Origin: Syntrophomonadaceae bacterium
GTDB taxonomy: Bacteria > Bacillota > Syntrophomonadia > Syntrophomonadales > Syntrophomonadaceae
DNA length: 18,249 nucleotides
Direction: 5' to 3'
Assembly (NCBI GenBank): GCA_035353375.1
Contig: DAOPZM010000018.1
Location: 37,436 to 55,684, forward strand
Shown: positions 1 through 18,249 of the stretch, piece after piece
Numbering within the stretch: position 1 is the first letter of the stretch
How the letters are laid out: the number at the start of each line of letters is the position of its first letter
Made by a program: the position numbers and the translations under genes
Notes under the pieces: model-generated
Database searches by the model: none
What the model saw: only the letters and a program-made list of their open reading frames with translations
Told to the model about the DNA's origin: nothing

Positions 1-549
1 ATGCCCTGAACCTGATGGAACTAAGTCATGGAGACAAGGTCGAATTTTACTATGCTGCCGGCATAACAGACCCGACTGATTTGACGGCGGTCAAGGCAGC
101 AGCAGTGGCAGCGGTGAAAACCGTGGCCTCGACCATGGACGTACTGTATGACGGGACAGTTGATTTAACACCGGATGCGACCTTCGACGTGACGGCTTAC
201 AACTCTTCTGCTTCTTATACAGTCGAAGAAACTACCCCGCTGGGAGCACTACAGGCAACCGGCTTGACCTATGGAGTAACAGATAAGAACTATGCAAGCT
301 CAGGAGCTTTGCTATTGGACAATGTAGGAACTTATCTGCGTGATAAAACTAACAGCACCTATTGGTACGCCTACGTTAATGATGTCTATAAAGACGGCTA
401 CAACAATGCTCCGGATGCCCTGAACCTGATGGAACTAAGTCATGGAGACAAGGTCGAATTTTACTATGCAGCTGGCATAACAGACCCGACTGATCTGACG
501 GCGGTCAAGGCAGCGGCGGTGGCAGCAGTGAAAACCGTGGCCTCAACAG
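1..549 (+). repeat. Intragenic direct repeat: 134-nt segment (1-134) repeated at 415-548, period 414 nt (138 codons)
   Basis: Base-by-base comparison of 1-134 with 415-548 gives 8 mismatches (positions 56, 59, 81, 101, 104, 113, 131, 134 of copy 1). All are synonymous; both copies encode the identical 44-aa string ALNLMELSHGDKVEFYYAAGITDPTDLTAVKAAAVAAVKTVAST. Confidence 0.95.
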
Positions 550-3500
550 GTGTCGCGCCAACCGACTGGACCCTTCAGCTCTCCGGAGCGAAGAATGTTT
601 CGGTTAGCAAGGCCAATTTTGAAGCCGGCCTTGCATGTGCGTCCTCAGGGCACCAGGTTTTCTGGACTGATACTAAAGATACTGATGATACCAGCGACGA
701 TGATGTCTGGGGAGGTGTGCCTCTCTGGCTGCTCGTTGCCATGGTTGATGATGATCCCGATGTTGGTTCTGAGCACTATAACTTCAATGATGATCTGGCC
801 GCTGAGAACTATGAAATTAAAGTTATAGCCGGCGACGGATGGTCCACAATCCTTGACAGTGCCGCTATTGCCCGCAGCGATGGCTATATCATTGCCAATA
901 CCCTTAACGGAGAACCGCTTCCGCTTAAAACTGAATCGGATAAAGATTGCTGGCCTCTGCAATTGAAAGGTTCAGCGATTTCCGGCGGACAGCAGGTAGG
1001 CAACATCGCTCGCATTGAACTGTCTGGCATGCCTGAACCATCTGTAGGATGGACCCTGGAAGTGGTTGGAGAAATTGGAGATACCATCACCCAGGCAGAA
1101 TTTGAAGAGGGACTGGCCTGTACCGGTTCAGGACATTACAAAGAATGGACGGATATCGATGGCAATGTTTGGTCCGGTGTGCCCCTATGGCTGTTATTAG
1201 GTGCGGTGGATAACATCGAGACAAGCAGCCACTGGACTTTTGATAATACCTTGCCGGCCAGCTATACGGTGAAAGTGGTCAATGCCGAAGGTGACTATGA
1301 AAAGACTTTTAATGGCTCGGATGTTGCCGGAAGTGATGACTATATTGTGGCTGACCAGATGAACGGTGAGCCGCTTACCGATTCATATCCGCTGCGCCTG
1401 GTAGGCGATGGAGTCACAAAAGATGATGGGTCACTGGGGGGCTTGGCTGTTGGTAACCTCGCCAGGATCGAAATCCCCGAGCTGCAGACACCGGAAGCGG
1501 AAGCAGGAAGCTGGAATCTTACATTAAGCGGGAAGATAAGCGATGTTATTGCCCAGGCTGAGTTTGAAGCTGCTCTGGCCTGCCCCGGTTCAGGACATTC
1601 CGCAGAATGGACTGACCTTGACGGTAATGTGTGGTCCGGTATGCCGCTTTGGTTCCTGACCGGCTGGGTAGACGACAGGCAGCCGCACGATTACGACGCC
1701 AATCAGGCGGCGGCTGGATATAAGGTCCTGGTGAAAGCCAGTGATGGTTACAGCGTTGATTTTGACAGCTCGGATGTTAAATGGAGCAACGAATATATCG
1801 TAGCCAACAAATTTAATGGCGATCCACTTACCGATTCATGGCCGCTGCGTCTGGTTGGAACAGGCGTCATCGGAGATGATGGTGCTCTAAGCGGTATCAG
1901 CGTCGGGAAGATCACGGAGATCGAACTGACGACTTTCGGAACTGCTGCAGACATACCCGAACTACATATCGTCAAGTATGCTGAAGATGGTACTTCTGTC
2001 CTTAATGAAATAACAATCGATTATCGGGATATGGAGAGCAATTATGATGTGATAGGAGACGGGACAACAATATACAGGTATGAAGGCATAACCAACAATC
2101 CGGAGGATGTTTGGGATGCAGCTGAGACCTATCCCGGCGGCTATAAGATTGCCAATGCCGTTAAGGGTACGCGCATAAAAGATCTTTGTGATCAGGTTGG
2201 CGGCATGGGGGCAGGGACTGAAATAGTCCTGAGTGCCGACGACGGGTACGAAACCAGGCTTCCCTACTCCTCCATCTATACCGACCCTTCAGTGCAGGAA
2301 CGGCAGGGAGATGCCATTCTGGCCTGGTGGGGAGATGGAGACTACGTACCCTATTATGCAGATGGTATGCGTTTATTATTTACTCCGGGCGGTGACCATG
2401 TCTATGGACAATGGGATATGCACGAGACGCTGCCGTCAAGCTACTGGCACTACTACTACAGCGATAATGTACAGTATCCTTCATGCGGCGGGTTATCGAG
2501 CAAGTATATTACCAATATAGAGATATATTCGGTGCCAGCGGGCGATTGGACCCTTGAACTTGATGGTACTGATATTGGCGGGTTGGAGTACGATGTAAGC
2601 AAAACTTATTTTGAATCAGCACTCGCTTGTCAGTTCGGAGCCAATCACAAGGCAACCTACACAGATACTGATAGTCATTTATGGGAAGGTATGCCTTTGT
2701 GGTTCCTGGCCGGATTTGTTGATGACGTTGACCAGCATTCCGATGAATCCTTTAATGATGAACTTGCCGAGTCCGGATATAATGTTGTGATCACCTCTAC
2801 TGATGGGGATTCGGTAACAATCAACAGCAATGACATTATCAGGAACAGCGGCTACATTGTGGCCAATTCATTAGATGGGGCTATTTTCCCCGATGCGGAC
2901 AGCAATTGGCCCCTTTGCCTGGTGGGTTCGGCGGTAAGCGGGAATAACGCTATCGCTCAGATAAAAAGCATTGAACTGGTTAAGCCTGAAGCAACGCTGC
3001 AGGATCTGACCATAAGTCAAGGAACCTTAACTCCGGCATTCGACCCGGACACATATTCCTACACAGCTGATGTGGCGAGTACAATTTCATCAGTAACTAT
3101 AAGCGCAACTGAAAATGATGGTATGACAGCATCCGGAGACATTGGCACATTTAACCTGACCAAAGGCGCCAATACTTTTGAAATTGATGTCGACGGAGGA
3201 GCCACCCATACCGATGCCACTTATACGATCATTATCACCCGGAAATCAACTGCTGCTAACGGCGGTGGCGGTGGCGGGGTAGTTGTTACTCCAACCGTAA
3301 CCGGCGTAGATGTAAAGAACGCTCCGGACAAAGTAATATACGACGAAGGCGATGCTTTGGATCTGACCGGTCTGGCGGTGACCTTGACCTATTCGAATGG
3401 AACCACCAAAGATGTTGTATGGGCTGATTTTGCTGATTATGATATCACTGTTGCACCGGAAGATGGTGCTTTATTAAAAGCAGCTGACAGCGAAATAGTT

Positions 3501-4127
3501 ATTGCCGTGAACGGTAAAACGGTCAGGCAGACCATTACAGTAAAAACAGAAATACCGGTAACACCGGAAACTCCAGTAAATCCTCCGGCAGAGGAAACAC
3601 CAGTGCTGACCGATATAGATGGCCACTGGGCGGCAGAGTATATAAAGTATCTGGTCGATATTGGAGCTGTTGCCGGGTATCCGGATAACACTTTCAAACC
3701 GGATGAGCTGGTTACCCGCGCCGAATTTGCCAAAATGCTAGTGGAAGCTTTTGGATTGACGGCGGAATCAGGCAAAATATTTGATGATACCGCAGACTAT
3801 TGGGCTAAGGATTATATCGCTGCGGCAGCTGCCCATGGAATCGTAGCCGGTTACAACGATAATGAATTTGGACCGGATGACGTAATCACCCGTGAGCAGA
3901 TTGCAATCATGATAGTTAAAGCTGCCGGGTTGGATGCAGTTGAAGGAGAATTAACTTTCGCCGATGAAGCTGATATATCCTCCTGGGCACATGATTGGGT
4001 TGTAACTGCTGCCCAAAACAAGCTGATGAGCGGTTACACAGATAACACTTTCCGCCCGCAGGATATTGCTACAAGGGCGGAGGCTGTTACAACCATTGTG
4101 AATGCATTAAAATTGTTCAAAGAATAA
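1..4127 (+). CDS. Giant S-layer-anchored multidomain surface protein, 5'-truncated by the window edge
   Basis: The frame is open from base 3 (codons 3-14 = ALNL, continuing a repeat seen again at 415); stop TAA at 4125-4127. By-eye domains: tail of one DUF4430/transcobalamin-like module (1-60) and a complete one (135-470; YWYAYVNDVYKDGY...GDKVEFYYA). Four ~140-155-aa modules carry the sulfite-oxidase/YedY Moco-domain signature (WxLxxxG ... WxGVPLW ... DGY ... NGEPL ... WPLRLVG ... IxxIEL) at 567-1028, 1050-1481, 1512-1931 and 2547-2981. One divergent module (1962-2531) is paralogous to the ORFs at 5616 and 10177. Also a cadherin-like beta-sandwich (2997-3242; LQDLTISQGTLTPAFDPDTYSYT), an Ig-like (Big) domain (3298-3543), and three SLH repeats (3606-4113). 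Confidence 0.9.
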   Translation, partial: ALNLMELSHGDKVEFYYAAGITDPTDLTAVKAAAVAAVKTVASTMDVLYDGTVDLTPDATFDVTAYNSSASYTVEETTPLGALQATGLTYGVTDKNYASSGALLLDNVGTYLRDKTNSTYWYAYVNDVYKDGYNNAPDALNLMELSHGDKVEFYYAAGITDPTDLTAVKAAAVAAVKTVASTGVAPTDWTLQLSGAKNVSVSKANFEAGLACASSGHQVFWTDTKDTDDTSDDDVWGGVPLWLLVAMVDDDPDVGSEHYNFNDDLAAENYEIKVIAGDGWSTILDSAAIARSDGYIIANTLNGEPLPLKTESDKDCWPLQLKGSAISGGQQVGNIARIELSGMPEPSVGWTLEVVGEIGDTITQAEFEEGLACTGSGHYKEWTDIDGNVWSGVPLWLLLGAVDNIETSSHWTFDNTLPASYTVKVVNAEGDYEKTFNGSDVAGSDDYIVADQMNGEPLTDSYPLRLVGDGVTKDDGSLGGLAVGNLARIEIPELQTPEAEAGSWNLTLSGKISDVIAQAEFEAALACPGSGHSAEWTDLDGNVWSGMPLWFLTGWVDDRQPHDYDANQAAAGYKVLVKASDGYSVDFDSSDVKWSNEYIVANKFNGDPLTDSWPLRLVGTGVIGDDGALSGISVGKITEIELTTFGTAADIPELHIVKYAEDGTSVLNEITIDYRDMESNYDVIGDGTTIYRYEGITNNPEDVWDAAETYPGGYKIANAVKGTRIKDLCDQVGGMGAGTEIVLSADDGYETRLPYSSIYTDPSVQERQGDAILAWWGDGDYVPYYADGMRLLFTPGGDHVYGQWDMHETLPSSYWHYYYSDNVQYPSCGGLSSKYITNIEIYSVPAGDWTLELDGTDIGGLEYDVSKTYFESALACQFGANHKATYTDTDSHLWEGMPLWFLAGFVDDVDQHSDESFNDELAESGYNVVITSTDGDSVTINSNDIIRNSGYIVANSLDGAIFPDADSNWPLCLVGSAVSGNNAIAQIKSIELVKPEATLQDLTISQGTLTPAFDPDTYSYTADVASTISSVTISATENDGMTASGDIGTFNLTKGANTFEIDVDGGATHTDATYTIIITRKSTAANGGGGGGVVVTPTVTGVDVKNAPDKVIYDEGDALDLTGLAVTLTYSNGTTKDVVWADFADYDITVAPEDGALLKAADSEIVIAVNGKTVRQTITVKTEIPVTPETPVNPPAEETPVLTDIDGHWAAEYIKYLVDIGAVAGYPDNTFKPDELVTRAEFAKMLVEAFGLTAESGKIFDDTADYWAKDYIAAAAAHGIVAGYNDNEFGPDDVITREQIAIMIVKAAGLDAVEGELTFADEADISSWAHDWVVTAAQNKLMSGYTDNTFRPQDIATRAEAVTTIVNALKLFKE
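567..2981 (+). repeat. Protein-level array of five sulfite-oxidase-fold-like modules inside the giant surface protein (four canonical, one divergent)
   Basis: Recurring WTL(Q/E)xxG ... (G/A)LACxGSGH ... W(G/S/E)G(V/M)PLW(L/F)L ... DG(W/Y/D) ... Y(I)(I/V)AN ... NG(E/D)PL ... WPL(Q/R/C)L(K/V)G ... I(E)(L/I) blocks in the translated ORF. Nucleotide identity between units is low, so these are old duplications. Confidence 0.75.
3606..4113 (+). other. Three tandem S-layer homology (SLH) domains, the cell-wall anchor of the giant protein
   Basis: Motifs LTDIDGHWAAEYIKYLVDIGAVAGYPDNTFKPDELVTRAEFAKMLV, FDDTADYWAKDYIAAAAAHGIVAGYNDNEFGPDDVITREQIAIMIV and FADEADISSWAHDWVVTAAQNKLMSGYTDNTFRPQDIATRAEAVTTIV match the classical SLH consensus (xW..xY(I/V)..a...gi..Gy.dgtF.P...iTRaE.a). 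Confidence 0.9.
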
Positions 4128-4201
4128 ATCTATATTGCTATTCGCTGCCGTCAACATGACTTTAACAGTCCGACAGCAGAAAAACACACCGGCAGCACAT
4201 G

Positions 4202-4231
4202 GGATAAGGGCGATTGACACCGCCCTTATCC
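4202..4231 (+). terminator. Perfect 11-bp stem / 8-nt loop hairpin downstream of the giant gene; possible terminator without a T-tract
   Basis: GGATAAGGGCG (4202-4212) pairs with CGCCCTTATCC (4221-4231); the loop is ATTGACAC. There is no U-run after the stem, so it is not a canonical intrinsic terminator. Confidence 0.35.
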
Positions 4232-4244
4232 TCGCTGATATAAG
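4214..4244 (+). promoter_or_regulatory. Candidate sigma-A-type promoter for the 4276-10049 operon
   Basis: TTGACA at 4214-4219 (inside the hairpin loop) and an extended -10-like TGATATAAG at 4236-4244. The spacer to TATAAG is 19 nt, which is longer than optimal. Confidence 0.3.
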
Positions 4245-4275
4245 GTGACGGGCAAAGTATTTAACGATTATCGTA

Positions 4276-5613
4276 ATGCCAAAGAACAATGGGGTGAACG
4301 AATTGACGCTGAGAAAGCAAACAGGACGGCAGCGTTCCGTACTGATTATGATATTGGTGCTGGCATTAATGACAGCGTCACCCCGGATGGTATTTTGCAG
4401 CGATAATGTTCCCAATCCGCACGGAGTTGACGGCCAATCGATAACTTTGCTTTGGGGACCGTATTTAACCAGTACTGATACCAACAGTACCGTTATTAAT
4501 GTAAAAACTGATATTGATTCAACTGTGATCGTTTATTTCGCTACAGAAGAATATTACGCTGCTTATCATACTTATAATATGAAGGCCTCTGATGGCACCA
4601 AAGGACAATTGCATCACATTGATCTTTCCGGATTGGTGCCAGGAACTGTTTATCTTTATCAGGTGAACTGCAACGGAGAAGCTACCGGAGAATTCAGTTT
4701 CGCCACGTTTCCCGCTGCAGGTAAGTTTACTTTCGCAGTTTACGGTGATACCCAGGATGAACTGCCGAATTTCAGTCAGGCTGAAAGACATAAGCTGGTA
4801 GCCGATCGTATAGCTCAGGAAGAAGAGGTGCTTTTCGTGCTTAATGTCGGAGATCTGGTGAATGACGGCAACGATGCTGCCAATTGGGACCGATATTTTA
4901 ATGCCGCACGAAATATGGCAGCAACCAAAACAGTTTTTCCTGCTCGCGGAAACCATGATGGGAATGATTTATATTACGATATTTTTGGGGTATTACCTTA
5001 TTACTCATTTGATTGTGCCGATGCCCACTTCACAATACTTGACTCGATCGACAATCCCATTGGGCAGACAGACTGGCTGTATAATGATTTGGCCAATGAA
5101 AAGGAATGGAAATTTGTTTTTTCCCACCATCCCATTTATACTTCGGAAACAAATCACTTCGGAGGGTGGGAGAACTTCAGGAATGAGTGGGAGAATATTT
5201 TCATCAGCCAGGGCGTCGATGTGGTTTGGAACGGGCATATCCATGCTTATGAGCGTTACCTGGAAAACAATATTATGTATATGGTAGTCGGTATCGGCGG
5301 CGGGCCTTACAGTACGCTCAGTACTGACAAGTACCCTGGATATCGCAACAGCCTGGAACGCAGCCTTGGTTATGCCAAAGTTACGATCGATCCTGATGCG
5401 GGTACTGCACTGGTACAAGTTGTTCGGGTCGCAGATATATCCATGGACGGCAAAATAATCACAGAACTCCCCGAGGGAACAATATTTGAAACTTATACTG
5501 TAACCTCTTCTGCAGCAGAAGACTTGAAAATAACTCCCATAGGCAGTACAGTGCTGCAGTCACTTTTTCAGTTTTTTAATAGCATCTACTATTTACTACT
5601 AAAAGGGGTGTAA
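4276..5613 (+). CDS. Secreted purple-acid-phosphatase-like metallophosphoesterase (calcineurin-like fold) with an N-terminal Fn3-like domain
   Basis: Metallophosphoesterase motifs occur in order: FAVYGDTQD, NVGDLVNDG, ARGNHD, FSHHPIY, NGHIHAYERY (compare plant PAP GHVHAYER). The N-terminal ITLLWGPYL...GTVYLYQV resembles the PAP N-terminal domain. A basic then hydrophobic N-terminus (RKQTGRQRSVLIMILVLALMTASP) suggests a signal peptide. The start is uncertain: ATG 4276 has no RBS, whereas in-frame TTG 4303 follows GGGGTGA (4291-4297). Confidence 0.85.
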   Translation: MPKNNGVNELTLRKQTGRQRSVLIMILVLALMTASPRMVFCSDNVPNPHGVDGQSITLLWGPYLTSTDTNSTVINVKTDIDSTVIVYFATEEYYAAYHTYNMKASDGTKGQLHHIDLSGLVPGTVYLYQVNCNGEATGEFSFATFPAAGKFTFAVYGDTQDELPNFSQAERHKLVADRIAQEEEVLFVLNVGDLVNDGNDAANWDRYFNAARNMAATKTVFPARGNHDGNDLYYDIFGVLPYYSFDCADAHFTILDSIDNPIGQTDWLYNDLANEKEWKFVFSHHPIYTSETNHFGGWENFRNEWENIFISQGVDVVWNGHIHAYERYLENNIMYMVVGIGGGPYSTLSTDKYPGYRNSLERSLGYAKVTIDPDAGTALVQVVRVADISMDGKIITELPEGTIFETYTVTSSAAEDLKITPIGSTVLQSLFQFFNSIYYLLLKGV

Positions 5614-5615
5614 TT

Positions 5616-6482
5616 ATGTCGAAAGGGATAATCTCGCGGTTTTGTTGCTTAGCGGTTTCAGTCGTATTTTCGCTGCTCATAACCCAGTTTTTTATGGTTT
5701 CTCCGGCATGGGGTGCGGGGGCTACGACTTCGGTGCATCTGATCAAATATGCAGCTGATGGTGTGACCGTATCAGACGAGAAAATCGTTGATTACAAATG
5801 GATGGAAAAAAACCTTAAGGTTTATGGGGACGGGAAGACTCATTATTATCACCAGGGGCCTGTATTCGAAGGAGATTTATGGGATCCGGACGAAGTCAAT
5901 AATCTTAAAGACAAAGGAGCGGTGAAGGGTACTGCAATCAAAGATTTGTGTGACCTGATCGGCGGGATGGAAACCGGCGATGAAGTGATGCTGGTATCAG
6001 TAGACAAATGGCATACGGAGTTTGCTTACAGCAATGTCTACGAACCTCTGGATATTCAAGGAGTAATTGCTCTTTGCTGGTACAATGGTGAGGATATTGC
6101 CGAGGGAGAGCGATTTGGGGTGGGATACCCGGCCAATAATGCTTATCGTACGGGACTGCAGATAGTCTTTATGCCGGAATCTGCGAACAGTGAAGGGAAA
6201 TATGTTTTCGGCAACAATGACATGAAAATAGCCTTGCCCCAGGAAAAGTACCAGCATTTTTTTGAAGGGCAATACCCGAGTACCAGCGGCCTTTCCGGCA
6301 AGTGGGTCAGTGAACTGAGAATTTACAGCGGCGGTGTTCCGGAAAACCTGATCATTGAATTAAACGACCAGCCTCCTTTAACCGAGTCTGAAAAGACTAT
6401 ACCCTGGATACCCATTATAGCAGGAGCAGTGGGGATAGTATTAGTCGGCGGGTATATTTATTTGAGGAGAAAACCAGAATGA
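5616..6482 (+). CDS. Extracytoplasmic, C-terminally membrane-anchored protein with one divergent sulfite-oxidase-fold-like module (paralogue of 1962-2531 and 10177-11358)
   Basis: RBS AAAGGGG lies upstream of ATG 5616. Signal peptide ...FFMVSPAWGAGA. Shared motifs with paralogues: H(L/I)(I/V)KYAxDG, GDGxTHYYHQGPVF, KGTxIKDLCxxxGGM, PSxSGLSxK. C-terminal TM plus basic tail: IPIIAGAVGIVLVGGYIYLRRKPE. Confidence 0.85.
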   Translation: MSKGIISRFCCLAVSVVFSLLITQFFMVSPAWGAGATTSVHLIKYAADGVTVSDEKIVDYKWMEKNLKVYGDGKTHYYHQGPVFEGDLWDPDEVNNLKDKGAVKGTAIKDLCDLIGGMETGDEVMLVSVDKWHTEFAYSNVYEPLDIQGVIALCWYNGEDIAEGERFGVGYPANNAYRTGLQIVFMPESANSEGKYVFGNNDMKIALPQEKYQHFFEGQYPSTSGLSGKWVSELRIYSGGVPENLIIELNDQPPLTESEKTIPWIPIIAGAVGIVLVGGYIYLRRKPE

Positions 6483-7060
6483 AAGATAAAATGGCCAAGG
6501 CCTTATTAATAATTGGAGTTTTGTTCATCCTGGGATCAGTACTTGTATACCTGCAGCCCTGGCAGGGGCAGGTTGATGCGGAAACCAGAAATTGGCAGTT
6601 GACTTTAGTCGGCCGTGACGGTGATGAAAAGGTGCTATCCTATAAGGATATTACCGGGCTGCCGGCTTACCAGGGCAAAGGAGGCTTTTTCTCTACGATT
6701 GGGATTGTTTATGGGCCCTATGATGCCAAAGGGGTTACCTTGGAAGAATTGTGTGAACAAGTTGGCGGGATAGTTCAGGGTGATGCAGTAATGATAACAG
6801 CCAAGGATGGTTATTCAACAGTTCTGGATTATGAGCAGGTCATGGGAGAATTTATTACTTACAATTCTGAGCTTAAGGAAGTGCCTCACCCAGAACTTAA
6901 GACCATACTGATGTATAAGCAGGACGGCAAACCATTGGCTGATGAAGACGGCAAACCGTTTAGAATTGCGGTGGTGAGCAAAGACCAGGGACTTCTGAAT
7001 GAGGGTACCTATTGGGTCAAATGGGTCAATAAAATAGAAGTGCTTAATAAAACTCCCTGA
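6479..7060 (+). CDS. Small N-terminally anchored protein with a molybdopterin-binding-oxidoreductase-like (sulfite-oxidase-fold) domain
   Basis: ATGA start/stop overlap with the upstream gene; GAGGAG RBS at 6464-6469. N-terminal TM ALLIIGVLFILGSVLVYL, then WQLTLVGRDG...LSYKDI...KGVTLEELCEQVGG...AKDGYS...DGKPL...PFRIAV...YWVKWVNKIEV, the typical layout of Oxidored_molyb-type domains. Confidence 0.85.
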   Translation: MKDKMAKALLIIGVLFILGSVLVYLQPWQGQVDAETRNWQLTLVGRDGDEKVLSYKDITGLPAYQGKGGFFSTIGIVYGPYDAKGVTLEELCEQVGGIVQGDAVMITAKDGYSTVLDYEQVMGEFITYNSELKEVPHPELKTILMYKQDGKPLADEDGKPFRIAVVSKDQGLLNEGTYWVKWVNKIEVLNKTP

Positions 7061-7081
7061 AAAGAGTAAAATCGTTAAAAG

Positions 7082-8170
7082 GTGGTCGGATTATTGTCTG
7101 CAAGAAAATGGGTGTATGCTTTTTTATTAGTGGCAATTATATTGACGGCGACAGGGTGCTCCCGAACGGATACCCGTCAGGATAACGGCAAAGTTGAGTT
7201 GAAGGTAATAATTGCCGGCAGTCTTATGGTGCCCTTTCAAGCCATTGAAAAGGAATTTGAGAGAGACAATCCGGATATAGATGTGTTGCTGGAAGGGCAT
7301 GGAAGTGTGCAGGCAATACGCTGTGTAACTGAATTGGGAGATATAGCAGACCTGACTGCTGTAGCTGATACCCAGCTTATTCCAGCGATGATGTATTCTA
7401 CCCGGATCCCCGGAAGCGATACTCCTTATGCTGATTGGCTGGTTAAGTTTTCTGCTAACCGGCTGGGGATTGCCTATAAGGATGAAAGCGCTTATTCATC
7501 CGAAATCAATGCTGATAACTGGTACGAAATAATTTCCCGGCCGGATGTATCCATCGGTCTGGCGGACCCCCGCATCGATGCTATGGGGTACCGCACCTTG
7601 ATGACGATGCAGCTGGCTGAGGATTATTACAGTGATAATACTATATTCGAAAGGACAATAGGAGATGCGTTCAATCCGCCCTTGGTTGTTTCTGAACAGG
7701 GGGGGGATTTTAACATAATTGTTCCCGAGATTGTAAAATCAAATCAATCCAGGGTTAAGCTGCGCAGTTACAGCATACAATTGATGGCGCTCCTGGAGTC
7801 AGGTGATTTAGATTATTCGTTCGAGTATGAAAGTGTAGCCAAACAACGGGGGCTCAAGTTTTTAAGCCTGCCTGAAGCGATCGACCTCAGCAGTCCGGAT
7901 TACAATAAGCAATACCGGCAGGTGGAAGTAAACCTCGACTTTAAAAGATTTGCATCTGTCATACCCAGTTTTAAAGGAACCCAAATCGTATATGGATTAA
8001 CTATACCTGAAAATGCTCAACATCCAGGCGAGGCGGAACGGTTAATAGAGTATGTTCTCAGTCCGGACGGCCGGCGCATATTCGAACAGTGCCACCAGCC
8101 GTTGTTAGCGACTCCGGTATGTGACAATGTCCAGGCCTTGCCTGAGTCTCTTCAGCCATTATTCCGTTAG
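7082..8170 (+). CDS. wtpA: Tungstate/molybdate ABC transporter substrate-binding lipoprotein, WtpA family
   Basis: Lipobox LTATGC follows a hydrophobic N-terminus. Strong by-eye similarity to archaeal WtpA proteins as I recall them: AGSLxxPF, GSVxxIRxVTELG, NWYEIxxRPDV, GYRTLMxxQLAExYY, ESGDLDYxFxYxSVAKQxG, IDLSSPDY, IVYGLTIPxNA. The start may be TTG 7094, which is 8 nt after AAGGTGG at 7079-7085, rather than GTG 7082. Confidence 0.8.
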   Translation: MVGLLSARKWVYAFLLVAIILTATGCSRTDTRQDNGKVELKVIIAGSLMVPFQAIEKEFERDNPDIDVLLEGHGSVQAIRCVTELGDIADLTAVADTQLIPAMMYSTRIPGSDTPYADWLVKFSANRLGIAYKDESAYSSEINADNWYEIISRPDVSIGLADPRIDAMGYRTLMTMQLAEDYYSDNTIFERTIGDAFNPPLVVSEQGGDFNIIVPEIVKSNQSRVKLRSYSIQLMALLESGDLDYSFEYESVAKQRGLKFLSLPEAIDLSSPDYNKQYRQVEVNLDFKRFASVIPSFKGTQIVYGLTIPENAQHPGEAERLIEYVLSPDGRRIFEQCHQPLLATPVCDNVQALPESLQPLFR

Positions 8171-8179
8171 GAGATACAA

Positions 8180-9004
8180 ATGGAAGATAACGGGCAGATT
8201 AAAAACAATTGGTTGAGTAAAATTTTTAAGCATAGTTTTACTTTTTTATTTATCATACTTGGGTTTCTGATACTGCTGTTTATATTGGTGCCCTTGTTTA
8301 AGATGGTTTTTCTCTCAGATAAGGAAGCTATGTGGTTAGCCCTTCTCGACAGTGAAACCATACAGGCGGTCTGGCTTTCCATATATGCGGCCCTGATCGC
8401 TACTGCGATTGGCTTTGTTCTGGGAGTTCCCCTTGCTTATCTTTTCGCCCGCTATGAGTTTCCCGGCAAAAACATTTTTGAAGGTTTAATAGATCTGCCA
8501 ATCGTGGTGCCTCATTCTGCAGCAGGCATAGCCTTGCTTTTTGTCTTCGGCAGTAATTTTATAGTTGGGAAAGGATTTAAGCTGTTTGGTATCCAATTCG
8601 TTGATTCCCTGGCCGGGATCATCATCGCTATGCTGTTTGTAAGTGTGCCTATCTTAATTAGTTCAGCGAAGGAAAGTTTCAGAAAGGTGGATGTACGCCT
8701 GGAAAAGGTCGCGCGTACATTGGGAGCTTCTCCCTGGCAGACTTTTTTCAGGATCTCCTTCCCTTTGGCCTGGCGCAGCATACTGGCGGGGAGCTTGATG
8801 ATGTGGGCCAGAGGTATGAGCGAATTCGGTGCGGTAATTATTCTTACTTACCACCCGACAACCGCTCCGGTCCTTATCTATGAACGGTTTGAGACTTTTG
8901 GGTTGGCGCAGGCAATTCCAGTGGCGGCTATTATGATAATCATCAGTGCTGTTGTTTTTATTGGGGTTCAAACTCTTTTACGCTGGAGGAAAAACTATGA
9001 TTAG
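8180..9004 (+). CDS. wtpB: Tungstate/molybdate ABC transporter permease (ModB/WtpB-like)
   Basis: AGGAG RBS at 8169-8173. Multi-TM protein with the ABC-permease EAA-type loop ARTLGASPWQTFFRISFPLAWRSILAGSLMMWARGMSEFGAV. Located between the SBP and ATPase genes. Confidence 0.8.
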   Translation: MEDNGQIKNNWLSKIFKHSFTFLFIILGFLILLFILVPLFKMVFLSDKEAMWLALLDSETIQAVWLSIYAALIATAIGFVLGVPLAYLFARYEFPGKNIFEGLIDLPIVVPHSAAGIALLFVFGSNFIVGKGFKLFGIQFVDSLAGIIIAMLFVSVPILISSAKESFRKVDVRLEKVARTLGASPWQTFFRISFPLAWRSILAGSLMMWARGMSEFGAVIILTYHPTTAPVLIYERFETFGLAQAIPVAAIMIIISAVVFIGVQTLLRWRKNYD

Positions 9005-10049
9005 CTTAGCTGGAGTAAACTTGCAGTTACATGGATTTGCCCTTCAGGATATCAACCTAAAAATAGACAACGGCGATTATTTCATATTGGTTGGTCCTTC
9101 AGCTTCGGGTAAAACGTTGCTATTGGAAACCATAGCTGGTTTGCACAATGTCACCTCCGGCAAAATCTGGATCGATGGCAGAGATATAACCTCATTGGAG
9201 TCGGAAAAAAGGAATATCGGCATGGTGTATCAGGATTGTGCCCTGTTTCCACACCTGACAGTCAGGGATAACATTGTTTTCGGTTTGGTTATCAGGGGGA
9301 AGAAACCCGCTGTGATTAACCGTGAACTCAAACGGATAGTGCAGCTTCTTAACATTGGGTATCTGCTTGACAGAAGACCCCATAATCTCAGCGGCGGCGA
9401 AAAACAGAAGGTGGCTTTGGCCCGGGCCCTGGTTACTAATCCGGAACTGCTGCTTCTGGATGAACCTCTGGGCGCTCTTGATCCGCAGACACGAGAGACT
9501 GTAAGGCAGGAGATCAATAAACTCCATCAGGAATTGGGTATTACCATTTTGCATGTTACCCACGATTTTGAAGAGGCGGTTACTTTAGGGACACGAATAG
9601 CAGTGATCGGGGAAGGCTCAATAAAGCAGGCCGGTCTGCCGGATGAAATTTTCCATCATCCTAATTCCAGGTTTGTAGCTTATTTCACGATGGCAGTAAA
9701 TGTATTCCCCGGAGCGGCCGAAAGGGAGAACGACAACAAAACGTTTTTTATAGTTGAAAATACCAGATTTGAAACTGAAGAAAGTATTACCGGGGCTTGT
9801 TATGCGGCCATCCGCCCTGAAAATATATTGCTCTCAAACACCTTCCCGGTAAACAATGGCCAGGGCTTTTTCACGGGGGTGATAACCGGGATTATTAACA
9901 GGGGCTCAATTATAAACATAATAGTCGATCTGCCCCCAACGTTGGTTTGCCTGCTTACCCGCAATGCATTCGAGCAAATGAATCTAACGGTGGGTCAGCA
10001 GGTGTACCTGACAGTGCCGCCATCATCAGTTTATTTATTTACAGATTAG
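8997..10049 (+). CDS. wtpC: Tungstate/molybdate ABC transporter ATP-binding protein with a C-terminal TOBE-like domain (ModC/WtpC-like)
   Basis: Walker A GPSASGKT, Q-loop, signature LSGGEKQKVALARAL, Walker B LLLLDEP and H-loop HVTHD. The C-terminal ~100 aa are TOBE-like (IRPENILL ... GVITGIINRGSIINIIVDL ... GQQVYLTVPPSSVYLF). I prefer ATG 8997 (GGAGGA at 8984-8989, 8-nt overlap with the wtpB stop) over the track start 8946, which lies inside wtpB and adds a non-homologous 17-aa leader. Confidence 0.85.
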   Translation: MISLAGVNLQLHGFALQDINLKIDNGDYFILVGPSASGKTLLLETIAGLHNVTSGKIWIDGRDITSLESEKRNIGMVYQDCALFPHLTVRDNIVFGLVIRGKKPAVINRELKRIVQLLNIGYLLDRRPHNLSGGEKQKVALARALVTNPELLLLDEPLGALDPQTRETVRQEINKLHQELGITILHVTHDFEEAVTLGTRIAVIGEGSIKQAGLPDEIFHHPNSRFVAYFTMAVNVFPGAAERENDNKTFFIVENTRFETEESITGACYAAIRPENILLSNTFPVNNGQGFFTGVITGIINRGSIINIIVDLPPTLVCLLTRNAFEQMNLTVGQQVYLTVPPSSVYLFTD

Positions 10050-10176
10050 CATTTACAGCTATAAAATCAGCTTTATTAAGAGCGCCAAATTCGAAGAACG
10101 AAAACAAGACAGCGGAAGTTTATTTTAATCGAATTTATAATTACATAAGAATCGGCTGAGGAAAGGGGGAGAAAAA

Positions 10177-11358
10177 TTGCTGAAGCACATACTGAACAGT
10201 TTATGGCTGACAAGAGTGAAGGCAATGGCCGTGATTTTATTTGTGACAGTGATAGTGATTTTACCGCAATCAACGGAAGCTGCTCCCACTACCAGCTTAA
10301 CCATAAAAAAAATGGCTGTTGACGGAAAAACAGTTCTGGCGAAAAAAACAATTGATTACCATTGGATGATGGATCCCAATAACATTCCGGTGATGGGGGA
10401 TGGTATGACCCATTACTATCATCAGGGCCCCGTCTTTGTTGATGATCCTGATCCGGATACAGAAGAAGCGCTGCGCTGGAATCCTGCGGAAGATACTAAT
10501 GTACGGGAGAAGGACATGGGAGCCCTGATGGGAACGAATGTCAAGGACCTGTGTAATCTGGTCGGCGGCATGGCTGAGCACGATACGCTGAGAATAAAAG
10601 CTCAGGACGGGTTGAGTAAACAATTTGCCTATAAGAATATATATCAATACTCAAGTCGGGAAGGACCTATGGTAATATCTTGGTACAAGGACGGTCAATA
10701 TCCTGACAGCGGATTTTCTGATGGCATGCGTCTGGTTTGGCTTGCAGACACCTCGACCAATCCGTGGGGTATCCACGTTTTTGGCAATTGGGACTGGTGC
10801 CAGGCGGCAGAAGAAAATTATTGGTACTATTATCAAAGCGGCGATGAAAAGTATCCTACAACTACCGGGCTTTCAGTGATGTTCGTCAATGAGCTGATAA
10901 TAAACAGTACTGAGCCTGTGCCTGAGGGGCCGATAGTTCCGGCGGCCGGGTTCAAGGCCGATAAGACATCAGGCTATGAACCACTGACTGTGAATTTTAC
11001 AGACCAGTCGGCAAACTCTCCGACTTCATGTGCATGGGACTTTGACAATGACGGCAGGATTGACAGTACAGACAAGAGCCCGTCCTATACCTTTGAAAGC
11101 GCAGGCCAGTACAGTGTAAAATTGACCGTGAACAATTATGCCGGCAGCGATTCTGAGGTTAAGCTGGATTACATAATAGTCGATCCTGCAAAATCCAATG
11201 AAGTTGCCAATGAAAAGCCTGCTCCATTGGAGCAGGAGAAACCTTCGCCTGATACGAATAAAAAACAATTTGACTATGCAAAAAAGGTGTTCATTCCGGC
11301 TATGGTGATTATTGCTCTTGGCCTGGGAATAATCCTGCTTAGAAAGAAGGACAGGTAA
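10177..11358 (+). CDS. Extracytoplasmic membrane-anchored protein: divergent sulfite-oxidase-fold-like module + PKD domain + C-terminal TM anchor
   Basis: TTG start at 10177 preceded by GAAAGGGGGAG. Signal peptide ...ILPQSTEAAP. Paralogue motifs: GDGMTHYYHQGPVF, GTNVKDLCNLVGGM, YPTTTGLS. PKD domain at ~10948-11185 (PLTVNFTDQS...WDFDNDG...SPSYTFESAGQYSVKLTVNN). C-terminal TM plus basic tail: IPAMVIIALGLGIILLRKKDR. Confidence 0.85.
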   Translation: MLKHILNSLWLTRVKAMAVILFVTVIVILPQSTEAAPTTSLTIKKMAVDGKTVLAKKTIDYHWMMDPNNIPVMGDGMTHYYHQGPVFVDDPDPDTEEALRWNPAEDTNVREKDMGALMGTNVKDLCNLVGGMAEHDTLRIKAQDGLSKQFAYKNIYQYSSREGPMVISWYKDGQYPDSGFSDGMRLVWLADTSTNPWGIHVFGNWDWCQAAEENYWYYYQSGDEKYPTTTGLSVMFVNELIINSTEPVPEGPIVPAAGFKADKTSGYEPLTVNFTDQSANSPTSCAWDFDNDGRIDSTDKSPSYTFESAGQYSVKLTVNNYAGSDSEVKLDYIIVDPAKSNEVANEKPAPLEQEKPSPDTNKKQFDYAKKVFIPAMVIIALGLGIILLRKKDR

Positions 11359-11514
11359 TATAAATTGATATTAGCAGGGATATATTGAGACATAAATGCA
11401 AATTCAATTTGACAACAGGCAGCAAATATTATTTGTTTACCAACTCTGTTTAAGAGAAAAGGGTTCGTACAAGTGGTGATTAATAAAATGTAATCACGGC
11501 TGCCGGTTTTTATC

Positions 11515-11549
11515 AATCCGAACGTACCTTATATAAAGGAGTTCGGATT
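11515..11549 (+). terminator. Stem-loop in the intergenic region downstream of the PKD gene; possible terminator or RNA structure
   Basis: AATCCGAAC (11515-11523) pairs with GTTCGGATT (11541-11549). An inner CCTT/AAGG pairing (11527-11530 / 11536-11539) extends it. A TTTTTT run occurs only at 11562-11567, so it is not canonical. Confidence 0.3.
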
Positions 11550-11655
11550 ATTTGTCGGAGGTTTTTTCAAAACCGTGATACTTTTTTATGGCTTAGAAAA
11601 TGTTCAAACATTTCACCATTATTCGAAGTGGATTATGGTCATCCAAAAAAAACGG

Positions 11656-11699
11656 TTACATTTTGAATGAAATGTAAAAGCTGTTATTTCAGTTATAAT
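11656..11699 (+). promoter_or_regulatory. Perfect 8-bp inverted repeat plus consensus -10 box upstream of the RyR gene
   Basis: TTACATTT (11656-11663), 6-nt spacer TGAATG, AAATGTAA (11670-11677). TATAAT at 11694-11699. There is no good -35 hexamer; the right arm of the repeat sits where -35 would be. ATG at 11755 is preceded by AAGGAG. Confidence 0.35.
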
Positions 11700-11754
11700 A
11701 GTATCAAAGAAACAATGAATCAAGTAATCAATCAATATTTAAGGAGAATACCAT

Positions 11755-12039
11755 ATGGCTTATAAACCTGAACCGATCAACACTTCCAGTATTCAATTGA
11801 ATGACGGCATAAAGGAACTTACAGAACTATTGGCTGAAAATGCCCATGATATCTGGGCTCTGCAGCGCATGAGTGATGGATGGGTTTACGGGAGAAAACG
11901 CAATGATGAAAAAAAGGAACATCCCTGTTTGATTGCTTATGAGCAGTTACCCGAAGCGGAGAAAGAGTATGATCGTAAAATAGCAATGGAAACAATAAAG
12001 GTTATTATTGCCCTGGGATATCGAATCGAAAAAGCATAA
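11755..12039 (+). CDS. Stand-alone RyR (ryanodine-receptor repeat) domain protein, 94 aa
   Basis: Strong AAGGAG RBS. Near full-length match to the RyR repeat consensus as known from animal RyR channels: P-x-P-(I/V)-(N/D)-TS-x-I-x-L ... LAEN-x-H-x-x-W ... GW-x-YG ... R-x-D-x-x-K-x-HPCL ... LPE-x-E-x-x-YD ... ETIK-x-x-x-ALGY. Confidence 0.9.
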   Translation: MAYKPEPINTSSIQLNDGIKELTELLAENAHDIWALQRMSDGWVYGRKRNDEKKEHPCLIAYEQLPEAEKEYDRKIAMETIKVIIALGYRIEKA

Positions 12040-12096
12040 CCCGGGATATATTTAATGAAGAATATTTGATATTTTGCTTTTTGGGGGGAGAGGCAA

Positions 12097-15000
12097 ATGG
12101 ACAATATTGTAAAATGGCATTCCCAGGGCATATTCATCTCCAGTACTTTTCGGGATATGCATGCCGAAAGAGGGTATCTGCAGGACATCGTATTTCCCGA
12201 GCTGGAGAAGAGACTGAGAGAAAGCGCTTATCCATATCATATCGAACCCATCGATCTGCGCTGGGGAGTAGAGACTGCCGGGCTTAATGAACAGCAGCAA
12301 AAAGAAACAGAAGTATTGAAAGTATGCCTGAACGAAATCGAGCGCAGCCGCCCCTTTATGATCGTCCTGCTGGGTGACCGCTATGGCTGGGTACCACCGG
12401 CAGTCAATATCAAAAGAGCCATAGAAGGCACCGGCTATTCCTGTGATATAAACGGGCGAAGCGTTACCGCCCTGGAAATAGAATACGGCATCCTGAACTC
12501 ACTGGCTGAATATAAACGCTGCTTCTTCTACTTCCGCAACCCCCTGCCTTATGAAAACATGCCAGCGAATACAGCCGCCAGATACAGTGACCGGTACAAT
12601 CCTGATGAGCAAGCCAGCTATCCCAAACTGCAGGCATTAAAACAGCGCATCAAAGAAACCGGCCATGGACCGGTCAGAGAATATTGGGCGGACTGGAACC
12701 AGAGCGATCAGGAAGTCAGCGGGCTGGAAGCATTCGGAGATCTGGTAACTGAAGACCTGTGGCAGGCTATACAGGAAGAATGCCGGAGAACGATAGAAGA
12801 ACAGCCCCGGACCTGGCAGGAAGAAGAACAATGGCTGCTGGAACAATACATAGAAAACCGGTATCCATACTATCACAGCGCCAGCCTCATTCAGCAGCAG
12901 ATGGCAGCCAGCATCCGTCAGCAAGCAGTTCAGAGCCTAAAAGACTTCCTTTTATCCCCGCCGGGATCAGGTACAGCCAGAGGAATATGTCTGGCAGGAG
13001 AACCCGGGGCCGGCAAAAGCACCTTGTTTGCCCGTCTCTGCCGGGAAATGCAGCAGGAAGATGTATTGATACTGGCCCATGCCGGAGGCATCGGCAGCCG
13101 GGCCGGAAACAGCCAGACCATGCTGCGCCTGTGGATACAAGCCATGAATAAATTTCTCGGTCTAAAGGATACCTCAGACTCACTTGATACCCGCAAAGAA
13201 ACAGAAGATACCTTCGCCGAACTGTTGTCCCGCTCTGCAGTCAAAAAACGGGTCATAGTAATGATAGATGCCTTGAATGAATTTCAGGACAGCCAGGCTA
13301 AGTACCTCACCTGGCTGCCGGAGATATGGCCAAATAATGCCCGCTTGCTGATCACCACCATTACCGGCGCCGAACCGAAAGTGCGCAACCTGGAAATCAA
13401 GTACCTGGCAGCGTTGACAAAAAACGAAGCAACAGCCGTTTGCCAGGTAATATGCAGCCGTTATCACAAAACCCTGAATTCCCAGGTCGAAAAAATCATA
13501 TTATCCCATAAGCATAATGATCAGCCCTCATACGGCAATCCCTTGTGGATCCAGTTAGCCATCAATGAGATACTCACCCTGGACGAAGATGATTATGCCC
13601 GCCTGGAAAAAGATGAACTTCAGGGAACCGCCGAAGCAAGACTGCTGTCCATGCTGCTCGATACAGCGCAAAAACTGCCCCCGGATGTTCCCGGACTGTA
13701 CCAGTCCCTGACCGAAAAACTGGAGAACCTTTTTGGAGCGTCCCAGGTAAAAAGCCTATTAAGCCTGATTGCCGTCAGCCGCATGGGACTACGCGAAAGC
13801 GATCTTAAACAGCTGGTACCCGTAATGACCGGGGAGGCTTGGCAGGACCTGACCTTTGCCCGGATAAGAAACTATCTGGGAAGTCATCTGGTGCAGAGAG
13901 GGACAGAAAACCTGTGGAACTTCTTCCACCAGCAAGCCAAAATATCAGTCATGAACCGTTATCTGAAAAACGAAGCCGACTTAAAAAACCTCCATGCCGT
14001 AATCGCCGCTTATCTGGAAACCCTCACCCGGCAAGATCCCTTAAGGATCAACGAAATCATGTACCACTATATCCATGCGGATGACAAGCTAAAAGCTGCC
14101 AAATATTACGGTGCATACGATTTAAATGACCAGGAAATCCAGGGTGCTGCTCAGGCTCTGGCCAGCCATATCATCAATAACAGCCACGATGAAGCTCTGG
14201 AGTGGGTCTGCAGCCTGCTGCAAAGTCCGTTATCAGCGGATGAAATATGTATAATAGCAAATCACAATAACGCTTATTTGCTCACATATCTTGAGCACTT
14301 CGTAAGCCTTGCTGATCAGACTGTTTTACTTAATACGGCTAAGACTGCCCTTATTAAGATTGTTGATGAGCATTCCGATAATTTAATCTATAGGCGAAAT
14401 CTTTCTGTTAGCTACGACCGGCTGGGCAGAGCAGAAGCTACCCGGGGCAACTGGGCAGGAGCCCGGCAGTATTACCAGAACAGCCTGGAAATCAGAAAAG
14501 AACTGGCCAAGCTTTACCCGGACAATGCAGAATATAGGCGGGAACTATTCGTAAGCTACGATAGGCTGGGTGAAGTGGAAGAGACCCGGGGCAACTGGGA
14601 AGGAGCCATGCAGTATTACCAGGATAGCTTGAAAATTATTAAAGAATTGGTCAGGCTTTATCCGGATAATACCCAATACAAGCGGGATCTATACATAAGC
14701 TGCCAGAAGATGGGCGGAGTGGCAGAACCCCGGGGTAACTGGGAAGGAGCCCGGCAGTATTATCAGGACAGCCTGGAGATGATAAAAGAACTGGTCAATC
14801 TTTTCCCGGATAGTACTCAATACAATCAGGATTTGTCCATAGGGTACAACAGGTTGGCCAATGTGGAAGAAACCCGGGGCAACTGGGAAATAGCCCGGGT
14901 ATATTATGGGGACAGTCTGGAAATTACAAAAGAACTAGTCAGGTTTTTCCCGGAAAATGCTCGGTTCAAGTGGGATTTGTCCATAAATTATATCAATCTG

Positions 15001-16167
15001 GGTAATGTTGAAGCTACCCGGGGCAACTGGGAGAGAGCCCAGCAGTATTACCAGGACAGCCTGAAGATTAAAAAGGAATTAGTAAGTCTTTTCCCTGAAA
15101 ACGTTCAGTACAAGCGAGATCTATCTGTAGGCTATAACAAACTGGCCAATGTGGAGGAGAACCGGAACAAATGGGAAAAAGTCCGGTTATATTTCCAGAA
15201 CATCCTGGAGATTACGGAAGAATTAATAAGCCTATCCCCTGAAAATGTCCAGTACAAGCAGGATCTATCTGTAGGCTATAACAAACTGGCCAATGTGGAA
15301 GAGATCCGCGGTAATTGGGATAGAGCCCGGCAGTATTATGAAGAAAGCCTGAAAATTGTAAAAGAATTAGTAAGGATTTCCCCGGAAAATGCCCGGTACA
15401 AGCGGGATTTGTTCGTAAGCTATATCAGGCTGGGCGGAGTAGAAGAGAACCGGTGTAACTGGGAAGGAGCCAGGCAGTATTATGAGGAAAGCCTGGAGAT
15501 GGTAAAAGAACAGGTCAGGATTTCCCCGGAATTCACCCAGTACAAGCGGGATCTGTTCGTAAGCTATATCAGGCTGGGGGGAGTGGAAGAGAACCGGGGC
15601 AACTGGGAAGGAGCCCGGCAGTATTACCAGGACAGCCTGGAGATTACAGAAGAATTAGTCAACCTTTCTCCAGAAACTGCCCAGTTTAAGTTGGATTTGT
15701 CAACGACCCAAGTTAGACTGGGCAATGTGGAAGAGAGGCAGGGCAACTGGGAAAAAGCCCGCGTTTACTACCAGGAGAGCCTGCAGATCACAAAAGAATT
15801 AATCAGCATTTCCCCGGAAACTACCCAGTTAAAGCGGGATTTGTTTGTAAGCTATATCAGACTGGGCGGAGTAGAAGAGAATCGGTGTAACTGGGAAGGA
15901 GCCCGGCAGTATTTCAAGGACAGCCTGGAGACTATAAAAGAATTAGTTAGCCTTTTCCCGGAAAGCGCCCAGTTAAAGCGGGATCTGTTTGTAAGCTATA
16001 TCAGACTGGGTGGGGTGGAAAAGAGGCAAGGCAACTTGGAGATGACCCGGCAGTATTATCATGACAGCCTGGAGATTGTAAAAGAATTAGTTAGCCTTTT
16101 CCCAGAAAGCTCGCAGTATAGAGGAGATTTGTCTATAATCTGCGATAAGATGAAAGAAGTGGAATAG
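12097..16167 (+). CDS. DUF4062 (TIR-like fold) - STAND P-loop NTPase (NACHT/NB-ARC-like) - 12x 48-aa TPR-like repeat protein, 1356 aa
   Basis: GGGGGGAGAGG RBS at 12083-12093, 57 nt after the RyR stop. N-terminus IFISSTFRDMHAERGYL...DLRWGV...CLNEIERSRPFMIVLLGDRYGWVPP is the DUF4062 signature. Walker A GEPGAGKST (aa 301-309), Walker B VIVMIDALNEF (aa 386-396), sensor-1-like ARLLITTIT. Helical linker, then tandem TPR-like repeats from aa 765 to the C-terminus. Confidence 0.92.
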   Translation: MDNIVKWHSQGIFISSTFRDMHAERGYLQDIVFPELEKRLRESAYPYHIEPIDLRWGVETAGLNEQQQKETEVLKVCLNEIERSRPFMIVLLGDRYGWVPPAVNIKRAIEGTGYSCDINGRSVTALEIEYGILNSLAEYKRCFFYFRNPLPYENMPANTAARYSDRYNPDEQASYPKLQALKQRIKETGHGPVREYWADWNQSDQEVSGLEAFGDLVTEDLWQAIQEECRRTIEEQPRTWQEEEQWLLEQYIENRYPYYHSASLIQQQMAASIRQQAVQSLKDFLLSPPGSGTARGICLAGEPGAGKSTLFARLCREMQQEDVLILAHAGGIGSRAGNSQTMLRLWIQAMNKFLGLKDTSDSLDTRKETEDTFAELLSRSAVKKRVIVMIDALNEFQDSQAKYLTWLPEIWPNNARLLITTITGAEPKVRNLEIKYLAALTKNEATAVCQVICSRYHKTLNSQVEKIILSHKHNDQPSYGNPLWIQLAINEILTLDEDDYARLEKDELQGTAEARLLSMLLDTAQKLPPDVPGLYQSLTEKLENLFGASQVKSLLSLIAVSRMGLRESDLKQLVPVMTGEAWQDLTFARIRNYLGSHLVQRGTENLWNFFHQQAKISVMNRYLKNEADLKNLHAVIAAYLETLTRQDPLRINEIMYHYIHADDKLKAAKYYGAYDLNDQEIQGAAQALASHIINNSHDEALEWVCSLLQSPLSADEICIIANHNNAYLLTYLEHFVSLADQTVLLNTAKTALIKIVDEHSDNLIYRRNLSVSYDRLGRAEATRGNWAGARQYYQNSLEIRKELAKLYPDNAEYRRELFVSYDRLGEVEETRGNWEGAMQYYQDSLKIIKELVRLYPDNTQYKRDLYISCQKMGGVAEPRGNWEGARQYYQDSLEMIKELVNLFPDSTQYNQDLSIGYNRLANVEETRGNWEIARVYYGDSLEITKELVRFFPENARFKWDLSINYINLGNVEATRGNWERAQQYYQDSLKIKKELVSLFPENVQYKRDLSVGYNKLANVEENRNKWEKVRLYFQNILEITEELISLSPENVQYKQDLSVGYNKLANVEEIRGNWDRARQYYEESLKIVKELVRISPENARYKRDLFVSYIRLGGVEENRCNWEGARQYYEESLEMVKEQVRISPEFTQYKRDLFVSYIRLGGVEENRGNWEGARQYYQDSLEITEELVNLSPETAQFKLDLSTTQVRLGNVEERQGNWEKARVYYQESLQITKELISISPETTQLKRDLFVSYIRLGGVEENRCNWEGARQYFKDSLETIKELVSLFPESAQLKRDLFVSYIRLGGVEKRQGNLEMTRQYYHDSLEIVKELVSLFPESSQYRGDLSIICDKMKEVE
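12127..12399 (+). other. DUF4062 domain (N-(deoxy)ribosyltransferase/TIR-like fold), putative effector module
   Basis: aa 11-101. Conserved FISSTF-x-D-x-x-x-ER at the start (candidate catalytic Glu24) and hhhLG-x-RYGW at the end. Confidence 0.75.
12985..13365 (+). other. STAND NTPase core (Walker A to sensor-1-like strand)
   Basis: ICLAGEPGAGKSTLFARL (Lys307) ... KRVIVMIDALNEF (Asp391) ... NARLLITTIT. Confidence 0.85.
14389..16164 (+). repeat. Tandem coding repeat: 12 complete 144-nt (48-aa) TPR-like units plus a 16-codon partial unit
   Basis: Unit boundaries were checked at 14389, 14533 and 16117 (each starts with TAT = Tyr). Consensus: Y(K/R)RDL(S/F)V(S/G)Y(x)(R/K)L(G/A)xVEExRGNWEGARQYYQDSLEIxKELVxLxPExxQ. 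Adjacent units 6/7, 8/9 and 11/12 share long, nearly identical nucleotide stretches. Confidence 0.95.
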
Positions 16168-16343
16168 CACCGGGAGTAACTGGCTATAATAAAAATTCAA
16201 AACTCGCAAAGATGGTTTATATGCTTAAGATTTGCCTGAAAACCCTGAAAAGTATAAAGAAAAAAAATAAAGCACGGACAAGATTATTTAAACCCGGGAA
16301 TTTCTTTAGCGATGTTATCTGCAGGATGTGGTACTTCAATCAA

Positions 16344-16403
16344 CTGATACCATTAATTTAATGGTTTCTGATACTTATTATCATGTCAGTCCTGCCATAT
16401 AAT
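16344..16403 (+). promoter_or_regulatory. Candidate pdxST promoter with an upstream palindrome flanked by direct repeats
   Basis: 17-nt palindrome ACCATTAA-T-TTAATGGT (16349-16365), bracketed by CTGATAC at 16344-16350 and 16368-16374. -35-like TTATTA (16375-16380), 17-nt spacer, TATAAT (16398-16403). Confidence 0.4.
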
Positions 16404-16444
16404 TAAACACATAATTTTACTATTCAAAACAAGGAGTGTTTAAA

Positions 16445-17317
16445 GTGAATGAGCGCTATGAATTGAACAAAAACCTGGCTCAAATGCTCAAGGGCGGAGT
16501 TATCATGGATGTGAGCACTCCGGAGCAGGCTCGTATTGCTGAGGAAGCAGGGGCTTGTGCAGTTATGGCTTTGGAAAGGATCCCGGCAGACATAAGAGCA
16601 GCGGGAGGGGTCTCACGGATGAGCGACCCAAAAATGATCAAAAGCATCCAGCAGGCAGTATCCATTCCGGTCATGGCCAAAGTCCGGATCGGACATTTTG
16701 TGGAAGCCCAGATACTGGAGGCTATTGAAATCGATTATATCGATGAAAGCGAAGTTCTTTCCCCGGCCGATGATATTTATCACATCAATAAAAATGATTT
16801 CGCAGTTCCTTTCGTATGCGGTGCCAAAGATCTTGGTGAAGCTTTAAGAAGGATCAGTGAAGGCGCTGCCATGATAAGGACCAAAGGTGAACCGGGAACC
16901 GGGGATATAATCCAGGCTGTCCGCCATATGAGATTAATCAACAAACAGATAAGGCAGTTGCAGAACATGCGGGAAGATGAACTTTTCCAGGCCGCCAAGG
17001 AGTTGCAGGTCAGCTGTGAACTGGTTTCATATGTTCATGAAAACGGCCGGCTGCCGGTGGTTAATTTTGCTGCCGGGGGGATTGCTACTCCTGCCGATGC
17101 CGCATTGATGATGCAGTTGGGAGCGGAGGGTGTATTTGTAGGCTCCGGTATTTTCAAATCGGGTAATCCGGCGAAAAGAGCTCAGGCAATCGTTAAAGCA
17201 GTGACCAATTTTTATGATCCCAAGATCCTGGCTGAGATATCGGAGGATTTAGGCGAAGCTATGGTAGGCATCAATGAACAGGAAATTGAACTTTTAATGG
17301 CGGAAAGAGGCAAATAA
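16445..17317 (+). CDS. pdxS: Pyridoxal 5'-phosphate synthase, lyase subunit PdxS
   Basis: Near-collinear similarity to Bacillus subtilis PdxS as I recall it: [111 protein letters not shown] prefer GTG 16445, 8 nt after AAGGAG at 16431-16436; the track start GTG 16436 overlaps that RBS. Confidence 0.95.
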
Positions 17318-18249
17318 TGCAGCAGACCATCGGTGTTTTAGCAATACAGGGAGCTTTTGCTGAACATATTCAGGTTCTCCACCAGCTTGCGGTCAACTGC
17401 CTGGAAATAAGGAAGAAAGAGGATATTACCGCAAATCATCTGGACGGTATGATTCTGCCCGGCGGAGAAAGTACGGTTATGGGCAAGCTGCTGATTGAGC
17501 TTGATATGATCGATCGTTTAAGGCAGATGATAAATGACGGCCGGCCGGTTTTAGGGACCTGTGCCGGTTTGATCCTGCTGGCCAAAAGAATTGTCAATGA
17601 CAGTCATGTTTACCTGGGGACCATGGACATAATGGCCAAAAGAAATGCCTACGGGCGCCAACTGGGGAGCTTTCATACAGTTGCCGGCTTCAAGGGCATT
17701 GGGGAAGTTCCCATGACCTTTATAAGGGCGCCTTATATTGAATCCGCAGCAGAAAATGTTGAGGTACTAGCGAAAGTTGATAATTATATAGTTGCCGCCC
17801 GGCAGGATAATATGCTGGTAACCGCGTTCCACCCGGAGCTGACAGATGATTTAAGGATCCATGAGTATTTCCTTGGCATGATCAGGAGTAAAGCGGCAGA
17901 CAAGCAGGTTAAGTTATCAGCTTCAGCATTCGGACAAAGTCCGGAAACCGTTAAAGCAGAAGATGCGGATTTTTCTGCAGTTCCCAATGATCCTGAATAC
18001 GGATTGGTTCCGGAGAAACCAATCTATACATATGGTGTACCTGGATCTTATCAGTATCTTGACAGCCTGAGAACAAGTACGGGGGAAAGATTGATCTGGC
18101 AAAGATACGGTTCCAGGCGTGTCGAAGGAATTGATGGCTTTATAGATATATATGACGGATTACTGCCTTCAGGTAAAATTTATCAAAGATTATATGTAAA
18201 TATGTATGGCAAGAGTAATTCAACAGCTGCCCCCAAGGGGTTTGTATTA
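17317..18249 (+). CDS. pdxT: PLP synthase glutaminase subunit PdxT with an in-frame C-terminal extension; 3'-truncated by the window edge and absent from the supplied ORF track
   Basis: ATG 17317 overlaps the pdxS stop (TAATG). I translated all 311 codons by hand and found no stop before base 18249. PdxT motifs: IGVLAIQGA, LPGGESTVMGKL, GTCAGLILLA (catalytic Cys), RNAYGRQ, AFHPELT (His/Glu). Normal PdxT ends shortly after ...YFLGMI (~17885). Here ~120 further codons continue in frame. Confidence 0.88.
   Translation, partial: MQQTIGVLAIQGAFAEHIQVLHQLAVNCLEIRKKEDITANHLDGMILPGGESTVMGKLLIELDMIDRLRQMINDGRPVLGTCAGLILLAKRIVNDSHVYLGTMDIMAKRNAYGRQLGSFHTVAGFKGIGEVPMTFIRAPYIESAAENVEVLAKVDNYIVAARQDNMLVTAFHPELTDDLRIHEYFLGMIRSKAADKQVKLSASAFGQSPETVKAEDADFSAVPNDPEYGLVPEKPIYTYGVPGSYQYLDSLRTSTGERLIWQRYGSRRVEGIDGFIDIYDGLLPSGKIYQRLYVNMYGKSNSTAAPKGFVL

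Follow-up and report, generated by a model that had tools for sequence, protein, structure and literature searches.

Why would a tungstate/molybdate importer of the WtpABC type be encoded among surface proteins that repeatedly carry modules resembling sulfite oxidase? We analyzed this question for an 18,249-nt stretch of DNA from a Syntrophomonadaceae bacterium (the window). All genes of the locus lie on the + strand, and those in the window are the downstream portion of one long operon (Table 1). The operon opens with tandem Moco-RNA riboswitches ~5.1-5.4 kb upstream of the window, followed by genes for a protein with a sulfite-oxidase (SUOX)-fold module of type B (module types A to C are described below), PKD and SLH domains, a 2206-aa SLH protein, a purple-acid-phosphatase-like phosphoesterase, one membrane-anchored protein each of types B and C, the WtpA lipoprotein, WtpB and WtpC; a membrane protein with a type B module and a PKD domain comes last. 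The tight coupling from ORF 4276 to wtpC described in the initial annotation is correct on the ORF coordinates. For wtpC, we used the ATG at 8997 of the JGI gene call, while the mechanical ORF begins at the GTG at 8946.

Table 1 Features of the window with position, strand and supporting evidence.
Feature	Position	Strand	Evidence or remark
Giant surface protein, C-terminal 1374 aa of 2206 aa, Sec-exported, SLH-anchored	1..4127	+	Frame open to nt 1
DUF4430-like 138-aa repeat, third copy	135..548	+	PF14478 E 0.003, 18.4 bits, below cut-off
Type A SUOX-fold module A1	549..1031	+	BLASTP to A2-A4; PF00174 E 0.011; alignments A2, A5
Type A module A2, the copy modelled	1032..1484	+	PF00174 27.2 bits; AlphaFold; Foldseek
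Type A module A3	1494..1937	+	54% identity to A2; PF00174 E 0.0011
Type B module within the giant protein	1950..2537	+	36% identity to ORF 5616, E 3e-36; alignments A3, A4
Type A module A4	2538..2987	+	34-40% identity to A1-A3
Cadherin-like, Big_3 and three SLH cell-wall anchoring domains	3000..4124	+	Pfam
Extracytoplasmic purple-acid-phosphatase-like metallophosphoesterase	4276..5613	+	Pfam Metallophos and Pur_ac_phosph_N
Type B module protein	5616..6482	+	Homologues; hhalign to C; AlphaFold; Foldseek
Type C module protein	6479..7060	+	PF00174 43.9 bits; profile match 1ogp; alignment A1
WtpA-type substrate-binding lipoprotein, variant subfamily	7082..8170	+	TIGR03730 309.8 bits; 2onk E 6e-70
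WtpB-type permease	8180..9004	+	NF040839 304.6 bits, cut-off 340
WtpC-type ATPase with TOBE domain	8997..10049	+	NF040840 363 bits, cut-off 440; Pfam ABC_tran and TOBE
Signal peptide, type B module, PKD and C-terminal transmembrane anchor	10177..11358	+	BLASTP to ORF 5616; Pfam PKD_4

The frame of the giant protein continues beyond the left edge of the window. Its gene begins 2494 nt upstream of window position 1 (L089 3121), and the full-length protein, read from L001 and L089, has the N-terminus MDNLIKKTLGILLVAFMLLITVVLSPAEA, which contains no twin-arginine signal. Apart from the domains in Table 1, Pfam recognized Oxidored_molyb. The modules are arranged in the order B, A, three DUF4430-like repeats and then A-A-A-B-A, the last part being shared by at least 13 other loci. 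The first two of these modules, one B and one Cys-less A, lie upstream of the window, and the preceding gene contributes another B module. The repeat is a 414-bp unit present 3.0 times at 97% identity (L089 4915-6158); nt 1-134 of the window are the end of its second copy. Its initial assignment to the transcobalamin-like DUF4430 family is weak, with a PF14478 score below the cut-off of 23.8 bits, a match for one of 16 homologous repeats and no match in the PDB.

The eight SUOX-fold modules first noticed in the window are all present, essentially where they had been placed. We distinguish three subtypes instead of two: type A comprises four copies in the giant protein, type B the remaining module of the giant protein and those of ORFs 5616 and 10177, and ORF 6479, previously grouped with the canonical modules, represents a third type C. 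In BLASTP comparisons, A1-A4 were mutually 34-54% identical (E 1e-23 to 1e-49), the B modules of ORFs 5616 and 10177 were 35-39% identical to that of the giant protein (E 1e-34 to 1e-42), and ORF 10177, of which an equivalent gene exists in the syntenic locus L004, was 39% identical to ORF 5616 (E 1e-41). The motifs GDGxTHYYHQGP and KGTxVKDLCxxVGGM are genuine and conserved across type B. In ORF 5616, a signal peptide precedes an ectodomain of ~210 aa, and the C-terminus forms a transmembrane anchor; the protein has more than 876 homologues, many of them fused to type C (about 20 of the 120 homologues listed). ORF 6479 combines an N-terminal transmembrane anchor with a SUOX-fold ectodomain.

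Pfam Oxidored_molyb (PF00174) matched the giant protein with about 52 bits (52.4) over A2, and scans of single modules gave scores above the cut-off of 24 bits for A2 and type C, sub-threshold matches for A1 and A3, and none for A4 and type B. PDB matches of the C and A profiles were to sulfite oxidase and SorA (E 6e-5 and 7e-4, respectively), the match of C being to plant sulfite oxidase 1ogp. In hhalign, B aligned with C (98.2%, E 6e-14) and A with C (92%, E 6e-7); the direct comparison of B with A was not significant. Judged by these profile comparisons, types A and C are assigned to the SUOX family, which B joins through C. AlphaFold models were obtained for B (ORF 5616; pLDDT 83.3, pTM 0.83) and A (A2; pLDDT 86.2, pTM 0.84), and in Foldseek both retrieved PruR, SorA, YedY and chicken sulfite oxidase with probability 1.0. 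The best four matches of the B model were PruR structures (7kom, 7rkb, 7kp2, 7kou), followed by SorA and YedY; the A2 model matched PruR 7kom with E 2.9e-5 and chicken sulfite oxidase 1sox with E 2.9e-4. The SUOX fold thus applies to all three types, with PruR as the nearest solved structure ahead of sulfite oxidase, SorA and YedY.

PruR is a secreted, pterin-binding SUOX-fold protein without the Mo-ligand Cys; to act, it first binds a pterin and then docks on a membrane protein at the periplasmic domain of the latter (PMC11194511). Not only do the A and B models resemble PruR best, the domains are also as small. Both this structural match and the mode of action of PruR would suit B and C as pterin sensors that tune WtpABC or another partner, serving signalling and not capture. 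Such a role appears improbable, as DcpA-like, GGDEF/EAL and histidine-kinase partners are absent from the window and the related loci, and B and C are anchored by one helix only, with no domain on the cytoplasmic side. Moreover, each locus encodes about six modules, and huge wall-anchored proteins carry many of these, which fits capture better.

All carriers bear Sec-type signals or single-pass anchors that place the ectodomains outside the cell. As had been noted initially, the carriers in the window contain no Tat motif; among 298 module-bearing ORFs from 80 related loci, three fit a loose RR pattern, each with a start that seems to have been called too far upstream. Alignments revealed no Mo-ligand Cys in the hairpin of B and C. 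Of 140 type A modules, 84% keep a Cys and 94% a His in the loop that carries this residue in SUOX enzymes. Type A has an invariant acidic/Cys/His cluster (C30, H35, D41, D60, D61). Because the signals are of the Sec type, a Tat motif is lacking and B and C are devoid of the Mo-ligand Cys, the SUOX modules are not ordinary Moco enzymes and are instead probable binding modules.

The riboswitches (RF01055) ahead of the operon lie at L089 250-370 (80 bits) and 443-560 (50 bits). Both were classified as P3-lacking, the stronger aptamer from the absence of the P3 stem in the alignment, the weaker by its length of 118 nt only. Of 21 bacterial loci scanned, 12 contained Moco/tungsten-cofactor riboswitches; the fetched flanks of the other nine contained none, and those of the window's own locus lay just past the first-fetched flank. 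In L011, L013, L024, L026 and L027, the riboswitch is located 100-270 nt upstream of a type-A-bearing ORF. In L004, a gene encoding a Shr-like haemoprotein-interacting domain together with SLH follows its own riboswitch.

Riboswitches of this class precede genes for cofactor-using enzymes, the P3-lacking type correlates with tungsten-cofactor metabolism, and sulfite-oxidase-like genes of S. wolfei behind P3-lacking riboswitches were regarded by Regulski et al. (2008) as unexplained exceptions (PMC2408646). Following their reading of the S. wolfei genes, the modules would be real extracytoplasmic Moco/tungsten-cofactor enzymes of the sulfite-oxidase or MsrP type, tuned to cofactor supply. The Oxidored_molyb matches, the type A Cys at about the right place and database names such as 'molybdopterin-dependent oxidoreductase' agree with this. 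We nevertheless consider it very improbable: besides the Sec signals and the Cys-less hairpin of B and C, we found no redox partner at the window, and no dimerisation domain, haem domain, cytochrome or MsrQ-like partner. The domains have the small size of PruR, the modules are repeated in tandem in S-layer-anchored proteins, and the tight coupling to wtpA would be left unexplained.

Many other anaerobes, both bacteria and archaea, have the same arrangement. Across 80 loci, drawn from assemblies of Bacteria (38) and Archaea (42), C follows B wherever there is room (74 of 74). In 65 of 70 loci, wtpA is the gene immediately behind C, and in 68 of 70 it lies no more than 2.5 kb away. The linkage to an oxyanion transporter, a check named in the initial annotation, is recurrent and very tight. 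Type A modules occur in 50 of the 80 loci. Carriers belong to Syntrophomonadaceae, Dehalococcoidia, Anaerolineales, Moorellaceae, Bathyarchaeia, Methanomicrobiales, ANME-1 and GoM-Arc1, and we found no earlier description of this gene arrangement in the literature. The co-occurrence of the modules with PKD, Big, cadherin-like, SLH and dockerin domains is typical of surface scaffolds, and they might be structural or adhesive S-layer building blocks without a ligand, brought close to wtpABC by shared regulation or operon history. This is unlikely in view of the B-C-wtpA order kept in both Bacteria and Archaea at 55-80% identity of B, the natural B-C fusions, the control by a cofactor-sensing riboswitch and the many invariant polar and aromatic positions.

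The assignment of WtpA is confirmed by TIGR03730, whose cut-off is 242.75 bits, and by A. fulgidus ModA/WtpA (2onk); the best NCBIfam matches of WtpB and WtpC fall below their cut-offs (Table 1). In A. fulgidus numbering, Glu218 is replaced by Ser and Ala68 by His, in 66 of 67 and 67 of 68 cluster-linked WtpA proteins, respectively. Sequence comparison thus shows a pocket without one of the two metal-coordinating carboxylates, and the cluster-linked proteins form a distinct WtpA subfamily. The phosphoesterase of ORF 4276 (JGI start 4387) has an N-terminal signal or anchor, is closest in the PDB to plant purple acid phosphatases (E 2e-16), and retains the catalytic motifs GD, GNHD, HHP and GHIHAYER, with the Tyr ligand replaced (GDLVN). 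Its conservation, with a homologue in 58 of the 80 loci, implies a phosphorylated substrate.

These two proteins bear on the nature of the ligand. Tungstate and molybdate bind the dimetal site of purple acid phosphatases as inhibitors. The same apparatus might accordingly handle bare oxyanions, i.e. tungstate, molybdate or, in sulfidic habitats, their thio-forms, with the SUOX modules and the phosphatase-like dimetal site concentrating the anion at the wall and passing it to WtpA. This version, which we regard as possible but rather unlikely, draws on the oxyanion ABC system being the sole importer, on a neighbourhood without a pterin transporter, on a remodelled WtpA pocket that could suit another anion species and on the type A cluster. 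However, we know of no SUOX-fold protein that binds an oxyanion in the absence of Moco. Conservation in B and C falls mainly on aromatic or acidic residues, with a single invariant Arg, in C, which differs from known oxyanion pockets, and a catalytically intact phosphoesterase would have no obvious job.

To our knowledge, the ligands of SUOX-fold proteins are Moco and pterins only. Together with the Cys/His loop of type A, the conserved phosphoesterase and the Shr-like gene of L004, this leads us to favour slightly, and tentatively, tungsten or molybdenum bound to a pterin dithiolene over other ligands. Capture as such has points against it: the binding protein of the only importer in the cluster is of the oxyanion type, L043 (Bathyarchaeum) lacks a wtpA within 9 kb of its B and C genes, archaeal loci frequently lack adjacent wtpBC, nine of 21 bacterial loci showed no riboswitch in the fetched flanks, and the 144 neighbouring ORFs include no recurrent gene for a pterin transporter or for molybdopterin biosynthesis. 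P. furiosus WtpA alone binds tungstate very tightly, so the need for additional capture modules is not obvious.

Overall, our results suggest that the operon probably serves as an accessory for tungsten or molybdenum acquisition by capture or relay. The surface capture proposed in the initial annotation is supported in that fold, linkage and riboswitch agree with it; its function is inferred from these, and DUF4430 lends it little weight. A shortage of tungsten or molybdenum cofactor in the cell would switch the operon on. The three module types would then act as Sec-exported, cofactor-free ligand binders similar to PruR, the wall-anchored copies capturing a tungsten- or molybdenum-bearing ligand at the cell surface and the membrane-anchored B and C ectodomains, beside lipid-anchored WtpA, handing the metal to WtpA for import by WtpBC. 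With a pterin ligand, free cofactor or its fragments might be scavenged from biomass, and the phosphoesterase may attack the cofactor phosphate or pyrophosphate, thereby freeing tungstate for WtpA. Such a layout would parallel the Isd/NEAT relay that handles haem in Gram-positive bacteria.

BLASTP separated the modules of the window into three types, A, B, and C (see table). The Pfam model Oxidored_molyb (PF00174) scored 52 bits on the giant SLH surface protein over its second type A copy (A2; 27 bits when taken alone) and 43.9 bits on type C, and it did not match type B. In profile-profile comparisons with hhalign, B matched C at 98.2% (E 6e-14) and A matched C at 92% (E 6e-7); the direct comparison of B with A was not significant. 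The profiles of C and A matched the PDB entries for plant sulfite oxidase (1ogp) and SorA (2blf) with E values of 6e-5 to 7e-4, in alignments running through the region of the motif NGxPL..G.PLRLvvPG...VKW. As single sequences, ORF 6479, ORF 5616, and the module region gave nothing significant against the PDB, so that sulfite oxidase is reached by profiles only. The type B profile had no PDB match by sequence, and its fold is assigned from the hhalign match to C and from an AlphaFold model searched with Foldseek. The models of type B (pLDDT 83, pTM 0.83) and type A (pLDDT 86, pTM 0.84) both found PruR structures as best Foldseek matches (7kom, 7rkb, 7kp2, and 7kou; probability 1.0), at a sequence identity of just 7-18%, followed at the same probability by SorA and YedY for B and by chicken sulfite oxidase for A. 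These results bear out the sulfite-oxidase (SUOX) fold proposed in the initial annotation. Judged by the models, the closest solved relatives are small secreted non-enzymatic SUOX-fold proteins rather than enzymes.

Database names of homologues are misleading: a type B protein is listed as 'argininosuccinate synthase' (among P0023, P0032, P0121, and relatives), and Cys-less C proteins and B-C fusions are called 'molybdopterin-dependent oxidoreductase' or 'DMSO/TMAO reductase YedYZ catalytic subunit'. Type A was also found with dockerin domains (PF00404; homologues P0165 and P0171) and in tandem after type C in several fragments, e.g. P0186 and P0193.

Nucleotides 1-11358 of the window contain eight genes, all in the same direction, and from the phosphoesterase gene to wtpC the intergenic gaps are at most 21 nt or the genes overlap. 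The first ORF is open at nucleotide 1, and the whole gene was read from Ga0116247_10000131 of JGI metagenome 3300010352. The complete giant protein has 2206 amino acids and a Sec-type signal peptide, followed by B, PKD, a Cys-less A, PKD, three near-identical 138-aa repeats, A-A-A-B-A, a cadherin-like domain, Big_3, and three SLH domains. A Syntrophomonadaceae MAG encodes a protein that matches ORF 6479 at 100% identity. The 138-aa repeats are DUF4430-like, scoring 18.4 bits against PF14478 (cut-off 23.8), a model matched by 1 of 16 homologous repeats; no PDB match was obtained, the solved transcobalamin, intrinsic factor, and BtuH domains serving as reference. The window starts within this repeat array, and repeats as similar as these are liable to collapse or expansion in assembly. 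A consensus scan for promoters and terminators over nucleotides 1-12200 gave no excess over the shuffled expectation and no terminator in the intergenic gaps.

Public gene calls differ in part. ORF 5616 is called from 5694, by which the signal peptide is lost though it is present in all homologues, and the phosphoesterase is called from 4387, with a 53-aa ORF (4245-4406) called across the intergenic region. Downstream of the cluster lie a 94-aa RyR-domain protein and a 1356-aa DUF4062-NACHT/AAA-TPR protein. The latter resembles a STAND NTPase and contains a unit of about 42 aa that is repeated some 13 times with high similarity; it is missing from L004, the syntenic locus of a related organism, and is unrelated to the finding. 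The island ends at the housekeeping gene pdxS, which encodes the lyase subunit of pyridoxal 5'-phosphate synthase (NF003215, 512 bits).

Features of the window, of its own locus extended upstream (L089), and of the syntenic locus L004
Feature	Position	Observation
Stronger aptamer, RF01055	L089 250-370	80 bits
Weaker aptamer, RF01055	L089 443-560	50.4 bits
First gene of the operon	L089 776-2977	B+PKD+SLH
DUF4430-like repeat array	L089 4915-6158 (window -699 to 544)	414-bp unit x3.0, 97% identity
Giant protein, C-terminal part	window 1-4127	
Type A modules	four window copies	34-54% mutual identity
Type B modules	giant protein 1950-2537, ORF 5616, ORF 10177	35-39% identity
Type C module	ORF 6479	only a 38-aa motif in common with B, E 1e-6 to 1e-8
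Phosphoesterase resembling purple acid phosphatase	window 4276-5613	
Genes after the phosphoesterase, in order	ORF 5616, ORF 6479, wtpA (ORF 7082), wtpB, wtpC, ORF 10177	
RyR-domain and DUF4062-NACHT/AAA-TPR genes	window 11755-16167	
pdxS	window 16436-17317	
Second riboswitch and following HID+SLH gene	L004 16174-18397	

In types B and C, the hairpin has no conserved Cys, and C carries GGFF(S/T)T where sulfite oxidase has CAGNRR. Among 140 complete type A modules, Cys30 is conserved in 84%, His35 in 94%, Asp41 in 99%, Asp60 in 100%, and Asp61 in 99%. This set looks like a metal or cofactor site, and its Cys is a putative counterpart of the Mo-ligating one. We dropped the idea that the Cys-His motif of type A binds haem; CxxCH is found in one homologue only, P0165. 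B starts with a cleavable signal peptide and is anchored by a transmembrane helix at its C-terminus, C has its transmembrane helix at the N-terminus, and a B-TM-TM-C fusion was seen in about 20 of 120 proteins among the matches listed. Module-bearing proteins carry Sec-type signal peptides or single transmembrane anchors. The lack of a Tat signal noted in the initial annotation holds more widely: a loose twin-arginine pattern occurs in only 3 of 298 complete module-bearing ORFs from 80 related loci, and all three look like over-extended starts and are hence doubtful.

The homology of the modules to the SUOX molybdoenzymes (sulfite oxidase, SorA, YedY/MsrP, and the Moco domain of plant nitrate reductase), evident from the Pfam and PDB profiles, would be compatible with true enzymes. 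Unlike in these enzymes, however, the Mo-ligand Cys is missing from B and C, the hairpin of the modules is shorter, and the modules are Sec-exported, whereas the enzymes are Tat-exported or cytoplasmic. The modules also differ in having no dimerisation domain, haem, or MsrQ partner; haem b5, cytochrome c, an MsrQ-like partner, and a dimerisation domain were found neither in the window nor in the related loci read. On this comparison, true enzymes are a less likely explanation, and we conclude that the modules are not Moco enzymes.

A scan with the type B profile across one genome per GTDB species confirmed 426 matching stretches, and linkage was counted by tblastn with the window proteins in the best 80 of these 426 loci, which come from 38 bacterial and 42 archaeal assemblies. 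Carriers in these best 80 loci are Syntrophomonadaceae, Dehalococcoidia, Anaerolineales, other Chloroflexota, and Moorellaceae among Bacteria, and Bathyarchaeia, Methanomicrobiales including the cultured Methanocorpusculum parvum, ANME-1/Methanophagaceae, and GoM-Arc1/Argoarchaeum among Archaea. C directly followed B in 74 of the 74 loci with room, and wtpA lay directly after C on the same strand in 65 of 70 and within 2.5 kb of C in 68 of 70. The co-localisation with wtpA pointed out in the initial annotation thus extends to other genomes; the one clear exception was a Bathyarchaeum locus with no transporter within 9 kb. The phosphoesterase was present in 58, type A in 50, wtpB together with wtpC in 42, and the DUF4430-like repeat in 33 of the 80 loci. 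At many archaeal loci, wtpA adjoins C but there is no adjacent wtpBC. Summed over the best 80 loci, there are 236 B, 160 A, and 79 C modules, with the architecture A-A-A-B-A occurring 13 times and B-A-A-A-B-A five times. Type B is 55-80% identical between Bacteria and Archaea, and its family comprises 588 clusters at 50% identity among 1.84 billion representatives. Screening of 144 further neighbouring ORFs revealed no recurrent pterin transporter, molybdopterin-synthesis gene, or regulator; DUF364/DUF4213 ('putative heavy-metal chelation') appeared in six and TrmO_N in five of them, and both recur near the cluster, presumably in the methanogen loci (L049-L088).

ORF 7082 matches the WtpA equivalog model TIGR03730 with 309.8 bits (cut-off 242.75) and the A. 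fulgidus ModA/WtpA structure 2onk with an E value of 6e-70. WtpB and WtpC are best equivalog matches scoring below the NCBIfam cut-offs (304.6 vs 340 and 363.3 vs 440). In A. fulgidus ModA/WtpA, we take Asp153 and Glu218 to be the metal-coordinating carboxylates of the octahedral site of class III binding proteins (numbering per Hollenstein et al., which fits the chain offset). Asp153 is invariant in the window protein and its cluster-linked homologues, but Ser takes the place of Glu218, both in the window protein and in 66 of 67 of these homologues, so that the two-carboxylate site is not retained. In addition, Ala68, beside the anion-binding GS loop, is changed to His in 67 of 68 cluster-linked WtpA proteins, and position 276 is Arg in 67 of 68 (A. 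fulgidus numbering; homologues in loci L009-L088). The Ser218 and His68 changes therefore tie the cluster to a distinct WtpA subfamily, whose residues suggest that it differs from the crystallised WtpA/ModA in coordination chemistry or possibly in ligand species. At its N-terminus, the phosphoesterase carries a signal or anchor; it further contains a Pur_ac_phosph_N domain and the full set of Metallophos motifs. By eye, the alignment shows GDLVN in place of GDLSY, without the Fe(III)-binding Tyr that belongs to the seven metal ligands of purple acid phosphatases; the protein is therefore a metallophosphoesterase resembling this family and not a true member.

Two tandem RF01055 Moco/tungsten aptamers (gathering score 36) precede the operon on the same strand, at least 216 nt upstream of its first gene. 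They lie 5.4-5.1 kb upstream of nucleotide 1 and could not be seen in the initial annotation because they are outside the window. The stronger one has no P3 stem in the printed alignment; for the weaker one, loss of P3 is judged from its 118-nt length only. A riboswitch was found in 12 of 21 bacterial loci scanned, and at five of these (L011, L013, L024, L026, and L027) it lies 100-270 nt upstream of a type-A-bearing ORF. Both P3-less (L013, L027) and P3-containing forms (L024, L038, L053) occur, so different organisms may use the system for W or for Mo. In L004, a second riboswitch, whose 120-nt length suggests that P3 is absent, stands directly before a gene for a Shr-like haemoprotein-interacting domain (HID; 96.6 bits) with three SLH domains, and a 1790-aa fn3/HID protein is encoded next. 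These HID genes may be further members of the same regulon.

P3-less aptamers were previously found to correspond near-perfectly with tungsten-cofactor metabolism (Regulski et al. 2008, PMC2408646). The same study reported them upstream of tungstate-transport genes in Clostridia, with tandem copies in Syntrophomonas; two S. wolfei genes that follow such RNAs, each listed as 'putative Moco-utilizing sulphite oxidase', stood out as exceptions that it did not explain (PMC2408646). There, the sulfite-oxidase-like genes were read as Moco-using enzymes, unlike here, and it was not recognised that the regulon includes the B-C pair, the phosphoesterase, and large surface proteins. In the literature searched (openly accessible full text), no description of this gene cluster was found. 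The parts are known separately, namely the SUOX fold with PruR, WtpABC, and the Moco riboswitch, and their combination is undescribed there; the nearest prior remark is the 2008 note on the S. wolfei genes.

Overall, our results make it probable that the cluster encodes a starvation-induced surface capture and relay system for W/Mo. This view is based on the export of cofactor-free binding domains, the many module copies on wall- and membrane-anchored proteins, the strict synteny with the lipoprotein binding protein of an ABC importer, the control by a cofactor-sensing riboswitch, and the occurrence only in strict anaerobes with many W and Mo enzymes. Compared with such a relay, a purely structural role of the modules in these anchored, many-copy proteins is less likely.

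As to the ligand, we lean slightly and tentatively towards a pterin-bound form, because Moco and pterins are the sole known ligands of the fold, type A retains Cys and His, the conserved phosphoesterase implies a phosphorylated substrate, and the companion modules derive from cofactor-scavenging systems. A bare oxyanion or thio-anion, an alternative that is only slightly less likely, would agree with an importer of the oxyanion type, with the remodelled WtpA pocket, with the binding of tungstate by phosphatase dimetal sites, and with the absence of a pterin transporter among the neighbouring ORFs. If the ligand is instead pterin-bound, one speculative and on balance unlikely extension is that strict anaerobes (syntrophs, Dehalococcoidia, methanogens, and ANME archaea) run an extracellular W/Mo-cofactor salvage of capture, dismantling, and handover to WtpA. 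The ligand captured by apo-SUOX-fold modules anchored to wall and membrane would be pterin-dithiolene-bound W/Mo, either free or released from protein, or possibly a secreted 'tungstophore' of the pterin type; the dedicated phosphoesterase would dismantle it, and the specialised Ser/His-pocket WtpA would then take the metal.

W/Mo enzymes, such as formate dehydrogenase, formylmethanofuran dehydrogenase, and aldehyde oxidoreductases, carry out central redox steps in syntrophy, methanogenesis, the anaerobic oxidation of methane and alkanes, and organohalide respiration. In anoxic, sulfidic habitats, both W and Mo are in short supply or hard to obtain. As modelled so far, W/Mo uptake ends at the binding protein of the ABC importer. 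Riboswitch-controlled surface proteins on the importer would add an unstudied capture layer that recurs in two domains of life. They would also explain the sulfite-oxidase-like 'exceptions' of the riboswitch regulon from 2008, correct the widespread 'molybdopterin-dependent oxidoreductase' annotation of module proteins, show that apo-SUOX binders of the PruR class reach far outside Proteobacteria, and define a WtpA subfamily with altered coordination chemistry. Should the ligand be the cofactor itself, this would be a new kind of metal acquisition; should the salvage reading be true, it would be the first prokaryotic cofactor-based W/Mo acquisition system and a second, non-signalling role for PruR-like proteins. 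The system would bear on trace-metal dosing of anaerobic digesters, and cultured carriers exist in S. wolfei, Methanocorpusculum parvum, and Methanoculleus.

By kind, the system would be at once a group of apo-SUOX binders and a surface relay that supplies an ABC importer. For the binders, PruR is the relevant comparison, a protein that binds pterins in the periplasm of Agrobacterium, Vibrio, and Klebsiella (PDB 7kou, 7kom, 7kp2, 7rkb); it has a secretion signal and no Mo-ligand Cys, and the pterins bound in its truncated Moco pocket are not Moco (PMC11194511). With B and C it shares a small Sec-secreted SUOX-fold domain without Mo-ligand Cys or enzymatic partner domain; type A is alike in size and fold, but its Cys is mostly kept. 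The pterin pocket of A. tumefaciens PruR comprises Asn102, Tyr104, and Trp160, with a PW motif in place of the Cys. Reading the sequences by eye, we found an invariant DGY, GP(Y/F), and the Trp of a C-terminal VKW in C, D(G/K)W and GKW in B, and no C-terminal Trp in A; the resemblance of the aromatic motifs of B and C to PruR pocket residues is suggestive only. These likenesses would allow for signalling in the manner of PruR. PruR, however, is a single soluble protein of Proteobacteria used in signalling, and its gene accompanies that of the c-di-GMP enzyme DcpA; descriptions of PruR-type proteins are so far limited to this group and to the pairing with DcpA. The modules, in contrast, are membrane- or S-layer-anchored and often in tandem, occur in monoderm bacteria, Chloroflexota, and Archaea, and are encoded with wtpABC, the phosphoesterase, and the Moco riboswitch. 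No GGDEF, EAL, or kinase gene that could encode a DcpA-type or sensor protein was present among the neighbours, where wtpABC and the phosphoesterase are found instead, and PruR-like signalling is less likely than the relay.

On the importer side, the window encodes a permease and a TOBE-domain ATPase of the kind found in the WtpABC systems of P. furiosus (WtpA) and A. fulgidus (ModA/WtpA-ModBC). We know of no accessory proteins in characterised WtpABC systems. As a surface relay, the proposed W/Mo system would be similar in layout to the Isd/Shr haem relays of Gram-positive bacteria, in which starvation-induced, wall-anchored proteins with repeated ligand-binding modules pass the ligand inward to the lipoprotein of an ABC importer. 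A further likeness is the Shr-like HID+SLH gene behind a Moco riboswitch in L004. The ligand differs, as do the fold (NEAT vs SUOX), the anchor (sortase vs SLH or transmembrane helix), and the regulator (Fur vs riboswitch). The parallel, including the putative transfer of W/Mo from surface to importer, is one of analogy only.

Follow-up and report, generated by a model that had tools for sequence, protein, structure and literature searches.

A small RyR-repeat gene next to a DUF4062-STAND-TPR gene in a Syntrophomonadaceae bacterium: a candidate NAD-centred immune operon

Antiviral STAND proteins (Avs/AVAST) and bacterial NACHT proteins (bNACHT) carry an N-terminal effector, a STAND NTPase and a C-terminal TPR-like array, and those Avs proteins that have been characterised oligomerise once the TPR sensor has bound an invader protein. 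DUF4062 has been described in two 2026 preprints as a TIR-like NADase that acts in phage defence. Swarozyc (KpSwz) and Evangelion (Eva01) are single-gene systems in which DUF4062 is combined with a helical AUX region and no NTPase, while the described bacterial TEP1-like proteins have a TROVE-NACHT-WD40 architecture. TEP1 and KpSwz, the two characterised DUF4062 enzymes, yield linear ADP-ribose only and no cyclic signal, and no NADase activity was seen in vitro with purified NPHP3, NWD1 or NWD2. On the phage side, the RyDEP proteins are RyR/R12-domain (PF02026) glycosidases and sponges for 2'cADPR and 3'cADPR (2026 preprint). In Thoeris, the producer and the receiver of an NAD-derived signal are separate polypeptides.

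Here we describe a locus from a Syntrophomonadaceae bacterium, analysed within a window of 18,249 nt (the whole stretch of DNA under study), in which a gene for a single RyR repeat (ORF A) lies directly upstream of a gene for a large multidomain protein (ORF B; Table 1). ORF B shares the tripartite layout of the Avs and bNACHT proteins: an effector at the N-terminus, a STAND NTPase in which the Walker A and B motifs are intact, and a TPR-like array at the C-terminus. In contrast to them, its effector is DUF4062 rather than a nuclease, a canonical TIR domain or another known effector, it lacks a sequence match to the Avs or NLR-like models of PADLOC, and no described Avs or bNACHT system includes a co-transcribed RyR protein. 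ORF B shares the DUF4062 core, the catalytic Glu and two active-site Arg with Swarozyc, Evangelion and TEP1/NPHP3/NWD1-2; with human NPHP3 it also shares the DUF4062-NACHT-TPR order, and it gives Pfam NPHP3_N hits. The NACHT-type NTPase and TPRs of ORF B set it apart from Swarozyc and Evangelion, and none of the DUF4062 NADases has been reported with a RyR partner. ORF A belongs to the same Pfam family and single-repeat size class as RyDEP and has the same four ligand/catalytic residues, but it is cellular and lies in an operon with a predicted NAD-cleaving enzyme, whereas RyDEP is viral and lies in the phage NARP1 counter-defence operon. The pair resembles Thoeris in that producer and receiver would be separate polypeptides using NAD-derived chemistry. 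Unlike Thoeris, the TIR-like DUF4062 domain is fused to its own STAND sensor, and the window lacks both a canonical TIR and an effector gene. The main text and four supplementary files of the published account do not describe RyR as a Thoeris component.

That the system is undescribed, as an earlier note on this DNA had proposed, is consistent with these comparisons. PADLOC matched no named system to the pair, and the PADLOC-DB v2 matches were to a generic TPR model, a kinase TPR region and, weakly, mad8, with none to Avs or NLR. Within a literature coverage that left many subscription papers outside, there was no paper joining RyR with a bacterial STAND, TIR or DUF4062 system and nothing relevant on prokaryotic RyR with SLOG or SLATT.

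Table 1. Features of the RyR/DUF4062-STAND locus (positions within the window)
Feature	Position	Strand	Description
Upstream AT-rich spacer, presumed promoter region of the pair	11359..11754	+	396 nt, GC about 0.36
ORF A	11755..12039	+	94 aa, ATG start; single RyR repeat (PF02026), predicted ADPR-family nucleotide binder
Spacer between ORF A and ORF B	12040..12096	+	57 nt; holds the ORF B ribosome-binding site
ORF B	12097..16167	+	1356 aa, ATG start; DUF4062 + NACHT-type STAND NTPase + TPR
DUF4062 TIR-like NADase domain (predicted activity)	12097..12801	+	ORF B residues 1-235
NACHT/NPHP3_N-type STAND NTPase with helical/winged-helix arm	12802..14376	+	ORF B residues about 236-760
TPR sensor array (putative)	14377..16167	+	ORF B residues about 761-1356; about twelve 48-aa units
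AT-rich spacer before pdxS	16168..16435	+	268 nt

Both ribosome-binding sites were read directly from the sequence, with AGGAG 8 nt ahead of the ORF A start and GGAG about 6 nt ahead of the ORF B start. A promoter/terminator scan found no + strand terminator-like site between the genes, and the spacer separating them is no more stably folded than shuffled sequences (z = 0.04), in agreement with the description in the earlier note of two co-oriented genes 57 nt apart with strong ribosome-binding sites and no intervening hairpin. The setting it gave, between oxyanion transport and pdxST loci with AT-rich spacers of some 400 and 270 nt, was likewise borne out: an oxyanion-type ABC importer/molybdopterin-oxidoreductase cluster lies on one side and pdxS on the other (pdxT follows pdxS in L168), and the two spacers have a GC content of about 0.36-0.37 compared with 0.44-0.52 elsewhere. 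A TATAAT hexamer with a poor -35 was seen by eye in the upstream spacer (11694-11699), and a consensus scan returned no + strand promoter around the pair. The spacer before pdxS contains no recognisable intrinsic terminator and folds no better than shuffles (z = 1.14). The upstream spacer matched no Rfam family and contains no riboswitch by the same scan, and scans for tRNAs and flanking repeats revealed neither an integration site nor an insertion scar. Because these scans were empty, what is left of the earlier suggestion of an accessory insertion is the AT-rich spacers and the differing context in relatives. No further defence gene, separate effector gene, phage or mobile-element gene or tRNA was found in the 18-kb window.

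The sister strain L197 carries intact copies of both genes, 97-99 % identical and arranged alike, with 97 % identity over the 396-nt upstream region and 98 % over the intergenic spacer. Only 14 amino-acid changes separate the strains, evenly distributed along ORF B, so that the TPR array shows no hint of diversifying selection in this comparison. The pair is also present, at 100 % identity, in five metagenome contigs (strain variants).

Solved homologues at E values below 1e-25 exist for both the RyR and the DUF4062 domain. ORF A is essentially one RyR repeat, as had been proposed: residues 3-93 match positions 1-91 of 91 of PF02026 (E 1.2e-35, 122 bits; cut-off 27.4 bits). It matches the Bacteroides thetaiotaomicron RyR-domain structures 3NRT/6UAG (E 3e-31) and, by eye, is about 48 % identical to repeat 1 of RyR2, while homologues from cultured phages align only in part and reach no more than about 50 % identity. 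ORF A is closer in sequence to the B. thetaiotaomicron protein and to the repeats of animal RyRs than to proteins of cultured phages. Residues H31, W34, H56 and D73 align with H75, W78, H100 and D117 of the RyDEP orthologue Aegeus gp81, and across 28 RyR family members H31, W34 and D73 never vary and H56 hardly does. Since sponge-type, non-catalytic RyDEP homologues also keep these four ligand residues, glycosidic activity of ORF A cannot be predicted from its sequence. RyR R12 domains bind adenine nucleotides (PMC12627627), and both the B. thetaiotaomicron RyR protein and phage RyDEP form homodimers. ORF A carries no effector domain, and NCBIfam has no informative family for it or for ORF B.

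Pfam hits support the tripartite DUF4062, STAND and TPR organisation proposed for ORF B, with its NLR/Avs-like logic. DUF4062 (PF13271) was detected at residues 12-128 (E 4.7e-12, 46.4 bits; cut-off 24.7 bits). Its TIR-like character, also claimed previously, is backed by a phmmer match of residues 7-227 to the TIR-like domain of human TEP1 (PDB 11gz_A, E 6.6e-26), as well as by the NADase activity shown in the 2026 preprints. E127, R19 and R95 correspond to TEP1 E1008, R908 and R976 (offset 893); E127 lies in the S-x-T-x-x-E motif seen in DUF4062 NADases, and 19-24 homologues all retain E127 and R95. E24, which had been singled out as the DUF4062 target for mutation, is conserved, but we rejected it as the catalytic Glu, as the equivalent of TEP1 E1008 is E127. 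At about 274-430 Pfam reported NPHP3_N (7e-9), AAA_16, AAA_22 and NACHT. The Walker A motif GxGKS (G304-x-G306-K307-S308) and the Walker B-type D391 are invariant in the family, which upholds the choice of K307 as the Walker A residue. TPRs extend from about residue 770 to the C-terminus (TPR_10 3e-53, TPR_12 3e-47), and the DNA encoding them is itself repetitive, with a period of 144 nt (11.7 copies, 74 % matches) and a super-period of 432 nt.

To place the pair in its wider genomic context, we compared homologous loci, in which ORFs were defined by cross-locus clustering. Seen from the STAND side, a RyR gene is present at 7 of 81 DUF4062-STAND homologue loci and is directly adjacent in every case (L001, L089, L095, L100, L118, L128 and L157). 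Among Pfam domains encoded by 96 flanking ORFs, RyR and TIR_2 rank joint first among the specific neighbours of the STAND family, and tandem DUF4062-STAND paralogues and TIR genes also occur in homologous loci. Most DUF4062-STAND homologues are solitary, and 74 of 80 have no RyR neighbour. The arrangement of the window, with a small RyR directly upstream, recurs among these loci only in L157, whose STAND protein is only 31 % identical to ORF B. The idea of a RyR-STAND cassette thus stood in part: synteny of RyR with DUF4062-STAND genes is real but facultative, and the pair is not a conserved two-gene cassette.

Seen from the RyR side, the association is broader. A TIR or DUF4062 gene is found in the flank of 43 of 80 small-RyR genome loci, and in 22 of the 80 on the same strand within 400 nt. 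The density of such genes falls from 0.32 per kb at 0-0.5 kb from the small RyR to 0.009 per kb at 5-8 kb, a concentration of about 34-fold within 500 nt (binomial p 3e-15). On viral contigs, TIR/DUF4062 accompanied RyR in only 1 of 16 (Fisher p 6e-4 versus genome loci). The RyR clade is overwhelmingly cellular, with at least 550 genome hits versus 16 viral ones, the latter being solo copies that are 50-65 % identical. In many phyla, RyR genes that stand alone habitually share an operon with TIR or DUF4062 genes, and the better-supported generalisation is that small RyR genes associate with TIR-type NAD-processing genes generally. RyRs that partner DUF4062 are scattered in the phylogeny and form no clade, which argues for a link via a small molecule rather than a co-evolving protein interface. 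RyRs 72-81 % identical to ORF A pair with DUF4231 or TIR genes instead, and TIR / RyR / DUF4231 / TIR operons found among the relatives of ORF A (L180 has a TIR + DUF4231 layout) resemble type VII Thoeris, which consists of a TIR and a SLATT effector. A fusion search found no polypeptide joining RyR to TIR or DUF4062; RyR is fused instead to other modules (RelA_SpoT-SLOG-RyR, TrkA_N-RyR and AAA-RyR), and a C-terminal RyR is present in presumed effector proteins encoded beside DUF4062-STAND genes. These patterns suggest that RyR is best read as a swappable, partner-swapping accessory module.

We favour the explanation that ORF A and ORF B are a two-gene operon of an NAD-centred immune or abortive-infection type, in which an NLR-like NADase sensor is joined by an ADPR-family nucleotide-binding RyR regulator, and we regard it as about evenly poised between right and wrong. 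In this scheme the TPR array of ORF B would bind a trigger, an invader protein by analogy with Avs, and the NACHT-type NTPase would then oligomerise, as expected of the STAND family, gathering the N-terminal DUF4062 domains for cleavage of NAD+. From TEP1 and KpSwz we infer that this cleavage would release ADP-ribose; the catalytic residues are present. ORF A would probably homodimerise, as do the B. thetaiotaomicron protein and phage RyDEP, and its conserved binding residues suggest that it may bind, and possibly hydrolyse, an ADP-ribose-type nucleotide produced by ORF B. Its most likely role would be that of a small-molecule-level regulator, a buffer or off-switch setting the activation threshold, because it has no effector domain and because RyR swaps partners and is never fused to the NADase. 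Against this explanation, ORF B probably works alone, with ORF A dispensable or modulatory, since so many DUF4062-STAND homologues have no RyR neighbour. The characterised DUF4062 enzymes give linear ADP-ribose, leaving the target of a sponge or glycosidase in doubt, and the absence of other defence or effector genes from the window and of a system-level PADLOC match also counts against it.

Since DUF4231 or TIR genes are the partners of the closest RyR relatives, ORF A and ORF B could have come together recently, and their juxtaposition may be non-functional. ORF A would then be a relic or hitch-hiker of a Thoeris-like TIR/RyR/DUF4231 module and ORF B an autonomous single-gene NLR-like NADase that landed next to it, as the rarity of RyR beside STAND homologues and the presence of a 95 % identical RyR in a different chromosomal context would allow. 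We consider this distinctly unlikely: the genes are co-oriented and closely spaced without a terminator, both are intact in the diverged sister strain, all seven RyR genes in STAND loci are immediate neighbours, RyR is a joint top neighbour domain of the STAND family, and the gene order recurs in L157 with a STAND of only 31 % identity. ORF A might instead act positively, as a minimal receptor for the signal or as a co-factor, binding an NAD-derived product and then activating ORF B (feed-forward) or an effector encoded elsewhere. The C-terminal RyR of the presumed effectors, which would act in cis, fits such a role, as do the DUF4231/SLATT-type membrane-protein genes that adjoin small RyR in L164 and L180 and the fact that the producer enzyme never carries a fused RyR. 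This too seems unlikely, if somewhat less of a stretch, given that neither ORF A nor the window offers a candidate effector and that a small RyR and a larger RyR-fusion protein are often encoded together (L010, L067 and L047), as would be expected of a modulator more than of a second receptor.

The housekeeping flanks without a defence island raise the question of whether the pair is immune at all. ORF B could be a housekeeping or regulatory NPHP3/TEP1-like STAND that turns an internal cue into NAD(P)+ turnover, with ORF A as a sensor of ADPR or NAD metabolites; eukaryotic DUF4062-NACHT proteins (NPHP3, TEP1, NWD1/2) have non-immune roles, and three of them lacked NADase activity when purified (NPHP3, NWD1 and NWD2). 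The distribution is patchy, however, with genomic context differing even in close relatives, homologous loci hold tandem paralogues and TIR genes, and those bacterial DUF4062 proteins that have been tested to date proved to be defence NADases, all of which makes a non-immune role improbable. Least credible to us is the view of ORF A as a RyDEP-like anti-defence gene, carried on a mobile element or prophage remnant, that neutralises TIR-type signalling rather than serving it. It shares the family and ligand residues of phage RyDEP, and solo copies do occur on viral contigs, but genes of phages or mobile elements are absent from the window, most of the clade is cellular, the cellular copies are co-oriented with and adjacent to TIR-type genes, and the homologues in cultured phages are distant and partial.

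Returning to the operon explanation, two lines known separately from 2026 preprints, DUF4062 as a defence NADase and phage RyR proteins that bind or destroy TIR-made cyclic ADP-ribose signals, are united on the host side by this locus and the census. The habitual proximity of RyR and TIR genes points to an unreported host-side role of RyR in NAD-derived immune signalling. A more tentative and, in our view, doubtful extension is that cellular small RyR proteins in general are the host's own regulators of TIR-family signalling, built-in off-switches or threshold-setters that act, by binding or cleavage, on the cADPR-type products made by TIR and DUF4062 enzymes. If so, some DUF4062-STANDs would make a signalling nucleotide besides depleting NAD+, the phage RyDEP counter-defence genes would have been captured from host RyR genes, and the cADPR/adenine-nucleotide-sensitive repeats of animal ryanodine receptors would descend from a bacterial immune-signalling module. 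Such off-switches may be likened to the ring nucleases of type III CRISPR. Should the pair prove functional, RyR would join the domains of bacterial NAD-derived signalling as a new receiver or regulator and as the first candidate for a host-encoded brake on it, an origin for phage RyDEP would be suggested, and the locus would serve as a simple bacterial system in which to study how nucleotides regulate the repeat domain of ryanodine receptors.

ORF A, the small RyR protein, and ORF B, the DUF4062-STAND-TPR protein, are encoded in an operon of co-oriented genes 57 nt apart, each preceded by a Shine-Dalgarno-like GGAG. A terminator scan found no terminator-like site on the plus strand of the spacer between them, and the spacer folds at the level of shuffled sequence (z = 0.04), confirming the two-gene layout of the earlier note, with a ribosome-binding site for each gene and no intervening hairpin. 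The pair was also said to lie between housekeeping loci behind AT-rich spacers, and it does: the spacers are 396 and 268 nt, and the flanks are an oxyanion-type ABC importer/molybdopterin-oxidoreductase/S-layer cluster and pdxS-pdxT. The window comes from a Syntrophomonadaceae MAG of anaerobic-digester origin; the locus recurs unchanged (identical) on at least five further contigs, and a sister strain (97-99 % identical) keeps both ORFs intact in the same layout. The upstream cluster, which includes a 1370-aa SLH, cadherin-like and Oxidored_molyb protein, a 193-aa Oxidored_molyb protein, a purple-acid-phosphatase-like metallophosphatase, a PKD protein and a TOBE-type ABC importer, may be a locus for extracellular molybdo- or tungsto-enzymes.

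Coordinates and gene order of the features discussed (L numbers, comparison loci with homologues of ORF A or ORF B)
Feature	Position	Strand	Content
ORF A	window 11755-12039	+	94 aa, single RyR repeat
ORF B	window 12097-16167	+	1356 aa, DUF4062 + NTPase + TPR array
DUF4062 (Pfam)	ORF B residues 12-128		
NACHT/NPHP3_N/AAA_16-type NTPase (Pfam)	ORF B residues ~274-430		
TPR_10/TPR_12 array (Pfam)	ORF B		long
TPR super-period	window 14421-16108		432-nt period
Upstream cluster	window 15-11358		secreted/S-layer proteins bearing molybdopterin-oxidoreductase domains
L001	9214-12054		RelA_SpoT-(TPR)-SLOG-RyR, beside DUF4062-STAND
L095	2014-4509	-	RelA_SpoT-(TPR)-SLOG-RyR, beside DUF4062-STAND
L100	2265-4832	-	RelA_SpoT-(TPR)-SLOG-RyR, beside DUF4062-STAND
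L067	1259-3883		RelA_SpoT-(TPR)-SLOG-RyR
L089			AAA-RyR, beside DUF4062-STAND
L128			TrkA_N-RyR, beside DUF4062-STAND
L118			two-RyR protein, beside DUF4062-STAND
L037, L044			cyclase-TPR-S / RyR / TIR-beta-helix
L073			Card1-endonuclease protein / RyR / TIR / DUF4062-STAND
L010			TrkA_N-RyR / DUF4062-STAND-TPR / RyR
L048			RyR / NUDIX-RelA_SpoT-TPR-S / DUF4062-STAND
L180 (GCA_048222695.1)	4423-13140		TIR-DUF7779-TPR / small RyR / DUF4231 (SLATT-type) 597 aa / TIR 392 aa
L164	5264-7501		RyR + DUF4231 only
L168	10343-14413		protein identical to ORF B
L176 (GCA_028699165.1)	7001-7285		RyR gene

The interest of the finding lies mainly in the general linkage between RyR and TIR genes that it uncovered. 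Scanning one genome per species, we found at least 550 RyR relatives and analysed the best 80 loci, only 8 of which have a DUF4062 gene nearby. Cross-locus clustering of the flanking ORFs gave a recurrent family assigned by Pfam to TIR_2 (many with TPR or WD40 arrays; 30 of 45 members) and DUF4062-STANDs. TIR or DUF4062 ORFs occur in the flanks of 43 of the 80 loci, and on the same strand as RyR within 1.5 kb in 31 and within 400 nt in 22. Their density is 0.32 per kb at 0-0.5 kb versus 0.009 per kb at 5-8 kb, a ~34-fold concentration near RyR (binomial p 3e-15). In contrast, clade copies on viral contigs are solo (n = 16), with a TIR neighbour in 1 of 16 (Fisher p 6e-4). The linkage is a statistical one. 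RyR also has recurrent partners at the 37 cellular loci lacking TIR/DUF4062, namely larger RyR-containing proteins, TrkA_N (an NAD-binding fold), TPR-S, nucleotide cyclases, Card1-type endonuclease, MoxR and Abi_2. The gene orders tabulated for L037, L044, L073, L010, L048 and L180 are typical of the operons at RyR loci. The operon at L180, whose RyR is 72 % identical to ORF A, resembles a type VII-like Thoeris (TIR + SLATT effector) into which an RyR gene has been inserted, and a convergent DUF7779-TPR gene comes after it; the RyR of L164 is 81 % identical.

Counted from the STAND side, in 80 metagenomic loci with DUF4062-STAND homologues (30-46 % identical) plus L001, an RyR-domain gene is present in 7 loci and is the immediate neighbour in all 7. 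The synteny raised in the earlier note therefore stands as adjacency but not as a conserved upstream layout: a small stand-alone RyR gene lies directly upstream, as in the window, at L157 only, where the STAND protein is 31 % identical to ORF B with identical DUF4062/NPHP3_N architecture. At the remaining six, RyR forms the C-terminal domain in a large protein. When Pfam domains were counted without bias in 96 ORFs flanking STAND loci, RyR and TIR_2 (6 each) came joint first among specific domains, with TrkA_N, AAA_16 and additional DUF4062 copies next (4 each). The RyR-STAND link is thus real but facultative; most DUF4062-STAND homologues are solitary genes, like the characterised DUF4062 defence proteins. 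The RelA_SpoT-(TPR)-SLOG (LSDAT_prok)-RyR proteins directly beside DUF4062-STAND genes at L001, L067, L095 and L100 (830-950 aa) appear to be undescribed candidate alarmone-synthetase-type effectors with two nucleotide-sensor domains.

ORF A is, as first described, a single RyR repeat of full length (PF02026, E 1.2e-35; residues 3-93 cover positions 1-91 of the 91-position model). The stand-alone proteins of its clade, which is large and strikingly well conserved, measure ~94 aa and are 61-81 % identical; they come from Planctomycetota, Acidobacteriota, Bacillota, Verrucomicrobiota, Bacteroidota and other phyla. The crystallised 'putative ryanodine receptor' of Bacteroides thetaiotaomicron (3NRT) matches at E 3e-31, as do 4N05 and 6UAG, and animal RyR2 repeat 1 aligns well; homologues from cultured phages are less similar (<= ~50 %, over part of the length). 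In RyDEP, the phage RyR-domain protein acting on cyclic ADP-ribose signals, H75/D117 form the catalytic dyad, W78 stacks on adenine and H100 touches the phosphates. Mycobacterium phage Aegeus gp81, a RyDEP orthologue in the published protein's Adps/Namat (NARP1) context, has these four residues at exactly the RyDEP positions, and H31, W34, H56 and D73 of ORF A align with them. The cellular clade never varies at H31, W34 or D73 and hardly at H56. The sequence of ORF A contains an intact ADPR-type pocket, compatible with hydrolysis or with binding alone because sponge-type phage homologues (Ruegeria, Pectobacterium) retain the same four residues; adenine nucleotides, too, are bound by RyR R12 domains (PMC12627627).

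All three parts of the tripartite DUF4062/STAND NTPase/TPR organisation proposed for ORF B were matched in Pfam. Residues 7-227 match the TIR-like (DUF4062) domain of human TEP1, whose structure is solved (PDB 11gz_A, E 6.6e-26). According to one 2026 preprint, DUF4062 is a TIR-like NADase yielding ADP-ribose and nicotinamide, TEP1 activity requires E1008, with contributions from R908 and R976, and the bacterial member Swarozyc (KpSwz) defends against phage via abortive infection. With a chain-to-protein offset of 893, consistent with all three published Arg positions, these TEP1 residues correspond to E127, R19 and R95 of ORF B, of which E127 and R95 are family-invariant. E127, in a motif (S-V-T-A-L-E-I-E-Y) corresponding to the 'E-Y region' named in the Evangelion preprint, is the predicted catalytic residue because it is equivalent to E1008 and invariant. 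E24, the mutation target suggested earlier, was rejected as the catalytic Glu, whereas K307 was correctly placed in Walker A (G304-x-G306-K307-S308), which is invariant, as is the Walker B-type D391. The NADase catalytic site and NTPase motifs are intact. The TPR array comprises ~ twelve 48-aa units (DNA period 144 nt, 11.7 copies, 74 % matches) and probably expanded by duplication of three-repeat blocks, since in Tandem Repeats Finder the super-period (3.9 copies, score 1500) outscores the 144-nt unit (score 1196). ORF B belongs to a large family found in many phyla (744 clusters at E <= 1e-10 among 8000 candidates tested). The best listed homologue is 45 % identical, in a word-indexed search where absence from the list is not absence from the collection; identical ORF B on several contigs, including L168, escaped it.

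RyRs partnered with DUF4062 are scattered through the RyR tree, and the window RyR groups with copies paired with DUF4231 or TIR genes (81, 74 and 72 % identical). Because RyR is so conserved yet swaps partners freely, a shared small-molecule ligand would be a simpler link than a co-evolving protein interface, which we judge unlikely. No fusion of RyR to TIR or DUF4062 occurs among ~180 loci; its fusion partners are instead modules resembling receivers or effectors. Thoeris-type systems show this same split between producer and receiver, and in them SLOG is known to sense cADPR isomers. Given partner swapping and this split, the most plausible role of RyR is to read, buffer or destroy a nucleotide that the TIR-type enzyme makes from NAD. 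In the window, the TPR array of ORF B would sense a trigger, the NACHT module would oligomerise, the clustered DUF4062 domains would cleave NAD+, and an ORF A dimer would bind or cleave a product, tuning the response. We favour a dampening, threshold-setting role, since ORF A lacks an effector domain and is often found alongside larger RyR fusion proteins; it may alternatively be a positive receptor or a relic of a Thoeris-like module, or its activity may deny phage NARP1 its ADPR substrate. The main difficulty for the proposed mechanism is that the two characterised DUF4062 enzymes yield linear ADPR only, and that most STAND homologues lack RyR.

PADLOC, checked for an already named defence system, matched none to ORF A or ORF B, and NCBIfam returned nothing informative. 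ORF B would share the NLR-type sensor working mode of Avs and bNACHT but by PADLOC is not a sequence member of those named families. Its predicted effector belongs to the same newly characterised DUF4062 NADase group as Swarozyc/Evangelion; those have the DUF4062+AUX form, whereas ORF B is NPHP3-like, matching Pfam NPHP3_N (its homologues TPR_NPHP3) and having the identical DUF4062-NACHT-TPR order described for human NPHP3. ORF A belongs to the RyR/R12 domain family and has the RyDEP pocket, but RyDEP is phage-encoded and ORF A is cellular, in an operon with an enzyme. The claim that no RyR-STAND partnership has been characterised agrees with the searched literature, in which, with incomplete coverage and an earlier comparative-genomics mention possible, no link of RyR to STAND, TIR or DUF4062 genes in bacteria was found. 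Seven loci (L097, L102, L114, L120, L142, L150 and L163) carry at least two DUF4062 paralogues in tandem, some with TIR genes, and resemble the arrays of NLR-like genes reported from bacteria whose life styles are complex.

The RyR gene of L176, in another Syntrophomonadaceae MAG, is 95 % identical and has an amino-acid ABC transporter upstream; its different chromosomal context suggests mobility of the module within the family. Past the gene the contig runs for 56 nt, and it may end there because assembly broke at a repeat array. The small RyR genes of sixteen IMG/VR viral contigs (L181-L196) share 50-65 % identity with ORF A and are likely RyDEP-type counter-defence genes; their close relation to the cellular clade may point to an exchange of genes between phages and host systems.

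Follow-up and report, generated by a model that had tools for sequence, protein, structure and literature searches.

The window analysed here is a stretch of 18,249 nucleotides from a Syntrophomonadaceae bacterium. It contains a gene for a free-standing protein with one ryanodine receptor (RyR) repeat and, downstream of it, a gene (12097-16167) for a multidomain STAND protein. The features discussed below were located as follows:

11515..11549, plus strand: hairpin with a U-rich run behind it, within the 396-nt spacer that separates the RyR gene from the PKD-domain gene upstream (RNA fold)
11741..11746, plus strand: Shine-Dalgarno sequence AAGGAG, 8 nt 5' of the RyR start codon (sequence reading)
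11755..12039, plus strand: coding sequence of the 94-aa protein, a free-standing single RyR repeat (Pfam, PDB, AF2/Foldseek)
11845..11973, plus strand: codons of the predicted nucleotide pocket, H31 (11845-11847), W34 (11854-11856), R49 (11899-11901), H56 (11920-11922) and Y72/D73 (11968-11973) (BLASTP alignment to RyR Tad gp68, RyDEP spacing, conservation)
12040..12096, plus strand: 57-nt spacer between the RyR and STAND genes, containing a purine-rich ribosome-binding site of the STAND gene, GGGGGAGAGG
12097..12876, plus strand: DUF4062 TIR-like NADase domain at the STAND N-terminus (Pfam 46.4 bits, cut-off 24.7)
12916..13386, plus strand: NACHT/AAA_16/NPHP3_N NTPase module (Pfam, invariant alignment columns)
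14421..16108, plus strand: C-terminal TPR sensor array, 11.7 copies of a 144-nt (48-aa) unit (TRF, Pfam)

The RyR open reading frame starts with ATG and encodes 94 aa. Residues 3-93 were aligned to positions 1-91 of the 91-position Pfam profile PF02026 (RyR) with a score of 122 bits (cut-off 27.4, E=1.2e-35), and the product is one complete RyR domain. The profile search bears out the assignment made by eye in the preliminary description, and all of the motifs quoted there were found (LAENAHDIW, GWVYG, KEHPCL, LPEAEKEYD and ETIKVIIALGY). A PDB sequence search returned all four repeats of RyR1/2/3 (RyR2 repeat 1 with an i-Evalue of 1.3e-20) and the 'putative ryanodine receptor' of B. thetaiotaomicron (3nrt/4n05/6uag, E ~1e-30). 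Identity to the B. thetaiotaomicron protein is 52%, and to repeats 1, 2 and 3 of RyR2 it is 40%, 32% and 34%. More than 563 free-standing RyR homologues of ~94 aa were found.

The AF2 model of the protein has a mean pLDDT of 92.9, with helices at residues 17-40 and 67-86, and shows the Repeat12-type fold of two long helices with a β-hairpin insert. Foldseek gave TM scores of 0.82-0.92 against 3nrt, 6uhb, 9l90 and RyR1; the matches comprised the B. thetaiotaomicron dimers and human RyR3 Repeat12, among them structures with bound ATP and dantrolene. The B. thetaiotaomicron protein (PDB 3NRT, 4N05, 6UAG, 6UAM, 6UG4 and 6UG5; TM 0.85-0.88) is likewise a free-standing single repeat of ~100 aa; in its crystals it forms dimers that imitate the tandem Repeat12 of animals. 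Neither a published function nor an analysis of its genomic context was found. Metazoan Repeat12 and Repeat34 share the fold and the pocket residues described below, and Repeat12 binds adenine nucleotides and dantrolene; the animal repeats are, however, covalent tandem pairs within a channel of ~5000 aa, whereas in the bacterium a single repeat stands alone, outside any channel. That a single repeat would need a pairing partner, as had been proposed for this gene, is supported through its homologues, namely the B. thetaiotaomicron dimers and the homodimers of the phage proteins RyDEP and RyR Tad. The 94-aa protein is most likely homodimeric.

The RyR and STAND genes are separated by 57 nt in which the terminator scan found no terminator-like site or hairpin. 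The small gene thus appears to be co-transcribed with the STAND gene as its promoter-proximal member, in agreement with the preliminary description. The pair was found to be identical on at least 5 independent metagenome or MAG contigs. The hairpin at 11515..11549 (RNA fold -21 kcal/mol, z = -1.95) was not flagged by the consensus terminator scan and may be a terminator of the upstream PKD-domain gene; the RyR gene would therefore open a new transcription unit. A sigma-70 promoter scan gave no plus-strand matches 5' of the RyR gene, and no well-spaced -35 element was found for the TATAAT at 11694-11699. Rfam returned sub-threshold chance matches only in the 396-nt leader and the 57-nt spacer, and a riboswitch or other known RNA element was rejected at both sites. 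The neighbours in the window are genes for S-layer/PKD proteins, an ABC transporter, pdxS/pdxT and amtB. The window is not a recognisable defence island, PADLOC giving generic TPR matches only; no PADLOC model exists for the RyR protein. A foreign-DNA island signature was looked for and rejected, the GC content being flat except in the AT-rich leader. A 95%-identical RyR allele in a related MAG lies in a different neighbourhood, and an 81%-identical allele adjoins a transposase.

In the STAND protein, Pfam identified DUF4062, NACHT/AAA_16/NPHP3_N and TPR domains. Work from 2026 established DUF4062 as a TIR-like NADase; the two characterised enzymes KpSwz and TEP1 form linear ADPR as the sole product and act by NAD+ depletion (10.64898/2026.05.01.722283). 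The DUF4062 domain of the window matched the TIR-like domain of human TEP1 (PDB 11gz) with E=6.6e-26, and the TEP1 active-site residues E1008, R908 and R976 were aligned with E127, R19 and R95. E127 (codon 12475-12477) is the predicted catalytic residue, the glutamate being shared with the DUF4062 NADases Swarozyc KpSwz and human TEP1, NPHP3 and NWD1/2 (10.64898/2026.05.01.722283), and E127 and R95 are unchanged across 7 relatives. In the NTPase module, G304, G306 and K307 of the Walker A motif (G304-x-G306-K307) and D391 of Walker B are invariant in the alignment. The TPR array gave a TRF score of 1196 with 74% matches and was assigned to Pfam TPR_10, TPR_12 and TPR_2. Effector, P-loop NTPase with intact Walker A/B motifs and repeat sensor are thus combined in one chain, the layout of STAND/NLR-like antiviral ATPases (Avs, bNACHT), and we infer a defence role for the protein. 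The order DUF4062-NACHT-TPR is also the architecture of NPHP3 (Pfam NPHP3_N, with TPR_NPHP3 in relatives). The published Swarozyc consists of one gene, carries another auxiliary domain and responds to phage portal (10.64898/2026.05.01.722283); an RyR partner is mentioned nowhere in that paper (0 occurrences). In the window the C-terminal part of the protein is NACHT and TPR, arranged as in NPHP3, and there is an extra RyR gene.

The preliminary description had called the role of prokaryotic RyR domains unresolved. Since mid-2026 this is no longer fully true: two preprints describe phage RyR-domain homodimers, RyDEP (mycobacteriophage DyoEdafos gp78) and RyR Tad (Pectobacterium phage CB1 gp68), both anti-Thoeris proteins that bind 2'cADPR, 3'cADPR and cADPR with nanomolar affinity or cleave them to ADPR, with H/W/H/D as key residues (PMC13232231; 10.64898/2026.06.04.730250). 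Binding or cleavage of cADPR-type signals by RyR domains has so far been shown for phage proteins only. In a BLASTP alignment, H129, W132, K147, H154, K170 and D171 of RyR Tad gp68 correspond to H31, W34, R49, H56, Y72 and D73 of the 94-aa protein, and the spacing of H31, W34, H56 and D73 equals that of RyDEP H75, W78, H100 and D117. All four of the H, W, H and D ligand or catalytic residues of RyDEP and RyR Tad are thus kept, and a tyrosine, Y72, stands where RyR Tad has the ligand-contacting K170. Among 81 small RyR proteins, H31, W34 and D73 were conserved in 81/81, R49 in 80/81 and H56 in 69/81; the pocket residues are also near-invariant in RyR domains fused to other proteins. Given the operon shared with a TIR-like, NAD-cleaving protein and the recurrence of similar pairings in many phyla (below), the protein probably binds or destroys ADP-ribose-type immune nucleotides, as a part of the host's own defences.

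An ordinary adenine nucleotide could also be the ligand, because human RyR3 Repeat12 binds ATP and ADP. On that reading the protein would sense metabolism through ATP/ADP and have nothing to do with NAD-derived signals, a role proposed for animal Repeat12. Human RyR3 Repeat12 was crystallised with ATP, ADP and AMP-PCP in the homologous pocket, and RyR Tad is promiscuous among ADPR-type ligands (10.64898/2026.06.04.730250). The cADPR isomers are, however, bound by the phage homologues at nanomolar affinity, and such a sensor would leave unexplained the enrichment of RyR genes beside TIR, DUF4062 and SLATT genes described below. We regard it as improbable.

The window protein resembles RyDEP and RyR Tad in its PF02026 domain, in the residues and spacing of the pocket, in being a small (near-)stand-alone domain and in its expected homodimerisation. 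It differs in being encoded on a host chromosome, co-oriented with TIR-like genes, whereas theirs are phage genes in anti-defence hotspots. It also retains, at its N-terminus, the YxPxPIxT strand that typifies animal repeats, and is only 39% identical to RyR Tad gp68, over 51 residues. Another proposal takes the RyR gene for an anti-defence gene, comparable to RyDEP, that belongs to a mobile element and lies beside a defence gene by accident. RyR-domain proteins are encoded in 259 phage records, and the positions of the 95% and 81% alleles suggest mobility. Yet both the 18-kb window and the 20-kb locus L081 proved free of phage genes and carry transport, PKD, pdxS/pdxT and amtB genes instead; GC content is flat; and in many phyla the RyR gene lies close to TIR-like genes and in their orientation. 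Identity to phage homologues reaches only 34-50%, over residues ~24-73, against 55-73% over the full length for host homologues. This origin is considered very unlikely.

Gene linkage was analysed at species level, in 80 genome loci that carry a free-standing RyR gene. Open reading frames were obtained by tblastn-anchored calling and partner classes were assigned with home-made HMMs; Pfam confirmed the neighbour clusters. A TIR or DUF4062 gene on the same strand was found within 5 kb in 37/80 loci and within 2 kb in 29. The nearest TIR-like domain lay at a median distance of 901 nt and was co-oriented in 38/42. SLATT/DUF4231 membrane effectors were present in 23/80 loci, a second RyR domain fused in a larger protein in 16/80, and the gene order RyR-SLATT-TIR or TIR-RyR-SLATT in 15. 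Partners of the close homologues were SLATT/DUF4231 proteins, plain TIR proteins, TPR-S cyclases and RyR-fused enzymes, and the linkage to TIR-like genes spans many phyla and at least one archaeon. It is judged to be far above expectation because DUF4062 occurs in only ~1-15% of genomes (10.64898/2026.05.01.722283) and TIR signalling systems in ~8%. The linkage is not chance. In 29/80 loci none of the three partner classes was detected with the home-made HMMs, which counts against the explanation favoured below. No paper was found on an association of host RyR genes with TIR-like immunity genes.

The same linkage was seen from the STAND side. RyR domains were present in the flanks of 15/80 metagenomic DUF4062-NTPase loci, and in 11/41 of those with at least 3 kb of upstream sequence. 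In two loci (L130 and L131) a small RyR gene stands directly upstream of the DUF4062-NTPase gene, as in the window. Because 65/80 loci have no RyR nearby, RyR is taken to be an optional accessory of these loci. That the two genes are unrelated neighbours, their adjacency having no functional meaning, would fit the lack of a recognisable defence island in the window and of a PADLOC model for RyR; the linkage is nevertheless reciprocal in two independent collections and far above expectation. This explanation was already disfavoured and is given next to no weight.

The main idea of the preliminary description was a ligand-independent antitoxin or adaptor, in which RyR sits on the DUF4062 head or the TPR array and either restrains the STAND protein or bridges it to its target. 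The layout is that of a type II toxin-antitoxin pair, with a small gene co-transcribed 57 nt 5' of the gene for a potentially toxic NADase, and the pair is kept on all contigs with this allele. Partner-specific recognition, as co-variation with the partner, was not found for RyR. Close homologues swap partners: DUF4231 is the sole partner of the 81%-identical homologue, and TIR-TPR, DUF4231 and TIR are those of a 72%-identical one. RyR identity is alike within and between partner classes (~58-66%), and nearest neighbours belonged to the same class in a fraction of 0.28, against 0.21 after shuffling (p ~0.11). Partner-specific RyR subfamilies were not found, the sequences not being partitioned by partner class. 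The presence of RyR beside DUF4062 STANDs is also independent of the type of sensor repeat, with TPR sensors in 8/16 RyR-positive and 22/34 RyR-negative proteins and WD40 in 3/16 of the RyR-positive ones. As a general rule, recognition of RyR by the TPR array was rejected, since RyR-positive STANDs carry TPR or WD40 repeats and TPR is as frequent where RyR is missing. The strictly conserved residues are those of the ligand pocket, and 65/80 related STAND loci do without RyR. Specific docking on the DUF4062 or repeat region is not supported by these results, and an antitoxin or adaptor of this kind has a low probability.

The absence of sorting by partner among RyR sequences speaks for a small molecule as the shared link, and against docking specific to the STAND. 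What the RyR partners have in common is NAD/ADP-ribose chemistry, not the NTPase. The explanation favoured here, held tentatively and at somewhat short of an even chance, is that RyR is a host-encoded binder or hydrolase of ADPR-family nucleotides attached to TIR-like immunity, in its leading version as a brake. We infer both the identity of the ligand and the direction of regulation. The 94-aa protein is a host-encoded member of the RyR/Repeat12 nucleotide-binding family and most likely a homodimer, each protomer of which would hold ADPR, cADPR or 2'/3'cADPR in a pocket of H31, W34, R49, H56 and D73. It appears to be co-transcribed with the DUF4062-NACHT-TPR STAND, in which the TPR array is the presumed sensor of invaders, NACHT would oligomerise and the DUF4062 head would cleave NAD+ via E127. 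The connection between the two would be chemical, not a partner-specific contact, with RyR acting on NAD-derived nucleotides of TIR-like enzymes. The stand-alone dimer would sequester or hydrolyse nucleotide from leaky or spent TIR-like activity, and its removal would set an activation threshold or reset the system. RyDEP and RyR Tad would then be captured copies of the host regulator.

The same logic is known for CARF domains, a ligand-sensing fold found as an effector-fused receptor, as a stand-alone brake that degrades the signal and as a virus-captured anti-defence protein. In type III CRISPR systems the stand-alone CARF ring nucleases (Crn1) are the host brake, and viral AcrIII-1/Crn2 are the anti-CRISPR counterparts. 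The fold and the ligand of Crn1/Crn2 (cyclic oligoadenylates) are unrelated to those of RyR, and the comparison is an analogy only.

Several points count against a brake. KpSwz and TEP1 give linear ADPR only, and the target signal of a brake is therefore doubtful in a two-gene unit that has no separate signal-responsive effector. The lack of a nearby RyR in 65/80 DUF4062-NTPase loci, the binding of ATP and ADP by human RyR3 Repeat12 and the substitution of Y72 for the K170 with which RyR Tad contacts its ligand weigh against it too. Window-type RyR is fused to the N-terminus of TPR-S guanylate cyclases (L012 and L063), and in several loci the RyR stop overlaps the start of SLATT by 4 nt; such arrangements suggest a subunit of a receptor rather than a sink.

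These last arrangements favour a receptor or relay, in which an RyR dimer senses an ADPR-derived nucleotide, closes and switches on its partner, be it a SLATT pore, a cyclase or the DUF4062-NACHT-TPR NADase. The RyR-STAND pair would then correspond to a Thoeris ThsA divided over two proteins, one the sensor and the other the NADase. RyR is split from the same TPR-S guanylate cyclase in four further loci (L033, L040, L049 and L053), the overlaps suggest coupled translation as for subunits of a complex, and crystals of the B. thetaiotaomicron homologue contain open, closed and apo dimers. Divergent RyR domains were also found at the C-terminus of effector-like or enzyme proteins (MoxR-AAA, RelA_SpoT-LSDAT and TrkA_N), the usual place of sensor domains. 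A nearly unchanged 94-aa protein would, however, have to activate unrelated partners (SLATT, TIR, DUF4062-STAND with TPR or WD40, cyclase), yet it carries no partner-specific signature. Sequestration and hydrolysis are the only measured activities of stand-alone RyR dimers, and the STAND protein already has its own sensor array. Type VII Thoeris, a validated two-gene system of TIR and the SLATT effector ThsH with canonical cADPR as the signal, works without an RyR component (10.64898/2025.12.03.692087). It resembles the present case in that homologues of the window RyR occur inside TIR+SLATT operons (15/80) and that cADPR is among the RyR Tad ligands. It differs in that the window has no separate TIR-domain ThsB gene, its TIR-like domain being only the DUF4062 fused to NACHT-TPR, and no separate effector gene (SLATT, SIR2, Macro or caspase). 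A receptor or relay is regarded as a doubtful but serious alternative to the nucleotide brake.

Sink or hydrolase and receptor may be taken together. That host free-standing RyR proteins are built-in regulators of TIR, DUF4062 and SLATT operons, and the source of RyDEP, RyR Tad and the animal RyR repeat, is given a probability just under even. If so, RyR would be a missing third component of type VII-like Thoeris and DUF4062 STAND systems, and the connection of cADPR with the ryanodine receptor, long a matter of debate, would go back to a TIR immune module of bacteria. Animals would have acquired the two parts of the operon, both the RyR repeat and the NPHP3-like DUF4062-NACHT-TPR protein. The window joins three findings from 2025-2026 preprints, the binding or cleavage of cADPR-type signals by RyR, the NADase activity of DUF4062 and cADPR signalling by TIR+SLATT; the host has the RyR module within TIR-like operons of its own. 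With a brake, TIR-derived nucleotide signalling would have its first off-switch or threshold device encoded by the host, a counterpart of the CRISPR ring nucleases; with a receptor, RyR would be added to the signal-sensing domains SLOG, Macro, CARF and SAVED. In both cases the 94-aa protein would offer a small, soluble and easily purified bacterial model for recognition of NAD-derived nucleotides by the RyR fold, which bears directly on the long-standing issue of whether animal ryanodine receptors respond to cADPR through Repeat12.

Card1-nuclease and kinase proteins fell into the same neighbour cluster as the C-terminally fused RyR domains. A profile search with the fused-type domains returned only short proteins, of 58-196 aa.

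In the window, the gene pair and the region before it are arranged as follows.

11755-12039, + strand: RyR gene, ATG start, 94 aa, AAGGAG 8 nt upstream
12097-16167: STAND gene, 1356 aa, with DUF4062 first, NACHT/AAA_16/NPHP3_N next and a long TPR array last
Upstream of the RyR gene: AT-rich spacer of 396 nt
11515-11549: hairpin and U-tract inside the 396-nt spacer

The RyR product was matched by Pfam PF02026 over residues 3-93 (profile 1-91 of 91), scoring 122 bits where the cut-off is 27.4 (E=1.2e-35). Matches to solved structures comprised all four repeats of RyR1, RyR2 and RyR3 and a free-standing 'putative ryanodine receptor' of Bacteroides thetaiotaomicron; identity was 52% to the latter and 40%, 32% and 34% to RyR2 repeats 1, 2 and 3. 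An AlphaFold2 model calculated with 30 homologues as input was confident (pLDDT 92.9) and superposed on the B. thetaiotaomicron dimers and human RyR3 Repeat12 (ATP, AMP-PCP, dantrolene) with TM 0.82-0.92. The RyR motifs quoted in the preliminary description were all found, and its assignment was borne out by profile, structures and model: the product is a complete single RyR domain and belongs, by sequence, to PF02026. The RyR and STAND ORFs share a reading frame, with starts 342 nt apart (window 11755-12099) and intervening stops TAA 12037-12039 and TGA 12067-12069; the shared frame is probably without significance. The hairpin and U-tract may terminate the preceding PKD-domain gene. No terminator-like site was found in the 57-nt RyR-STAND gap, and an Rfam search of the leader found no element.

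DUF4062 is a TIR-like NADase yielding ADPR and nicotinamide and underlies bacterial 'Swarozyc' defence and human TEP1 activity; NPHP3, NWD1 and NWD2 have the DUF4062-NACHT layout in common (Osinski et al., bioRxiv May 2026, 10.64898/2026.05.01.722283). The STAND N-terminus matched the crystallised TEP1 TIR-like domain (PDB 11gz) with E=6.6e-26, placing TEP1 R908, R976 and E1008 at window R19, R95 and E127 (chain offset fixed by R908). E127, R95, Walker A G304/G306/K307 and Walker B D391 were invariant among relatives. From this match and these residues the protein is predicted to be an NPHP3-like NTPase competent to cleave NAD, and is a candidate DUF4062 NADase of NPHP3-like architecture that differs from the described Swarozyc layout. 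The TPR array DNA (14421-16108) consisted of 11.7 copies of a very regular 144-nt (48-aa) unit with 74% matches and could expand, contract or recombine.

Phage-encoded PF02026 proteins provided the reference for the RyR pocket. 'RyDEP' homodimers either cleave the ribose-ribose bond of 2'cADPR/3'cADPR, using a H75/D117 dyad plus W78 and H100, or sequester these signals at nanomolar affinity, and both modes defeat Thoeris (Lopez Rivera et al., May 2026, PMC13232231). An independent preprint describes 'RyR Tad' (Pectobacterium phage CB1 gp68) as a dimer that soaks up 3'cADPR, 2'cADPR and cADPR like a sponge (10.64898/2026.06.04.730250). The residues it names, H129/W132, K147/H154 and K170/D171, aligned with window H31/W34, R49/H56 and Y72/D73. 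The pocket spacing (H-to-W +3, H-to-H +25, H-to-D +42) was identical in the window protein and RyDEP. Across 81 host free-standing RyRs (one from each of the 80 genome loci L001-L080, plus the window), H31, W34 and D73 of the predicted pocket were kept in 81/81, R49 in 80/81 and H56 in 69/81; the pocket residues were also kept in RyR domains fused to larger proteins. The window RyR is predicted to work like the phage group, yet it is not phage-encoded and for that reason stands outside it. Position 56, the phosphate-contacting histidine, was threonine in 11/81 and asparagine in 1/81; the replacement may set apart a subgroup whose ligand preference or activity differs.

Free-standing RyR proteins of ~94 aa formed more than 563 clusters, 55-100% identical, and their conservation was striking: an alignment of 30 sequences had 32 invariant positions. 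When one genome per species was scanned, more than 535 RyR loci emerged, and the best 80 were analysed; these are best matches rather than a random sample of the family, and two (L027 and L065) are near-duplicates. They came from Planctomycetota, Acidobacteriota, Bacillota, Verrucomicrobiota, Chloroflexota, Pseudomonadota, Bacteroidota, Spirochaetota and a Thermoplasmatales archaeon, among others. The RyR gene was anchored by tblastn and adjacent same-strand ORFs, crudely called, were taken and clustered, giving three large neighbour groups.

Group 1: TIR_2/TIR (15/22 members) together with DUF4062 proteins; TPR or NACHT is present in many
Group 2: SLATT_1, SLATT_3 and DUF4231 two-TM proteins
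Group 3: large proteins, of which half end in a divergent RyR domain

In group 3 the C-terminal RyR was joined to TrkA_N, MoxR-type AAA, RelA_SpoT plus LSDAT/SLOG, or NUDIX; the group also held Card1-like nuclease and kinase proteins. A fourth partner was a TPR-S guanylate/adenylate cyclase, encoded separately in L033, L040, L049 and L053 and fused behind an N-terminal window-type RyR in L012 (9989-12256) and L063 (1568-3880); in Syntrophomonadaceae loci, this cyclase, RyR and a TIR protein were, in that order, separate adjacent genes. In two loci a protein with RelA_SpoT (nucleotide pyrophosphokinase) ended in a RyR domain (L061 3313-5886, L062 4633-7653). The L061 protein also carried LSDAT_prok, a TRPM-type SLOG domain, and its locus further encoded a MoxR-AAA-RyR protein and a DUF4062-NTPase. 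A second, separate set of short RyR proteins (P0121-P0231, ~60-196 aa) lay nearer the 'fused-type' than the window type.

Partner domains at RyR loci, counted for all 80 loci and for the 41 flanked by 5 kb or more on each side. The TIR, SLATT and DUF4062 HMMs derive from these same neighbours, with a Pfam check at cluster level only.
Same-strand TIR-like domain within 5 kb: 37/80 (29 within 2 kb); 22/41
SLATT: 23/80; 13/41
Second RyR domain: 16/80; 8/41
At least one of these: 51/80; 26/41

With these neighbour-built HMMs a recognised partner was absent from 29/80 loci, several of them short contigs. The nearest TIR-like domain lay at a median of 901 nt and was co-oriented in 38/42 cases. Recurrent orders were RyR-SLATT-TIR, TIR-RyR-SLATT, RyR-TIR, cyclase-RyR-TIR and RyR-SLATT. 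DUF4062 genes lay within 10 kb of RyR in 7/80 loci; DUF4062 occurs in ~1-15% of genomes and TIR signalling systems in ~8%, so that chance would, on a rough estimate, give well under one such gene per 80 loci.

A metagenome scan with the DUF4062-NTPase region yielded 80 loci (29-54% identity), of which 15 carried a RyR domain within the available flanks (11/41 among those with at least 3 kb upstream). Small RyR ORFs lay immediately upstream of the DUF4062 gene in L130 and L131, as in the window, with two in tandem in L130 (1-519); elsewhere the neighbour was a large protein carrying one or two RyR domains at its C-terminus. Further DUF4062-adjacent RyR sites were as follows.

L111, 9547-10047
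L125, 421-1100
L147, 1327-1800

The small RyRs of L130 and L131 belonged to a more divergent subfamily that kept the H..W, H and D residues. The DUF4062-RyR link was therefore seen from both sides, with two RyR subfamilies, and is facultative, since RyR was absent in 65/80 STAND loci. Some DUF4062-NTPase neighbours were large proteins in which two RyR domains follow one another; both they and the tandem small genes offer a natural counterpart, in bacteria, to the tandem Repeat12 of animals.

The preliminary description had proposed, as one option, docking of RyR on the STAND protein. Close homologues kept other company: DUF4231 only (81% identical), a convergent TIR_2 gene (74%), and TIR-TPR, DUF4231 and TIR (72%). 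Small RyRs had the same mean pairwise identity whether or not they belonged to one partner class (~58-66%), and 28% of nearest sequence neighbours were of the same class vs 21% in shuffles (p ~0.11). The sensors of RyR-positive DUF4062 STANDs were TPR in 8/16 and WD40 in 3/16; TPR was found in 22/34 RyR-negative ones. Partner-specific docking would thus poorly explain a near-constant RyR with changing partners, and the proposal found no support. A shared diffusible ligand would fit the pattern, because the partners have NAD/ADP-ribose chemistry in common. Type VII Thoeris consists of TIR plus SLATT and signals through canonical cADPR (Yirmiya et al., 10.64898/2025.12.03.692087), which is also among the RyR Tad ligands (10.64898/2026.06.04.730250). 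A 95%-identical allele (L173 6001-6285, Syntrophomonadaceae MAG) lay in a different chromosomal neighbourhood on a contig ending just past it, and the 81% allele adjoined a Transposase_mut gene (L087/L088); both observations suggest that the RyR module moves.

What was obtained here directly is the identity of the domains, the conservation of pocket and catalytic residues, the layout of the operon and the reciprocal linkage. On the mechanism proposed from them, the TPR array would sense an invader, NACHT would oligomerise the STAND protein and DUF4062 would cleave NAD+; RyR, probably a homodimer by analogy with its B. thetaiotaomicron and phage homologues, would bind an ADPR-family nucleotide, its target being the output of TIR-like enzymes. 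As to the direction of regulation, a brake, in which RyR as sink or hydrolase would fix a threshold or return the system to rest, is tentatively favoured at somewhat under even probability, because only sequestration and hydrolysis have so far been measured for stand-alone RyR dimers and because validated type VII Thoeris functions without RyR. In type III CRISPR, CARF is fused to effectors, Crn1 stands alone in the host and AcrIII-1 is virus-captured; the same triple use of the RyR fold is the third reason. Characterised DUF4062 enzymes produce linear ADPR only and kill by NAD+ depletion, so the target of a brake in this window is doubtful, which is its main weakness here. The main rival, a receptor or relay role in which RyR senses the ligand and switches its partner on, draws on the RyR fusions to enzymes and cyclases and on 4-nt overlaps of RyR with SLATT genes, and was judged rather unlikely.

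The window is not strict Thoeris, having neither a separate TIR gene nor a separate effector. RyR genes inside TIR, DUF4062 or SLATT operons were not described in the literature searched, which included DUF4062, Thoeris-survey, STAND-survey and conflict-system papers in their open text. To that extent, an RyR-domain nucleotide module built into a TIR-like immune operon would be a new variation on known systems, and others may have priority.

The RyR and STAND pair recurred in the same neighbourhood on at least 5 independent metagenome/MAG contigs, in the order ABC transporter, PKD protein, gene pair, then pdxS/pdxT and amtB/P-II. No phage genes were found around the pair, and GC content was flat across the window. 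Two further upstream features were recorded.

15-4127: C-terminal portion of a giant surface protein of PKD/cadherin-like/SLH type (2206 aa in L081, a 20-kb locus)
7082-10049: tungstate/molybdate-type ABC transporter, flanked by KYA.DG...YHQGPVF... proteins

The opening 40 residues of the 15-4127 ORF (MELSHGDKVEFYYAAGITDPTDLTAVKAAAVAAVKTVAST) were repeated exactly ~139 residues on, indicating a recent internal duplication. The uncharacterised KYA.DG...YHQGPVF... domain, with faint Oxidored_molyb matches, was common to the secreted or membrane proteins 5616-6482, 6479-7060 and 10177-11358 and to part of 15-4127. Together with the transporter, these proteins may form a cell-surface metal or pterin-related cluster.
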